Positions 1 to 64,000 of a DNA stretch of 64,000 nt are shown in pieces (the first letter of the stretch is position 1; the number at the start of each line of letters is the position of its first letter). The stretch is from Terracidiphilus sp. (lineage in GTDB: Bacteria; Acidobacteriota; Terriglobia; Terriglobales; Acidobacteriaceae). Position numbers and translations under genes: made by a program. The stretch is taken from contig JBEKKI010000008.1 in the NCBI GenBank assembly GCA_050010795.1, positions 38,222 through 102,221 of the forward strand. Direction: 5' to 3'. A model generated the notes under the pieces. The model searched no databases and was not told the DNA's origin. It was given only the letters and a program-made list of their open reading frames with translations.

Positions 1-1509
1 GGCTACCCGCCCGCTGACTTCCTTGAGAAGCCCAGCTTTCTCGACCGCTGCCGTCGAGCTATCGACGAGCTTGCCGCCGCCACGCGCGACCTGCCGACGG
101 CCGTCCTTGCCGGCGTAGCTCTGCCCGCTAGTGGCGAAGATGGAAAGCCTGCATTCAACTCCGCCGTGCTTGTTTGCGGCGGCCGCCTTTTGCTTGAGCA
201 GCGCAAGCGGCTCCTGCCCTTCTACGACGTCTTCGATGAACAGCGCTACTTTTCCGCGTCCGGTCCGCAGAAAGTGATCGATTTCGAAGGCGTTCGCCTG
301 GCCGTGACTATTTGCGAGGACGCCTGGAACGACAAAAACTTCTGGCCGCGCCGCCTCTACACCGTCGATCCCATGGAAGAACTGATGCGCCAGAATCCCG
401 CGCTCCACATCAACATCTCTTCTTCGCCTTTTTGGCACTCCAAGCGCACCATCCGCCGCGAGATGCTCGCCGCTATCGCTCGACGCGATGCGATTCCCGT
501 GCTGATGTGCAACCAGGTTGGCGGCAACGACAGCCTCATTTTCGACGGCTCCTCGCTGGCCCTCAACGCGCGCGGAGAACTCATCGCCCAGGCCGCCTCG
601 TTTGAAGAAGACCTCGTCGTCGTCGATCCTTTCCGCGCTTCGCCTGTTCCGATCCCCGGCGACGACGCGACCGAGGCGGCATATCGCGCCCTCGTCCTGG
701 GTACACGCGACTACGTGCGCAAGTGCGGCTTTCGCAAGGCTATCGTCGGCTTGAGCGGCGGCATCGACTCGGCGCTTGTCGCCGCCATCGCCACTGAGGC
801 TCTTGGCACAGAGAATGTGATCGGCGTCGGCATGCCCAGCCCCTATTCCTCTTCGGGCTCCATCGAAGACAGCCGCCGCCTGGCCGCGAATCTCGGCATT
901 CGCTTTGAGACCATCAGCATCAGCGCGATGTTCCAGGAATTCAAACACGCGCTTGCGCCGCTCTTCGCAGGAACGAACGAAGACATCACGGAAGAGAACA
1001 TTCAGCCGCGCATTCGCGGCACGGTTCTTATGGCCCTCTCCAACAAATTCGGCGCCCTGGTGCTCACCACCGGCAACAAATCGGAGATGGCTGTGGGTTA
1101 TTGCACCCTCTACGGCGATATGGTCGGCGCTCTCGCCGTCATCGGCGATCTGGTCAAAACGCGGGTGTATGCCATATGCAATTGGCTCAACCGAGACCAA
1201 GAAAAAATCCCCGCCGCCATTCTCTCCAAGCCGCCCTCGGCCGAACTGCGGCCCGGCCAGATGGATACCGACTCGCTGCCGCCCTACGACATCCTCGATC
1301 CGATCGTCGAGGCTTACGTCGAGCGCTACGAGACTCCGGAACGTATCGCAAAGGAGCGAGGTTTCCCTCTCGAACTCGTCCAACAAGTGGTGCGCCTGAT
1401 CGAGCGCTCGGAGTACAAGCGCCAACAGGCTGCGCCGGTCCTGAAGGTGACCTCAAAGTCTTTCGGCATGGGCCGCAGGTTCCCCATTGCCGTAAAGGTC
1501 CAAGTGTGA
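1..1509 (+). CDS. nadE: Glutamine-dependent NAD+ synthetase, 5'-truncated by the window edge
   Basis: Frame is open from base 1 (GYPPADFLEKP...). Nitrilase-type domain (RKRLLPFYDVFDE, ICEDAW) followed by NAD synthase domain (GLSGGIDS, ENIQPRIRG, TGNKSE, YCTLYGD, KPPSAEL). Confidence 0.96.
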   Translation, partial: GYPPADFLEKPSFLDRCRRAIDELAAATRDLPTAVLAGVALPASGEDGKPAFNSAVLVCGGRLLLEQRKRLLPFYDVFDEQRYFSASGPQKVIDFEGVRLAVTICEDAWNDKNFWPRRLYTVDPMEELMRQNPALHINISSSPFWHSKRTIRREMLAAIARRDAIPVLMCNQVGGNDSLIFDGSSLALNARGELIAQAASFEEDLVVVDPFRASPVPIPGDDATEAAYRALVLGTRDYVRKCGFRKAIVGLSGGIDSALVAAIATEALGTENVIGVGMPSPYSSSGSIEDSRRLAANLGIRFETISISAMFQEFKHALAPLFAGTNEDITEENIQPRIRGTVLMALSNKFGALVLTTGNKSEMAVGYCTLYGDMVGALAVIGDLVKTRVYAICNWLNRDQEKIPAAILSKPPSAELRPGQMDTDSLPPYDILDPIVEAYVERYETPERIAKERGFPLELVQQVVRLIERSEYKRQQAAPVLKVTSKSFGMGRRFPIAVKVQV

Positions 1510-1567
1510 CCATCGCAGCGTTATAAGCTAGGGGAAGGGAGTTTTCCCGCCTCCAAAGGAGAATCGC

Positions 1568-2632
1568 TTGACTCGTCTGTCCAACCGTTTCCTCGGCGCC
1601 GCCGCGCTGATTGCTTTATTCGTTCCCGCGCTTCAACTTGTCGCGCAGCAACATGTTCCGCCCGCGCCCGATACCAACGCCCCTACGCCCTCCGCAGCAC
1701 CGCAGGATCAGCAGACCGCCCCGCCCGCTGCGGGCCAGGAAGCACCAAGGCCCTCCGCACCGGCCCCTTCGGGTCCGCCCGCATTTCCCAAGCCCGACCC
1801 CGCCAACTTCACCGCCGCCGCGCCCACAAAGGACGTCGTTGACGCCTTTCTGACGGCCAATTGGGGCTACGACTCCAACCGCGTGTGGCAGGTTCAGGCC
1901 ATCCTCAAGACCGCCGTTGACGGATACAGCAAGGTGATCGTGCTGGTTGCCGACAAGACAGGCACGCAGCGCCAGCCGCAGATCCTCTCGTTTATTACTC
2001 TTCCCGATGTAAAGCACATCATCACCGGCGACGACATCATCAACTTCGGCGAGCACCCGTTTGCCGACGCGCGCCAGAAATTGGAGCAGCGCGCCGACGG
2101 GCCCTATCGCGGTGCCGCATCGAAAGATCTGGAGTTCGTTGAGTTCGCCGATTTTCAGTGCCCGCATTGCAAAGAGGCGCAGGTCAACATGGACAAGCTC
2201 GTCACCGATTATCCCAAGGCGCGGATTGTTTTTCAGAACTTTCCCATTCCGGCTCTCCATCCGCAGTCAATGATTGCGTCGGAGTACAGCATCTGCATCA
2301 CCAAATTGGGCGGCAGTTCGGCGTTCTTCCAGTTCGCTTCGGCGGTTTTTGACGGCCAGGATGGCCTTGCCACTCCTGACGGCGCCACGCTCACGCTCAA
2401 CAGCGCCGTCACCAAGGCCGGCCTCGATCCCGCCAAGGTTTCGGCGTGCGCAACCACTCCCGAAGTCAAGGCCCAGGTCGATGCTTCCGTTCAGTTGGGC
2501 AAGGATGTGGGCATTAACGAAGTGCCCACGCTCATGGTGAACGGCCGCGCGATTCCCGCCAACGCGCCCTACGATGTGCTGAAGAAGATCATCGATTACC
2601 AGATCAAAGCCGACGGCGTCGCCGGTCAGTAA
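1568..2632 (+). CDS. Exported DsbA-family thioredoxin-fold protein
   Basis: Signal peptide, Pro/Ala-rich linker, FADFQCPHC active site, EVPTL cis-Pro loop. Confidence 0.88.
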   Translation: MTRLSNRFLGAAALIALFVPALQLVAQQHVPPAPDTNAPTPSAAPQDQQTAPPAAGQEAPRPSAPAPSGPPAFPKPDPANFTAAAPTKDVVDAFLTANWGYDSNRVWQVQAILKTAVDGYSKVIVLVADKTGTQRQPQILSFITLPDVKHIITGDDIINFGEHPFADARQKLEQRADGPYRGAASKDLEFVEFADFQCPHCKEAQVNMDKLVTDYPKARIVFQNFPIPALHPQSMIASEYSICITKLGGSSAFFQFASAVFDGQDGLATPDGATLTLNSAVTKAGLDPAKVSACATTPEVKAQVDASVQLGKDVGINEVPTLMVNGRAIPANAPYDVLKKIIDYQIKADGVAGQ

Positions 2633-2645
2633 TCACTCCAAATCG

Positions 2646-2680
2646 GCTTGCCTGTCCCGGCCTTACCGGGGCGGGCAAGC
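2646..2680. terminator. GC-rich hairpin between convergent genes
   Basis: gcttgcctgtcccgg ... ccggggcgggcaagc. No clear U tract. Confidence 0.5.
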
Positions 2681-2720
2681 GCCCGCCTCGCCCGCGAAGG
2701 ATTCTGCGGGGGACTTTCGT

Positions 2721-4769
2721 CTATTGCGTATTCGTGATCTCTACGCGCATCATCTCCGTGTGCCCCGCTGCCTGCGTACCGCGAATCACATGCGGCGTCA
2801 TCACAATCACCAGCGTCGCGTAGTTCTTTTGCAGGTCCTTGTCGGTCACGTTATTCAGCCCCGGAATCTCGCTGAGCCCCGGCGTTCCACTGATGGCCAG
2901 GCTCTGCGATTTGTCCATCTCCGTCGCCACCACCGTCGCCTCGCCTTGCCTCAAGGTCACTACGCCGGAGTACGCGCGGTTGTCGAGTACCGGGTCGCCA
3001 TCGATCGATTGTCCCGTGAGTCCATCGAGCTTGAAGTCGATGGTCAACGCGACATCGTTGTTGCGCAACACCCTTGGGTTGACCTTCAGCGTGAGGCCCA
3101 GGTCCTGGTATTGCACCATCGGTATGGCCGGCACGGCCGATGTCAGCGACGAGAGCAGCGACGACAGGCCGCTCGAGCTCCCCGCGCCTGTGAGTCCCGG
3201 AATCTTCGGCAAGCCGCTCGGCAGGCCGGAATATGTAGAAGTCTGAATCGGATACCGTTCGCCTTCCTTGATGGTCTGGTCCTGCCCGTCCTCCAGGCGA
3301 AGCTCGATTTGGTCCAGTTCCCGCGAGTCCGACGTATTCAGGTTCAGGTGGAAGTTCAGGTTGCCCGGCACCAGCGCCGACTCCGTCAGCCCTCCGCCAA
3401 ACAACGCAAACCCGCTCGAGAGCAGCGGGCTCGATACCTGCCCTGAAGCGATCAGAATGCCCAGAATCGCCAGCGGATCGTTGGCCGAAGCCAGGCCCGA
3501 CGAGATGATCTGTTGCACCAGTGCCGCGTTCTGGCTCAAGAGGGACTGCTCTTCGGCAAAAACGTTGAAGGCCGAGATGCTTGGCGGCAACTGCACTCCC
3601 GTGTTGCGCTCGCCAGTGTGCACCACCTGGATCAGGCGCACATCAAGCAGCACCTCGCTGTGCCCGTCAAGCAAGCTCCTAAGCGTGGCATTCAGCGCGT
3701 CTACGGTGGATGCCGGCGCCCGCACTGTCATCGTGTGTTCTGACGGCGAAAGGTGGACTTCTTGCGCCGCGAACACGTTCTTGGCCACCGATTGGGCCTC
3801 GTTCATTTCGTCACCGCTCAGCCCGGCCAGGTAAATCGTCTCCGTCTCCTGCCGCATGAGGCGGTCCCGGTTTTCGCGCGTGTCACTGGCCACCAGCACG
3901 TGATGCGCATCCAGCGGAACGAAAAACGTGTGCGTTTCCATTCCCAGAATGCGCGCGGCATCCTCGAAGCTCACGTTGTCCACATCCAGCCGCATCGCGC
4001 CCGGTTTCACGCTGTCATCCAGCATGGCCGTCACGCCGTAAGCCTTGAAGACCTGCTCGATGAGCTGTCTTTGATCCGTGCGCACATGAAAGCTGTGCGG
4101 CGCCGGCCCCGCCAGAACCGGCTCAGCGCTTCCGATCTTGCCCGATGCCTGCGCGTTGGGAGACGCGGGCTGCGCCCGCACCGCCTCATCCGCCATCTCG
4201 TCGAGATGCTGGCTGACCTCGGAATTCGTGGGATCGAGCGCAAGCGCGCGTGCCAGGGCCGCGCGCGCGGCCGCTTCGTTGCCGAGCAGCCGGTCCCTGG
4301 CAGCTTCCTGGATCAGCGCTGTTACCTCGTGGCTTCGCGCCACCTGCGCCGCCATCGGGTAGTTGACATTCCCGGAATCGAGCTTGGCGGCGCGCTCGAA
4401 TCCCTCCATCGCCTCTTGAAATTGGCGATTCAAAAACAATTTGCTCGATTCGAGATAGAGCTTCGCTGCCCGTCTCTGATCGCTAGTGCGCGGCTCCTTT
4501 TCCGGCTTGGCAGGAGCAGGAATCTCGGTGGCCGCTGGCGCCGCTTCCTGGCCGCCCGCCGCCGCGCCAGATCCCGTAGCGCCGGATTCAGGTCCGGCAG
4601 TGGTGCTGGCCTCGTGGCCCGCACTTCCTCCGGGTGCGCTCGCGCCTGCTGCCTGCGCCATCAAGCCGCACGGAAGCGCCGCCAGCACCAACCCGGCAAC
4701 CCACAGCCCGCCTTCCGCCCGCATGCATATGCGCGCCCACGCCGCCTTTGGCTCGAGTCGCTTCCTCAT
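2721..4769 (-). CDS. Secretin (GspD/PilQ-like) with N-terminal TPR region
   Basis: Signal peptide, TPR-like helices, N-domain (LDVDNVSFEDAARIL) and secretin core (IKEGERYPI, YQDLGLTLKVNP, TLVIVMTPHVIR). Confidence 0.85.
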   Translation of the reverse strand: MRKRLEPKAAWARICMRAEGGLWVAGLVLAALPCGLMAQAAGASAPGGSAGHEASTTAGPESGATGSGAAAGGQEAAPAATEIPAPAKPEKEPRTSDQRRAAKLYLESSKLFLNRQFQEAMEGFERAAKLDSGNVNYPMAAQVARSHEVTALIQEAARDRLLGNEAAARAALARALALDPTNSEVSQHLDEMADEAVRAQPASPNAQASGKIGSAEPVLAGPAPHSFHVRTDQRQLIEQVFKAYGVTAMLDDSVKPGAMRLDVDNVSFEDAARILGMETHTFFVPLDAHHVLVASDTRENRDRLMRQETETIYLAGLSGDEMNEAQSVAKNVFAAQEVHLSPSEHTMTVRAPASTVDALNATLRSLLDGHSEVLLDVRLIQVVHTGERNTGVQLPPSISAFNVFAEEQSLLSQNAALVQQIISSGLASANDPLAILGILIASGQVSSPLLSSGFALFGGGLTESALVPGNLNFHLNLNTSDSRELDQIELRLEDGQDQTIKEGERYPIQTSTYSGLPSGLPKIPGLTGAGSSSGLSSLLSSLTSAVPAIPMVQYQDLGLTLKVNPRVLRNNDVALTIDFKLDGLTGQSIDGDPVLDNRAYSGVVTLRQGEATVVATEMDKSQSLAISGTPGLSEIPGLNNVTDKDLQKNYATLVIVMTPHVIRGTQAAGHTEMMRVEITNTQ

Positions 4770-5506
4770 GCCGCACCCGGCGCCATCGCCATCAGGTCAG
4801 CCAGCGAGGAAACGCACGCCTCAGGCTGGCAGCGCAGCAACTCTTCAAAGCTGCTCCTCCCTGTGGCCACCGCAATGACTGAAAGAAAGTTGGCGCGCGC
4901 CGCCTCGATGTCGCGCGGTGTATCCCCCACCACACAGATCCGGGCTCCGTTCCCCGCCAGCTCTCTCGCTTTTCGCGCCGCATGCCCAATCAGCTCGGAG
5001 CGGATTGGAAAATGGTCGCTGAATCCGCCAAAGTGAAACCACTCGCGCAGCCCCGCCTTCTCAATCTTGATCCAGCCAATCGCCTCCAGGTTCCCTGACG
5101 CCACGCCCAGCAGCCGCCCGCGGCGGGCCAGATGCCGAAGCACGTCCTCGACCCCCGGCGTCAGCTCCGGGTCCAGCTCCTGGCGCCGTTCTGCCACTGA
5201 GCTCCGCATCGCTTCAAGGATGGCGTCGTAGTGCTGTTCCAAAACCCGGTCGGGAATCCCTGCCTGCCGGCACGCCTCGCGCAGAATGGCAGTATCCGTA
5301 CTGCCGTGGATCAGGACCCCGGCCAGCGTGATCTCGAATCCCGTCACTCGCGCGACGCTTGCGGCTACCGATTCGTAGTGCACACGGTCCCGGCTGCGCA
5401 TCAGCGTCCCATCAATATCGAAGAGATAGGCGTCCTGCGCGTCCCAGACGAAATCCGTCTCGATTTCGATGCGGGCTGCGGTTCTCGGTTTTGCTTTTTG
5501 CATCAT
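4766..5506 (-). CDS. HAD-superfamily hydrolase
   Basis: FDIDGT motif I, ASGN motif II, VGDTPRDI motif IV. ATGA overlap with the secretin start. Confidence 0.9.
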   Translation of the reverse strand: MMQKAKPRTAARIEIETDFVWDAQDAYLFDIDGTLMRSRDRVHYESVAASVARVTGFEITLAGVLIHGSTDTAILREACRQAGIPDRVLEQHYDAILEAMRSSVAERRQELDPELTPGVEDVLRHLARRGRLLGVASGNLEAIGWIKIEKAGLREWFHFGGFSDHFPIRSELIGHAARKARELAGNGARICVVGDTPRDIEAARANFLSVIAVATGRSSFEELLRCQPEACVSSLADLMAMAPGAA

Positions 5507-5519
5507 TCAGGGCAGCGGG

Positions 5520-5807
5520 TCAGCCCTGGCGGTAGCCTTGGCGAAACGCGCTATATACAGGACGCTCACTCCGCGGCGGGCGCTTGATTTCGGCGCGAAC
5601 CTCGGCCAGGTCCAGCCCCAGCTCAGCCATCGCCCGGCTCAGCGTGTTGCGATGCATGCCCAATTCTTCCGCCGCCTTGCACTGGTTTCCCCGGTGCGCA
5701 GCCAGCACTTCGCGCAGAAACTGACGCTTGAACTCGCGCACCGCCTCGTCGTAGCGAACGCCACTCGAGTGCATTTGCGTCACCAGGCTTTCCAGTTCTC
5801 GTTTCAC
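5520..5807 (-). CDS. Small Fis-family helix-turn-helix protein
   Basis: GNQCKAAEELGMHRNTLSR is a Fis/NtrC-type (HTH_8) motif. Confidence 0.85.
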   Translation of the reverse strand: MKRELESLVTQMHSSGVRYDEAVREFKRQFLREVLAAHRGNQCKAAEELGMHRNTLSRAMAELGLDLAEVRAEIKRPPRSERPVYSAFRQGYRQG

Positions 5808-5875
5808 CGGCCCCTCTTGCTAAAAAAGTGATGGATTAGTCTAAACCGTCCCCCACGGTCTATCAGCACATCAAA

Positions 5876-6418
5876 TCACGATACACCCTCTGAGTGCATC
5901 CATTCTGGCGATTCGTGCTCAAGCAAAAGTAATCCTTTTCGCACTCGTTCGCCGAGGTCACCCGGAGTTACTTTCGTGCTCACATTCAGCGCACCGAAGA
6001 ACAGCTTTGGTAACTTGGCTTCGGCCATCCAACGCTGCCCTGGGAAGAACGCCACTGTCACCAGAATGCAGATCATCACCAGGACTGCTCCCTGCGCGAA
6101 CCCCAAAACCGCTCCCGCCAAGCCATCGATGCATCCCAGTCCGATCTTGTGAGCCGTCTTCGAAATGAATCCCCCAATCAAATTGGCCGCCGCCATCACC
6201 AGCAGCGCAATAAGCAAAAACGCGATCGTATTCGCCACCATGTCGATCTTCACAATCGGCTTGAAGACCACCGCAAGTTGCGCGTAGTTCCAGGCGGCAA
6301 TGGCCAGCCCGAAAACCAATCCCGCCAGCGAACAGAAAGTGCGGAGAAACCCCTGCGCAAGCCCGCCAAATGTGGCTAGCGCCAGCACCGCCAGGATCAC
6401 CCAATCTACCCACGTCAT
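5876..6418 (-). CDS. cvpA: CvpA-family membrane protein
   Basis: MTWVDWVILAV start, GLAQGFLR, four hydrophobic segments, DGLAGAVLGF. Adjacent to a purine biosynthesis gene. Confidence 0.88.
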   Translation of the reverse strand: MTWVDWVILAVLALATFGGLAQGFLRTFCSLAGLVFGLAIAAWNYAQLAVVFKPIVKIDMVANTIAFLLIALLVMAAANLIGGFISKTAHKIGLGCIDGLAGAVLGFAQGAVLVMICILVTVAFFPGQRWMAEAKLPKLFFGALNVSTKVTPGDLGERVRKGLLLLEHESPEWMHSEGVS

Positions 6419-6457
6419 AACTCGCTCCGCGTAAGCCTATGGGCCCGCTCAAAATAC

Positions 6458-7351
6458 CTACGATCCCAGCTCCTGCCCGGTCAACCGGCTAAAGGCTTCA
6501 AGATACTTCTGCCGCGTCCGCTCCACAACTTCATCCGGCAAACTCGGAGCGGGCGCCTGCTTGTTCCAGCGGATTTCTTCCAGGTAGTCGCGTACAAACT
6601 GCTTGTCAAACGATGGCTGCGCCCCTCCCGGCTTCCAGGCCTTTCCTTCCCAGAAACGCGACGAATCGGGCGTCAATACCTCATCGGCAAGGATAATCCC
6701 TCCGGCGATTTTGCCAAACTCAAATTTTGTGTCCGCAAGAATCAGCCCGCGGCTTTCGGCGTGCTCCACTGCGCGCTGGTAGATTTTCAGCGTCAACCGC
6801 CTGAGCTCCGCGGCCTCCTGCGCCCCGACCAGATTCTCCACGGCCGAATAGGGGATGTTCTCGTCATGCTCGCCGTCCTGGCTCTTCGTCGCAGGCGTAA
6901 AAATCGGCGCAGGCAGCCGCGACCCATCCTGCAGGCCCGGCGGCAGCTTGATTCCGCACACCGTTCCCGATTCCTTGTACTCCTTCCACCCCGATCCCGC
7001 CAGATACCCGCGCACCACGCACTCCACCGGGAACATGGCGGCGCGCTTCACCAGCATCGAACGCCCCGCCAGTTGATCGCAGTATGGCTGAAGGATCGCC
7101 GGAAACTCCTTCACGTCCGCCGTGAGGAGGTGATTGGGGACGATCGGCTTCAGCTTCTCGAACCAGAACAGCGAAATCTGTGTCAGGATTCTGCCCTTGT
7201 CCGGAATCCCCGATCCCAGAACGTGATCGAACGCTGAAATCCGGTCCGTGGCCACCAGCAGGAGCGCGTCGCCTACGGCGTACAAGTCGCGCACCTTGCC
7301 TCGCCCCAGCAACGGCACGTCACCAAGGCTCGTTTTCAGCAGAGCTGCCAT
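6458..7351 (-). CDS. purC: SAICAR synthetase
   Basis: GKVRDLY, ATDRISAFD, ECVVRGYLAGSG, ADTKFEFG, DEVLTPDSSRFW, FDKQFVRD. Confidence 0.98.
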   Translation of the reverse strand: MAALLKTSLGDVPLLGRGKVRDLYAVGDALLLVATDRISAFDHVLGSGIPDKGRILTQISLFWFEKLKPIVPNHLLTADVKEFPAILQPYCDQLAGRSMLVKRAAMFPVECVVRGYLAGSGWKEYKESGTVCGIKLPPGLQDGSRLPAPIFTPATKSQDGEHDENIPYSAVENLVGAQEAAELRRLTLKIYQRAVEHAESRGLILADTKFEFGKIAGGIILADEVLTPDSSRFWEGKAWKPGGAQPSFDKQFVRDYLEEIRWNKQAPAPSLPDEVVERTRQKYLEAFSRLTGQELGS

Positions 7352-7696
7352 GCGGAATCTCCCCTGAGGAATCGAATCTCAGATTTTCGAGCCGAAAACT
7401 CACTTTGTCAACCATGATCGCGGCCGTACGCAGACCCATGGTTCGCCCCCTGGAATATCTTATATCCCGCTCCCTTTGTAGGGCCTCACCTTCATGTCAG
7501 GCCCGGAATGGCGGGTATTCCCGGCCTTTTCCCTTGATACAGACTCCTGTGACGGTCGTCACGGACCGCCGTCTCCGCATCGGTGACACTGTGACTGTCA
7601 ACATGGTTCGGAGGGTGTGTAAGAAAGCCCTCTTTGAGCCGGGCGACACGAGGCAGCAGTGGAAAGGGGAAGCCGCGGCTAGTCTCGTTTAATGCA

Positions 7697-7749
7697 GGGA
7701 TCACCAGTAGCCGCGCGCTACCGACCTCCAGTGCCGGCTACTGGTCCCC
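7697..7749. repeat. Imperfect palindrome (REP-like hairpin)
   Basis: ggga-tca-ccagtagccg ... cggctactgg-tccc. Confidence 0.6.
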
Positions 7750-7779
7750 GTCTTTATCTTGTGTAATTTGACCTACAAG

Positions 7780-7818
7780 CGCCTCCGAAGCGAAGGTTTC
7801 CTTCGGGGGCGATTTTTT
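7780..7818 (+). terminator. Intrinsic terminator oriented on the + strand
   Basis: Stem cgcctccgaag / cttcgggggcg followed by a-tttttt. Confidence 0.7.
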
Positions 7819-7867
7819 GCGCTCTATCCATGAGTCATCACCTGCGACAGCCCTGGACCGAGCGCCG

Positions 7868-8062
7868 CTACGCCGAGTCACGCTGCAACATCTTCTCGAT
7901 CCGCCGGTCCGGGATCAGCCACACCAGCGCTATAAAGACAAAGATGCCCTGAGCGGCCCAGCGGTTGACGAACGCCAGCGGTATGGCGAGGGCATAAAGC
8001 ACCACTGACAACTTCCCTTTGCGGTCCTTCCCGATGGCCTTCGCCAGCAGAGATTCCGTTGC
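7868..8062 (-). pseudogene. C-terminal remnant of a TMEM175/DUF1211-family K+ channel gene
   Basis: SLLAKAIGKDRKGKLSVVLYALAIPLAF...IALVWLIPDRRIEK resembles the bacterial TMEM175 C-terminus. The N-terminal ~130 aa including the DAVFAI motif is absent. Confidence 0.75.
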
Positions 8063-8118
8063 GATTCTCCCGCGCTTGAGAGGAACGCTTGTATTCTCTG
8101 CTGCGTATGATGCCGTGT

Positions 8119-9072
8119 ATGAGTCTTCAGCGCAAAGTCCTTCTGGGTGTAGGCGTCGCCGTGACCATCTGGCTCGTCCTGTGTGCGGTTGCGGGAATAA
8201 TTGCCGCAGAAGGGGTCTTGCATCCTGCACGCCGCGCGCTCACTCAGAGTGATGAGGCGCGAGCGACTGAGATTGCCGAAAACCACCACGCCGCCCTCGA
8301 GCAGGTGGAGATCTCTGCAGATGACGGCACCGTTCTTCGCGCCTGGTACATTCATCTCGCAGACGGTAATGGCGACGCGGTGATTCTGCTCCACGGTCAG
8401 GCAGACAATCGCGCCGGGCTGCTCGGCCCCGCCGATCTGATGCTGCGCTACGGCTACGCTGTGCTTTTGCCAGACGCACGGGGGCAGGGAACGAGCGATG
8501 GCGAATTTGCCACTTATGGCATCATGGAAGCCTCCGACATCTGGCTCTGGTCCAAATGGCTTGCGCAAGCGCAGGCCCCGCGCTGCATCGATGCGCTCGG
8601 AGAATCGATGGGCGCTGCGCAACTCCTCGAGTCGCTGAAAATGGAGCCTGGGTTCTGTGCGGTTATTGCCGAATCGTCCTTTGCCAATTTCCGCGAAGCA
8701 TCCTACGACCGCATTGGAGAATGGTTCGATGCCGGCCCGTGGCTCGGGCGAACCGTCTTGCGCCCCGTCGTCGAGTTCGGCCTCATCTACGCGAGTTTGA
8801 AATACGGTGTCGAGCTCTCCCAGGACGATCCGGCTCAAACTGTCGCCGCAAGCCACATCCCAGTGCTTCTTATCGATGGGCTTCTCGACAACAACCTCCC
8901 ACCCTACAACTCTGAGATGATCCTCGCCGAAAGTCGAGGCCGGAATCCCAACGTTGTGCTTTGGGAACCTCCCGACGCCGGCCACTGCGGAGCGTTTGCA
9001 GCCGAGCCCGCCGAGTTCGAACGCCGCGTCATCATCTGGTTTCAAGACCATCAGGTGTTCTCAAGAATGTAG
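8119..9072 (+). CDS. Membrane-anchored alpha/beta hydrolase
   Basis: N-terminal TM helix, LLHG, GESMG nucleophile, D (DGLLD) and H (AGHC). Start placed at ATG 8119, 7 nt after TATGAT; the ORF track starts at 8089. Confidence 0.88.
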   Translation: MSLQRKVLLGVGVAVTIWLVLCAVAGIIAAEGVLHPARRALTQSDEARATEIAENHHAALEQVEISADDGTVLRAWYIHLADGNGDAVILLHGQADNRAGLLGPADLMLRYGYAVLLPDARGQGTSDGEFATYGIMEASDIWLWSKWLAQAQAPRCIDALGESMGAAQLLESLKMEPGFCAVIAESSFANFREASYDRIGEWFDAGPWLGRTVLRPVVEFGLIYASLKYGVELSQDDPAQTVAASHIPVLLIDGLLDNNLPPYNSEMILAESRGRNPNVVLWEPPDAGHCGAFAAEPAEFERRVIIWFQDHQVFSRM

Positions 9073-9504
9073 CGATTTAGATTTCAAGGAAACGACAGCC
9101 AACTGCTTTCACCCCTGACGGCAACACGAGTTTCTGCATCCAATCCATACAATAAGTGGATGCGGCGCCGGCCCGGCGGCAAGCCCGGACAAGGACTCAA
9201 CTCCTTGCTTTTCATCCACTTCCTTGGGCCCCAGATCGCTTGCCGCATCCCGGCAGCCGCGCTCGCCATGCAGGAACAATTCCGCTCGCGAACGTTCGGC
9301 GATGCTGTGCGTCGAATGTATAGGCCAGGCCGCTGATGATAAAATCGAACTCTGCCCGCATGATTCTGCCGGCCTGGTTTTAGATAACATCTTTCTGCAG
9401 TTCCTTCTTGCCTTGCTGAAAGACCTTCAACGATCATTTCTTGAGGTGAATGCATCCGAGCGCGCGACAGCTCGCCGCGATGTTTTGACGCGAGGGCTCT
9501 AGAC

Positions 9505-10455
9505 ATGTCCGACTCCCCCGACCAGGCGCTTTTTAGTTTGCTGCCTATATCCAATGAAGGCCGCACGCGTGCCTTCGTGACCAGTTCCATTGTCAACCTG
9601 GCCATGCTCGGCATCGCTCTTTACGTTGGCGCGACAGCCAGGCAGGTCATCGAACAACATTACGAGGAGACTGTGCTGGTCATGCCCAGCCTTCCGCCTC
9701 CGGTGAAGTTCCACCAGCCACGCCCGGTCGCGCCGCCAAAGATCAAACTGCCGCCGCCCCGAATCGAGCAGCCCAAGCCGGTCCAGATGGAAGCCAGGCT
9801 GGCCGCGCCGCCGATGCCGCACGTTAGGCCTCAGATCAAGTTGACCCCACAGGTCAGGCCCGCGCTTGCTTCGGCCATGCCTGCGCAAAACAAGCTGGTC
9901 CGGCCCTCAACCAGGCCGGTTCATCTCGGCGACACATTCGGCGTCGTCCCGAACCCCAACGCGGTTCGTCCGGCTACCGTTGCTGCCATCGGCAATCCTT
10001 ATGGCGGCATGGAGGGTCCGGCGGTTGCGCCTCATGGCGTTGTGCGATCCACCGGAATTGGTGACAGCACTCGATTCGGCTCCGGCGGCGGAGGCGGTTA
10101 TCCAGGTGGTGGCAGAGTCGCATCCGTCAGCATGCCTGGCACCACGCCAGTCGCCGCCATGCCGCCCACCTACTCTACGCCTGAGCAGTCCACGCGCATC
10201 GAGGTGCTCTCCAAGCCGCCGGCGCGGTACACAGCCGAGGCAAGGCAGTTGCGCATCGAAGGTGACGTCGTGCTCAGCGTTACGTTTCTTGCGAGCGGGC
10301 AGATCGTCGTTCACGGCGTGCTGCACGGGTTGGGTCATGGGCTCGACGAGGAAGCCGTTCGCGAGGCTCAGCAGATCCGCTTCCGTCCCGCTTCTGTCGG
10401 CGGCCGTGCCGTTGACGTTACGACCCGGATCACCATCACTTTCCAGCTAGCTTAG
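9505..10455 (+). CDS. tonB: Energy transducer TonB
   Basis: N-terminal TM, Pro-rich segment, C-terminal domain YTAEARQLRIEGDVVL...GLGHGLDEEAV...RFRPA. Confidence 0.88.
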   Translation: MSDSPDQALFSLLPISNEGRTRAFVTSSIVNLAMLGIALYVGATARQVIEQHYEETVLVMPSLPPPVKFHQPRPVAPPKIKLPPPRIEQPKPVQMEARLAAPPMPHVRPQIKLTPQVRPALASAMPAQNKLVRPSTRPVHLGDTFGVVPNPNAVRPATVAAIGNPYGGMEGPAVAPHGVVRSTGIGDSTRFGSGGGGGYPGGGRVASVSMPGTTPVAAMPPTYSTPEQSTRIEVLSKPPARYTAEARQLRIEGDVVLSVTFLASGQIVVHGVLHGLGHGLDEEAVREAQQIRFRPASVGGRAVDVTTRITITFQLA

Positions 10456-10464
10456 TCGGCGAAT

Positions 10465-11073
10465 TCAATGCGGCCGCCCCGGCAGCACAAAGTGCTCTTC
10501 GCATCGCGGCTCGTAGTTGTCGCCCGCCATGATGATCGGGCTTGTGAAGTGCGCCGGCTTGCCGTCCACCAGCCGTTGCGGATACAGCGCCTTTGCTCCG
10601 CAACTGCAATACGCCACCAGCTCGGTGATATTGCCCGCGTAGGTCCGAACCAGCCACGAGAGATCGAGCATTTCGCCGAACGGCATGCCGCGAAAATCCA
10701 GCTCCAGCCCCGAAACCATCACGTCGTAGCCCGAGTCGAGCAGCCGCTTGGTGAATAGAAAGAGATCATGGACGAACTGACCCTCGTCCAGCGCGATGCA
10801 CTCGATGCGCTTGCCGATCCTCTGCTCCGTCGCCGCGATGATGGGCAGCACCGTCCACGGATCGCTGGAAGGGAACTCGACCGCTTCCATTTTCCCGCAG
10901 CCATTGCGGTTGCGGCTCTCCACCAGCCCGGCCGCCGCTTTGGTGTCGGCGCTGGGCTTTAGCAGCATCACGGTTTGCTTGGCGTATTCGCGCCGCGTCT
11001 CGATCCGGCGCAGCAGCTCCGCGGTCTTGTTGCTCCGCATCGGCCCGACAATCATTTCCAGCTTGCCAAGCAC
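10465..11073 (-). CDS. tdk: Thymidine kinase (TK1 type)
   Basis: GPMRSNKT P-loop (atypical), LDEGQF, GLELDFRGMPF, Zn ligands CSC...CEEH. Confidence 0.9.
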   Translation of the reverse strand: MLGKLEMIVGPMRSNKTAELLRRIETRREYAKQTVMLLKPSADTKAAAGLVESRNRNGCGKMEAVEFPSSDPWTVLPIIAATEQRIGKRIECIALDEGQFVHDLFLFTKRLLDSGYDVMVSGLELDFRGMPFGEMLDLSWLVRTYAGNITELVAYCSCGAKALYPQRLVDGKPAHFTSPIIMAGDNYEPRCEEHFVLPGRPH

Positions 11074-11144
11074 GGGTTTCTCCGGTGAACGGAGGACAGC
11101 GAACTGTGAGCGGCCGTTGCGCTTCTGCCTTGTCTGACGCCACT

Positions 11145-11179
11145 CCCTGATCCCTGTTCCCTAATCCCTATTCCCTGCT
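11145..11179. repeat. Five CCCTRWT heptamers directly after the smc stop
   Basis: ccctgat ccctgtt ccctaat ccctatt ccctgct. Confidence 0.85.
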
Positions 11180-11183
11180 TTTC

Positions 11184-14100
11184 TCACGCCGTCGCCCTCT
11201 GCGCCTCGCGATGATGCCCCAGCCGCACGCTCACAACCTTCGACACGCCCGGCTCCTGCATGGTCACGCCGTAGATCATGTCCGCCGCCTGCATCATGCG
11301 CTTGGAGTGCGTCACAATCAGGAACTGCGTGTCGCGGCCGAGCGAGCTCAGCAGGTCGGCGAACCGGCCCACATTTGTCTCGTCCAGCGCGGCATCCACC
11401 TCGTCGAGCACGCAGAACGGGCTCGGCCTGAACTGGAAGATGCCCACCAGCAGCGCCAGCGCTGTAAGCGATTTTTCGCCGCCCGAGAGCAGCAGCACGT
11501 TCTGCAACTTTTTGCCCGGCGGCGACACCACGATGTCGAGCCCGCTCTCATCCTGGTTCATCTCGTCGCTGACGCGCAGGAACGCCTGCCCGCCCTGGAA
11601 CAACCGCGCAAATACCTTGCCGAAATTCTCGTTGATGTGGGTCAGCGCCTCGTCGAACTTGGTGCGCGAAATCTGATCGATCTCTTTGATCGTCTCCTGC
11701 GTGTTCTCAATTGACTCGATCAGGTCTTGCCGCTGCGCCATCAGGAATCCGTGGCGCTCCGCCGTCTCCTTGTACTCATCGAGCGCCATCATGTTCACCG
11801 GACCCATCTGTTCCAGCCGCTGCCGCAGTCCGCGGCACGTCTCTTCCTCCGCGGCCAGCTCCTCTCCGGCCAGTCTTCCCATCTCCGCATCGGCGCGCAG
11901 CACCTGCGCCTCCACGTTCACCTCCGCCAGGCAGCTCGCTTCTAGATATTCGAGATCGGAGTGCAGCTTGGCCAACTCGCTCGAACGCGCCGCGCGGTCC
12001 TCCCGCAACTGGTCCAGCGCCGCGCGCCCGCTCTTCAGTTGCGTCTCCAGCTCGGCCAACTGCTGCCGCAGCGCTATCGCCTGCTCCGCAATCGTCTGCG
12101 CCGCAGCCAGCGCGTCATTCCGCCCCGCCGTCAGCTCCGCCTGCCGCTCGACAAGCTCCGTGTTTTCGTTTACGCGCTGTTCGCGCTCTGCCGTCGCGGC
12201 AGTGCGCTGCTGCTCAATCGCCTGCAATCGCCGGTCCAGATCGGCAAACTGACGGTCGATGCGCTGGAACGCCGCCTCCGCCCCGCGCCGCCGCTCTTCC
12301 AGACCGGCCAGCTCGGCCGTCATCTGCGCCGCTTCCTGCTGCAGTGTCTCCCGCTTCAGCCGCAGCGTTTCCAGTTGCGCCTGCTGTGCCGTTTGGCTGC
12401 TCTCGGCCTGCGCGTGTTCAGTCTCCAGCCGTGCCGCCTCGCCGCGCTTCTCCGCGATCGACTGCCGTCTTGCTTCGCGCGCGTCCTTGTTGCGAGCCGC
12501 CTGCGCCTCCCACTCCTGCAAGCGCCGCTCGATGCGCTGCGCCTCGGCCTCCATCTGCTTCAACGCCGCGCCCAGGTTGGCCGCGTCGCTCTCCGCCTGC
12601 CGCCGGCCCTCGCCATGAGACTCAAGCTGCGCCGTCAGCTCCTCGATCTCCCGCGTCAGCGTTTCGGCATCCTTCTCCGCCTGCGCCAGTTCCTGCTCCA
12701 GCTTCGCCAGCCGCCCGTCGGTTTCGCGCAGATCACGCTTCAGCGCCAGCGGGCCCTCGCTCGCCGCCTTGCCGCCCGTTACCGTCGAGCGGTGGAAGCA
12801 CTCGCCCTCCGGCGTCAGGAAGTATGCCCACGTATACCGCAGCGCCAGTTGCTGCGCCTCGATGGCGTTCTCCGCCAGATACCCATGCCGCAGCTTGGGC
12901 AGTACCCCTTCAAGCGACCGGCCAAACCCGTTCAGCACCTTGATCGCATCGCGAAGCGCTGTCAGTCCCGGCTCTTTCACCGGCCCCTCGCCCTTATCGA
13001 AAAGCTCGCCCTGCGCGTCCGAGTGGATCAGGAACGTAGCCCGTCCATCGCTGGTTTTCAGCACGCGCACGCCTTCTTCCGCCGCGCCCCAGCTTTCCAC
13101 CACCACGTAGTTCAGCTCTTCGCGCAGAAACTCGTCCACGATGCCTTCGTACTCGCCGCTCACCTCCAGAAAGTCCGCCAGCGTCCCCACCGGCGCGACC
13201 GCCGGCCCCAGCGCTCCCGGCTTCAGCAGCTTCCGCACCGTGTCCGTCGCGTATCCGTGATTGCGAATCAGCGCCGTCAGCGAATCGCGCCGCCCCACAA
13301 CCGCGGCCTGCTCGCCGCGCAGTTGGTTCGCCAGCGCTCTGCGCGCTGCTTCGTCCGCCCGCCTGGCCTGCAGGCTCTCGCGCAATCCCGCGATCCGTTC
13401 TTCCAGCCCCTTCTGGGCGGCATCGGCAGTCTCAAAGCGCAGCCGCGACTCGCCGATTTGTGCGCCCAGCCGCTCCAACTCGCCGTGCGCCTGGCTCATC
13501 TCGCCGTCCAGCCGCTCCGCTTCGCGCTCCAGTGCCGCCAGGCTCTCTTCGCCCTGCACAATGGAATTCCGCGCATTCCCCGCCAGCGCGAGCAAATGCA
13601 TCGCGTGGCGGCGGCCCGCCTCCAGATCCCGCTCCGATGTATAAACCTCTTCGGCTGCGGCCCGCGCCTCCTGCTGCCTTGCCTCCACCTTCGCGTGGAA
13701 CTCCCGTGCCTCGCCGGCCGCCGTCTCCAGAAAGTTCCGCTGCTGCGTCCGTTCCTCTTCGATCCCGGCCATCTGCGTGCGCAGTTGCTCCATCTCCGCG
13801 CCCGACGCTGCAACGCGCGCATCCAGCTCGCTCACGCGCTCCGTATTGCCGCGCTCGCGCGCTGTCGCCCGCTCCAGCTCAACGGCCGCCTCGCTCGCCC
13901 TGGCGCGCGCCGCCTCGCCTTCGCCGTCCAGCTCGTATCCCCGTTCCGTCAGGGCGTGCTGGGTCGTTTCCTGGTTGCCAATTGTCTCCACCGAGTCATC
14001 GATGCGCTCCGTCAGCGCGGCAATTTCCTGCTCGAGCCGTGACTGGTCGGCATCCATCGTGGCCATGCGGCTGGCCAGCACCACACGCAGGCGTCCGCGC

Positions 14101-15029
14101 AGCTCTTCGCGCACCGCGGCATACCGTTCCGCCTTGGCCGCCTGGCGCTTCAGGCTGTTCATCTGCCGTGTCACTTCCTCAAAGATGTCGTCCACGCGCG
14201 CCAGGTTCTGCTTCGCGCTCTCCAGCCTCAACTCCGCCAGCCGCTTCCTCGTCTTGAAGCGCGTCACCCCGGCAGCTTCTTCGATGATGGCCCGGCGCTC
14301 GTAGGGCTTCGAGCTCAGCAGTTGTCCAATTCGCTCCTGCCCGATGATGGCGTAGCTCTCCGGCCCCAGCCCCGTGCCCATAAAGAGGTCCTGGATGTCG
14401 CGCAGCCGGCACAGCTTGCCGTTCAGCAGATACTCGCTCTCGCCCGTGCGGAACAGCCGCCGCGTGATCATCACCTCGCCCTTCTGCGGCGTGCTGTGAA
14501 ACTTCCGGCGCCGGATTTTCAGCACCACTCCCTGGGGCGCGGCGTTCTGTTCCCCACCTTCGCCCTGCGGCGCCTGCGCCGGAGCGACATTCTCGCCTGC
14601 CGCCTCCTCAATCATCTGTCCCGGTTGTTCGCCGGCTGCAATTTCTTCCGCTTCACTCGCGCGCTGCCGCCTAATCTCGTCCTCGTCCCAGTCCGGCGGT
14701 CCCTCGCGATCGATTTCCACCTCCGCCTCAACCGGTACCGGCCCTTCGTAGGCCTCGGGATCGATCATGGTCAGCGTCACCTCTGCCATTCCCAGCGGTT
14801 TGCGTTCGCGCGTTCCGGCAAAGATCAGGTCCTGCATGTGCGAGCCGCGCAGCGACTTGGCGCTCTGCTCGCCCAGCACCCAGCTCACGCCGTCCAGGAT
14901 GTTCGACTTCCCGCACCCGTTTGGCCCCACCACCACGGCAATCCCCGTGCCCGCCACCGTCACTTCCGTCCGGTCGCAAAAGCTTTTGAATCCGAGGATG
15001 TGAATCTTCTTTAGTTTCAGCATGTTCAC
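11184..15029 (-). CDS. smc: Chromosome segregation protein SMC
   Basis: GPNGCGKSN Walker A, long coiled coils, hinge region, LSGGEKS signature, LDEVDAALD Walker B. Confidence 0.97.
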   Translation of the reverse strand: MNMLKLKKIHILGFKSFCDRTEVTVAGTGIAVVVGPNGCGKSNILDGVSWVLGEQSAKSLRGSHMQDLIFAGTRERKPLGMAEVTLTMIDPEAYEGPVPVEAEVEIDREGPPDWDEDEIRRQRASEAEEIAAGEQPGQMIEEAAGENVAPAQAPQGEGGEQNAAPQGVVLKIRRRKFHSTPQKGEVMITRRLFRTGESEYLLNGKLCRLRDIQDLFMGTGLGPESYAIIGQERIGQLLSSKPYERRAIIEEAAGVTRFKTRKRLAELRLESAKQNLARVDDIFEEVTRQMNSLKRQAAKAERYAAVREELRGRLRVVLASRMATMDADQSRLEQEIAALTERIDDSVETIGNQETTQHALTERGYELDGEGEAARARASEAAVELERATARERGNTERVSELDARVAASGAEMEQLRTQMAGIEEERTQQRNFLETAAGEAREFHAKVEARQQEARAAAEEVYTSERDLEAGRRHAMHLLALAGNARNSIVQGEESLAALEREAERLDGEMSQAHGELERLGAQIGESRLRFETADAAQKGLEERIAGLRESLQARRADEAARRALANQLRGEQAAVVGRRDSLTALIRNHGYATDTVRKLLKPGALGPAVAPVGTLADFLEVSGEYEGIVDEFLREELNYVVVESWGAAEEGVRVLKTSDGRATFLIHSDAQGELFDKGEGPVKEPGLTALRDAIKVLNGFGRSLEGVLPKLRHGYLAENAIEAQQLALRYTWAYFLTPEGECFHRSTVTGGKAASEGPLALKRDLRETDGRLAKLEQELAQAEKDAETLTREIEELTAQLESHGEGRRQAESDAANLGAALKQMEAEAQRIERRLQEWEAQAARNKDAREARRQSIAEKRGEAARLETEHAQAESSQTAQQAQLETLRLKRETLQQEAAQMTAELAGLEERRRGAEAAFQRIDRQFADLDRRLQAIEQQRTAATAEREQRVNENTELVERQAELTAGRNDALAAAQTIAEQAIALRQQLAELETQLKSGRAALDQLREDRAARSSELAKLHSDLEYLEASCLAEVNVEAQVLRADAEMGRLAGEELAAEEETCRGLRQRLEQMGPVNMMALDEYKETAERHGFLMAQRQDLIESIENTQETIKEIDQISRTKFDEALTHINENFGKVFARLFQGGQAFLRVSDEMNQDESGLDIVVSPPGKKLQNVLLLSGGEKSLTALALLVGIFQFRPSPFCVLDEVDAALDETNVGRFADLLSSLGRDTQFLIVTHSKRMMQAADMIYGVTMQEPGVSKVVSVRLGHHREAQRATA

Positions 15030-15381
15030 TCCGGGTCGATGGGCCCTATCCTATCTCTCTATCGGCACCCCTCCGCGCCCTGGCACAACTCCGCCCGCGC
15101 GGCGAACCTGACCACTTTATCTAAGACTCTACGGACGCTCGACCGCAGGGTCAACGCTGATAAAAGGTGCCTTTGTGGATAAGGGGGTCGAATCTCTTTA
15201 GCGCCCGCTGATTCGATCGTGCAGCACGATTCCGCCTGCGAAAAACCCGCGCCTGGGCGGAAATTCGCGCTCAAAATTGCGCAACACGCGCGCTCAGGAT
15301 CGTAACATCCAATTGACAGCATTCCATCGCACCGTGAAACTGTCGAAGCAAATTCTCAATCTCGTTTTCGAGGGTTCCTCC

Positions 15382-16857
15382 ATGCAAAAAGCTATCCGAT
15401 CCGCAGCCCTCGTTGCCGCCTTTTCGTACGCTTTCTCGCTCGCGGCGCAGCAGCAACCGTCTCCGCTCGCACCCTTCATCAAAGTCAATGCTCCCGTGCT
15501 CGTGCTAAACCACGTTACTCTCATCGACGGCACTGGGACCACGCCTCGGACCGACATGCGCATCGACATCGCGGGTGGCAAGATCGTCGCCGTCCAACCC
15601 TCCGCTCTGTCCCATGTATATCCGCTCAATGCAAAGGTTCTCGATCTCACCGGCAAGACCGTCATTCCCGGCCTGGTCGGCATGCACGAGCACTTGTTCT
15701 ATCCACTGTCGCAGCGGCCTGAAGGCGGTGCGGCCTTCTACGGTGAAATGCCCGATAGCGCGCCGCGTCTTTACCTGTCCGCCGGTGTCACCACCGCGCG
15801 CACTGGCGGAAGCGTCGAGCCCTACACCGATCTCGAACTGAAAAAGCAGATTGATGCGGGCCTCGTAGCCGGGCCCACGCTCGACGTCACTGGGCCGTAC
15901 CTTGAAGGCAAGGGTACCTTCGCCGTCCAGATGCATCAACTCGCCGACGCCGCCGACGCGGGCCGGATGGTGGACTTTTGGGCCTCAGAAGGCGCCACTT
16001 CCTTCAAGGCCTACAACTACCTCACGGCCGATGAGCTCAAATTGGCCATTCACCACGCCCACTTTCAAAGCCTCAAGATCACCGGCCATCTCTGCTCCAT
16101 CGGATTCACGCAGGCAGCCCAGATGGGCATCGACAATCTCGAGCACGGAATCATCGTTGACACCGAGTTCTACCCCGGCAAACTGCCCGACGCATGTCCC
16201 GACACCCGCGAGGCCGAACAATGGATGGCATCGAGCCTCAACATCGATGGCCCCGAGGTGCAGAACTTGATCCGCGCGCTCGTCGACCATCGCGTTGCCG
16301 TCACTTCCACCCTCGCCGTTCTCGAGACCTTCGTTCCCAATCGCCCGCCCATGCAGGTTGAAGCTGCGCCGCTCAAGACTCTTACCCCAGAAGCCGCCAG
16401 AAGCTTCCTCGCCACGCGCGCCGTCATCGCCGATCCGCCAGGGAATCCGAATCGGCAGCGCGCGGACTACGCCAAATTACTTCAAATGGAAATGCACTTT
16501 GAGCGCAGGTTCGCCGCCGCCGGCGGCATGCTCATGGCCGGCTGCGATCCCACCGGCTACGGCGGCGTCGTTCCCGGCTTCGGCGATCAACGCAATATCG
16601 AATTGCTCGTTGAAGCCGGCTTCACGCCGGTTGAGGCCATACGTATCGCCACGCTCAACGGCGCAATCTACATGGGCAAGGAATCGACCATCGGCTCCAT
16701 CGCGCCGGGCAAGGCCGCCGACCTCGTCGTCCTCGGCGGAAATCCCGATCTGGATATCCGGAACATCGAAAAGGTCGAGACCGTATTCAAGGCTGGCATC
16801 GGTTACGACCCCGCCAGCCTGATTCAGTCCGTGACCGGCCTGGTCGGCCTGCGATAA
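15382..16857 (+). CDS. Exported metal-dependent amidohydrolase
   Basis: Signal peptide MQKAIRSAALVAAF, GKTVIPGLVGMHEH, GSIAPGKAADLVVL. Confidence 0.88.
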   Translation: MQKAIRSAALVAAFSYAFSLAAQQQPSPLAPFIKVNAPVLVLNHVTLIDGTGTTPRTDMRIDIAGGKIVAVQPSALSHVYPLNAKVLDLTGKTVIPGLVGMHEHLFYPLSQRPEGGAAFYGEMPDSAPRLYLSAGVTTARTGGSVEPYTDLELKKQIDAGLVAGPTLDVTGPYLEGKGTFAVQMHQLADAADAGRMVDFWASEGATSFKAYNYLTADELKLAIHHAHFQSLKITGHLCSIGFTQAAQMGIDNLEHGIIVDTEFYPGKLPDACPDTREAEQWMASSLNIDGPEVQNLIRALVDHRVAVTSTLAVLETFVPNRPPMQVEAAPLKTLTPEAARSFLATRAVIADPPGNPNRQRADYAKLLQMEMHFERRFAAAGGMLMAGCDPTGYGGVVPGFGDQRNIELLVEAGFTPVEAIRIATLNGAIYMGKESTIGSIAPGKAADLVVLGGNPDLDIRNIEKVETVFKAGIGYDPASLIQSVTGLVGLR

Positions 16858-17018
16858 GCCCGGCCACCAGCCGCCTCACAATCTCGCGCCGCCTGAAAGA
16901 ACCCGCCGCCGGGCTTGAACCGCCAGGAAGCGCTCTTCGGTCGGAGGTTTCTTTTTCCAACCGTCAAAACTCGTCCACGCGATCCTCAGCGCCGATCGTT
17001 CCAGGCTCCTATACTTAA

Positions 17019-19274
<2,256 letters not shown>

Positions 19275-19297
19275 TCTCGAACCCGTCTCCGCGCTAG

Positions 19298-19328
19298 AGG
19301 CCCATCCAATTCGGATGGGCCTTTGCTT
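19298..19328 (+). terminator. katG intrinsic terminator
   Basis: aggcccatcc-aattc-ggatgggcct followed by ttgctt. Confidence 0.75.
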
Positions 19329-19364
19329 CTGCGTCGCGCTCGCATCGAGTGCTAAAATCAATCA

Positions 19365-19461
19365 GTGCCGGGTCCTACGCGACGTAATCCCGCCAACCCC
19401 GCCAGGTCCGGAAGGAAGCAACGGTAACGGGCTCATACGGGCGCAGTAGGTAACCCGGTAC
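19365..19461 (+). ncRNA. ffs: Signal recognition particle RNA (small bacterial 4.5S type)
   Basis: Conserved helix-8 motif CCAGGTCCGGAAGGAAGCAAC, terminal pairing gtgccggg/cccggtac, TAAAAT -10 just upstream, T-tract after. Confidence 0.93.
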
Positions 19462-19545
19462 ATTTTTTACGTTCTTCTTCACCCTTGACGCTTTTGTGTG
19501 GCGAGCCGGCTCCCCACCGGTGTGTGCGCCGCAAGGAGAAATGCA

Positions 19546-20562
19546 TTGAGCCTTACCGTTCGCCCTGTGGTGGGCCGCCGCGCCAAAATTTCGGCGCTCG
19601 GTACGTACGTGCCTCCCGACGTAATCACCAATCAAGACCTCGAAAAAATGGTGGAAACAAGCGACCAGTGGATCACGGAGCGCACCGGGATCAAGACGCG
19701 ACACAAGCTCGCCGCCGGTCTCGGCGTCAGCGACATGTGCACTGAGGCGGCCAAAAAATGTCTCGCCGCGCGCGGCATCGGCCCCGCCGACCTCGAGGTC
19801 ATCATCGTGGGCACAGTTACGCCCGACATGATGTTTCCCTCCACGGCCTGTCTGGTGCAAAACAAGATCGGCGCCACAGGTGCTTGGGGCTTCGACGTCT
19901 CCGGCGGCTGCTCTGGCTTCGTCTATGCGCTCCTCGCCGGCATCAATCTGGTCGAAAGTGGCGCTTATAGCAAGGTTCTGGTGTGCGGCTTCGACGCCAA
20001 CACGCGAATGACCGATTACACCGACCGCACCACCTGCGTCCTCTTCGGCGACGGCGGAGGCGCGGTGCTCATCGAGCCAGCCGCGGAAGGCGAAATCGGC
20101 TACATCGACTCCGTCAACGAGATCGACGGCTCCGGCGGCGTCAGCCTGAACCTGAAGGGCGGGGGCAGCCTCAATCCCTCCACGCACGAAACGGTCGACA
20201 AGAAGTGGCACTACATCTATCAGGACGGGCCCGCCGTCTACAAATTCGCCGTGCGCAAAATGGTAGAGGCCTCCGCCAAGCTTCTTGAGCGGAACGGCGT
20301 CACCGGTAAGGATCTCGGCTGCTTCATTCCCCACCAGGCCAACAAGCGCATCATCACCTCCACCGCTGACCGCCTGGGTCTGGACCCGTGCCGCGTCATC
20401 ATCAACATCGAAAAGTACGGCAACACTTCCGCAGGCACCCTTCCCCTCGCCATGGAGACAGCCATCGAGCAAGGCAAGCTCAAAAAGGGCGATCTGGTCC
20501 TGCTGGCCGCTGTCGGCGCCGGCTTTACGGTGGGCACCGTCCTGCTGCGCTGGGAAATCTGA
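19546..20562 (+). CDS. fabH: Beta-ketoacyl-ACP synthase III
   Basis: [14 protein letters not shown] (Cys), HQANKRI (His), YGNTSAG (Asn). TTG start after aaggag. Confidence 0.95.
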
Positions 20563-20565
20563 AAG

Positions 20566-20714
20566 ACAGCTTTCAGCTCTCAGCTTTTAGCTTTCATCTG
20601 TCAGGTGCCCATCCCTTGCGCCGCTTTTGAGCAAGGGTGAGATACCACCACGGACAACTCCCCGACTCTGAAAGCTGAAGGCTTTCACCCGGGAGGCTAG
20701 AAGCGAACAGCTAT
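20566..20714. repeat. Composite REP-like element: CAGCTTT heptamers, a palindrome, then inverted heptamers
   Basis: cagcttt cagctct cagcttt tagcttt; ggtgcccatcccttgc...gcaagggtgagatacc at 20604-20646; then aaagctgaaggct / gctagaagcgaacagcta. Confidence 0.7.
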
Positions 20715-20785
20715 CCCGTCATATACTGTGCTCCACAAACGCCGGATTCCGGCGTTCGCTGGACGATTCACCCCGGAGGGCGATC

Positions 20786-21418
20786 ATGGATGTGGCAATT
20801 ACCGCCAGAAAAGGAAGGATCTCCAGGGGTCTGCGCGAGCAGGCCGAAGAGGGGATGGAGCGAATCGGCCGCGTTCTAGGCCGCACGGCGCGAGCCAGCA
20901 TCACGTTCAGCACGCAGCGCCACCTCTACATCGTCGAACTCACCGTCCAGGCCCGCACGCAGAAGATCGCCGCCACCGGCAAGGGCGACTCCCAGGTCTC
21001 CGCGCTCCGCGAAGCGATGGCGCACGCCGAGCATCAGGCCCACCGCTACCGCGACCGGCGCATGGTCAGCAATCGCCTGCCCAAGGTCGACAAGGTACTC
21101 ACGGCGCCGCCCGTCGCGCGGCCCAAGGCGCGCATTGACCCCGCGGTCGAATCGGACGAAAACAGCTCGGCTGGCCCTGCCGGCAAAGCCCGCGCGGCCA
21201 TCGCCGTTCATTCGTTCCCAGCTCGCGCCACGGTTGTCGAGCCTCATATCCTCAAAAGCGGCGAGGCCATCGCGCTCAGACCCATGACCATTGAGGAGGC
21301 TGTGAAAGACGCCGAGTTCCGCGACCGCGATCTGCTCATCTTCCGCACCGTCGCAGGAGATACGTTTGTGCTGCATCGCCGCCGCGATGGTCAAATGGAG
21401 TTGGTAGAGATCCCGTAG
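20786..21418 (+). CDS. hpf: Long-form ribosome hibernation promoting factor (HPF/RaiA)
   Basis: S30AE-like N-domain and C-terminal RPMTIEEAVKDAEFRDRDLLIFR...VLHRRRDG. Confidence 0.88.
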   Translation: MDVAITARKGRISRGLREQAEEGMERIGRVLGRTARASITFSTQRHLYIVELTVQARTQKIAATGKGDSQVSALREAMAHAEHQAHRYRDRRMVSNRLPKVDKVLTAPPVARPKARIDPAVESDENSSAGPAGKARAAIAVHSFPARATVVEPHILKSGEAIALRPMTIEEAVKDAEFRDRDLLIFRTVAGDTFVLHRRRDGQMELVEIP

Positions 21419-21874
21419 ACGGTGGTTGCGTCTGTTTTGCGCCGCCGTTTCTTGTTCGGGCCGTTTTTCCCGCGCGTGCCACGCTGCTGCGCCCATTGTG
21501 CCGTGGCCGTCGATTGCCGCGTCGATCGCACGCCGCGCGGCGCGAAAACCCTGCACGAACTGGGGCGGTTATCCGGTTACCATAGGACCAAGCCACAACC
21601 GCTAAGTGGCTTTTTCCTCAAAAAGAAGCCACCCTGCATGGCGCTGGCGATGCCCCGCACGAACTGGCGAACCGAACTACAACCGGTCTCATAAATGCCT
21701 CTGCTGCATCGTGAGCATGTATGGGACCCAACAACAGGGTAGGTCCCATGATTCTAGCGAGCTGACGGGGATGGTTTATGAGACCGGTTCTAGGCATTAC
21801 GAACGACTTTGGTTGCACCCGTTGACCGCTTTTGGGGATGGTGATAAGCCGCTCCGAAATCTACGATCCGGAGT

Positions 21875-24016
21875 ATGGCGACAACTCCTTCAGCGGCCGG
21901 CCCGGCGCCGGAAGGGAAGCGTTCGCAAAAAGAGATTCCGGCCGGCCATGCGGAGGCCATTCGATTGAACGCTTTCGAAAACGCGAACCCTGATGCACAG
22001 CGCGCCGTTCTCGACGGCTTGCCGGTTCTCGTTTTCCTCGAGCGAGACGGAAAGATCCTCTTTGCCAACGCTGAAGCGCGCCGTTTGCTCGGCGGCGACG
22101 AGGGCGAGTGGACTCCCTGCCCGGTCGAGGATGTTCTTTGGGGACTGTTCCCCGGCACGGCCGAGCCGCAAACGCAATTGACCGGCACCGAGACCGGCCA
22201 CCCGTTCCACGCCACCATCCCGGCCCACGGCGGCCGCATGATCTCCATCGAAGGCACCTACAGCGTTCTCAATCCTCAGTCGCGCGAGGCCGTCATCGTC
22301 GCCCATCCCAGCGATCGTAGTCGCGCTCCCCGGTCTCGCCTCATGGAAGACGTGCTGGCCAGTCTCCCCGAGGCCGTCGCCATCGAATATGAGAATCATG
22401 TGCTCTACACCAATCCGGCGTTTACGCGCATGTTCGGCTACACGCCTGAGGAAGCCGCGGGCGGAAGCCTTCGCGACCTCGTCGTGCCTGAAACGCGCCG
22501 GGACGAGCATGTGGGCCTGCTCAAGGCCGTTGACGATCACGGCCTGGCAACAACCGAGACGGTGCGCAGCAACAAGGCTGCCGAGCTTGTCGACGTCAGC
22601 CTGCAGATCGCCCCTCTGCTCGTTGACAAAAGCAGGGTCGGCTACGTTTACACCTTTCGCGACATCGGCGTGCATAAACAGACTGAAGAAAAACTGCAGC
22701 ACGATGCCATGCACGACGTGCTTACGGGCCTGCCCAACAGGGCGCTGTTTCTTGACCACGTCAATCTCACGCTCAATCGCCGCCTGCGCAATCCTGAGCA
22801 GGGATGTGGCGTTCTTTACGTCGACCTTGATGAGTTCAAGGAAGTCAACGACAGTCTGGGCCACGCCGCGGGCGACGCGTTGCTCGTGGCCGTCGCCGGC
22901 CGGCTTCGATCCTCGCTGCGTCCGCAGGACTCTGCCGCGCGCCTGGGCGGCGACGAGTTTGCCGTTCTGGTCGAAGGCATTCTTTCCGCATCCGATCTCG
23001 AGATCGTTGCCAACCGCATCCTGCACGAACTGGAGCGGCCCTTTGAAATCTTCGGGCGCGAAGTCCGCGCCGGCGCCAGCATCGGCGGCGCGCTGGCCGG
23101 GCCCGACCATGTCTCGTCCGATCTTCTGCTTCGTGACGCCGACGTTGCCATGTACCGCGCCAAGCAGGCCGGCGGCGCCCGCTTTGAGATCTACGACAAG
23201 CACCTCGAAGTCGCGATCTCCAGCCATCAGGAGCGCGAGCGCGAGCTTCGCTCCGCCGTCAACAAGCGTCAGTTCGTATTCCAGTACCAGCCCATTTTCA
23301 ACCTCTCCACGGGAATGTTGGAGGGGTTCGAGACCCTGTTCAGCCTGCGCCATGGCGGCGGCGCCGCAGACAGCTTTAACGACCTGCTGGCCTTTGCCGA
23401 AGACACTGGCCTGTCTATCCAGTTGGGAAAGGAAGTCCTCGACGCGGTCTGCGCCCAATTGCGCATCCTGAACGATCGCCTGCCCGAGCAGGAACTCATG
23501 CTGACCGTCAACCTCGCGCGCCGTCAGCTCTACCATCCCGACCTCATCGCGCATCTGATGAAGGCATTCGCCACCAGCGGAGCCGACCCCTCGCGCCTTA
23601 TCATTGAAGCGCCCGAAAGTGCGTTCAACGAGAATCCTGATGCGGCGCTGGCCATCCTGCAGCGCCTGGCCGATTGGCAGGTGCGCACGGCCATTGATGA
23701 TTTCGGCAGCAGACTCGCGCCGCTCAGCCACCTGGTTCATCTTCCCGTCGCCATGATCAAGCTCGCGCCCCGGCTCACGGTGTCAGCGCTTTCATCCGGC
23801 CGTCAGCTCGCTGTGCTTGAATCGCTGGTTCGCCTCGGCAACACGCTGGGTTTGCAAATCGTCGCCCAGGGAATCGAAACCTCGCAGCAACTCACCGCGC
23901 TTTCCCGCATGGGATGCTCTTTGGGCCAGGGCCCGCTCCTCTCCCCTCCGCTGGACCCCGAACGCGCCATCGAGCTTGCTGCGACAGGCTATTGGGCATT
24001 CGCGCCGGGAACCTGA
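21875..24016 (+). CDS. PAS-PAS-GGDEF-EAL protein with a degenerate EAL domain
   Basis: Two PAS-like regions, HDVLTGLPNR, RPQD I-site, RLGGDEF. EAL-domain motifs are altered. Confidence 0.92.
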   Translation: MATTPSAAGPAPEGKRSQKEIPAGHAEAIRLNAFENANPDAQRAVLDGLPVLVFLERDGKILFANAEARRLLGGDEGEWTPCPVEDVLWGLFPGTAEPQTQLTGTETGHPFHATIPAHGGRMISIEGTYSVLNPQSREAVIVAHPSDRSRAPRSRLMEDVLASLPEAVAIEYENHVLYTNPAFTRMFGYTPEEAAGGSLRDLVVPETRRDEHVGLLKAVDDHGLATTETVRSNKAAELVDVSLQIAPLLVDKSRVGYVYTFRDIGVHKQTEEKLQHDAMHDVLTGLPNRALFLDHVNLTLNRRLRNPEQGCGVLYVDLDEFKEVNDSLGHAAGDALLVAVAGRLRSSLRPQDSAARLGGDEFAVLVEGILSASDLEIVANRILHELERPFEIFGREVRAGASIGGALAGPDHVSSDLLLRDADVAMYRAKQAGGARFEIYDKHLEVAISSHQERERELRSAVNKRQFVFQYQPIFNLSTGMLEGFETLFSLRHGGGAADSFNDLLAFAEDTGLSIQLGKEVLDAVCAQLRILNDRLPEQELMLTVNLARRQLYHPDLIAHLMKAFATSGADPSRLIIEAPESAFNENPDAALAILQRLADWQVRTAIDDFGSRLAPLSHLVHLPVAMIKLAPRLTVSALSSGRQLAVLESLVRLGNTLGLQIVAQGIETSQQLTALSRMGCSLGQGPLLSPPLDPERAIELAATGYWAFAPGT

Positions 24017-24077
24017 ATCCGGCTGCGCCGCGCCTCTGCCCCGCCACCTGCTCTCTGGGCTTGGTTTCCGGTGTAGC

Positions 24078-25016
24078 ATGAAACAAATGTCGCCCCGCAA
24101 GCCCCCGCGCCGAGCCCAGAAATCGAGACTGGCATCTCCCCGGCATAAGAAGCCGGGCCTGCCGGCCAAGGAACTGGTCATCGTCACCGGAATCTCCGGT
24201 GCCGGTAAAGCGTCGGCCCTCAAAGCCTTTGAAGACCTCGGATTTCATTGCGTCGACAATTTGCCGCTCGAGCTGCTGCCGCATTTCGCCGGCCTCGTCG
24301 GCAAATCCTCTGAGGTGGAGCGTGCCGCCATCGTCGTCGACGTCCGCGAGGGCGCTACGCTCGATCGCCTCCCCGAGATTCTGAAGAGCATCAAGAAACT
24401 GCTCCGAACCCGCGTGGTCTACCTCGACGCTCAGGACGCAGTGCTCGTCCGCCGCTACTCTGAGACGCGCCGCCCGCATCCTCTCGGCCGGTCTGAGACG
24501 GTTGCACGCTCCATCGTCGAAGAGCGCCAGCTCCTCGATCCCATCCGCAACGTTGCCGACACGCTCATCGACACCTCGAACTTCAATGTTCACGAGCTGC
24601 GCGCCGACATTCTTGCCCGCTTCGGCCACCAGGAAGAAAGCAAGCGCCTGCTCGTCTCCTGCCTCAGCTTCGGCTTCAAAAACGGCGTTCCCCTCGATGC
24701 CGACATGGTCTTCGACGTGCGCTTCCTCCCCAACCCCCACTTCGTTCCGGAGTTCCGCAAAAAGACCGGCCTCGATCCCAAGGTTGCCGCCTACGTTCGT
24801 GGATTCAGGCAGACGAGGGAGTTCCTCGATCGCGTCACCAAGCTGATGCTTTACCTTCTTCCGCACTATGTTGAAGAAGGGAAGAGCTACCTCACGATCG
24901 CATTCGGCTGCACCGGCGGCCAGCATCGCAGCGTCATGATGGCCGAGGAACTCGCCCAGCGCCTGCGCAAGGCCGGCTACCAGGTCAAGGCGCTCCATCG
25001 CGACATCGTTCGTTGA
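24078..25016 (+). CDS. rapZ: RNase adapter RapZ (YvcJ)
   Basis: TGISGAGKA, CVDNLP, RRYSETRRPHPL, SFGFK, FDVRFLPNP, GCTGGQHRSV. Start may be 24087. Confidence 0.96.
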   Translation: MKQMSPRKPPRRAQKSRLASPRHKKPGLPAKELVIVTGISGAGKASALKAFEDLGFHCVDNLPLELLPHFAGLVGKSSEVERAAIVVDVREGATLDRLPEILKSIKKLLRTRVVYLDAQDAVLVRRYSETRRPHPLGRSETVARSIVEERQLLDPIRNVADTLIDTSNFNVHELRADILARFGHQEESKRLLVSCLSFGFKNGVPLDADMVFDVRFLPNPHFVPEFRKKTGLDPKVAAYVRGFRQTREFLDRVTKLMLYLLPHYVEEGKSYLTIAFGCTGGQHRSVMMAEELAQRLRKAGYQVKALHRDIVR

Positions 25017-25029
25017 AGCGCGACTTTGA

Positions 25030-25078
25030 GTAGCGCCGGTCTCCAGATCGGCTGTCGTGCGGGCGTCCTCGCCCGCAC
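25030..25078. repeat. GTAG-type REP doublet
   Basis: gtagcgccggtctccagatcggc followed by gtgcgggcgtcctcgcccgcac. Near-identical copy at 27829. Confidence 0.75.
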
Positions 25079-25084
25079 CTGTCG

Positions 25085-26026
25085 TCACCGGCTCCCCAGC
25101 CCATCCATCCACCGCGTCATCGCATCCTCGTATTGCCGCTCGGCATCCTTCGCTGGATTCACCCACACGATCATCTTGCGCGGCGCAACCTTGTCATACG
25201 CCTCCGGCTGTCTCTCCGCGCCTTGCTGCTCAAGCCACAGCAGCGGCACCCGCACCGCCCCTGCAGCCGCATCCAGATCGTAGCGGTCCCGCACCAGCAG
25301 CCGCGCCGGAACCATCCGCGCCCGCGCATCTCCGAAGATCGCGCTCAACGGATCTGCCACGGGCGACTCCGCAATGACTCCGGCCAATTCGGAATGCGCT
25401 GCCGCTACTTCCAGCGCCAGGTTGGCGCCAAGCCCCGCGCCGTCCAGCACAATCGAGCCCGCGGCTACGTGCCTTGTTCCATCGAGGTATTCGAGCGCCC
25501 ATTCCGCATCCTGGCGCCAGTGCGCCTCGCTGGGCTTTGAAAACTCGCTCTGCCCGTAACCGCGATAGTCGAAGGCCATCACGTTCGCGCCCGCCGCATG
25601 CAGCCGCGCCAACTCGTCTATCGTGTCTCCCAGGTTGCCGTTTTGTCCGTGCAGATAGACCACGGTGAACCGCGCGTACCGTGATCCCGGCGCCGCGGGA
25701 ATCCACCATCCCTTCAGCCGCGGCACGCCTGTATCCGTCACGGCGAAAGCAATCGAATCGAAGGCCAGTCCCGCGCTGGCCGGCGTTCGTTCCACCACCA
25801 CCGCCGGATGATAGAGCAGTTGCCAGTTCCCCTGCCAAAAAAGCAGGCACAAGGCCAGCCATCCGCAAACGGCCGCTGCCGCAATCGATCCGCCCACCGC
25901 CAGCGCGAGCCATCGGCCCGAAACAAGCGGGTGCTCCGCGCCGCTTTCACTCCCGCGGGCAGCTCCCTTCGCGCCCGGCACGTCCCTTCGCGACACGATC
26001 TCGAGCTTTGGCTTCTTGCGCGACAT
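25085..26026 (-). CDS. Membrane-anchored alpha/beta-hydrolase-fold protein, probably non-catalytic
   Basis: TM helix, LKGWWIP, YLHGQNGN, FDYRGYGQS. Nucleophile elbow reads GAGLG. Confidence 0.85.
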   Translation of the reverse strand: MSRKKPKLEIVSRRDVPGAKGAARGSESGAEHPLVSGRWLALAVGGSIAAAAVCGWLALCLLFWQGNWQLLYHPAVVVERTPASAGLAFDSIAFAVTDTGVPRLKGWWIPAAPGSRYARFTVVYLHGQNGNLGDTIDELARLHAAGANVMAFDYRGYGQSEFSKPSEAHWRQDAEWALEYLDGTRHVAAGSIVLDGAGLGANLALEVAAAHSELAGVIAESPVADPLSAIFGDARARMVPARLLVRDRYDLDAAAGAVRVPLLWLEQQGAERQPEAYDKVAPRKMIVWVNPAKDAERQYEDAMTRWMDGLGSR

Positions 26027-26161
26027 GCTTGCGGCCGATTTCTTCTCCGCTTCAACCTACGGAATCACTTCCATCCTAATTGCATTTGCCTGTCATCCTC
26101 TCACCGCGCTCAGGTGTATATTTCTCCTTGGTGTGAACGCTTACATTTTCGAAAGGAGAAC

Positions 26162-27823
26162 ATGATGGCCACAGGGTTCTATGAAGTCACGAAGCCGGCA
26201 GCGAACGAAGATCTTTTGATTACCAGCGGCGATCTGCGCCAATCGGCCAACCAAGTGTGCTGGCCCGCCCAGCGCGACATGGAAGAGAAACTCACCGCAG
26301 CGTTCGCCCTAAAGGGCTGCAAGCTCGTCCGCGCCCACGCGTACGACGACAAAGTGAAGCACGGCTTCATCTCCTCGCAGCGGCAGGGCATGGATGTTTT
26401 TATGAATATTCACCCTCAGTCGCGTCTTGTCTTCGCCACCGCCGCGTGGCAGTACAGCCATCATGTCCTTCCCGGCCTGCGCAGCCACCAGGGCCCCATC
26501 CTCACCGTGGCCAACTGGTCCGGCCAGTGGCCCGGCCTCGTCGGCCTGCTCAATCTCAACGGCTCGCTCGTCAAGGCCGGCAAGCCATTCTCCTCCATCT
26601 GGAGCAAGGACTTTACCGACGAATACTTCCGGAAAGCTCTCGACGAATGGCTTCGCTCTGGCAAAATCACGCACGACCTTTCGCACGTTCGCCCGCTCGA
26701 CACAAGCAAGCTGCCCGTCGACAGCTCGAAGCTCGGCGCCTCGCTCGCCGCCGATCTCAAACATCGCAAGGCCATCATGGGCGTCTTCGACGAAGGATGC
26801 ATGGGCATGTACAACGCCATCATCGACGACGAGCTTCTCAATCGCGCCGGCATCTTCAAGGAGCGCCTCAGCCAGTCCGCGCTCGTCGCCAAAATGCGCA
26901 CAGTTACCGATGCCGAAGCACAAGCGGTCTACGACTGGCTCGTCGCCAAAGGCGTCAAATTCGCCTTCGGCAAAGACGCCGCAACAGAACTAACGCTCGA
27001 TCAGGTCCTCGGCCAGTGCAAAATGTACATCGCCGCCGTCCGTATCGCGCACGAATTTGGCTGCGACGCCGTCGGGATTCAATATCAGCAGGGACTCAAA
27101 GACATGGTGCCGGCCTCCGACCTTGCTGAAGGCATGTTGAACAACTCCGTTCGCCCGCCCGTCTTCGCAGAGGGAACCAACGATGAGTTGTTTGCCGGCG
27201 GTCCGCTCCCGCACTTTAACGAAGTCGACGAGTGCGCCGGAGTCGATGCCTTGATCACCAACCGCGTCTGGAAAGCGCTCGGCCTCGATCCCTCCACCAC
27301 GCTCCACGATGTGCGCTGGGGCGAGCACTACAAGGGCGCTGATTCGAAAGGGTCCGGAAATATCGACGACTTCGTCTGGCTGCTGCAGATTTCCGGCGCC
27401 GCGCCCGCCAATCACTTTGCTGGCGGCTACGCGGGCGCAACCAGCGAGCGCCAGCCCGCCATGTATTTCCCGCTCGGCGGCGGATCACTCAAAGGCATTG
27501 GCAAGCCCGGCGAGATTGTCTGGAGCCGCGTCTTCGTCGAGGGCGGCGTTCTCCACGTCGATCTAGGCCGTGGCACCGTCGTGAGTTTACCCGCTGCCGA
27601 AACCGAGCGCCGCTGGCGTGAAACCACGGTCCAGTGGCCCATCGTCCACGCCATCCTGCACGGCGTGAGCCAGAATCAGATGATGGCTCGCCACCGCGCC
27701 AACCACGTCAACGTGGCCTACGCTCCTTCGCCCGAAGTCGCCGCTAAGGCCCTGGCCACCAAGGCCGCCATGTTCGCCGAACTCGGCATCCACGTCCACC
27801 TCTGCGGCATTACGCAAGCCTAA
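26162..27823 (+). CDS. L-fucose/L-arabinose isomerase-family protein
   Basis: ANWSGQWPGLVG, GIQYQQG, HFNEVDECAG, DVRWG, MARHRANH. RBS aaggag. Confidence 0.75.
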   Translation: MMATGFYEVTKPAANEDLLITSGDLRQSANQVCWPAQRDMEEKLTAAFALKGCKLVRAHAYDDKVKHGFISSQRQGMDVFMNIHPQSRLVFATAAWQYSHHVLPGLRSHQGPILTVANWSGQWPGLVGLLNLNGSLVKAGKPFSSIWSKDFTDEYFRKALDEWLRSGKITHDLSHVRPLDTSKLPVDSSKLGASLAADLKHRKAIMGVFDEGCMGMYNAIIDDELLNRAGIFKERLSQSALVAKMRTVTDAEAQAVYDWLVAKGVKFAFGKDAATELTLDQVLGQCKMYIAAVRIAHEFGCDAVGIQYQQGLKDMVPASDLAEGMLNNSVRPPVFAEGTNDELFAGGPLPHFNEVDECAGVDALITNRVWKALGLDPSTTLHDVRWGEHYKGADSKGSGNIDDFVWLLQISGAAPANHFAGGYAGATSERQPAMYFPLGGGSLKGIGKPGEIVWSRVFVEGGVLHVDLGRGTVVSLPAAETERRWRETTVQWPIVHAILHGVSQNQMMARHRANHVNVAYAPSPEVAAKALATKAAMFAELGIHVHLCGITQA

Positions 27824-27828
27824 AGGAT

Positions 27829-28012
27829 GTAGCGCCGGTCTCCAGACCGGCTGTACTAGCGGCGTCCTCGCCGCCAGCAGGTTGCGCCATCCTTGCGGCG
27901 TCTATCGCCGCCAGCAGGTTGCCCCATCCTTGTGGCGCTTTTTGTCGCAGAATGGGGTCGCACAAGTCCCAACTCACCCCGACCGAGCTGAAAGCTAGAA
28001 GCTAGAAGCTGC
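27829..28012. repeat. REP cluster (BIME-like) plus GCTAGAA heptamers
   Basis: gtagcgccggtctccagaccggc; duplicated cgccgccagcaggttgc(g/c)ccatccttg; palindrome ccccatcc...atgggg at 27917-27957; gctgaaa gctagaa gctagaa. Confidence 0.75.
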
Positions 28013-28015
28013 CTT

Positions 28016-29425
28016 TTACTGCCGCATCTCCTCCGCCGTCATCGCTTCCGCCATCTCCCGCGCCGCCGGAATGATGCCCATCTCCTCGTAAATCGGTCGC
28101 ACCACGCGCCGTAGCGCCGGCATCCGCGTAACAAACCACCCCGCGCCCAGCACCACCGCGAGTCCATTGATAAGCACCGTCCACTGTGCGCCGGTCAACA
28201 CCGGTCCTGCCACAACCCAAAGCGGCGTCGCCGGAATCAGATGCGCCATGGCTCCTGCCAGCAGGCTGCCGAACGGCGCCATCCCCACGAAAGCCATCGT
28301 GTAGTAGCTCATCACGCGCCCGCGCTTGTCTTCGCTCGTCAGCGTCTGGATGATGGTGTTGCTCGCCGCCATTCCCTGCATCATGCCCATGCCCGCGATC
28401 AGCACCATCGCCATCGAAAGCCAAAAAGAGTTCGAGATCCCAAAGCCAACCAGCCCCAGCCCGAAAACCCCCGCGGCCAACGGAATCATGCGAATCAGCC
28501 CGCGCACGCTCTTGCGCGCCGCCAGCGACAGCGCCGAAATCAGCGCACCCACGCCCATCGCTCCCATCAGAAAGCCCAGCGTGTGTGGCCCGCCGTGCAG
28601 CACGCTCGCCGCGAAAATCGGCATCAGCACCACAAACGGCATACCCATCAGGCTCACCACGGAAAACAAAAGCAGAATCGTCCGGATGGGCAGGAATCCC
28701 GACACATAGCTCCAACCCTCCTTCATCTCATAAAAAGTCGATGTGGCCGCGCGACGCACAGCGGGCGCATCAAGCCGCATCATCACGAGCGACGCAATCA
28801 CCGCAATGTAGCTGACGCCGTCGATCAGGAAGCACCAACCCTCGCTCGTGGCCGCTATCAGCATCCCGGCCAGCGACGGTCCGATCAGCCGCGCCATGTT
28901 TACCATCGACGAGTTGATTGCAATGGCGTTGCCCAGATCGGCGCGGTTGCCCACCATCTGCACCATGAACGCCTGCCGCCCCGGCATGTCGAAGGCGTTG
29001 ATGATGCCCTGCATCACGCTCAGAATCAGGATCAGCTCGATGGTGATGTGCCCTGAAAGCGTCAGTGCCGCCAGTAGGAGCGACTGGATCATCGCCAGCG
29101 TCTGCGTCCACACCAGCACCTGCCTGCGATCCAGCCGATCCACCCAGACGCCGGCGAACGGCGCAAACAGAAATGTCGGAATCTGCCCCGCAAAGCTCAC
29201 CGTGCCCAGCAGCAGCGCCGACTTTGTCAGCCGGTATACCAGCCAGGCAGTCGCAATGCGCGTCATCCACGTGCCGACCAAAGAGATGGTCTGCCCGCCG
29301 AAAAAAAGCCTGAAGTTGCGGTGCCGGAGCGCGCGCCACGCGTGCGAAACGCTTGGCGCTGTGTCTGTATTCGTTTCCCGCGCGGTCCCGTTTGGTCGCA
29401 TCTCACTCCATCTTCCTTTGCTCAT
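28016..29425 (-). CDS. MFS transporter (DHA3-like)
   Basis: LRHRNFRLFFGGQ, AGVWVDRLDRRQ, about 12 TM segments, RGRVMS. Confidence 0.92.
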   Translation of the reverse strand: MSKGRWSEMRPNGTARETNTDTAPSVSHAWRALRHRNFRLFFGGQTISLVGTWMTRIATAWLVYRLTKSALLLGTVSFAGQIPTFLFAPFAGVWVDRLDRRQVLVWTQTLAMIQSLLLAALTLSGHITIELILILSVMQGIINAFDMPGRQAFMVQMVGNRADLGNAIAINSSMVNMARLIGPSLAGMLIAATSEGWCFLIDGVSYIAVIASLVMMRLDAPAVRRAATSTFYEMKEGWSYVSGFLPIRTILLLFSVVSLMGMPFVVLMPIFAASVLHGGPHTLGFLMGAMGVGALISALSLAARKSVRGLIRMIPLAAGVFGLGLVGFGISNSFWLSMAMVLIAGMGMMQGMAASNTIIQTLTSEDKRGRVMSYYTMAFVGMAPFGSLLAGAMAHLIPATPLWVVAGPVLTGAQWTVLINGLAVVLGAGWFVTRMPALRRVVRPIYEEMGIIPAAREMAEAMTAEEMRQ

Positions 29426-29464
29426 CCCTCTCTTGTACAGTTGACGTAGGCATAGGCTTTCTTA

Positions 29465-31582
29465 TTGACCGTGGTTTCTAATTCGAATCAGCTGGCAGAG
29501 CTGCTCCGTTCTGTCTTCGGCTTCACAACATTTCGTCCCGGCCAAGAGCCCGTATGCCACGCCGCCGTCGCTGGCCGCGATCTGCTGCTTGTGATGCCCA
29601 CGGGGGCAGGGAAGTCGCTTTGTTACCAGTTGCCGGCCGTCGCGCGCGGCGGAACGGCCCTCGTCGTTTCACCGCTCATCTCTCTCATGGACGATCAATC
29701 GGCCAAGCTTTCCGCGCTCGGCCTTCGCGTTGCACGCATCCATTCAGGCATCGATCGAGCGCATTCGAGGAAAGCATGCGCCGATTACCTTGCGGGAGCG
29801 CTTCAATTCCTATTTATCGCACCAGAACGCTTGCGGGTGCCGGGTTTCGCTGAGATGCTGGCAAAACACAAGCTGGCGCTTATCGCCATCGATGAGGCGC
29901 ACTGCATTTCGCAATGGGGCCACGACTTCCGCCCCGACTACCGAATGCTGGGCCAGTATCTGCCCGCTTTGCGCGGCAAGCCCGATCCGGCGCCCGTTCT
30001 TGCTCTTACTGCCACCGCGACTCCCGCTGTGCAGAAAGACATCATTGCGCAACTGGGAATGGCGAAGCCGCTCGCGTTTGTTCACGGTTTCCGCCGCGAG
30101 AATCTGGCCATCGAAGTTGCCGAGGTCCCCGTGCCGGAGCGCGCTCCGGCCATTTACAAGCTCTTGTCCGATCCTGCGCGCCGCCCGGCCATCGTTTACG
30201 CGACATCTCGGAAGCAGTCGGAATCTCTTGCATGGGATCTTCTACGCGCCATGCCCGCGGCGGCGTATCACGCTGGCCTTGATGCGGCGACCCGCGAACG
30301 TGTGCAGACCGCTTTCCAATCTGGTGAACTCCAAGTGGTGGTTGCCACCATCGCTTTCGGCATGGGCATCGACAAGCCGAATATTCGGACCGTCGTTCAC
30401 GCTGGTTTGCCTGGAAGTCTCGAAAGTTACTACCAGGAGATCGGCCGCGCTGGGCGCGATGGCCAATCGAGCAGAACTTTCCTGATGCACTCCTACGCTG
30501 ACCAGCGTACACACGATTTCTTCCTCAGTCGCGACTATCCTCCCATCGAACACCTCACCTGTGTCTTCGAAATGCTGAAAGCGCAGCCGCAGCGGGTGGA
30601 AGACTTGCGGGCAAAGTCGAAGCTGGATGAAGAGGAATTCGACAAGGCGCTTGAAAAGCTGGAGATCCATCAGGGTGCCCGTGTCGACTTCGGAGGAACC
30701 GCGACCCTCGGCCGATCGGACTGGAAGAAGACCTACTCCATTCAGATGCGCGTCCGCGCCGAGCAATTGGATAAGGTCGTGCGATTCGCAGAATCGTGTC
30801 AGTGCCGTATGTCAGCGCTGGTGCTGCATTTTGGCGACGCGGAAGATGCGGACCGGCAATGCGGGAAATGTGACGTGTGTGACCCAGCGGGAACAGTACT
30901 GCGCCAGTTTCGGCATGCCACCGTGACAGAACGCCGCATCGCGCAGCAGATTGTGGATGAACTTCGGAGCATCGACTTTAGAGCCGCCGGCACGCTGCAC
31001 AAGAGCCTCGACCTCGTCGGCAGAATGAGCCGCAAGGAATTCGATGCTCTGCTCGCAGCTATGGTTCAAGCGGGCGTCATCGAAATCGAAGAGGACGAGT
31101 TTGAGAAGAACGGCGAGAGCATTCGCTTTCGGAAGGTGCGGTTGACGTCGGCAGGGTATGATCTGCGGCCGGCCGCGACTTTGACGCTCATGGTCGGCGA
31201 CGGCATTGTTGAAGGGTTCCGGTCTGTTTCTGCGACGTCGACCCGCGCTCGGCGGGCGCGCCCGCTCGCCGATCGCTCAGCGGTAAAGGCGCAACTGGAT
31301 GTGCCCCTCGCCGCTGCAACCCCTGAATCGGAACGCCTCGCTGCGCGTTTACGTGAATGGCGGACCACAGAAGCGAAGCGTCAGGGTGTCCCGGCCTACG
31401 TGGTCTTGCATGATCGCACACTCAGTGCGGTGGCGCTTGCACGGCCTGCAAATTCTGCCCAGCTGCTTGCGATCGTTGGCGTCGGCCCAGCGAAGGTAGA
31501 AAAGTATGGTGCGGCTATTCTGCAACTGTGTGCATCGGAAACAGCGCCTATACCGAATCTGCAATCGCGTGATCAGCCTTGA
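29465..31582 (+). CDS. recQ: RecQ-family helicase with HRDC domain
   Basis: MPTGAGKSLCYQLP, IDEAHCISQWGHDFRPDY, ATIAFGMGIDK, YYQEIGRAGRDG, Zn ligands CQCR...CGKCDVC, C-terminal HRDC. Confidence 0.95.
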   Translation: MTVVSNSNQLAELLRSVFGFTTFRPGQEPVCHAAVAGRDLLLVMPTGAGKSLCYQLPAVARGGTALVVSPLISLMDDQSAKLSALGLRVARIHSGIDRAHSRKACADYLAGALQFLFIAPERLRVPGFAEMLAKHKLALIAIDEAHCISQWGHDFRPDYRMLGQYLPALRGKPDPAPVLALTATATPAVQKDIIAQLGMAKPLAFVHGFRRENLAIEVAEVPVPERAPAIYKLLSDPARRPAIVYATSRKQSESLAWDLLRAMPAAAYHAGLDAATRERVQTAFQSGELQVVVATIAFGMGIDKPNIRTVVHAGLPGSLESYYQEIGRAGRDGQSSRTFLMHSYADQRTHDFFLSRDYPPIEHLTCVFEMLKAQPQRVEDLRAKSKLDEEEFDKALEKLEIHQGARVDFGGTATLGRSDWKKTYSIQMRVRAEQLDKVVRFAESCQCRMSALVLHFGDAEDADRQCGKCDVCDPAGTVLRQFRHATVTERRIAQQIVDELRSIDFRAAGTLHKSLDLVGRMSRKEFDALLAAMVQAGVIEIEEDEFEKNGESIRFRKVRLTSAGYDLRPAATLTLMVGDGIVEGFRSVSATSTRARRARPLADRSAVKAQLDVPLAAATPESERLAARLREWRTTEAKRQGVPAYVVLHDRTLSAVALARPANSAQLLAIVGVGPAKVEKYGAAILQLCASETAPIPNLQSRDQP

Positions 31583-32837
31583 TATTTGCGCCGCTCCAGG
31601 CCTTCTTCGCCGTCCACGGCTCAGCCGGGGCACTCCAGAACTCATCCGTCGCGTCCAGGCCCAGCGGCAGCCACGCCGCTGCGCAAAAGTAGCAGCTTCC
31701 CGTCGATACGTAACTTTCTCCGATCGCCGGCTGGTGTCCGGCAAATCCAATCGTCAGCCAGCCTTTGCTGTCGAAGGTGCCCGCGGCATCGATCATTCGC
31801 GTCATCACGGAGGTCATCGCGCTCCGCACCTGCGCGGGAGAGACGCCGTCCGGCAGGTCGCGCCGCCACGCCATCTCCGCCAGGTGGTGCAGCGTTCCAA
31901 ACCGGTAGGCCAGCGAGCGGCCGATGGGCGGCAGTGTGCCCTCGGGGCTGATCAGCCGCTCCTGGATCGCCGCATAGCGCCTCGCCCGCTCCTCCACCGC
32001 CTTGCGCAAAAACGCCCAACGATCGGTGATGGTCTGCACCGCATCCAGAATACTCAGCAGCATTGGATGGATTACAAAACTGTTCAAGTAGTCCCAGTGG
32101 AACTCCGGTCCGTCGCCGTAAGCCCCGTCGCCCTTGTACCATTCCTGCACCTGCCGCAGCGCGTAGTCGATGCGCACCGTGTCCCACGGCTGCCCGTATT
32201 TGCAGAAACACGCCTCGATCATTGCGCTGAAGAGCAGCCAGTTGTTGAACCCCGGCTGCAGTTTGCGTGTCTTTGCGAGCGCTTGCACAAGGTTGTCTTT
32301 GGTCGCCGCGTCCAGCTTGGTCCACAGTTCGCCGGGCGCGCGCGCAAGGGCCAGCGCAAGAACCCCCGCGTCCACCAGCGACTGCTGATTGGTGCCGAAG
32401 TTCAATGCGTCGGGCGAGTGTGGATCGGTGCCATACCGTATCGCCAGCCGCGCCCACTCGCGGTAGCGGTCGCGCAACGCTTCCTCGGCGGGATCGTTGC
32501 CTGGCTCAGCTTCCAGCCACGGCGCCAAACCGGACAGCAGCCGCGCCACGGCTTCCAGATGCATCGACTCCCGTCGCGCCTCCTCAAACCCCGGAGCGGC
32601 CTCCACGGGCATCGTCGCGCGCAGCTTCTGCTGGCTCATCGCCTCAAGCACCGGCTGTGACACGCGCTCCACAATGGCCAACCATTTCGCCCGGTCATTC
32701 CGGCCTGACTCGCTTGCCGGCGCCTCCCTGCTTCGCCCCTCGCCTTGTGCGGCCGCGCCCGCCTGCAACGGCGCTGAAGCCAGCAACGTGCTCTTCAGAA
32801 AGTTCCGCCGCGTCGATCGCGATCCCATTCCGCTCAC
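31548..32837 (-). CDS. Tat-exported DUF2264-family protein
   Basis: RRNFLK Tat motif, HLEAVARLLSG, NNWLLF, WYKGDGAYGDG, GRSLAYR, YVSTGSCY. Confidence 0.85.
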   Translation of the reverse strand: MSGMGSRSTRRNFLKSTLLASAPLQAGAAAQGEGRSREAPASESGRNDRAKWLAIVERVSQPVLEAMSQQKLRATMPVEAAPGFEEARRESMHLEAVARLLSGLAPWLEAEPGNDPAEEALRDRYREWARLAIRYGTDPHSPDALNFGTNQQSLVDAGVLALALARAPGELWTKLDAATKDNLVQALAKTRKLQPGFNNWLLFSAMIEACFCKYGQPWDTVRIDYALRQVQEWYKGDGAYGDGPEFHWDYLNSFVIHPMLLSILDAVQTITDRWAFLRKAVEERARRYAAIQERLISPEGTLPPIGRSLAYRFGTLHHLAEMAWRRDLPDGVSPAQVRSAMTSVMTRMIDAAGTFDSKGWLTIGFAGHQPAIGESYVSTGSCYFCAAAWLPLGLDATDEFWSAPAEPWTAKKAWSGANIKADHAIADSV

Positions 32838-33223
32838 TCTTTCGCTGCTTGTGCGGCCAGCGCTTCAACCGCGCCAATCGCCTGCATCAATTCCGCAGGC
32901 ACGTTATGACGGCTGCGCAGATAGGCAGGTGAGTTATATGAGATCCAGGTCTTCCCGCCTTTGTCTTCCCATACAAGGATTTTCAGCGGCAGATCGATGG
33001 CGATGCTCGGCGCCGCCAGCATCACCGGCGTGCCCGCCTTCGGGCTCCCGAAGATCACCAGCTTGGTGGGCCGCATCTTCATGCCCACCTTCTCCGCTTC
33101 GCCGCTATGGTCCACCAGCGCGAACAGCGTCACGCCCTTCGCCGCGAGAATGTCGCGCAGCTTTTCTACAGTTGCATCCACCGAATGATGGCTTGCGATG
33201 TCGACGATTCCTTGTCCGCCCAT
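32834..33223 (-). CDS. DUF302-family protein
   Basis: FALVDHSGEAEKVG, VIFGSP, IDLPLKILVWED. Start 7 nt after TATGAT. Confidence 0.9.
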   Translation of the reverse strand: MGGQGIVDIASHHSVDATVEKLRDILAAKGVTLFALVDHSGEAEKVGMKMRPTKLVIFGSPKAGTPVMLAAPSIAIDLPLKILVWEDKGGKTWISYNSPAYLRSRHNVPAELMQAIGAVEALAAQAAKE

Positions 33224-33264
33224 GATCGACATCATACGGCAGCCAATCATCTCGGGCCGCGCGA

Positions 33265-33795
33265 TCAGGCGACGCGCTCGATCACCACCGACTCCAGCAC
33301 CACCGCCTTGTGCGGCTTGTCCTGCGTGTTGCGCGCCACTTTCGAGATCTTCACCACGATCTCCTGCCCCTCCACCACCTCACCAAAGATCGTGTGGTTG
33401 CCCGTGAGCCAATCGGTCGGCGCCACCGTAATAAAGAACTGGCTGCCGTTCGTGTTTGGCCCAGCATTCGCCATCGCCAATTTCCCCGGCTTGTCGAACT
33501 TGTGCGGTGAGCCCTTGGTCTCATCCTCGAAGCGGTAGCCCGGCCCGCCCATTCCGGTGCCTGCCGGATCGCCGCCCTGGATCATGAAGTCGGGAATCAC
33601 GCGGTGAAAAATTGTGCCGTCGTAGAGCCTGTTCTTCGACTTCGCGCGCGTGACCGGATGCGACCATTCCTTCGCGCCCTCCGCCAGCTCAATGAAGTTC
33701 TTTACAGTGATAGGCGCCTCGGCCTCGAAAAGTCTGACGGTGATCTTTCCCTCCGTCGTGGAAAAAACTGCGTAAGTTCCTGCTGCATGTGCCAT
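33265..33795 (-). CDS. Cytoplasmic cyclophilin-type peptidyl-prolyl isomerase
   Basis: YDGTIFHRVIPDFMIQGGDP, LAMANAGPNTNGSQFF, HTIFGEV. Confidence 0.95.
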   Translation of the reverse strand: MAHAAGTYAVFSTTEGKITVRLFEAEAPITVKNFIELAEGAKEWSHPVTRAKSKNRLYDGTIFHRVIPDFMIQGGDPAGTGMGGPGYRFEDETKGSPHKFDKPGKLAMANAGPNTNGSQFFITVAPTDWLTGNHTIFGEVVEGQEIVVKISKVARNTQDKPHKAVVLESVVIERVA

Positions 33796-33839
33796 GGGTT
33801 CTCCTGATTTTCCCTGATCTCTGTTCTCTGATCTCTGTC

Positions 33840-34541
33840 TTACGGCAGCGCCGACTTCGGCGGCATCGGCTCGCCTTCGCGCACAATCCAAACCTTCTCC
33901 AGCAACACCGGAGTCAGCGGCCTGTCGTTCCCATCGCGAGGCACGCGCGCAATGGCCTTCACCACCGAAACGCTGGCATCATCGCACTGGCCAAATAGCG
34001 TGTAATTCTGATTCAGCGAGTCGTACGCCTGCTCGGTGATGAAGAATTGGCTGCCGTTCGTGTTCGGCCCGCTGTTGGCCATTGCCAGCCGCCCCGGCCG
34101 ATCGAAATTCAGACTAGGATCGAACTCATCGTTGAACACGTAGCCGGGATTGCCGGTCCCCGTGCCCGTCGGATCGCCGCCCTGGATCATGAACTCCGGA
34201 ATCACGCGATGAAAGATCGTGCCGTCGTAATACGGCTTGTGGCGCTCGACCTTTTTCGTCGCGGGATCGGTCCAGTCCTTCGTGCCTTCCGCCAGCCCGA
34301 TAAAGTTGGCCACCGCATGCGGCGCCTGCTTTTCATAAAACTGGCAGGTGATCCGTCCCATCGAGGTGTCCATCACCACCCGCGGCCCATTGGGAACCGT
34401 CATCGCCTCGGTGGTTGCTTGCGGCGCATCGGGAATTCCCTGGCTCGCGGGCGCCGACTGTTGCGCAAACACGGCAAAGGCCGCTCCGGCAATTCCGGCC
34501 GCGGCCAGGGCAGAGAAGAGAATCGTGCGCTGAGTTTTCAT
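33840..34541 (-). CDS. Exported cyclophilin-type peptidyl-prolyl isomerase
   Basis: Signal peptide, YDGTIFHRVIPEFMIQGGDP, LAMANSGPNTNGSQFF. Confidence 0.95.
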   Translation of the reverse strand: MKTQRTILFSALAAAGIAGAAFAVFAQQSAPASQGIPDAPQATTEAMTVPNGPRVVMDTSMGRITCQFYEKQAPHAVANFIGLAEGTKDWTDPATKKVERHKPYYDGTIFHRVIPEFMIQGGDPTGTGTGNPGYVFNDEFDPSLNFDRPGRLAMANSGPNTNGSQFFITEQAYDSLNQNYTLFGQCDDASVSVVKAIARVPRDGNDRPLTPVLLEKVWIVREGEPMPPKSALP

Positions 34542-34598
34542 ACCAGGTTTGAGGTTAAATCATGCGGCTTCCTCGCTGCCAGCTTCCGCTCGATCGTG

Positions 34599-34667
34599 CT
34601 AAAAGCTGATAGCTGAGAGCCGAAAGCTGTCTTCTATTCCCTAATCCCTGTTTCCTGATCCCTGTCT
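34599..34667. repeat. Adjacent GCTGANA and CCCTRWT heptamer tracts after the DUF1501 stop
   Basis: gctaaaa gctgata gctgaga gccgaaa gctg; ccctaat ccctgtt tcctgat ccctgtc. Confidence 0.8.
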
Positions 34668-34669
34668 CC

Positions 34670-35926
34670 TCACACCAGCCGCAGAAAGCCGGACTTGCGC
34701 AACGCTGCTCCCGGAAACACCGTCTCCAGATTCTCCGCGCCCAGTGTGTGTGTCACCACTTCGCCCAGCACCTCGCGGTAGTCCGTTGTCAGCGCCAGGT
34801 CGCGGCCCTGGTTTAGCTGATCGTCGTCGAGCCCCGGCCACTTTCCATACACTTTGCCGCCTTTTACTTGCCCGCCCAGCACGAACATCGCGTTCGCGTG
34901 CCCGTGATCCGTGCCACCTGTCCCGTTTTCGCGCGCCGTGCGCCCAAACTCAGACATCGTCGCCAGCGTCACATTGCCCGCCTCGTCGCCCATGTCGCGC
35001 CAGAACGCCGCAATACTGGCCGAGAAATCCGTCAGCCGGTTCGCAAGCTGCCCGTTTACGCCGCCTTGATTCTGGTGCGTGTCCCATCCTGTCACGTCGG
35101 TAAACGCAGCCTCCACGCCCAGGTTCGCCTTCAGCAGCTGCGCAATCTGCCGCATGCTGTTGCCGAATTCAGTGCTCGGATACTCGACGCCCACCGCCGG
35201 CACGTACTGCGCGGGATTCGCCGCGCGCAGCATCTTCACCGCCTCAAACGTCTCATCGCCCGCGGCGTGAAAGATTTTGTCGCCCGAGTCCGCATACATC
35301 GCCTCGAACGCGCTCGCCGCAGGCGACTGCACCGGCCCACGCCCCGCCACGCTGAATGTATTTACATTGCTGATCGCAATCGCAGGAATCTTTCCCGCCA
35401 GCGTCCGCGGCACTTCCGCTCCCAGCGCTAGCGCACGAAACGCCGTATGCTCCCGGTCATGCCGTCCACAGTTGCACGCGTCTTCCGCCTGCAGCGCGCG
35501 ATTCAACCAGCCGTCCTCGGTGTTCTTCACGCCCGGAGTGCCCGACTCCATATAATCCTGCGCGTCAAAGTGTGAACGGCTCATGTCCGGCGACCCACAC
35601 GCGTGCACAATCGCCAGATGTCCCTGTTGGAAAAGCGGCTTGAACGCCCCCAGCGACGGATGCAGCCCGAAGAATCCATCGAGATCCAGAACCTGGTTCT
35701 GCGGGATTGCGATGCTCGGCCGCATCCGGTAGTAGTTTTTCTCGGCATACGGCACGACCACGTTCAACCCGTCCGCCGCGCCGCGCTGGAAGATCACCAC
35801 CAGCCTCTGTCCTTGAGCGCCGGCCGTCTGCGCCAGCACTGAATGCACCAGGAAATTCGGCATCGCCGTCGTGCCCGCTACGGCCAGCGCGCCCCTGTGC
35901 AGGAAAAATCTCCGGTTTATCCGCAT
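34670..35926 (-). CDS. Tat-exported DUF1501-family protein
   Basis: RRFFL Tat motif, FQRGAADGLN, RSHFDAQ, GWDTH, SEFGRT, GTDHG. Confidence 0.93.
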   Translation of the reverse strand: MRINRRFFLHRGALAVAGTTAMPNFLVHSVLAQTAGAQGQRLVVIFQRGAADGLNVVVPYAEKNYYRMRPSIAIPQNQVLDLDGFFGLHPSLGAFKPLFQQGHLAIVHACGSPDMSRSHFDAQDYMESGTPGVKNTEDGWLNRALQAEDACNCGRHDREHTAFRALALGAEVPRTLAGKIPAIAISNVNTFSVAGRGPVQSPAASAFEAMYADSGDKIFHAAGDETFEAVKMLRAANPAQYVPAVGVEYPSTEFGNSMRQIAQLLKANLGVEAAFTDVTGWDTHQNQGGVNGQLANRLTDFSASIAAFWRDMGDEAGNVTLATMSEFGRTARENGTGGTDHGHANAMFVLGGQVKGGKVYGKWPGLDDDQLNQGRDLALTTDYREVLGEVVTHTLGAENLETVFPGAALRKSGFLRLV

Positions 35927-35951
35927 ACTCCAATTCCTCAGCTATATGTCC

Positions 35952-35996
35952 CTAACTCCGCCCGCTCCGCTAACTCCGCTAACGCCGCTAACTCAG
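35952..35996. repeat. Five CTAACTCCG-type 9-mers between DUF1800 and DUF1501
   Basis: ctaactccg cccgctccg ctaactccg ctaacgccg ctaactcag. Confidence 0.8.
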
Positions 35997-36005
35997 CTGG
36001 CCCCG

Positions 36006-38303
36006 CTATCTCCTCTGAAACTCGGGGCTACCCATCAGCAATCCCGCCAGCAGTTGATTTTCCCGCTCATATGCATCGGCTGCCGGCGCGCGATTTGCTC
36101 TCCGCGCCACAACCGGCGTCTCCATCGCTCCGTTCTGCGCGTTCTGCTTCTCAAACTCCTGGAGCGCCGCCGCTCGCGTCGTTGCGCTCACTCCGCCGGG
36201 CAGCAAAACCTGCTCCAGTCGCGCCTCTTCGCTTTCCGGCGTCGGCACCACCTGCTCGGCCGGCGCATCGCTGTCCAGCGCGCTCATGTCCAGCTCTGGC
36301 GCCCATTCCACGGTGATTCCCGGCAGTCGGTTCGCGGCCAACGCCAGCGCGAAGTTCATCCGGTCCACCAGCGCGCCCGTGCTAACCCAGTCGGCCTCGT
36401 CCCACTTGTAACCCACCGGCGGAATGCATCCGTACAGCGGCATTCCCATCTGCCGCAGTTGATTCACCACCGGCAAATAGTTCTCCACGTCCGCATTGCT
36501 TGCCCGCACCGCGCTCACCACAAATTCAATCGGAGTCTTCACCTTGGCCCGGTCGTCGGTCTTGGCCCAGAATTCCGGCGAGTGGAACAGCGTTTTCAGC
36601 ACCGTCGGAATATCGCCGTCGCTTGCCATGTACGCCTTCGCCATGCGGTCCATGAGCGCCTGCGGCGGGTCGTCGCTCACAAATCGGATTGCCAGCTGGC
36701 GCGAGATGAACTGCGCTGTCGCCGGCCGCGTCGCCAAAAAGTGCAGCAGCTCGCGGCCTTCCATCTCGCCGTTCTCCTTGATCTTCACGCCCATCACTTT
36801 CTTCGTGCCCGGCTCATGCCGGTTTTCGTTGAACTCGAATCCGCCGCCGAACTGCGGCCGATTCACTCCCCAGCCCGTCAGCACCCGCGCTACCTGGATC
36901 ACGTCGGCCTGCGTGTATCCGCCATTCACGCCCACGGTGTGCAATTCCATCAGCTCGCGCGCATAGTTCTCGTTGATGCCCGGCGGATCTTGCCGCTTCG
37001 CATTCGGCCGTCGCGCCTCCGCCATCTTCATGCGCCCCGCCGCCGGCGAGTCCGGCCCCACGCTCTGCGCGTTGTCCAGGTAGATCATCATCGCCGGGCT
37101 GTGCGCCACCGCTTCCAGCAGGTCCTCAAACTTGCCCAACGCATGCGGCCGTATCGTGTCTCGCTCGTAGCTCACCAGGTAAGACGGCATCTGCTCGTTC
37201 TTACGCAGATAAATGTTGAAGTGATTCAGCCAGAAGTCCGTCATCACTTCCTGCAACTGCGCTTTCGAATAGATGTCGCGAGCCAGCCGCTCGGCAAACA
37301 GCTCCTGCACCACCGTCTGTTCGGGATGTTCCAAATCCTCGACTGACTCCTTCAGGTCCGGGCTCATATTAGCCACCAGCGCCGCGCGCTGCGCCGGCTT
37401 TAGCGATTTCATAAAGCTCTCGAACTCTTCGGGCCGCATGTTTTGCAGCCGCCGCACGCGATCCTCCGGCGCCAACGCCAGTGTCCACCGGATCTGCGCC
37501 TCATCCGCTTCATCCCGCACCGGTGCGCGGTTCGCGTCCGCTGGCGCCATCGCATTCGCCTCTCCCGCCACCGCGGGTGCACCAGGTCCCGATTCTGGGA
37601 CCTGGGAGGGCAACGCCATTCCGCCGCTCGCGTCCATACTCTTGTCAGCGCCCTCATTGGCGCTCGTCGCGGCAGGTTCGCCGCTCGCTGCACCGTTCAT
37701 TCCCAGACTTGCCGCGTTACCTCCACTTGCCGTCGTCGCCGCCAGCTTCTCTGCCTGCGCCTGCTTCCTAAGTTGAAAGCGGTAAATCTGATTCTCATAC
37801 ACCGCGTGCAGAGTGCCCGTCTGGGGAATCTCGATCTTTCCGTCCGCGGCCATGCGAATCATTGCATTGCTGGGCATTCTGTACATCAGGTCCTGCGTGC
37901 CCCACTGCATCGCGGGATACTGCGCCAGCCGAGCATTCAGGTCCGCCTCGTCGATCGCTGCTGAATGCAGTTGCTCATCGAACCACTTATCGAGCCCCAT
38001 CTTCTTCACTGCTTCCACGTCGCCGGGCTTCGGCCCAAACGTGAACCGCTCCAGCGCGTGAAGAATGCGCTCGTCGCCCTGCAGCTCGCCTGAAGCATAT
38101 TCCTGCCTGTGCTTTGCCCGCGTTGGCGCCTGGCCGCCCTCCGCCTCCTGCGCCAGTCCCATCGGAGCAGGGAAGCAAAGGATCGAGCACAGCACAGCGG
38201 CGACCGTCTTCGACGCCGCCTCGTGCACCGGCCCGTACATCGCCGCGTGCGACAACTTCATCGTTTGCGCTCCTGGCAGGGGGATAGCCGTGCATGGCTG
38301 CAC
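36006..38303 (-). CDS. DUF1800-family protein
   Basis: HALERFTFGP, TDFWLNHFNI, SPAMMIYLDN, NENYARELMELHT, GSPEFQRR. Start may be the later MKLSH. Confidence 0.93.
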   Translation of the reverse strand: MQPCTAIPLPGAQTMKLSHAAMYGPVHEAASKTVAAVLCSILCFPAPMGLAQEAEGGQAPTRAKHRQEYASGELQGDERILHALERFTFGPKPGDVEAVKKMGLDKWFDEQLHSAAIDEADLNARLAQYPAMQWGTQDLMYRMPSNAMIRMAADGKIEIPQTGTLHAVYENQIYRFQLRKQAQAEKLAATTASGGNAASLGMNGAASGEPAATSANEGADKSMDASGGMALPSQVPESGPGAPAVAGEANAMAPADANRAPVRDEADEAQIRWTLALAPEDRVRRLQNMRPEEFESFMKSLKPAQRAALVANMSPDLKESVEDLEHPEQTVVQELFAERLARDIYSKAQLQEVMTDFWLNHFNIYLRKNEQMPSYLVSYERDTIRPHALGKFEDLLEAVAHSPAMMIYLDNAQSVGPDSPAAGRMKMAEARRPNAKRQDPPGINENYARELMELHTVGVNGGYTQADVIQVARVLTGWGVNRPQFGGGFEFNENRHEPGTKKVMGVKIKENGEMEGRELLHFLATRPATAQFISRQLAIRFVSDDPPQALMDRMAKAYMASDGDIPTVLKTLFHSPEFWAKTDDRAKVKTPIEFVVSAVRASNADVENYLPVVNQLRQMGMPLYGCIPPVGYKWDEADWVSTGALVDRMNFALALAANRLPGITVEWAPELDMSALDSDAPAEQVVPTPESEEARLEQVLLPGGVSATTRAAALQEFEKQNAQNGAMETPVVARRANRAPAADAYERENQLLAGLLMGSPEFQRR

Positions 38304-38531
38304 GGCTCGACCTTACATCCAGTTCAGACGCCATCTTGCCGCGAAAGTTGTGGTTCGGCGGGCCCCACCAGGCGTCGGGCTCCAAACTCTGCCCGACCCA
38401 GTCGAACGGCCGCCCAGCGATCGCACATTGGGCAAGCCCTGTTTCAACAGCAATTTAGTTTTGTTTGATTGAACCTGATTGAAGGTGGGATTCGCCGCCC
38501 GATTTGATTGATTCCTGACCCCGGACCCCTG

Positions 38532-38768
38532 TTACTTCGCCTTCCTGCATCGCTCCATGATCGCGTTGTGCAGCCGGTCGCTCACTTCGGCGGGTAGTTC
38601 GTAGATCTCGTGGCAGCGGAAAATCTCGATCGTCTTACGCGTCGTGTTCAGGACCACTTCGCAGTGTCCGCACTTCTTCAGGTGCGCTTCAATCTCCGAT
38701 CGCGTCTCGACGGCCATCGACTCGTCGATCACGTCGTCGAGGATTTCGAGAAACTCAGTGCAGGTCAT
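38532..38768 (-). CDS. Soluble zinc-binding anti-sigma factor (ZAS, zf-HC2)
   Basis: HLKKCGHC (HxxxCxxC). ATGA overlap with the sigma gene. No TM segment. Confidence 0.9.
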   Translation of the reverse strand: MTCTEFLEILDDVIDESMAVETRSEIEAHLKKCGHCEVVLNTTRKTIEIFRCHEIYELPAEVSDRLHNAIMERCRKAK

Positions 38769-39430
38769 TTCTCAGCTCCGATCCCTTGCGGCGAGCCGCT
38801 TGCCTGCACCGCCTGCGTTGCCTTCCTGCCGAAGTAGCGCGTCAACCGCTCGCGCAATTGCAACCGCGCGCGCAACAGGCGAGACTTCACGGCCGGAACA
38901 CTCAACCCCAGCGTCTCGGCCGTCTCCTCGGTCGAGAGTCCGTCCACGTCGCGCAGCGCAAACACCACGCGGAATCCCTGCGGTAAGCCCTGGATCGTCT
39001 TGCGCAGAATCTCCGCCAGTTCCGCCTGGCTGTAGTTCTGCTCCGGATTGGGCGCCCAATCGGCGAAGTCGCGGGGTACGCTGCCTTCTTCGGTCCTCAC
39101 GTCCTCGTCCATCGAGACCAGCCTGCCCGTGCGCCGCTTGCGCAGCCGCATCAGGCTCTCGTTCACCGCGATTCGCACCAGCCATGTATAGAACTTTGAA
39201 TTCCCCTGAAATTGATCAAGCTTCTCGTACGCCTTCAGAAACGCGTCCTGCATCACGTCTTCGGCATCTTCACGGTTCTGCGTAATGTGCTGCGCAATCC
39301 TGAAGATCTGCCGCTCGTACTTGCGCACCAGCGTGTCGTAAGCCGAGACATCGCCGCCGCGAACCCGTTCCACCAGGGCCACGTCGGGATGCTGCTCGTT
39401 TTGTCCCTCAATCGATTGGATGGTTGACAT
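38765..39430 (-). CDS. ECF RNA polymerase sigma factor
   Basis: EDAEDVMQDAFLKAY, FYTWLVRIAVN, STEETAETLGLSVPAVKSRLLRAR. Confidence 0.95.
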   Translation of the reverse strand: MSTIQSIEGQNEQHPDVALVERVRGGDVSAYDTLVRKYERQIFRIAQHITQNREDAEDVMQDAFLKAYEKLDQFQGNSKFYTWLVRIAVNESLMRLRKRRTGRLVSMDEDVRTEEGSVPRDFADWAPNPEQNYSQAELAEILRKTIQGLPQGFRVVFALRDVDGLSTEETAETLGLSVPAVKSRLLRARLQLRERLTRYFGRKATQAVQASGSPQGIGAEK

Positions 39431-39644
39431 GGGACTTAGTTCCAGAAAAATGCCGCGAAAGTCGCGCCGGCGTTCGCCTTTAAGATTCGCCTTGGCAGGC
39501 CGGGGATGGCTTGAGACCGCCCGTAAAAGATGAGTGTATCGGACCCGGCGGCCACCAGCCAAACCGCGCGCGGCGCAAATCTCCGGTTACGCCACTGGTT
39601 CCCCGCCTGCTGCGGTTGCGTCCAATTCGGCATAAAGTGGAATT

Positions 39645-42008
39645 ATGCTTGGCTTTTCCTCCCCTGCGCCCCTCTCACGGGCTTTGGCCGCCCTGCTTTC
39701 GTTGTTGATAGCGGCTTCACCGCTCGCGCCGCAGTCCGCCGCTCCGCCCGATGCGGGCCAATCCGGCTCCCCGGCCTCCCATCGAACCGCATCCGATCGG
39801 GCGACAACCTCAAAAAAGAAGACTCCCCCGAAACACAAGCCGGCGCATCGCTCCAGCCGCGCTTCGCGCATTGCGCGCACCGCTCGCATCCGGCGGGCCT
39901 TCGTCGCCTCGAAGGAACTGCAGCCGATGACCCAGCAGTTGGCCACGCTGCGCATGCCCCAGGCTTACGCGGCAGTCACCGCCTACGCGCACAGCCACAC
40001 CGGCGACGCCGCTGCTGCGGCTTATCTCGCGCTGGGCCACGCCTATATCCTCGATAAGCGCTATGCCGAAGCCGAATCGGCTCTCGCCCAGGCGCGGCGC
40101 GCCGACGGCGAACTTGCCGACTACTCTGACTTTCTTGCCGCAGAGGCAAGTCACTCGGCAGGCGACGATGCCGCCGCCGAATCGATCCTGCACGGATTCA
40201 CCGACCGCTATCCCGAGAGCATCTTTGTCGATCAGGCGCCCGAGCTTGAAGCCAACGTCCTCCTGGCCATGAACAAACTCACCGCCGCCCGGCAGGTGCT
40301 TGCCGACGCCGCGGGCACTGCAGCCGTTGATCGCCCCGGCTTTCAACTCGCTGAAGGGGAGGTTGAGCAGGCACTCGGCCTGCAACAGCCGGCAATCGAC
40401 ACTTTCAAGCGTGTCCTGCTTGAGCATCCCTTGAGCCCTGAAGCGCAGACCGCGCGCGCCAAGCTCACCCAGGCGGGCGCCGAGGCAACACTGACCGTCG
40501 CCGACCTGCGCAGCCTGGCTGATGCCTTCTACAAAGCTGGCCGCTACGATGAGGCTTCGGAGCAGTTCCGCGTTCTGGCGCGCGAGCCCGGGCTCGACGC
40601 CCAAACCCGCAGCAGCTTTGCCGTGTCTGAAGCCGCCTGTCAGTTGAAGCTGAAACGTCTGACCCCTGCCCAGGTGCAGGCTCTGCCCGACACTCACGAC
40701 GAGAACGGCGCCCACCGTCTCGACCTGCTGATGGAGCTTGCGCGCGAACGCGACGACACCGCCGATCAACAGCGCATCGTCTCGGAAATGGAGTCCCGCT
40801 TCCCTCATAGCCCCTGGCTCGCTGACGCGCTCTTCTCCAGCGGCAACATGTACCTGCTCAAGCGCGATTACCCCACGGCGATCCAGTACTACGGCGACCT
40901 CGCCACACGCTTTCCTGGCGAAACGAACGCCGCGGCGGCGCACTGGCGCTCCGGTTGGCTCAGCTACCGTCTGGGACTCTTCAAGGATGCCGAGCGCATC
41001 TTCGACGAACAGATTCGTCTCTATCCCGGCGCCGCCGAGACCGTCTCAGCGCTCTACTGGCGCGGACGCCTCTACGAAACGCTGGACCATAACCCGGCAT
41101 CGGCGGCAGCCAACTACCGCACCATCGCGCGCGTCTACCAGCATTTTTTCTACGCGCAGATGGCGCGCCGGCGCCTCGCCGCGTTGGGAGCCGCGCAAAC
41201 CGCATCCGACCCGCAGCTGGATCAGTTTCAGCCCATGCCTTTACCGCACCTTGTGGACACATTCCCCGCGGACAGCCCCCACCTGGCCAAGGCCCGCCTG
41301 CTCGCCAATGCAGGCTTGAATGAGTACATTGCTCAGGAGATCAAGGCCGACCCCAGCTCCTCCTCCTGGAGCGCCCTGGCCGAGGCGCAGATTTACTCCT
41401 CCTACGGCGAGACGTATCGCGCCGTTCGGGCCCTCAAGCGGGCTTTGCCCGGTGCGGCTTCCGCCTCCATCCAATCCATTCCCCTCGCCTATTGGCGCAT
41501 TCTCTTTCCCGAGCCCTGGTGGGACACGATCCAGGCCGAGTCGGCCAAAAACAATCTCGATCCTTACCTGGTCGCCTCGCTCATCCGCCAGGAATCCGAG
41601 TTCGATCCCACTGCAATCTCCTACGCCAATGCCTATGGCTTGATGCAACTGCTGCCCTCGGTGGGAAGAAAGTTGGCCCGCGAGGAGGGCATATCCAGCT
41701 TCCAGACCTTCCAGCTACTCGATCCCGCCATGAACATTCGCCTCGGAACGCGCTATCTTCGCCAGACGCTCGATCACTTCGGCGGCGTGCAGGAGTACGC
41801 ACTTGCCGCCTACAACGCGGGCGATAGCCGTGTAGCCGATTGGCAGGCGGCCGGCCCCTATTCCGGTATCGACGAATTCGTCGAGTCTATCCCCTTTACG
41901 CAAACTCGCGAGTACGTCGAAGCCATCCTGCGCAACGAGGAGACCTACAAAGCGATCGACGATTTTGCCCGCGCTCATCAGGCCGAGGCCTCCGCATCCG
42001 TGCGCTAG
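39645..42008 (+). CDS. slt: Soluble lytic murein transglycosylase with TPR superhelix
   Basis: Signal peptide, TPR repeats, LIRQESEF (catalytic Glu), AYGLMQLLP, LAAYNAG, ETREYV-like TREYV. Confidence 0.92.
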   Translation: MLGFSSPAPLSRALAALLSLLIAASPLAPQSAAPPDAGQSGSPASHRTASDRATTSKKKTPPKHKPAHRSSRASRIARTARIRRAFVASKELQPMTQQLATLRMPQAYAAVTAYAHSHTGDAAAAAYLALGHAYILDKRYAEAESALAQARRADGELADYSDFLAAEASHSAGDDAAAESILHGFTDRYPESIFVDQAPELEANVLLAMNKLTAARQVLADAAGTAAVDRPGFQLAEGEVEQALGLQQPAIDTFKRVLLEHPLSPEAQTARAKLTQAGAEATLTVADLRSLADAFYKAGRYDEASEQFRVLAREPGLDAQTRSSFAVSEAACQLKLKRLTPAQVQALPDTHDENGAHRLDLLMELARERDDTADQQRIVSEMESRFPHSPWLADALFSSGNMYLLKRDYPTAIQYYGDLATRFPGETNAAAAHWRSGWLSYRLGLFKDAERIFDEQIRLYPGAAETVSALYWRGRLYETLDHNPASAAANYRTIARVYQHFFYAQMARRRLAALGAAQTASDPQLDQFQPMPLPHLVDTFPADSPHLAKARLLANAGLNEYIAQEIKADPSSSSWSALAEAQIYSSYGETYRAVRALKRALPGAASASIQSIPLAYWRILFPEPWWDTIQAESAKNNLDPYLVASLIRQESEFDPTAISYANAYGLMQLLPSVGRKLAREEGISSFQTFQLLDPAMNIRLGTRYLRQTLDHFGGVQEYALAAYNAGDSRVADWQAAGPYSGIDEFVESIPFTQTREYVEAILRNEETYKAIDDFARAHQAEASASVR

Positions 42009-42212
42009 CTTTTCAACCTCGGCCCCGTCTAAGAGGAATCCGCCTTGCCACTATGCGGCATGAATTCGGATTGACTTCCGGATCGGCGTCCGGCAACACT
42101 GTGCTTGACCAGAGCATCGAAATCCGGTATGACCTAGGCACCTGCTGTTTGAACAAAACAGAGCCCGGCGGGATCAGGTCGCGGCTCGGTTACATCAGTC
42201 CTGGAGGGAACG

Positions 42213-42476
42213 ATGTCAGCCGACTTGCAATTTCTGGAAGAATGGATCCCCGAACGCATGGACCCAGGAACGATTTTTGTGCTTGAGAATCAGGCCAAAC
42301 TCGGCCAGGCACAGAATCCATTCGTAGCCGTGATGTCGTGCCCGCGCTGCGGCACGTTGGGGCTCATCACACGCCGTCAGCTCTACGGCGGTGAGGCGAT
42401 GATCTGCGGGGGCGACTCCTGCGCAGCCGAATACAGGCTCGATGGCGAAGCCATCTGCTACCGGCCGGCGCAATAA
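42213..42476 (+). CDS. Small hypothetical Cys-containing (Zn-ribbon-like) protein
   Basis: RBS ggaggg, plausible codon usage, CPRC and CGGDSC pairs. Confidence 0.72.
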   Translation: MSADLQFLEEWIPERMDPGTIFVLENQAKLGQAQNPFVAVMSCPRCGTLGLITRRQLYGGEAMICGGDSCAAEYRLDGEAICYRPAQ

Positions 42477-42561
42477 CCTCGCTGCCTGATGACGGGGACG
42501 CTGGAGCGAAGATCCTGCGCTTCGCCCAATCCATGAGCCCTAACCCCTGATCCCTGTCTTT

Positions 42562-44094
42562 CTACTGCTGCAGCGTGTAGTCCGCCTTGGTGGTCTTGGC
42601 GCCCGCCTGCTCCGGTGTGGGCAGTTGCGTGCGATCCCATCCCCCGCCCAGCGCCTGCACCAGCTCGACGGCAGAGGTCATCTCCTCCACGTGAAGCGCG
42701 TTCAGCGTCTCCTGGTTGTTGAGCAGCGTGGTTTGCGCAATCACCACGTCGACATATGGATCGACGCCCGCGTTATATCGCACCAGTTCCAGGCTGAGAT
42801 AATCCTGCGCGTCTTTTACTGCATCCTGCTGGTGGAGAATCTGCTGGCTGTAGGTTCGAGTGGCTGCCATTGAGTCCTCCACCTGCTGGAATGCAATCAG
42901 AGTCGTCTGGCGGTATGCGGCCAGGTCCGCGTTGTATTGAGCAACATACTGGTGCAGTTCCGCGCGATAGAGCCATCCGTCAAAGATCACCTCTGAAACG
43001 GATGGGCCGATCGACCAGACGCGGCTCGGCCAGCTGAACAGGTTGGTCAACGTCGAGCTCTGGAATCCGCCATTTGTGCCGATCGTCACTTGCGGAAAGA
43101 ACGCGCCGTACCCGATGCCGATCGTCGCATTCGCCTCTGCCAGCGTCCGCTCCGCAGCCGCGATGTCGGGCCGGCGTTCAACCAGCTGCGAAGGTACGCC
43201 GGTGGGAATGGGAGGCGGCGCGTAAAGCATCGGCTTCACGGCGATGGAGAAATCGCTCGGCACTTTGCCCAGCAGCATGGCAATCGCATGTTCATACTGT
43301 GCGCGCAGCAAACCCGCGTTGGTCGCGGCCGCCTCAGCGGATTCCAGCGTGGTTTTGGCCTCGGCTACGGAAATGTAATCGCCAATGCCGGTATCGAATT
43401 GCGCTTGGTTGTATTCCAGCGATTTTTGGTCAGCTGCGACCGTTTGATTCAGGATCTGCTGCAGCATGTCCTGCCCGCGAATCTCGAAGAAATACTCGGC
43501 CAGGCTCGCCTGTTCCGTCAGCTTTTCAGTTTGAAGATCGGCGGCGCTTACCTGCGCGGCGTATTCCGCTCCGCGCACTTCGTTGCGAATCTTGCCCCAG
43601 AAATCCGGCGTCCACGAAACTTCAATCGGAGCATTCCAAAGCGTTGACTGTTTGCCGACGTTGGCTTGGGTGGAGTTGCTCAGAGTTCCGGAACTCTTCG
43701 ACCGGTTCCACGAAGGGTTCGCCGTGATCGTCGGCCAGTACTGCGCGCGGGCCTCAGCAATCACCGCACGGGCCGCCATGTAATTCTCAAAGTACAGTTT
43801 CAGGTTCTGGTTGTCGATGTTAAGCTGCTCTTCCAGTGTGTTCAGCTCCGCATCGCCAAAAACCTCCCACCAGTTGCCGCGGATCATCGCGTCCTGCGGG
43901 CTCGCCACCTTCCATCCATCGGCGTCGTGGAAATTGACAGTGGACTCCTTGTAGTTCGGCGCGGTCACCGCCGTTGGCACGGGCGCGTGATAGTGCGGGC
44001 CCACGCGGCATCCGCTCAGCGGCGCCAGCAGCCCAAGTGCGCACGCGGTCAGTAAAGCCGGAACTCGGTGATTTCGCTCAGACATGGTCAGCAT
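42562..44094 (-). CDS. RND efflux outer-membrane lipoprotein (NodT family)
   Basis: Lipobox LSGC, WWEVFGDAELN, LVERRPDIAAAER, LVQALGGGW. Confidence 0.95.
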   Translation of the reverse strand: MLTMSERNHRVPALLTACALGLLAPLSGCRVGPHYHAPVPTAVTAPNYKESTVNFHDADGWKVASPQDAMIRGNWWEVFGDAELNTLEEQLNIDNQNLKLYFENYMAARAVIAEARAQYWPTITANPSWNRSKSSGTLSNSTQANVGKQSTLWNAPIEVSWTPDFWGKIRNEVRGAEYAAQVSAADLQTEKLTEQASLAEYFFEIRGQDMLQQILNQTVAADQKSLEYNQAQFDTGIGDYISVAEAKTTLESAEAAATNAGLLRAQYEHAIAMLLGKVPSDFSIAVKPMLYAPPPIPTGVPSQLVERRPDIAAAERTLAEANATIGIGYGAFFPQVTIGTNGGFQSSTLTNLFSWPSRVWSIGPSVSEVIFDGWLYRAELHQYVAQYNADLAAYRQTTLIAFQQVEDSMAATRTYSQQILHQQDAVKDAQDYLSLELVRYNAGVDPYVDVVIAQTTLLNNQETLNALHVEEMTSAVELVQALGGGWDRTQLPTPEQAGAKTTKADYTLQQ

Positions 44095-44104
44095 CCTTCA
44101 TCGA

Positions 44105-47100
44105 TTACGAGGTCGCTCCCTCTGCCGTCGAGGGCAGCGCGTCGTGTGTCCGCCCCAGCGCTCGCAGGCGCAGGCGGTCCATCATCAGGTAGATAACGGG
44201 TGTGGTGTAAAGCGTCAGCGCCTGGCTCAACAGCAATCCGCCCACGATGGTGATGCCCAGCGGCCTGCGCAGTTCCGAGCCGGTGCCTGTCCCAAAGGCC
44301 AGCGGCAGCGCTCCGCAAATGGCCGACATGGTCGTCATCATGATGGGGCGGAAGCGAAGCAGGCACGCCTCAAAAATCGCCTCACGTGTTGTCTTGCCTT
44401 CGTTGCGCTCGGCCTGCAGCGCGAAATCGATCATCATGATCGCATTCTTCTTCACAATGCCAATAAGCAGAATGATTCCGATAATCGAGATCACGTTCAG
44501 GTCGATGTGAAACAGCATAAGAGCCAGCATGGCCCCAACGCTGGCCGAGGGAAGCGTGGAAATGATCGTCAACGGGTGAACCAGGCTCTCGTAGAGAATC
44601 CCCAGGACAATAAAGACCGCAAGCAATGCGGTGGCCACAAGATACTTCTCGCTTGATAGCGAATCCTGGTAGGCCTGCGCGGTTCCCGCGAAAAATCCGC
44701 GCACCGACGATGGCATCCCCAGCCTCTGCTCCATCTGCGTCACCTCTCGCGTCGCATCGCTCAATGAAGCGCCACTCTTCAAATTGAATGACACGGTGGC
44801 CGAGGGGAAGAGTCCGGTGTGCGGCACCTGCAGCGGCGTCGTATTCGTGCTCTGCTTCATCACGGTGGCCAGCGGCGCCATCGCGTTGAGTCCCGCGGAT
44901 GCCGACCTGTTTGTCGTGAAATAAATATTGTTCAGGTCCGACGGATCCTGCCAGTATTGCGGCGCAACTTCCATCACTACGTAGTACTGATTCAGCTGCG
45001 TGTAGATCACCGAAACTTCTGATTGGCAGAAGGCGCTGCAAAGTGAACTATTGAGCGACGATGGAGTTTGCCCCAGCCGCGCCGCGGTTATGCGATCGTA
45101 GTTCAGCATCTCCTGCAGGCCGCCATTCTGCTGGTCGGTGTTCACATCGGTCAGATCGGGCAGCCTCTGCATGTTCTGATAAAGGATCGGCCCCCAGTGC
45201 GACAGGTCGTCGATGTTGTCGGACTGAATCGTGTATTGATAAAGCGCATTCGAGCCGCGCCCGCCTATGCGCAGATCCTGGGCCGGCTGCAATATGCCCG
45301 TGGCAAGCGGCAGCCGGTTCATCTTCGGCCGAAGGCGATTGATCACGTCCATCGCCGAAGTCTGACGCTCATCGCAATTCGGTGCGCTTTCTTTGCACTT
45401 GGTTCCCAGCGCTTTGAGCGCAACGAACATGAAGCCGCCATTCCCGCTGCCCGTGTAAGCCATGACGTGGGCCACGGCGGGATCGGCCTTCACAATGTTG
45501 ACGTACGACAGGGTCGAGAAGCTCATAAAGGGGAAGGAAGCGTCCTGCGGTCCCTGCAACCCTCCCATGATGACGCCTGTGTCCTGCTGCGGGAAGAACC
45601 CGGTGGGGATCCTGTAAATCACGAGCCCATTCAGCGCGATGGTGAGAAGCAGCACCACCAGAGTCAGGCCCGGATTATCCAGCACCCACAGCAGCGAATG
45701 ACGGTAAATGGAGATCATGCCGTCGAACATCTTTTCGCTGGCCCGGTAAAGCCAATTGTGCTTTTCGCCTTCTTTGTGCGCTCTCAGCACGTGCGCGCAC
45801 ATGCAAGGCGTCGTTGTGAGCGAAATGACCATCGAAATCAGAATGGCCGTCGACAGGGTCACCGCAAATTCCCTGAAAAGGCGCCCGATGATTCCTCCCA
45901 TCATCAGGATGGGAATAAAGACGGCGATCAGCGACATGCTGATTGAAAAGACGGTGAAACCGATCTCCTGCGCTCCCTGCAATGCTGCCGCAAACGGCTC
46001 CATCCCGGCTTCCAGGTGCCGCGTGATGTTTTCCATTACCACGATCGCATCGTCAACAACGAATCCCGTGGCGATGGTGAGCGCCATCAGCGACAGGTTG
46101 TCGAGCGTGTAGCCGAGCAGGTACATCATGGCGAAGGTGCCGATGAGCGAAACCGGAACAGCCACACTGGGAATCAGCGTGGCGCGCGGACTGCGCAGGA
46201 AGACGAAGACCACCAGGATCACAAGGCAGACGGACCCTACAAGCGTTTTCTCAACGGTGTTGACCGAGGCGCGAATCGTGGTGGTGCGGTCGAGAACGAC
46301 GGTGGTCTTGATGCCCTGCGGCATCACCGCTTCGAGAAACGGCAATTGCGCCTTGACGCGATCGACGGTCTGAATGATGTTGGCTCCGGGCTGACGGAAG
46401 ATGACGAGGACGACCCCTCTCCTTCCGTCCACGTAGCCCGCGGAACGCAGATTCTGCGTCGAATCCTCCACGTCGGCGACATCGGAAAGCCGGACAGCTG
46501 CTCCATTGTGATAGCCCACGATCAGTGGCCGGTAGTCGGCAGCCTCCGAGATCTGATCGTTGGTGAGAATATCCTCGCTCACGCCGTTGTTCGAGAATTG
46601 GCCGCGTGGCTCGTGCGAGTTCTGCAGGCTCAGCACCGATCGCACGCCGCCGAGCGTCAGCCCGAAGCTTTCCAGCTTGGTGGGATTGACCTCTACGCGG
46701 ACCGACGGCGTGGCGGCGCCCTGCACTCCCACCTGCCCGACGCCCTGAATCTGCGAGAGCTTTTGCGCCAGGATCGTCGAGGCAAGGTCGTAGAGCTTCG
46801 TCACCTCGTATTTATCCGATGTCAGACTCACGAGCATGATGGGTGAATCGGCGGGGTTCACCTTACGGTAAGAAGGATTGGAGGGCAGATTTGCCGGAAG
46901 ATACGTTCGCGCCGCGTTGATAGCGGCTTGCACATCCCGCGCCGCGCCGTCGATGTTCCGGCTCAGGTCGAACTGCATGGTGATGTTGGTCGAGCTGAGC
47001 GAACTCGACGAGGTCATCTCCGTGATGCCTGCGATGTGGCTGAATTGGCGCTCCAGCGGCGTGGCCACTGAGGCTGCCATGATCTGTGCGCTCGCGCCCG

Positions 47101-47254
47101 GCAGTCCGGCCTGGACGCTGATCGTCGGAAAATCCACCTGCGGCAGCGGCGCCAGCGGCAGCACCACGAACGCAATCGCGCCCACGATGGCTACGGCAGC
47201 CGTGAGCAGCGTAGTGCCCACGGGGCGCCGGATGAATGGCGCCGACAGGTTCAT
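44105..47254 (-). CDS. mdtC: RND transporter permease, MdtC-like
   Basis: FIRRPVGTTLL, GFVVDDAIVVMENI, GIVKKNAIMMIDF, RFRPIMMTT. Confidence 0.92.
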   Translation of the reverse strand: MNLSAPFIRRPVGTTLLTAAVAIVGAIAFVVLPLAPLPQVDFPTISVQAGLPGASAQIMAASVATPLERQFSHIAGITEMTSSSSLSSTNITMQFDLSRNIDGAARDVQAAINAARTYLPANLPSNPSYRKVNPADSPIMLVSLTSDKYEVTKLYDLASTILAQKLSQIQGVGQVGVQGAATPSVRVEVNPTKLESFGLTLGGVRSVLSLQNSHEPRGQFSNNGVSEDILTNDQISEAADYRPLIVGYHNGAAVRLSDVADVEDSTQNLRSAGYVDGRRGVVLVIFRQPGANIIQTVDRVKAQLPFLEAVMPQGIKTTVVLDRTTTIRASVNTVEKTLVGSVCLVILVVFVFLRSPRATLIPSVAVPVSLIGTFAMMYLLGYTLDNLSLMALTIATGFVVDDAIVVMENITRHLEAGMEPFAAALQGAQEIGFTVFSISMSLIAVFIPILMMGGIIGRLFREFAVTLSTAILISMVISLTTTPCMCAHVLRAHKEGEKHNWLYRASEKMFDGMISIYRHSLLWVLDNPGLTLVVLLLTIALNGLVIYRIPTGFFPQQDTGVIMGGLQGPQDASFPFMSFSTLSYVNIVKADPAVAHVMAYTGSGNGGFMFVALKALGTKCKESAPNCDERQTSAMDVINRLRPKMNRLPLATGILQPAQDLRIGGRGSNALYQYTIQSDNIDDLSHWGPILYQNMQRLPDLTDVNTDQQNGGLQEMLNYDRITAARLGQTPSSLNSSLCSAFCQSEVSVIYTQLNQYYVVMEVAPQYWQDPSDLNNIYFTTNRSASAGLNAMAPLATVMKQSTNTTPLQVPHTGLFPSATVSFNLKSGASLSDATREVTQMEQRLGMPSSVRGFFAGTAQAYQDSLSSEKYLVATALLAVFIVLGILYESLVHPLTIISTLPSASVGAMLALMLFHIDLNVISIIGIILLIGIVKKNAIMMIDFALQAERNEGKTTREAIFEACLLRFRPIMMTTMSAICGALPLAFGTGTGSELRRPLGITIVGGLLLSQALTLYTTPVIYLMMDRLRLRALGRTHDALPSTAEGATS

Positions 47255-50200
47255 GCATTCTCCGTGCCCGGCTTGGCTTCAGCGCGGGCCGTCCGCGAAA
47301 GGTGGTGTCCCATCATGCGCTGGCCGAGCCGGTCAAAGAAGATGTAGATCACCGGCGTGGTGTAGAGAGTGAGTAATTGGCTCAGGATCAGCCCCCCAAC
47401 CATCGCAATGCCCAACGGCCGGCGCAGCTCCGAACCCAGCCCTGTTCCGGCCGCCAGCGGAATACCTGCCAGCAGAGCGGCCATCGTCGTCATCATGATG
47501 GGGCGGAATCGCAAAACGCTGGCCTCGTAAATCGCTTCTGTTGAATCCATGCCGCGCTGGCGCTCGGCCTCCAGGGCAAAGTCCACGATCAGAATTCCAT
47601 TTTTGTTCACGATGCCGATCAGCAGAATGATGCCGATGATGCCCACCGCGTTCAGATCCTGCCGGCAGACGATAAGCGCCAGCAGCGCGCCCACGCCCGC
47701 CGACGGCAGCGTCGAAAGAATCGTCACCGGATGAATGAAGCTTTCGTACAGAACGCCGAGCACGATGTAAACGGTAACCAGCGCGGCGAGAATCAGCAGC
47801 GCTTGGTTGGAAAGCGAATTGCGAAACGACGCCGCAGTCCCCTGAAAATCGGATTGCAGGCTGGCGGGGAAGTGGAGGTTCTTGACTACTTTCTCGATGT
47901 CGCTGATCGCCGTGCCCAGCGACGCGTTCGGCGCAAGATTAAATGAAACCGTAACCGACGGAAACTGCCCTTGATGGTTGATCGAAAGAGCCTCGGTAGT
48001 GTCGTGGACCTGCGTAAAGGCGCTCAGGGGAATGGCGTTCGTGCCAGCCGAAGAAGATGCCGTGTTGGGCGATCCGACGCCCGTCGCGCCGCGCGCCAGA
48101 ACCGACGCCGGGGCGCTCAAAGCCTGCGAAGAAGGCGTATAGCGCACTGAAGTCGTCAATGCATTCGATCCCGCCGACGCCGATGCCGACGAGGAGAACG
48201 ACGTTGCTGCGCCCGCCCCCGTCGCCCCCGACGAGGCGTTCGACTGAATGTAGAGATCGCCCAGCTTGCTCGGATCCTGCTGCCACTCCGGCGCCGCCTC
48301 CAGCACCACGTGATACTGATTCAGCTGCGTGTAAAGTGTGCTGATCTGCCGTTGGCCGAACGCATCGTAAAGCGTGTTGTCGACGGTCGTCGGCGCAATG
48401 CCCAGCCGCGACGCGGTCACGCGGTCGATCGACATCTGTATCGCTTTGGCGCCGGTCTGCTGATCCGTCGCCACGTCTTCCAGCTCGGGCAGTTTCTCGA
48501 GCTGCGCGGTAAACTTGTCCGTCCAGGAATTCAGCTCGTCCGTGTCGGGATCCTCGAGCGTGTACTGATACTGCGTCCGGCTCACGCGGTCGTCCACCGT
48601 GATGTCCTGCACCGGCTGCATGTAAAGGCGCATCCCGTGCACCTGGCTCAGGTTCTTCTGCAGCCTGCGGATCACATCCGACGCGCTGATGTGCCGCTCC
48701 TCGATGGGCTTCAGGTTGATCGAAATGCGTCCGCTGTTCAGCGTGGTGTTGATTCCGTCGGCGCCGATGAACGACGACAGGCTCTCCACCGCCGGATCCT
48801 GAAGAATGGTCTGCGCCAGCTCCCGCTGCTTCTCGCTCATGGCGTTGAACGAGATCGACTGTGATGCCTGCGAAATTCCCTGGATTACTCCCGTATCCTG
48901 CACCGGGAAGAATCCCTTGGGAATTTCGATGTAGAGGACGATCGTGAGCACCAGCGTGGCCACGGCCACCAGCAGCGTAATCGGTTGGTAGCGCAGCACA
49001 ACCTTCAGCGTGCGCCCGTAGAACGCAATCAGTCCGTTCACCGCGCGCTCCGACGCCTGGTAGATGCGGCCCTCCTGCTCCTTGGGTTTGTGGCGCAGAA
49101 TGCGCGAGCACATCATGGGAGTCAGGGTGAGCGAGACCACCGCTGAAATTACGATCGTGACGGCCAGCGTGATCGCGAATTCGCGGAACAGCCGCCCCAC
49201 AACATCGCCCATGAAGAGCAGCGGAATCAGCACCGCCACCAGCGAAACGGTCAGCGACATGATGGTGAAGCCGATCTGGCCCGCGCCGGTCAGCGCGGCC
49301 TCCAGCGGCGGCATGCCCGACTCGAGGAACCGGCTGATGTTCTCGATCATCACGATGGCGTCGTCCACCACAAAGCCCGTGGAAATCGTCAGCGCCATCA
49401 GCGACAGATTGTCCAGCGAATAGCCCAGCAGGTACATCACGGCAAAGGTGCCGATCAGCGAAAGCGGAACCGCCACGCTGGGTATGATCGTGGCCCGCAG
49501 GCTGCGCAGGAACAGAAAAATCACCATCACAACCAGCACGATCGTCAGCATCAGCTCGAACTCCACGTCGTGCACCGACGACTGAATGCTGGTGGTCATG
49601 TCGGTCAGAGTCGTCACCTTGATTGACGCCGGCAGATTGGCTTCAAGTTGCGGCAGCACCTTCTGAATGGCGTTCACTACCGTGATCGTGTTCGCGCCCG
49701 GTTGCCGTTGGATGTTCAGAATGACAGCCGGCGTCATATCCATCCATGCCGCCTGCTTGCTGTTCTCAACTCCGCTCAGCACGTTGGCCACGTTCTTCAC
49801 GAACACCGGCGCGCCGTTGCTGTAGGCGATCACCACGTTCTTGTAGTCGTCGGGACTGGTGATCTGGTCGTTGGCGTCAATCTGGTAGTCCTGGCGCGGT
49901 CCATCGAAGTTGCCCTTCGCCGAGTTCACGCTGGCCTGGGTCAGGGCCGTGCGCACATCCTCCATGTTCAAACCGTAGGCCGACAACGCCACTGGGTTCA
50001 CCTGGATGCGCACTGCGGGCTTCTGCCCGCCGCTGATGCTCACCATGCCCACGCCGTTCAGCTGCGAGAGCCGCGGTGCCAGCCGCGTGTCCACCATGTC
50101 CTCCACTTGTGACAGCGGCAGAGAGTCTGACGTGATGGCCAGCGTCAGAACGGGTGCGTCGGCGGGATTGGTCTTTGTGTACACCGGCGGCACCGGAATG

Positions 50201-50565
50201 TCCGAAGGAAGGAACGTCTGCCCGCCGTTGATCGACGACTGCACCTCTTCTTCGGCAACGTCGAGGCCGAGCGAGAGGCTGAATTGAAGAACGATGACCG
50301 AGACGCCGCCCGCGCTGGTCGACGTCATCTGGCTCAGCCCCTGCATCTCGCCAAACTGGCGCTCCAGCGGCGCAGTGATCGTCGTCGCCACCACGTCGGG
50401 GCTCGCCCCAGGATAAAAAGTCACCACCTGGATCGTCGGATAGTCCACCTGCGGCAGGGCCGACACAGGCAGTTGAAAGAATGCAACCAGTCCCGCAAGC
50501 AGAATTGCGGCCATCAGAAGCGACGTTGCGACCGGCCGCAGAATGAATGGTCGCGATGGACTCAT
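47251..50565 (-). CDS. mdtB: RND transporter permease, MdtB-like
   Basis: MSPSRPFILRPVATSLLM, LPQVDYPTIQV, GFVVDDAIVMIENI, RFRPIMMTT. Confidence 0.93.
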   Translation of the reverse strand: MSPSRPFILRPVATSLLMAAILLAGLVAFFQLPVSALPQVDYPTIQVVTFYPGASPDVVATTITAPLERQFGEMQGLSQMTSTSAGGVSVIVLQFSLSLGLDVAEEEVQSSINGGQTFLPSDIPVPPVYTKTNPADAPVLTLAITSDSLPLSQVEDMVDTRLAPRLSQLNGVGMVSISGGQKPAVRIQVNPVALSAYGLNMEDVRTALTQASVNSAKGNFDGPRQDYQIDANDQITSPDDYKNVVIAYSNGAPVFVKNVANVLSGVENSKQAAWMDMTPAVILNIQRQPGANTITVVNAIQKVLPQLEANLPASIKVTTLTDMTTSIQSSVHDVEFELMLTIVLVVMVIFLFLRSLRATIIPSVAVPLSLIGTFAVMYLLGYSLDNLSLMALTISTGFVVDDAIVMIENISRFLESGMPPLEAALTGAGQIGFTIMSLTVSLVAVLIPLLFMGDVVGRLFREFAITLAVTIVISAVVSLTLTPMMCSRILRHKPKEQEGRIYQASERAVNGLIAFYGRTLKVVLRYQPITLLVAVATLVLTIVLYIEIPKGFFPVQDTGVIQGISQASQSISFNAMSEKQRELAQTILQDPAVESLSSFIGADGINTTLNSGRISINLKPIEERHISASDVIRRLQKNLSQVHGMRLYMQPVQDITVDDRVSRTQYQYTLEDPDTDELNSWTDKFTAQLEKLPELEDVATDQQTGAKAIQMSIDRVTASRLGIAPTTVDNTLYDAFGQRQISTLYTQLNQYHVVLEAAPEWQQDPSKLGDLYIQSNASSGATGAGAATSFSSSASASAGSNALTTSVRYTPSSQALSAPASVLARGATGVGSPNTASSSAGTNAIPLSAFTQVHDTTEALSINHQGQFPSVTVSFNLAPNASLGTAISDIEKVVKNLHFPASLQSDFQGTAASFRNSLSNQALLILAALVTVYIVLGVLYESFIHPVTILSTLPSAGVGALLALIVCRQDLNAVGIIGIILLIGIVNKNGILIVDFALEAERQRGMDSTEAIYEASVLRFRPIMMTTMAALLAGIPLAAGTGLGSELRRPLGIAMVGGLILSQLLTLYTTPVIYIFFDRLGQRMMGHHLSRTARAEAKPGTENA

Positions 50566-51803
50566 GGAGTGGCCCCGCTCGCTGAGATCGGAATCGTCAC
50601 CTTCGAGATCACGATGTCTGATCCGTCCATCAGCTTCTGGAAGCTGCTGTTTGCCACCACGTCTCCGGGATTGATCCCCGTTACCGCAGTGTTGCCTCCG
50701 TCGGAGATTCCCGACTTTACGGTCTTCATCGCCGCCTTGTTGTTCTGGATCAGGTAAACGAAGTCAGCTGCGCCGTTGTGCTGGATCGCTGAAGCAGGAA
50801 CGAGCGTCTGGTTATCCAGCGTCTTCACCAGCAGGCGCGTATTCACAAATTCATTGGGGAAGAGCATTCCATTCGGGTTGCTGAATTCCGCGCGCAGCTT
50901 CACCGTCCCCGTCACCGTGTCGATCTGGTTATCCACGGTGATTAACCGCCCCTTTGCCAGAAGCGTCTGCTGCGTGCGGTCATATGCCTCCACCGTCAGC
51001 GGCTTGCCGCCGCGCATCTGTTCCAGCACTTCCGGCAGGTTGTCTTCCGCCAGCGTGAAGATCACGGTGATCGGCTGGATCTGCGCAACTGTCAGCAGCG
51101 GCGTGCTCGAGTTGGCCGTCACCAGGTTGCCCGGATCCACCAGCCGCAATCCCACGCGCCCGTCGATCGGAGAAGCGATGTGGCAGAACGCCACTTGAAC
51201 TTCGTCATACTGCACGTTTCCCTGGTCGTTCTTCACGGTGCCTTGATTCTGCAGCACCACCTTCTCCTGGTCCTCCAGCGTTTGCCGTGGGATCGCGTTC
51301 TTCGCCCACGCATCCTGGTAGCGTTTCAGGTCCATCTGCGCTTCGGCCAGCAGATTCTGGTCGCGATCCAGCGCGCCTTGCGCCTGCGCCAGTTGCGCCG
51401 CGTAAGGCCGCGAGTCGATATCGATGAGCGGATCGCCTTTATGAACGCTCTGCCCCTCGCGATAGTGGACAGCCGTGATCACGCCCGTCACCTGCGCGGT
51501 GATGGTGTCGAGGTTCGTCGGTGTCACTGTTCCGATGGCGTCAAGATAAACGCCGATGGAGCCCGCCTTGGCCGTGGCCACCGTAACGGGTACGGGCCCT
51601 CCCATTGCGGCCCCGCCTCGGCGAACGCCTCCCGCGCCCGCGGTGGCAGATGCGCTCGCGCTATGCTGCCTCCACACCCACACGAACAGCAGCGCAAAAA
51701 GCAGGAGAATAATCACCCAGATCCAGCGGTGGCGGCGTTTTTTTGTGGAATCTTCGGGCGCTTGCCCGGCGGCAGGATGCGATGCAAACAAAGGTTGATC
51801 CAT
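50562..51803 (-). CDS. mdtA: RND membrane fusion protein, MdtA-like
   Basis: TM anchor, SPIDGRVGLRLVDPGN, DNQIDTVTGTVKLRA. Confidence 0.92.
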   Translation of the reverse strand: MDQPLFASHPAAGQAPEDSTKKRRHRWIWVIILLLFALLFVWVWRQHSASASATAGAGGVRRGGAAMGGPVPVTVATAKAGSIGVYLDAIGTVTPTNLDTITAQVTGVITAVHYREGQSVHKGDPLIDIDSRPYAAQLAQAQGALDRDQNLLAEAQMDLKRYQDAWAKNAIPRQTLEDQEKVVLQNQGTVKNDQGNVQYDEVQVAFCHIASPIDGRVGLRLVDPGNLVTANSSTPLLTVAQIQPITVIFTLAEDNLPEVLEQMRGGKPLTVEAYDRTQQTLLAKGRLITVDNQIDTVTGTVKLRAEFSNPNGMLFPNEFVNTRLLVKTLDNQTLVPASAIQHNGAADFVYLIQNNKAAMKTVKSGISDGGNTAVTGINPGDVVANSSFQKLMDGSDIVISKVTIPISASGATP

Positions 51804-52101
51804 CGTCTTTTTGTCTCGTTTGTTTGACTAAAACCACTCGGCTTAATAAGGACATTTTCTCACAATCGAATTGGCGTCAGACTGTGCAGGCCGTCACGCT
51901 TGCATCGCACGCCCGATTCGAGAATGCGGTCCTGGATGCGGAATCGCCGGTCGATTCAGAGCAGGCCGCGGTTCAGGTTTGGCGCGGCAACTTCAGTCCG
52001 TCCAGGCATAACTCAACCTGCCGCGCACAGGCACGTAATTCTATGGACGTGGCAACCCGTCGAATAGTTGCAGAACGTGCTCGCGACTGGGAATCAGCCG
52101 C

Positions 52102-52200
52102 TCATTTTCGCAAAATCGACCCGGCTGCCATCGCATGGTAAACCCCGCCATCGACCACAGCGATCCCGTTGATCAGCACATGCTCGACGCCCGCCGGATT
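52102..52200 (-). pseudogene. C-terminal 32-codon remnant of an amidohydrolase (D-aminoacylase-like)
   Basis: Not in the ORF track. Translates NPAGVEHVLINGIAVVDGGVYHAMAAGSILRK*, matching the P-GI-HVLVNG-VV-DG---G--LR tail of that family. No start codon and no catalytic barrel. Confidence 0.7.
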
Positions 52201-53170
52201 ACGCAAAATCCAGGGAAGTCCTTCGCCAGGGGGAGACGATGTGGGTACCTCCATTGCCGATTACCGCACTCGCTACGTTCTCCACGGAGGTGATAATGCA
52301 CTCCTCGCCTCGGTTTTCGAGGAAGTCGATTGCCGCCTGGATTTTCGGCCCCATCGACCCCGGTGGGAATTGGCCTGCCGCCAGATACTCGCGCGCCTGG
52401 TCCATGGTGATCGTGTCGAGCCATTTCTGGCTGGGCCGGCCATAGTCGAGCGCTACGCGATCAACTGATGTAACAATGACGAGCTTGTGAGCGCGCACGT
52501 GCGTCGCCAGCATGCTTGATGCCAGGTCCTTGTCGACAACGGCTTCCACACCCACTAAACGATCGTCTTCCCAGGCCACCGGAATCCCCCCGCCTCCGCA
52601 GGCGATCACGACGACGCCGGCGTCGAGCAGCGATGAGATCGCTTCGGCCTCTAGAATTTGCATCGGGAGTGGCGAAGGCACGACGCGACGGTAGCGTCCC
52701 GGAGAGACTTCGCGCATGATCCAGTCTGGCCTGTCGCTGCGGATGCCGGCCAGCTCGCTCGCGTCATAAAAAGACCCGATCGGCTTGCTCGGATGCTGGA
52801 AGTCCGGGTCGTCGCGATCCACGAGCACCTGGGTGATCAGCGTAGCCACTTCGCGCTTGATTCCCTCGCGACGGAACAACTCGCAAACCAGCCGCTGGAT
52901 CATGTAGCCCATGCCGCCCTGGCAATCGGCGTCGCAGGTGTCGAGCGGCAAGCGCGGAACGCGCCGCTCGCCCTCCTCGACGCGAATCAGGATGTTGCCG
53001 ATCTGCGGTCCGCTGCCGTGGGTGATGGCGATTCGTGAACCGGCGTGGAACAGGGGCTTGAGATGCTCGAGCGTCTCCGCAGTGTGGGCAAACTGCAAGG
53101 GAATGGTGCCGGGTTCGCCGGGCCTGGTAATGGCGTTACCGCCCAGGGCGATCACAAGAGTTTCGGTCAT
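52199..53170 (-). CDS. arcC: Carbamate kinase
   Basis: IALGGNAI, THGSGPQIG, QGGMGY, RRVVPSP, CGGGGIPV, EAVVDKDLAS, FPPGSMGPKI. Confidence 0.96.
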   Translation of the reverse strand: MTETLVIALGGNAITRPGEPGTIPLQFAHTAETLEHLKPLFHAGSRIAITHGSGPQIGNILIRVEEGERRVPRLPLDTCDADCQGGMGYMIQRLVCELFRREGIKREVATLITQVLVDRDDPDFQHPSKPIGSFYDASELAGIRSDRPDWIMREVSPGRYRRVVPSPLPMQILEAEAISSLLDAGVVVIACGGGGIPVAWEDDRLVGVEAVVDKDLASSMLATHVRAHKLVIVTSVDRVALDYGRPSQKWLDTITMDQAREYLAAGQFPPGSMGPKIQAAIDFLENRGEECIITSVENVASAVIGNGGTHIVSPWRRTSLDFA

Positions 53171-53174
53171 GGTC

Positions 53175-54203
53175 TTAAGATCCTGTCATCTCGTAAACAA
53201 CTTCTTGGTCCGACATCGTCAGTGCCATGATCGCCTTGGCGGTATGCAGGCGGTTTTCCGCTTCCTGGTACACCACAGATTGCGGGCCATCGATGACATC
53301 GTCCGTCACCTCGTTGCCCCGATCGGCGGGCAGCGGATGCATGTACAGAGCATTCTCCGCAGCCAATTTCATGCGCTCGTTGTTGCAAATCCAGTGCCGG
53401 TATCCCTCGGCGATCCGCAGGGACTCCTTGGGGTTCGTTCCCATGGTGTCGAGACAGCCCCAGCTCTTGGGAATCACGATGTCAGCGCCGCGAAACGCGT
53501 CGTCCATGTTGTCCACGATCTCGAACTTGGTTCCGGCGCGCCGCGCGTTCTCTCGCGCCGCCTCCACCGTCTCCGGCATCAGCGCGTACTCGGGTGGATG
53601 CGCCAGCACCACGTCCAGTCCAAAGCGCGGCATCAACATGATCAGTCCTTGCGGCACGCTGAGCGGCTTGGCGTAGCTCGGCGCATACGCCCACGATACC
53701 GCCAGCTTGCGTCCGCTCAGGTTCCGTCCGAGTTTCTCGCGGATTGTCATCAGGTCGGCCAGCGTCTGGCAGGGATGGTCGATGTCGCCCTGCATATTGA
53801 TCACCGGCACATCCGCCCAGCGCGCAACTTCGCGCATGTACGCGTTGCCCTCGCCCGGAATCAGGTCGTGACGGATGGCGATCGCGTGCCCGTAGCTGGA
53901 GAGAATGATTCCTGTGTCCTTCGCGCTTTCGCCATGCGAGACCTGCATGACATCGGTGGTCAAAAAATGGGCGTGGCCGCCAAGCTGCGTGATTCCCGCC
54001 TCAAACGAGTTGCGCGTGCGCGTGGATTTGTCGAAGAACATCAGAAAGATGGTCTGATCGGGCAAATAACGATGCGGAACGCGCCCTTTGAACTTGCGCT
54101 TCAAATCGGCGGATACGTCGAGCAGGATTTCGATCTCTGCTTCGCTGTATTCTTCCGTAGTGATGTAGTCCTTGCCCTTAAAGAGCGCCTTTCTCGTTTC
54201 CAA
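53175..54203 (-). CDS. ygeW: YgeW-like knotted carbamoyltransferase
   Basis: KSTRTR, HPCQTLAD, MHPLPADRG, and the YgeW-type loop SWAYAPSYAKPLSVPQG. Confidence 0.82.
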   Translation of the reverse strand: METRKALFKGKDYITTEEYSEAEIEILLDVSADLKRKFKGRVPHRYLPDQTIFLMFFDKSTRTRNSFEAGITQLGGHAHFLTTDVMQVSHGESAKDTGIILSSYGHAIAIRHDLIPGEGNAYMREVARWADVPVINMQGDIDHPCQTLADLMTIREKLGRNLSGRKLAVSWAYAPSYAKPLSVPQGLIMLMPRFGLDVVLAHPPEYALMPETVEAARENARRAGTKFEIVDNMDDAFRGADIVIPKSWGCLDTMGTNPKESLRIAEGYRHWICNNERMKLAAENALYMHPLPADRGNEVTDDVIDGPQSVVYQEAENRLHTAKAIMALTMSDQEVVYEMTGS

Positions 54204-54236
54204 CGCACACCTCTTCCTCGATAGCCTTCATTCCGT

Positions 54237-55463
54237 TCAGCCATTCTCGCCTTCGAGCGTCGTGACGTACGCCAGGGGGAAGGCAGCATAGAACTGCGCC
54301 GCTTCCACCAGGTGGCGGATCGGGACGCGTTCGATGACACTATGCGCGACGTCTTCTTCACCGGGACCGAAGCCGATGGTCGGCACGCCCATCATTCCCA
54401 TCGAGCCGACGCCGTTGGTGCTGAAGGTCCACTTGTCCACAACTGGATCGGCGTTGTGGAGCGTTCGATACGCCGCCACGGCCGAGCGCACGAGCAAATG
54501 GTCTTCTTCGAGCACCCACGTTGGATAGTACTTCTGCATCGGATACGTGAGTCCGGTATAGCTGGGCGTCTCGTACTGCAACACCTCGATCTCCGCGCCT
54601 TGCGCCGCCGGCAGGGCTTTCACCTCGGCGACCGCGCTCTCGAGCGTCTCCCCGGCGGTCAGCCGGCGGTCAAGATGGATGGAGCATGCGCCCGGCACCG
54701 CGCACAGGGAAGGAGACATCGAGCGAATCTCGGTGACGGCGATTGTTCCCTTGCCGAGAAACGCATCGTCGCGCAAACGCGTGTTCAACTCCTCGATCTG
54801 CGCGATCATCGGGACTATCTTGTAAATCGGATTGTCGCCGCGCTCCGGCGCGCTGGCATGACACGAACGTCCGCGTATGTGAACCTCGATCTCCATGCGT
54901 CCGCGGTGTCCGCGGTACACGCGCAGATTGGTTGGCTCCGTGAGCACTACGCAGTCCGGCCGGATACCGTCCTCCTTGAGAATGTAGACCCACGCCAGGC
55001 CGTCGCAGTCTTCTTCCTGCACCGATCCCACGATCCACAAAGTGTAGTCGCCTTCCAGTTCCAAATCCTTGATCATCTTGCCCGCGTAAACCATGCTGGC
55101 CATGCCGGCGCGTTGATCGCTGGCGCCGCGTCCGTAGATGAAACCGTCCTCCACTTTGCCCTTGTACGGGTCCCAGGCCCATTCCTTCGGATCGCCAACG
55201 CCGACGGTGTCGGTGTGCGCGTCCATCATGATCACGTGTTTGCCTGAGCCGATGCGTCCCAGCACGTTGCCTATGGCATCAATGCGGATTTCGTCGAAGC
55301 CCACGCATTCCATCTCCTGCTTGATGCGCTGAACCACGGGACCTTCGTGGGAACTTTCGCCGGGAATGGCGACTAGGTCGCGCAGAAAGCGGACCATGTC
55401 CGCTTCCAGCGCGTTTGCGGCGGCGAGTAAACGGGCGGAGTCAATCGTAGTTTTATCAGGCAT
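54237..55463 (-). CDS. ygeY: YgeY-family M20 hydrolase
   Basis: MDAHTDTVG, GRGASDQRAG, VQEEDCDG, RGHRGRMEI, KWTFSTNG, GFGPGEE. Confidence 0.92.
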   Translation of the reverse strand: MPDKTTIDSARLLAAANALEADMVRFLRDLVAIPGESSHEGPVVQRIKQEMECVGFDEIRIDAIGNVLGRIGSGKHVIMMDAHTDTVGVGDPKEWAWDPYKGKVEDGFIYGRGASDQRAGMASMVYAGKMIKDLELEGDYTLWIVGSVQEEDCDGLAWVYILKEDGIRPDCVVLTEPTNLRVYRGHRGRMEIEVHIRGRSCHASAPERGDNPIYKIVPMIAQIEELNTRLRDDAFLGKGTIAVTEIRSMSPSLCAVPGACSIHLDRRLTAGETLESAVAEVKALPAAQGAEIEVLQYETPSYTGLTYPMQKYYPTWVLEEDHLLVRSAVAAYRTLHNADPVVDKWTFSTNGVGSMGMMGVPTIGFGPGEEDVAHSVIERVPIRHLVEAAQFYAAFPLAYVTTLEGENG

Positions 55464-55492
55464 GTTGATGACCTGCTGTTCGCGTTCTTGAT

Positions 55493-58078
55493 TCAGCACG
55501 GTTGTAATGCTCCTTTCTTGTTGCGACTGCGGCTGTAAGGCGTGTCGGCGAGCGGCAGGCTCGTGCGCAGCTTTCCGTCCCGCTGCCAATACGCGCACGC
55601 AATGGCCGGCGCCGTCGGAATGCTCACAATTTCGCCGATGCCCTTGGCGCCGTACGCCAACTCGGCCCGGTTCTTCTCGATAATCCGGCACTCGATCTCC
55701 GGCGTCTCGGTCGAGCGCAGAAGGCCGATCGTTCCGAACTTGACTGCAGGTGCGCCATTCTTTACAGCGAACTCTTCGGTCAGCGCATAGCCCATCCCCA
55801 TCACCACGCCGCCTTCGATCTGCCCCTCCACGCCATTCGGATTGATGGCCCGCCCTACGTCGTGCGCTGCCACCACCTTCATCACTTTGCCTGCCTCGTC
55901 AAGCAGCACCACCTGCGTCGCGTATCCGTACGATACGTGGCTCATGCGGTGCGGCTTGTCGCTCGTCATCGGGTCGGTCACGCAGTCGTACTCGCCGTGG
56001 AACTCTTGGCCCTCCAATTCCGCCAGCGCGTGACGGTTCAACTGCCGCCTAAGCTCGAGCGCCGCCCTTCGCGCCGCCTCGCCCGTAATCGTTGTCTGCC
56101 GCGAAGCAGTGCTGGTGCCGCTGTCCGGCGTCACGCTGGTGTCAGGCGCATGCACCGTGAGCATTGACTTGTCGACGCCCGCCGTTTCCGAGACAATCTG
56201 CAGCACCACCGTCGCGATCCCTTGACCCATGCACGCCGCGCTGGTCGAGATCGTCACCCGTCCGCCCTCCACTTTCAGCTTCACGCGGCCTACGTCCTTC
56301 ACCCCCACGCCCTTGCCTGTGTTCTTGAACGCGCACGCAATCCCCGCGTCGGGATGCGCATCGATCACGTCCTTCACGGCGAGCAGTGTCTCCTTCAGCG
56401 CCGTCCCCTCATCGGCGATCTGCCCGTTTGAAAGCACGCCGCCCGCCTCGATCGCGTTGCGGTAACGAATCTCCCACGGCGAAATTCCTGCCGCGTGCGC
56501 CAGCAGATTCAGGTTGCTCTCCATCGCGAAACACGTCTGTGTCACGCCGAACCCGCGCATCGCGCCCGACGGAATGTTGTTGGTGTAGATCGCCCGTCCC
56601 TCGATGTCGACATTCTCGATCCGGTACGGTCCAGCCGCGTGCGTGCACGCCCGCTGCAGCACCGGCCCGCCCAGCGACGCATACGCTCCCGTATCTGCCA
56701 CAATCCGCACCCGCGCCGCGGTCAGCTTGCCGTTCTCATCGCACGCCGTCGTGCATTCAATCTCCATCGGGTGCCGCTTGGGATGCACGCGCAGGCTCTC
56801 ATCGCGGCTCAGGGTCAGCTTCACGGGCCGTCCGCTCTTCCAGGCCAGCAGCGCCGCGTGATGCTGAACCGACATGTCTTCCTTCCCGCCAAACCCTCCG
56901 CCAACGAACTTGCTAACGACCCTCACCTTCTCGCCTTCCACTCCCAGCGTCCGCACAATCTCGCGATGATCGTCGTACACGCTTTGTCCCGCGGTATACA
57001 CCGTCAGCGATCCGGGCGCTCCCGGCACGGCCAGCGCACTCTCCGGCTCCAGAAACGCATGCTCCTGCCGCGGCGTGGAATAGCGCTGCGTCACCACATG
57101 CCTGGCCGCAGCAATCGCCCGCTCCGCATCGCCCCGCTTCAACACCGTCGTCGCCAGCACATTTCCTTCGAGATGCAGCTGCGGCGCTCCCTCAGCTAAT
57201 GCCGCCTGCGGTGAAAGCAGCGGCTCGCGCTCTTCGTATTCCACGCGGACAAGCTCGATCGCCTTCCTCGCCGCCTCCTTCGTTGTTGCCGCCACCAGGG
57301 CGAGCGCATCGCCCACGTATCGCGTCTCTTCTCCTTCGGCAATCATCACCGGCCAGTCGTAGACCACGTGCCCCAGCATTCGCTCGCCCGGCACGTCGCG
57401 CGCCGTCAGCACAATTTCAACGCCGGGCAGCGCCCGCGCCGCCGCCGCATCGATCCGCTTCACCAGCGCCCGCGGAAACCTCGCCCGCAGCACGGCGCCA
57501 TGCAACATGCCCTCCACGTGCATGTCATCGACAAATTCGCCCGTCCCCAGCAGCTTCTCTTTTGCTTCCGCACGCACCGTGCGCTCGCCCACGCGCGCTC
57601 CCGCCGCCTCCACGTCATGCACCCTGCCGTTGGCCAGAGCCCCCGCAGCCAGTTGAATCGCCCGCTCCACCTTCGCGTATCCCGTGCAGCGGCACAGGTT
57701 GTAGCGGATCGCCGACTTCACCTCCGCCGCTGTCGGCGCGGGATTCGCGTCCAGCAAAGCCTTCGCGCTCATCACCATGCCCGGCATGCAGAATCCGCAC
57801 TGCACCGCGCCCACTTCGCCGAAGGCCCACGCATACACCTCGCGCTCCCGCGGCGAAAGCCCCTCCACCGTCATCACCGATTTCCCGTGTACCCTGGCCA
57901 CAGTGAGCGTGCACGCGCGTGCCGCCTTGCCGTTCACGATCACGGAGCACGACCCGCACACTCCGTCGCCGCATCCGTTTTTGACTGAAGTCAGGCGCGC
58001 GTCCTCGCGCAGGTATTCGATCAGACTCTTGTCCGTCTCTGCCGCGGCCTCCCGCTGGTTTAGCGTGAAGCGGAACAT
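55493..58078 (-). CDS. Single-chain molybdenum hydroxylase (2Fe-2S plus Mo domains), selenium-dependent xanthine dehydrogenase type
   Basis: CGDGVCGSC, VQCGFC, CRCTGY, QEHAFLEPE, GGGFGGKED, AMRGFG, GAKGIGE. No FAD domain. Confidence 0.9.
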   Translation of the reverse strand: MFRFTLNQREAAAETDKSLIEYLREDARLTSVKNGCGDGVCGSCSVIVNGKAARACTLTVARVHGKSVMTVEGLSPREREVYAWAFGEVGAVQCGFCMPGMVMSAKALLDANPAPTAAEVKSAIRYNLCRCTGYAKVERAIQLAAGALANGRVHDVEAAGARVGERTVRAEAKEKLLGTGEFVDDMHVEGMLHGAVLRARFPRALVKRIDAAAARALPGVEIVLTARDVPGERMLGHVVYDWPVMIAEGEETRYVGDALALVAATTKEAARKAIELVRVEYEEREPLLSPQAALAEGAPQLHLEGNVLATTVLKRGDAERAIAAARHVVTQRYSTPRQEHAFLEPESALAVPGAPGSLTVYTAGQSVYDDHREIVRTLGVEGEKVRVVSKFVGGGFGGKEDMSVQHHAALLAWKSGRPVKLTLSRDESLRVHPKRHPMEIECTTACDENGKLTAARVRIVADTGAYASLGGPVLQRACTHAAGPYRIENVDIEGRAIYTNNIPSGAMRGFGVTQTCFAMESNLNLLAHAAGISPWEIRYRNAIEAGGVLSNGQIADEGTALKETLLAVKDVIDAHPDAGIACAFKNTGKGVGVKDVGRVKLKVEGGRVTISTSAACMGQGIATVVLQIVSETAGVDKSMLTVHAPDTSVTPDSGTSTASRQTTITGEAARRAALELRRQLNRHALAELEGQEFHGEYDCVTDPMTSDKPHRMSHVSYGYATQVVLLDEAGKVMKVVAAHDVGRAINPNGVEGQIEGGVVMGMGYALTEEFAVKNGAPAVKFGTIGLLRSTETPEIECRIIEKNRAELAYGAKGIGEIVSIPTAPAIACAYWQRDGKLRTSLPLADTPYSRSRNKKGALQPC

Positions 58079-59466
58079 TTTGCATGCTCCTCTTGAACGG
58101 CCGGCCGGTGTGCGCAAATCTTCTCGTTATACTCGCGCACCTTGGCGTATTGCGCGTCCCAAAAGCTCTGGCTGCGCATCGAGTCGAGAAACTCCTTCGT
58201 GTAACCGAACTTCAGCCAATCGTTTTCCTTTTGCTTGAAGAGCCGCTCTTTCGTCTCCGCCTTGCGAAAGTCAAAGACCTCGTCGCTTGACGCGTCGAGA
58301 AAGATGTCGCTCGCCCAACGGTCCAGCACCGTTGGTGTCAGCTCCAGGTAGCGGCCCTCCAGGTCGCGCAGCACGGAGTGGTAACGGTCAAACCCATCCG
58401 TTGCCACCGTCACCACGTTGTCCCCTGGGCCCAGCCGCAGATATTTCGCCAGCTTGATCGCGCCCAGCACGTTGCACACGCCCGACGGCCCGAACAGTTC
58501 CCGCAGTCCCAGCGCAAACTCCCGTTCCACGCCCATCCGCACCATGGTCTCCAGTCCGTCGTGGAAGATCTTCACGCCCTGCACCGTCTCTTCGTCCCTG
58601 ATCAGAATCACGAAGTCGGTATTGAGCACGTTGTGAATCAGCGTGCACATCTTGTCGCCGATGCCCTCGATGCGATGCTGCCCGCGGCCTCCGGTCGCCA
58701 GCGTGGAGCACTCATACGGCTCCAGTGCGGCCACCTTCGCCTCTGGAAACATCGCCTTGATCTGATCGCCCGCTGCAATCGTCCCCGCCGAGCCCGGCGC
58801 CGAGACAAAACCCGCGATCCGCCCGTTGCCCACGCCCTTTACCGCATCAGCTGCGCTCCCGCCCGTGACGTGCCGGTGAAACCGGTAGTTCGGGAACAGC
58901 TCGAATTGCGCCAGCGCCTTGTTTTTGGGGTTCTTCATCAGCTCGCGCGTTTTTTCGAGCGTCAGGATCACGTCCGACTCCGTGCCCGGCGTCAGCTCCA
59001 GTTCTCCTCCGTACTTCCTGATGCGCTCGTAACGCTCCTTGCTCATGTTGTCCGGCATGATCACGATCGCGCGGAAGCCCAGCAGCTTCGAGATGTACGC
59101 GGTCCCAATGCCGAAATTGCCCGTCGACGGCCCCAGTATCGTGTGCTCGCCCGGCACGATCTCTCCATCCACCAGCGCTTCCATCAGCGTCGAGTACGCC
59201 GCGCCTACCTTGTGCGAACCGGAAGGAAATCGGTTCCCGAGCATCACCACCACGTTCGCGGCCACGCCCGTCAGCGCCGAGGGCAGCACCACCTTCCGCA
59301 TCTCGTTGGCCGCATCGCGCCAGTTGATGTTGAACAGATTGATCGGATCGAGCTCGTCCTTGTCGAGCGCCTCAAGCGCCCTTGCGCGCACGCTCTTATC
59401 GATCAATCCCGGGTTGAGCATCTCGTCGTAACTGGGACCCATCGGAACTTTCGCCATCGTTCTCAC
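58060..59466 (-). CDS. Fold-type-II PLP enzyme (cysteine-synthase-like) of unknown function
   Basis: PSGSHKVG (PLP Lys), STGNFG, PGSAGT phosphate loop, HRIEGIG. C-terminal extension of roughly 90 aa. Confidence 0.82.
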   Translation of the reverse strand: MRTMAKVPMGPSYDEMLNPGLIDKSVRARALEALDKDELDPINLFNINWRDAANEMRKVVLPSALTGVAANVVVMLGNRFPSGSHKVGAAYSTLMEALVDGEIVPGEHTILGPSTGNFGIGTAYISKLLGFRAIVIMPDNMSKERYERIRKYGGELELTPGTESDVILTLEKTRELMKNPKNKALAQFELFPNYRFHRHVTGGSAADAVKGVGNGRIAGFVSAPGSAGTIAAGDQIKAMFPEAKVAALEPYECSTLATGGRGQHRIEGIGDKMCTLIHNVLNTDFVILIRDEETVQGVKIFHDGLETMVRMGVEREFALGLRELFGPSGVCNVLGAIKLAKYLRLGPGDNVVTVATDGFDRYHSVLRDLEGRYLELTPTVLDRWASDIFLDASSDEVFDFRKAETKERLFKQKENDWLKFGYTKEFLDSMRSQSFWDAQYAKVREYNEKICAHRPAVQEEHAKCSASR

Positions 59467-59547
59467 TTTCCCTTCCTTCTATCCGACCTAAATCCTTAAA
59501 TCGCAGTGGGTGCCACAGGTCTCGATTTTGAGACCTGGGTTATAAAG

Positions 59548-60804
59548 TCAACTCGCCGCTGCCGCAGCCACCGCTTCCCGAACCTCATCCATCTCCGGCC
59601 GCACCGCAATCGGGCGGCCCACGGCGCGCATCGCGCTTTGCACGTCCTTCAATCCATTCCCCGTCATCACCAGAACCGCGCTCTCGCTGTGGCCTATCAC
59701 GCCCGACGCGACGGCCCGCCGCACGCCCGCCGCACAAGCCACACCCGCGGGTTCGCCAAACACGCCCGTTCTTCGTGCCACGAGCGTCATCGCTTCAAGA
59801 ATCTCTGCGTCCGATACCGCGATGAACGCGCCGCCCGACTCGTTGACGGCGCGCATGCCTTTGGCAAAGTTCCGCGGATGCCCCACGGCGATCGAATCGG
59901 CAAGCGTGTTCCCCTCACATGGCGTGAGCGCGCTTCGATCGCGCCACGCCGTAACAAACGGCTGGCAGCCCTCGGCCTGCACTCCCAGAACACGCGGCAG
60001 GCGCTCCAGAATCCCCAATCGGCACATTTCCCTCAGCCCCGACCACACGCCGCCGATCGTGCATCCATCGCCCACCGATACCACCACCCAATCGGGAAAT
60101 CTGCCGTCCCCGATCCGCGAAAACTGCTCCGCCATCTCCAGCGAAACTGTCTTCTTGCCCTCGATCAGGTATGGGTTCACGGCGCAGTTGCGGTTGTACC
60201 AGCCGAACTCCGCGCTGGCATTCATGCACAGTTCCCATGCCTCGTCGTATGTGCCCTGCACCTGGAAAACTCGCGCTCCGTACACCAGCAGTTGCGCCAC
60301 CTTGGCCTCCGGCGCGCGTGCCGGAACAAAAATCGTCGCCGCAATCCCCGCTGCCGCCGCCATGCCTGCCAACGACGACGCTGCGTTGCCTGTCGACGCG
60401 CACGTCACCTGCGCCGCCTTCCGCTCCAGCGCCTTCACCACGCCCAGCGCGCTCGCGCGATCCTTGAACGACGCCGTCGGGTTCCGTCCCTCATCCTTCA
60501 CCCAGCACCGCGCCACTCCCAATTCGCTCGCCAGCCGCGGCGCATCGTAGAGCGGTGTCCAACCCACCTGCAGGTGCGGAATCAACTCCGGCGACGCCAC
60601 GGGCAGCAGCGGCAGATAGCGCCACATCGAAAGCTCGCTATTTCCCTTGAGCGTGTCCGCATTCAGCTCCCGCCGCACCGCTTCGTAGTCGTACTCCACA
60701 TCCAGAATGCCCTCGTGATATCCGCAGGCAGGGCAGTAGTATTCCGCCTCCAGTGTCGAGTACGTTCGCCCGCAATGAATGCATCTGAGTCCCGTAACGT
60801 GCAT
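59548..60804 (-). CDS. Threonine-synthase-like PLP enzyme with N-terminal Zn ribbon
   Basis: CIHC/CPAC, VGWTPL, NPTASFKDR, ASTGNAASS, SVGDG, EPAG, TGNGLKD. Confidence 0.85.
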   Translation of the reverse strand: MHVTGLRCIHCGRTYSTLEAEYYCPACGYHEGILDVEYDYEAVRRELNADTLKGNSELSMWRYLPLLPVASPELIPHLQVGWTPLYDAPRLASELGVARCWVKDEGRNPTASFKDRASALGVVKALERKAAQVTCASTGNAASSLAGMAAAAGIAATIFVPARAPEAKVAQLLVYGARVFQVQGTYDEAWELCMNASAEFGWYNRNCAVNPYLIEGKKTVSLEMAEQFSRIGDGRFPDWVVVSVGDGCTIGGVWSGLREMCRLGILERLPRVLGVQAEGCQPFVTAWRDRSALTPCEGNTLADSIAVGHPRNFAKGMRAVNESGGAFIAVSDAEILEAMTLVARRTGVFGEPAGVACAAGVRRAVASGVIGHSESAVLVMTGNGLKDVQSAMRAVGRPIAVRPEMDEVREAVAAAAAS

Positions 60805-60850
60805 CGGTCTCTCTCCGTATCTACGGCGCGCCTCCGGCTCGGGAGCCCGC

Positions 60851-61945
60851 TTACCGAGGCATCGTGATCGCCCGCAGCTTGCAGCGCGTAATGCACAGCC
60901 CGCACTTCGCGCACTTCTCCTCGTCGATTTCCACGATCCTCGCGTTCTTGTCCATGCGAATCGCGCCATACCCGCAGCTCTTCTCGCAGATCCCGCAAAG
61001 AGCGCAGTGCTCCATATTCACTTTCGGCGCGGTCTCCATGTGTGGTGCGCCGCATTGCCGCATCATGCGCACCGTGAGCCCGCTGATCTCGTCCACTGAC
61101 TTGTAATCATGCTCGTCGAGAAACTCATTCAGCTCGCGAGCGATCCTCCCGTACACCGTCGGCCCGCGCAGAATCGCCTCCGTGCACACCTCGACGGCCA
61201 GCGCGCCTGCCATCAGCATCTCCGCCGCGTCGCGCCCGTTGCTGATGCCGCCCACGCCGACAATCGGAATCTTCACCGCCCGCGCCGCGTCGTACACGCA
61301 GCGCAGTGCCAGCGGCTTGATCGCAGTGCCCGACAGCCACCCGAACCCGTCCTTGCTCCCCATCAGCGGCAGCCCGGTTTCGATGTCGATGCTCAGGCAC
61401 GGCCCGAATGAGTTGATCATCACCAGCGCATCCGCGCCCGCATCCTCCAGCGCCAGCGCCAGCTCCTGGATGTTCGGGTGCGGGCTCAGCTTCATGAACA
61501 CCGGCACATCCACCGCTTCCTTGGCCGCGCGCAGCGCATCGATGATCGGCCCGATATTCGTTCCCACATAGTGCGTCGAAAGCTCCAGCGCATCGGCAAA
61601 CGGCTTCACCATGGGCGCCAGCTCCCGGATCTGCCTGGCCGTGTACCCCAGGCCCACAATCACCGGCAGGCCCGTCGCCCGCGCCAGCTTGTACTCGGAT
61701 TCGATCCACTGTTCTTTGGGTAGCTCTGACCACAGTTCGGCGTTCAAGAATCCGCCGCGAATCTCCGCCATGCATGGCTGCGGCACCTCGGCCGGGGCGG
61801 CGGAAATGGTTTTGGTCACGAGCCCGCCGGCGCCGCCGCTCGCAGCCGCCTCGAGCGCTGCGCCGTCTTTCGAAGGCGGTCCTGCCGCAGGCAGAATCGG
61901 ATTCCTGAATTCCAGACCGCAGATATTGACGCGTAGATTTGCCAT
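60851..61945 (-). CDS. PreA/DHODH-like FMN TIM-barrel protein with C-terminal 2x[4Fe-4S]
   Basis: FRNPILPAAGP, VTKTI, MKLSP, LSGTAIKPLALR, GVGGIS, CALCGICEKSC and CAKCGLCITRC. Confidence 0.88.
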   Translation of the reverse strand: MANLRVNICGLEFRNPILPAAGPPSKDGAALEAAASGGAGGLVTKTISAAPAEVPQPCMAEIRGGFLNAELWSELPKEQWIESEYKLARATGLPVIVGLGYTARQIRELAPMVKPFADALELSTHYVGTNIGPIIDALRAAKEAVDVPVFMKLSPHPNIQELALALEDAGADALVMINSFGPCLSIDIETGLPLMGSKDGFGWLSGTAIKPLALRCVYDAARAVKIPIVGVGGISNGRDAAEMLMAGALAVEVCTEAILRGPTVYGRIARELNEFLDEHDYKSVDEISGLTVRMMRQCGAPHMETAPKVNMEHCALCGICEKSCGYGAIRMDKNARIVEIDEEKCAKCGLCITRCKLRAITMPR

Positions 61946-62105
61946 CGCGCTTTCCGTTCAACTGAGGTTCCGAACGCCGTGGATGGCCCGGCGTCCCGCC
62001 ATCGAAGTTGACCCGTGCCCAGGGTGAGGGCAGTCCGCGGCGTCGAGAGGCCCCTTGCGCCGCGGAAGTGTAGAACTATTGTCTTGCACTTTGCCTTCGC
62101 GCCAA

Positions 62106-62147
62106 TGTGATTTGAATCACGACACTTAGCGGCAGCCTTGCTAGAAT
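62106..62147 (+). promoter_or_regulatory. CRP/FNR-like palindrome plus extended -10 of the ssnA promoter
   Basis: TGTGA-tttgaa-TCACG at 62106-62121; TGcTAGAAT at 62139-62147; ATG at 62155. Confidence 0.62.
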
Positions 62148-62154
62148 CCCCAGC

Positions 62155-63498
62155 ATGGCGGAGTCTGCCAATTTGCTGGTCGGCAACGGCCGCGTCATCA
62201 CCCACGACGACGGCCAGCCCTTCCTCGAGAACGGCTGCATTGCCATCCAGGACGGCCTCATCGCCGCCGTCGGCCCCACCGCCGAAATCGTGCCCGCCAA
62301 TCCCGACGCGCGTTTTCTCGATGCGCAGGGCCGCATCATCATGCCCGGCCTTATCAATGCTCATACGCATCTCTACAGCGCCTTCGCCCGCGGCATGGCG
62401 CTCAAGGATGATGCCCCCGGTAATTTCATGCAGATTCTCGAGCGCCTCTGGTGGCGGCTCGACAAAGCTCTCACCCTCGACGACGTCTACTGGAGCGCCA
62501 TGGCCGGCATGGTCGAGTGCATCCGCAACGGCGTCACCACCGTCTTCGACCACCACTCCAGCCCCCACGCCGTTCGCGTCAGCCTTTTCCGCATCGCCGA
62601 GGCCGCGCGGCAAACCGGCCTCCGCGCCTGTCTCTGCTATGAAGTCTCCGACCGCGACGGCGCAGAGATTGCCACGCAGGGCATCGAGGAGAATCGCGCA
62701 TTCCTCGAGACCTGCATCCGCCGGCCTGAAAGCCTCATCCGCGGCCTCTTCGGCCTGCACGCCTCGTTCACTCTGGGCGACGCGACTCTTGCCCAATGCC
62801 GCGAGGCTGCCGCCGATCTCGGCGCCGGATTCCACGTGCACACCGCGGAAGCTCTTTCAGACGTCGACCATTGCCTCCGCGAGCACAACATAGGAGTAGT
62901 CGAGCGCTGGCGCCAGCGCGGCATCCTCGGCCCGCACACGCTCGCTGCGCATTGTGTCCACGTCAGTGAGCGCGAAATCGATCTCCTGCGCGAGTCAAAA
63001 ACCGCGGTCGTGCACAACCCGCAATCCAACATGGCCAACGCGGTTGGCTGCGCGCCGGTCCTCGAAATGATGCGCCGCGGCACCCGCGTCGGCCTCGGCA
63101 CTGACGGCTACACCGCGGACATGTTCGAGTCTATGAAGGCTGCCTCGCTTCTCCAGAAGCATCACTCCGGCGATCCGCGCGCCGCATGGTCCGAGCCGCC
63201 GCTCATGCTCTTCCGCGAAAACTCGGGCCTAGCGTCGGAACATTTCGGCCAGCCCGTCGGCACGCTCACGCCCGGCGCTGCCGCCGACATCATCCTCGTC
63301 GACTACGACCCGCCCACGCCGATCGACGCCGCCAACCTTTCCGGCCACATCTTTTTTGGCCTGACGGGCCGCGCCGTCTCCACCACCATCGTCGGCGGCC
63401 GCATCCTGATGCACAACCGCAAACTCCTCACCATCGACGAAAGCGAAGTGATGGCCCACGCCCGCGCCGCCGCCGCCGAAGTCTGGAAGCGGTTCTAG
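62155..63498 (+). CDS. ssnA: Amidohydrolase SsnA
   Basis: MPGLINAHTHLYSAFARG, LWWRLDKAL, DHHSS, LCYEVSDRDG, FGLHASFTL, GFHVHTAE, HNPQSNMANAVG, GTDG. Confidence 0.93.
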   Translation: MAESANLLVGNGRVITHDDGQPFLENGCIAIQDGLIAAVGPTAEIVPANPDARFLDAQGRIIMPGLINAHTHLYSAFARGMALKDDAPGNFMQILERLWWRLDKALTLDDVYWSAMAGMVECIRNGVTTVFDHHSSPHAVRVSLFRIAEAARQTGLRACLCYEVSDRDGAEIATQGIEENRAFLETCIRRPESLIRGLFGLHASFTLGDATLAQCREAAADLGAGFHVHTAEALSDVDHCLREHNIGVVERWRQRGILGPHTLAAHCVHVSEREIDLLRESKTAVVHNPQSNMANAVGCAPVLEMMRRGTRVGLGTDGYTADMFESMKAASLLQKHHSGDPRAAWSEPPLMLFRENSGLASEHFGQPVGTLTPGAAADIILVDYDPPTPIDAANLSGHIFFGLTGRAVSTTIVGGRILMHNRKLLTIDESEVMAHARAAAAEVWKRF

Positions 63499-63533
63499 CT
63501 CGCCCTTTTCGCTATTCCCTATTCCCTGTCCCT

Positions 63534-64000
63534 TGTCATCCTGAGCGAGTCGCATGGGTGACGAGCCGAAGGACCTGCATTTGCTTTTCGTTCTTGTTCT
63601 TGCGGCTAGGGTGGGAGTCTGTCCACTGACCCCCTGACCCCTGATCTCTGATCTCTGATCTCTGATCTCTGTACACCTGTCATCCCGAGCGCAGCGGTTT
63701 GGGGCCCCGGATTCGCAACGCGAATATGGGGCAAGCGGAGCCGAAGGACCTGCTTTTGCTTTTCGCTCTTGTTCTTGCGGCTAGGGTGGGAATCTGTCCC
63801 CTGACCCCTGACCTCTGAACTCTGTACACCTGTCATCCCGAGCGTAGCGGTTTGGGGCCCCGGACTCGCAACGCGAATATGGGGCAAGCGGAGCCGAGGG
63901 ACCTGCATTTGCTTTTCGTTCTTGTTCTTGCGGCTAGGGTGGGAATCTGTCTACTGACCCCTGACCCCTGATATCTGATCTCTGTACACCTGTCATCCCG
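63534..64000. repeat. Tandem array of composite 144-160 bp units, continuing past the window end
   Basis: Units start with tgtcatcc at 63534, 63678, 63831 and 63991. Shared blocks: gagccgaaggacctgc, ttgcttttcg(t/c)tcttgttcttgcggctagggtggga, ctgacccctg and (ctgatct)n. Confidence 0.92.

Follow-up and report, generated by a model that had tools for sequence, protein, structure and literature searches.

A putative UacX-type reductase without the catalytic cysteine loop in a predicted reductive uric-acid gene cluster of a peat acidobacterium

Introduction

A 64,000-nucleotide stretch of contig JBEKKI010000008.1 from Terracidiphilus sp., analyzed here as a whole (the window), encodes a flavoprotein with the barrel of PreA and a different loop at the position where DHODH and dihydropyrimidine dehydrogenases read ELN-x-SCP. 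This raises the question of which ring, if any, such a protein reduces, and whether it acts as a minimal counterpart of YgfK, as the initial annotation had proposed. It took until 2025 for the reductive 2,8-dioxopurine pathway to be elucidated, in gut bacteria, and biochemical work in E. coli and C. sporogenes has established both it and YgfK's part in it. On the basis of gene context alone, Li et al. 2025 (Life Metab, PMC12507026) gave the name UacX to a ferredoxin-type protein that would replace YgfK. That study (PMC12507026) purified the C. difficile protein (CdUacX), and its Methods set out an assay; we found no activity result for CdUacX in its text or supplement (PMC12507026), and no UacX activity is reported. 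Neither the loop nor the lost Cys of UacX is described by Li et al. 2025 (PMC12507026). The idea of a minimal YgfK replacement is not new, having already been proposed for UacX (PMC12507026).

An intact gene for a two-domain flavoprotein

The gene (60851-61945, minus strand) is an intact open reading frame of 364 amino acids, whose N terminus, MANLRV, is the same as in homologs. Pfam assigns only two domains to its product: an FMN barrel of DHODH/PreA fold (DHO_dh, amino acids 4-276, E 3e-37) and, C-terminal of the barrel, a single 4Fe-4S dicluster domain (Fer4). A FAD/NAD(P)H domain (Pyr_redox_2, Fer4_20) was not detected on the protein by Pfam. Both ferredoxin motifs had been described as intact, and they are: CxxCxxCxxxC occurs in the checked translation at C314-C324 (60974-61006, minus strand) and again at C345-C355 (60881-60913, minus strand), and all eight cysteines are invariant among homologs.

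The AF2 model has an overall pLDDT of 88, with a lower value of 76 for the loop block, and its top Foldseek match consists of the FMN and C-terminal ferredoxin domains of pig DPD (TMq 0.82-0.84). Among PDB entries, the PyrD subunit of L. lactis DHODB matches best by sequence (1e-27). The FMN-framework residues K45, N68, K152, G232-G233, and G247 are kept in UacX, YgfK, and PreA-like proteins, and N178, found in 55 of 57 members of the UacX family, has counterparts in YgfK (N317, invariant) and in PreA-like proteins (N201, 9/10). The protein scores under all NCBIfam cut-offs, among them those of the PreA model NF006183 (179 bits versus 335) and of the PyrD models TIGR01037 and NF005574 (194-198 bits versus 269-270). 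In JGI, its homologs are annotated as "dihydroorotate dehydrogenase subfamily 1."

A rebuilt and conserved loop after beta4

The loop that follows beta4 reads L120-E-L-S-T-H-Y126 (61568-61588, minus strand) in place of ELN-x-SCP, as first annotated and as confirmed by the checked translation and by alignments to DHODB, DPD, and PreA. The segment LELSTHY, a signature of the family, aligns to IELNISCPN in L. lactis DHODB, to ALELNLS(C)PH in pig DPD, and to IECNFSCPQ in E. coli PreA, and also to L-S-T-M-H of YgfK. It contains no Cys and is 7-11 residues shorter than the ELN-x-SCP loops; S-C-P and eight further residues have no counterpart in it when profiles are aligned to PreA-like proteins, and S123 then falls on the substrate-binding Asn. 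The alignments differ in detail, with Y126 falling on the Cys when no gap is allowed, S123 falling on the Cys in the HMMER alignment to DPD, and S-C-P deleted by hhalign, and the residue that replaces Cys or Asn is assigned from sequence and profile alignments only. The protein had been called one without the catalytic Cys/Ser loop, which is correct for N-x-S-C-P and its Cys, both absent, but not for hydroxyl residues, since S123 and T124 are present.

Among 44 homologs at 57-87% identity, S123, H125, and Y126 never vary, and the conservation of T124 reaches at least 90%. The motif is also kept in representatives as distant as ~40% identity, and the 80 genome loci described below read ELSTHY in 78 cases and ELSCHY in two (one locus was missed by the broader search pattern). 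Conserved across homologs and genome loci alike, the motif is not a product of chance degeneration. ELSTHY without N-x-S-C-P provides a simple signature that parts UacX from PreA and PyrD, its present annotations.

Gene neighborhood: a predicted reductive uric-acid cluster

By its gene content, the neighborhood is a reductive uric-acid (2,8-dioxopurine) cluster. Divergent from the UacX-type gene lies ssnA (62155-63498, plus strand; NF005540, 622 bits versus a cut-off of 444), predicted to encode the amidohydrolase that opens the reduced purine ring. The other members are all on the minus strand. Nearest is a ThrC-like PLP enzyme of fold type II (59548-60804; NF006050, 304 bits versus 303), whose likely start, MHVTG, was deduced from homologs of 418 amino acids, followed by a divergent CysK-family PLP enzyme of 468 amino acids (58060-59466; TIGR01139, 138 bits versus 351), with cysteine synthases as its best PDB relatives (about 1e-30). 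Beyond these lie a selenium-type xanthine dehydrogenase (XDH) homolog, the presumed urate 6-dehydroxylase (55493-58078; TIGR03311, 1341 bits), a YgeY-family M20 hydrolase (54237-55463; TIGR03526, 581 bits; 58% identity to E. coli YgeY), a YgeW-like carbamoyltransferase (53175-54203; 40% identity to E. coli YgeW, under NCBIfam cut-offs), and a carbamate kinase in the role of YqeA (52199-53170; NF009007, 330 bits versus 266).

Two observations made at the outset about electron partners hold. The XDH homolog is indeed FAD-less, carrying 2Fe-2S and Mo domains and no FAD domain, and the window encodes no PreT/GltD-like NAD(P)H partner: tblastn (E<=1e-3) returned no homolog of E. coli PreT, YgfK, YgfM, XdhB, or HyuA in the window, and Pfam revealed no flavin/NAD(P)H or ferredoxin partner among its other large open reading frames. 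The cluster has neither HyuA nor YgeX, and two unrelated PLP enzymes, those described above, are inserted. A search with Rfam found no riboswitch near the cluster, and a search of RNA-seq runs returned none that contain the gene.

Distribution across genomes

Using a four-sequence family alignment, we found relatives of the protein encoded in at least 588 species genomes, and examined 80 loci, 49 acidobacterial and 31 from Bacillota, with C. difficile not among the 80. The linkage to ssnA is seen in all 49 acidobacterial loci (within 10 kb) and in 22 of the 31 Bacillota loci, and the linkage to XDH in 45/49 and 26/31, respectively. In the acidobacterial loci whose gene order was inspected (L003, L005, L008, L012, and L036), ssnA adjoins the ortholog and is divergent from it. 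Close homologs show the arrangement with SsnA and a FAD-less XDH as well. YgfK and YgfM were detected in none of the 80 loci, and PreT in a single one, from Bacillota. The suggestion that the enzyme might be a split one is unsupported, because a PreT-like partner was found within 10 kb in none of the 49 acidobacterial loci. In the acidobacterial clusters YgeX, and mostly HyuA as well, are replaced by two other PLP enzymes, a replacement that appears to be new. A nearly unchanged UacX-type enzyme is present in peat Acidobacteriaceae, and neither this phylum nor this habitat is mentioned in the two papers on the pathway.

Relationship to UacX and to the YgfK barrel

The acidobacterial protein is 60% identical over 362 amino acids (E 7e-169) to C. 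difficile P0407, which was reached through a homolog search seeded with a Peptostreptococcaceae ortholog and a subsequent cluster look-up. P0407 stands for a cluster of C. difficile sequences, and its gene has the expected context, adjoining genes for a xanthine/uracil permease, a HyuA-like protein, and a FAD-less XDH. From its organism, length, and gene neighbors, and not from the accession itself, we infer that P0407 corresponds to UacX (Q181U4). Judged by sequence, the acidobacterial protein is an ortholog of this C. difficile UacX-type protein.

The barrels of UacX and YgfK are homologous (hhalign, 95.6-98.2%). It is profile-profile comparison that establishes this relationship; direct BLASTP of the acidobacterial protein against YgfK gives weak collinear HSPs only (E 0.03-11). 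The same hhalign comparison, along with Pfam on YgfK homologs, bears out the earlier description of YgfK as a DHODH-like barrel combined with a GltD-like module. The two barrels have in common several residues that PreA-like proteins do not share, namely S-T after beta4, G-Y after beta3, an invariant Trp, Pro-Cys, and the loop His, and the YgfK barrel signature (L-S-T-x-H loop, G-Y, N-x-E-W-S, P-C) is present in the acidobacterial protein. Its G100-Y101 (61640-61648, minus strand), at the end of beta3, is fixed in UacX and YgfK, whereas PreA-like proteins vary there. Its P57-C58-M59 (61769-61777, minus strand) contains the Pro-Cys also seen in YgfK (K-P-C-I), where PreA, DHODB, and DPD have Pro-Arg: Cys occupies the C58 position in 49 of 57 UacX-family and 102 of 102 YgfK sequences, and Arg occupies it in 10 of 10 PreA-like ones. 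No paper on what the Pro-Arg motif does for the structure of DHODA turned up in the library searched. As a candidate for a relocated catalytic Cys, C58 was downgraded, being invariant in YgfK but less than invariant in the wider UacX family. YgfK itself keeps the loop Cys, in G-C231-P-P (107/108), which is absent from the acidobacterial protein. Both the UacX-YgfK residues wanting in PreA-like proteins and the loss in UacX of the catalytic Cys that YgfK keeps appear to be new. The residues common to UacX and the assayed YgfK offer mutation targets for Cys-free purine-ring reduction.

Proposed function and alternatives

We suggest, with a probability of roughly three in four, that the protein is a UacX-type reductase, the YgfK-independent enzyme of the second step of reductive uric-acid degradation. 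The initial proposal of a PreA-like barrel serving as a minimal, probably ferredoxin-dependent YgfK analog finds support in the cluster, in the orthology to UacX, in the linkage to ssnA and XDH in two phyla, and in the signature residues of the active-site face shared with YgfK.

The substrate, electron donor, and proton-transfer chemistry that we infer are as follows. The FAD-less XDH would dehydroxylate urate to 2,8-dioxopurine, which the UacX-type reductase would reduce (dearomatize) at its FMN site; SsnA, encoded divergently, would then hydrolyze the ring open. Electrons would be supplied by a low-potential one-electron donor such as ferredoxin, not by NAD(P)H, and would reach FMN by way of the two C-terminal [4Fe-4S] clusters, probably passing between the subunits of a homodimer, as happens in DPD. 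S123-T124 may take the place of the pyrimidine-binding Asn, making room for the fused imidazolone ring, and protonation may be carried out by another conserved residue, Y126, H125, or Y101, with C58 less consistent. Alternatively, there may be no carbon acid at all, and hydride would be delivered to C6 of the C6=N1 imine tautomer; C5 would then be protonated later, possibly in SsnA. An exchange of electrons between the reductase and XDH, raised in the initial annotation, is unlikely because both steps of the published pathway consume electrons, and a shared external donor is more plausible.

Since the cluster lacks HyuA and YgeX, its downstream route would differ from the characterized one, so that some related intermediate may be the true substrate. 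The protein might on this account reduce some other ring belonging to a variant pathway, such as 5-ureidouracil or a further oxopurine isomer, and the insertion of two unrelated PLP enzymes agrees with that. However, protein and loop hardly change between acidobacterial clusters and Bacillota clusters that carry HyuA and YgeX, and this near-constancy points to a single shared substrate that precedes the part that varies; we regard a different substrate as improbable.

Less probable again is that the protein reduces no ring and is instead a redox module docking on the FAD-less XDH, which it would feed with electrons in place of YgfM/XdhB. The XDH has no FAD subunit, neither YgfM nor XdhB is encoded in the window, and the two genes are co-oriented and co-conserved. 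Yet no NAD(P)H site is known for the DHODH barrel, the substrate-face residues are invariant and recur in the substrate reductase YgfK, the two roles are separate in E. coli, which possesses YgfM as well as YgfK, and the cluster would be left without a dearomatizing step.

We place lower still the possibility that the protein is a ferredoxin-dependent dihydropyrimidine dehydrogenase of PydAc/PreA type acting on uracil or thymine, with SsnA and YgeY being dihydropyrimidinase-like and ureidopropionase-like. DPD is the nearest solved fold, profile comparison ties the protein very strongly to PreA-like proteins (E 4e-91), and PydAc of Clostridium chromiireducens, a ferredoxin-dependent dihydropyrimidine dehydrogenase, sets a precedent for ferredoxin-driven uracil reduction in the same fold (PMC7332683). 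Against this, the protein has lost N-x-S-C-P, which never varies in PreA-like proteins and whose Cys is the catalytic one (C671 in DPD), Ser stands for the substrate-binding Asn, the score with the PreA model falls below its cut-off, there is one ferredoxin domain versus two in PydAc, and the gene co-occurs with XDH (45/49 acidobacterial and 26/31 Bacillota loci) and with SsnA of uricolytic type (49/49 and 22/31).

That the protein is the catalytic subunit of a class-1B-like dihydroorotate dehydrogenase of pyrimidine biosynthesis is scarcely credible, for although L. lactis PyrD is its best PDB sequence match and the JGI label of its homologs names this activity, it scores below the PyrD cut-offs, has no catalytic Cys, has Ser for the post-beta4 Asn, carries a fused ferredoxin domain, and is encoded in a cluster for purine catabolism where Pfam finds no FAD/NAD(P)H-binding partner such as PyrK among the window's open reading frames.

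Beyond the preferred assignment as a UacX-type reductase, we consider a broader reading that is less likely than not: UacX and the YgfK barrel would form a mechanistically separate branch of the DHODH/DPD fold, its loop rebuilt (S-T-H-Y/-M-H-) for a fused-ring purine, and UacX would reduce the ring without any Cys to protonate carbon. One route would be C6=N1 imine reduction with later tautomerization in SsnA, another a Tyr/His proton relay like that of Old Yellow Enzymes. On the same reading, the acidobacterial cluster, in which two unassigned PLP enzymes stand in for YgeX and HyuA, would encode an additional, undescribed branch, downstream, of the anaerobic breakdown of urate in peat soils.

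Comparison with known systems

The locus opens no new kind of system. The barrel superposes on that of class 1B PyrD (L. lactis, PDB 1EP1; TMt 0.84, rmsd 2.6-2.9 A), but PyrD has no fused ferredoxin domain, uses PyrK, and has an N-I-S-C-P-N loop with the catalytic Cys. With PreA (of E. coli PreA-PreT) and domains IV-V of pig DPD, the protein shares the two-domain architecture and the fold. It differs from them in sequence (28-29% identity), in the deletion of N-x-S-C-P, which leaves its loop ~11 residues shorter, in the Cys that replaces the Arg after the conserved Pro, and in having no PreT partner in the window. PydAc likewise has the DHODH fold, uses FMN, lacks a FAD/NAD(P)H module, and takes its electrons from reduced ferredoxin or viologen (PMC7332683). 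It acts on uracil, however, and has two ferredoxin domains flanking the barrel, with 16 Cys and four clusters, whereas the acidobacterial protein has one such domain, with eight Cys and two clusters, and no pyrimidine-type catalytic loop.

E. coli YgfK/DOPOR (NAD(P)H:2,8-dioxopurine oxidoreductase) has the same position in the pathway, beside SsnA, and a homologous FMN barrel. In contrast to the acidobacterial protein, YgfK is 1032 amino acids long, and its barrel carries large insertions; it also contains a GltD-like FAD/NAD(P)H module and additional Fe-S sites. The acidobacterial protein has neither the NAD(P)H module nor the loop Cys. C. difficile UacX (Q181U4) is alike in length (369 amino acids versus 364), in combining a DHO_dh barrel with a single C-terminal 2x[4Fe-4S] domain, in its identical ELSTHYVGT loop, and in its cluster partners SsnA and FAD-less XDH. 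Unlike the C. difficile gene, the acidobacterial one adjoins ssnA divergently, in a cluster with two other PLP enzymes for YgeX and no HyuA, and its host is a peat acidobacterium, not a gut Firmicute.

An iron-sulfur flavoprotein in a uric-acid gene cluster

The gene at 60851-61945 (-) is an uninterrupted ORF of 364 aa, in which Pfam recognizes a DHODH-type barrel (residues 4-276, E 3e-37) and, C-terminal to it, a 4Fe-4S dicluster domain. Both CxxCxxCxxxC motifs are intact, as the initial annotation had stated, with the first translated from 60974-61006 (-) and the second from 60881-60913 (-); this single 2x[4Fe-4S] domain comes without a pyridine-nucleotide module. The AlphaFold model (mean pLDDT 88, pTM 0.84) matches the FMN and C-terminal ferredoxin domains of DPD in a structure search (TMq 0.82-0.84), and the framework residues of the FMN barrel are conserved in the alignment columns of the family. 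The top NCBIfam models are class-1B PyrD (194-198 bits, cut-offs 269-270), PreA scores 179 bits against a cut-off of 335, and none of the curated NCBIfam cut-offs is reached.

Downstream, all on the (-) strand, follow in order the genes of a ThrC-like PLP enzyme, a divergent CysK-like PLP enzyme, a xanthine dehydrogenase homologue (XDH; 55493-58078; TIGR03311 'selenium-dependent xanthine dehydrogenase', 1341 bits), a YgeY-family hydrolase (581 bits), a YgeW-like carbamoyltransferase and a carbamate kinase. Directly upstream, in divergent orientation, lies ssnA (62155-63498 (+), 622 bits). In tblastn, E. coli YgeY, YgeW, YqeA and SsnA are 36-58% identical to the cluster genes. The set corresponds to that of the reductive uric-acid pathway, elucidated in 2025 by two groups: urate is dehydroxylated to 2,8-dioxopurine by XdhD/XdhAC, YgfK (DOPOR) reduces 2,8-dioxopurine with NAD(P)H as donor, SsnA opens the ring, and HyuA, YgeW or UacY, YgeY and YgeX lead to pyruvate.

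An RND efflux operon (42562-51803 (-); an OEP outer-membrane efflux protein, two AcrB-type pumps and a membrane-fusion protein) directly adjoins the cluster on one side. Immediately 3' of ssnA, a ~153-nt unit is repeated three times in tandem (63563-64000; copies 92-96% identical) up to the window's end; this repeat probably accounts for the ORF listed at 63606-63908 (-), which would then be spurious. Across the whole window, Rfam detects no riboswitch near the purine cluster, the sole match being a bacterial small SRP RNA (RF00169, 71 bits, 19366-19463 (+)). The two-domain haem peroxidase at 17031-19274 (+) is probably the catalase-peroxidase KatG; its presence hints at a host that is not strictly anaerobic, despite the oxygen-sensitive enzymes encoded by the cluster.

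Probable identity as UacX

In C. difficile, which lacks YgfK, Li et al. 2025 (PMC12507026) described in its place a PydA/PreA homologue (PF01180) that has an FMN site but lacks a FAD domain; they named this protein UacX and proposed it to be ferredoxin-dependent. A homologue search seeded with a Peptostreptococcaceae orthologue led us to a cluster of 369-aa proteins. Almost all of its named members come from C. difficile and the others from Clostridioides spp., under the annotations '4Fe-4S binding protein' or 'dihydroorotate dehydrogenase, catalytic subunit'. The C. difficile gene is flanked by those of a xanthine/uracil permease and a HyuA-like protein, followed by that of a FAD-less XDH. 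From organism, size and neighbours, we infer that this protein is UacX (Q181U4); our protein aligns with it over 362 residues at 60% identity (E 7e-169), and the ELSTHYVGT loop is the same in both. The initial proposal of a minimal YgfK analogue is supported, but had already been published for C. difficile (PMC12507026). That paper shows purified UacX (Suppl. Fig. S4h) and describes how to assay it, with no activity result in text or supplement, and our literature search returned no other relevant paper that mentions UacX.

Loss of the catalytic loop

After strand beta4 the protein reads L120-E-L-S-T-H-Y126 (61568-61588 (-)), confirming the LELSTHY noted at the outset in place of ELN-x-SCP. 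In HMMER alignments with solved structures this stretch aligns, with gaps, to IELNISCPN in L. lactis DHODB and to ALELNLS(C)PH in pig DPD. In the profile alignment with PreA-like proteins (E 4e-91), S123 pairs with the invariant Asn, and S-C-P and eight more residues are deleted; in the AlphaFold model, beta4 (119-122) is followed by a nine-residue loop and a helix starting at 132. Given this deletion and the short modelled loop, the canonical catalytic loop is truly missing, not merely diverged. The residue standing in for Cys differs between alignment methods. In DPD, Cys671 is the catalytic acid, and C671A and C671S DPD entries are among the structure-search matches. Because the loop is deleted, the family scores, though topped by PyrD, fall below threshold and the purine-cluster context is constant, the protein is unlikely to act on pyrimidines or dihydroorotate.

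Residues shared with YgfK

The first 450 residues of YgfK form a greatly enlarged DHODH-type barrel, in line with the initial annotation, and match the UacX family with a profile-profile probability of 95.6-98.2%. We compared alignment columns of 57 UacX sequences, YgfK homologues and 10 PreA-like sequences, and retained residues (near-)invariant in the first two and different or variable in the third. These are S123-T124 (the first position is Asn in 10/10 PreA-like sequences), G100-Y101, W72 within N-x-E-(L)-W-S, a loop His, and P57-C58 (Cys in 49/57 UacX; Pro-Arg in 10/10 PreA-like). All except Pro-Cys, which is modelled in a low-confidence loop preceding a hairpin strand, lie at or just past the C-terminal ends of the barrel strands, the substrate face of a TIM barrel. 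At the sequence level, these shared residues support, independently of gene context, a common substrate for UacX and YgfK. The two differ in the loop Cys: the post-beta4 loop of YgfK, T-L-S-T-M-H-G-C-P-P, is invariant across 108 homologues and retains C231 (107/108), whereas UacX has none, so that the missing Cys first remarked on is a real difference between them.

Electron supply and proposed mechanism

No PreT/GltD-like partner is encoded in the window, as had been claimed: E. coli PreT, YgfK, YgfM, XdhB and HyuA give no tblastn match at E<=1e-3 anywhere in the 64 kb, and by Pfam the remaining large ORFs are unrelated (e.g., RND efflux, sigma factor, RecQ, SMC, KatG, NadE). The neighbouring XDH has only 2Fe-2S and molybdopterin domains and is indeed FAD-less. 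The suggested electron exchange between the two is not expected from the published pathway, since both steps are reductive; one external donor serving both is more likely. That the protein is instead an electron-input module of XDH is unlikely, as the cluster would be left without a dearomatizing step and the substrate-face residues common with YgfK would go unexplained.

As a YgfK-replacing reductase, UacX would pass electrons from a low-potential donor through its [4Fe-4S] clusters to FMN, for which PydAc offers a precedent as a ferredoxin- or viologen-driven enzyme of DHODH fold (PMC7332683). FMN would then deliver a hydride to C6 of 2,8-dioxopurine, Ser-Thr in place of the pyrimidine-binding Asn may free space for the imidazolone ring, and Y126, H125 or Y101 could donate the proton. 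Alternatively, the C6=N1 imine tautomer might be reduced and C5 protonated later, making a carbon acid unnecessary; this would agree with the reported detection of the YgfK product only in the presence of SsnA.

Distribution and cluster variants

Scanning one genome per species for the peptides LN[AT]ELWS and A[LI]ELSTHY, we found relatives in at least 588 species genomes, and compared the best 80 loci. These comprise Acidobacteriaceae (Terracidiphilus, Granulicella and unnamed MAGs; 73-87% identity) and Bacillota (Clostridium, Peptostreptococcaceae, Pelosinus, Propionispira, Desulfotomaculum, Peptococcaceae; 60-70%). The loop is ELSTHY in 78/80 and ELSCHY in 2/80, a broader search pattern missing one of the 80. 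Within 10 kb of uacX, ssnA occurs at 49/49 acidobacterial and 22/31 Bacillota loci, XDH at 45/49 and 26/31, YgeX at 0/49 and 21/31, HyuA at 3/49 and 21/31, and PreT at 0/49 and 1/31; YgfK and YgfM are at none (0/49 and 0/31 each). Locus L049 (DATLJC010000078.1; 75% identity), binned as 'Candidatus Saccharimonadales', has an acidobacterial-type cluster, and its label is probably a binning error. Peat and wetland metagenomes contain the window's own sequence. Many further ~360-aa homologues (representatives P0142-P0264) combine a DHO_dh barrel and 2x[4Fe-4S] with other short post-beta4 loops, including ELVSY, EVPGY and EVVSY, without N-x-S-C-P or S-T-H-Y; they appear to be uncharacterized radiations of the PreA-like architecture.

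YgeX is a diaminopropionate ammonia-lyase. In the acidobacterial variant it is missing, as mostly is HyuA, and the genes of the ThrC-like and the divergent 468-aa CysK-like PLP enzymes lie between uacX and XDH (58060-60804 (-) in the window). The pair recurs in four loci labeled Desulfocucumis, Peptococcaceae or Thermacetogenium (52-70% identity), Desulfocucumis having the ThrC-like gene only; the loci considered with the window were L008, L012, L036, L053, L063, L066 and L069. These arrangements suggest an undescribed downstream branch and cluster transfer from the Desulfocucumis/Peptococcaceae/Thermacetogenium lineage. The cluster end takes two forms within Acidobacteriaceae: a YgeW-like carbamoyltransferase with carbamate kinase, as at 52199-54203 (-), or a UacY-like Amidohydro_3 enzyme and another M20 peptidase, which shares 33-37% identity with YgeY of the window (loci compared: L005/L006 17597-19195, L012, L018, L025 and L030-L032).

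Comparison with known systems

Beyond the published account of C. difficile (PMC12507026), our analysis adds the ELSTHY signature with Cys loss and the residues common to UacX and YgfK. The system in peat Acidobacteriaceae is also new, Acidobacteria being mentioned in neither of the two 2025 papers, as is the form of their cluster in which two other PLP enzymes stand in for YgeX and HyuA is mostly absent. Absent from PMC12507026, too, is the contrast between UacX, with one Fdx domain, and PydAc, with two. Finally, the two cluster ends within Acidobacteriaceae parallel the difference between E. coli and C. difficile.
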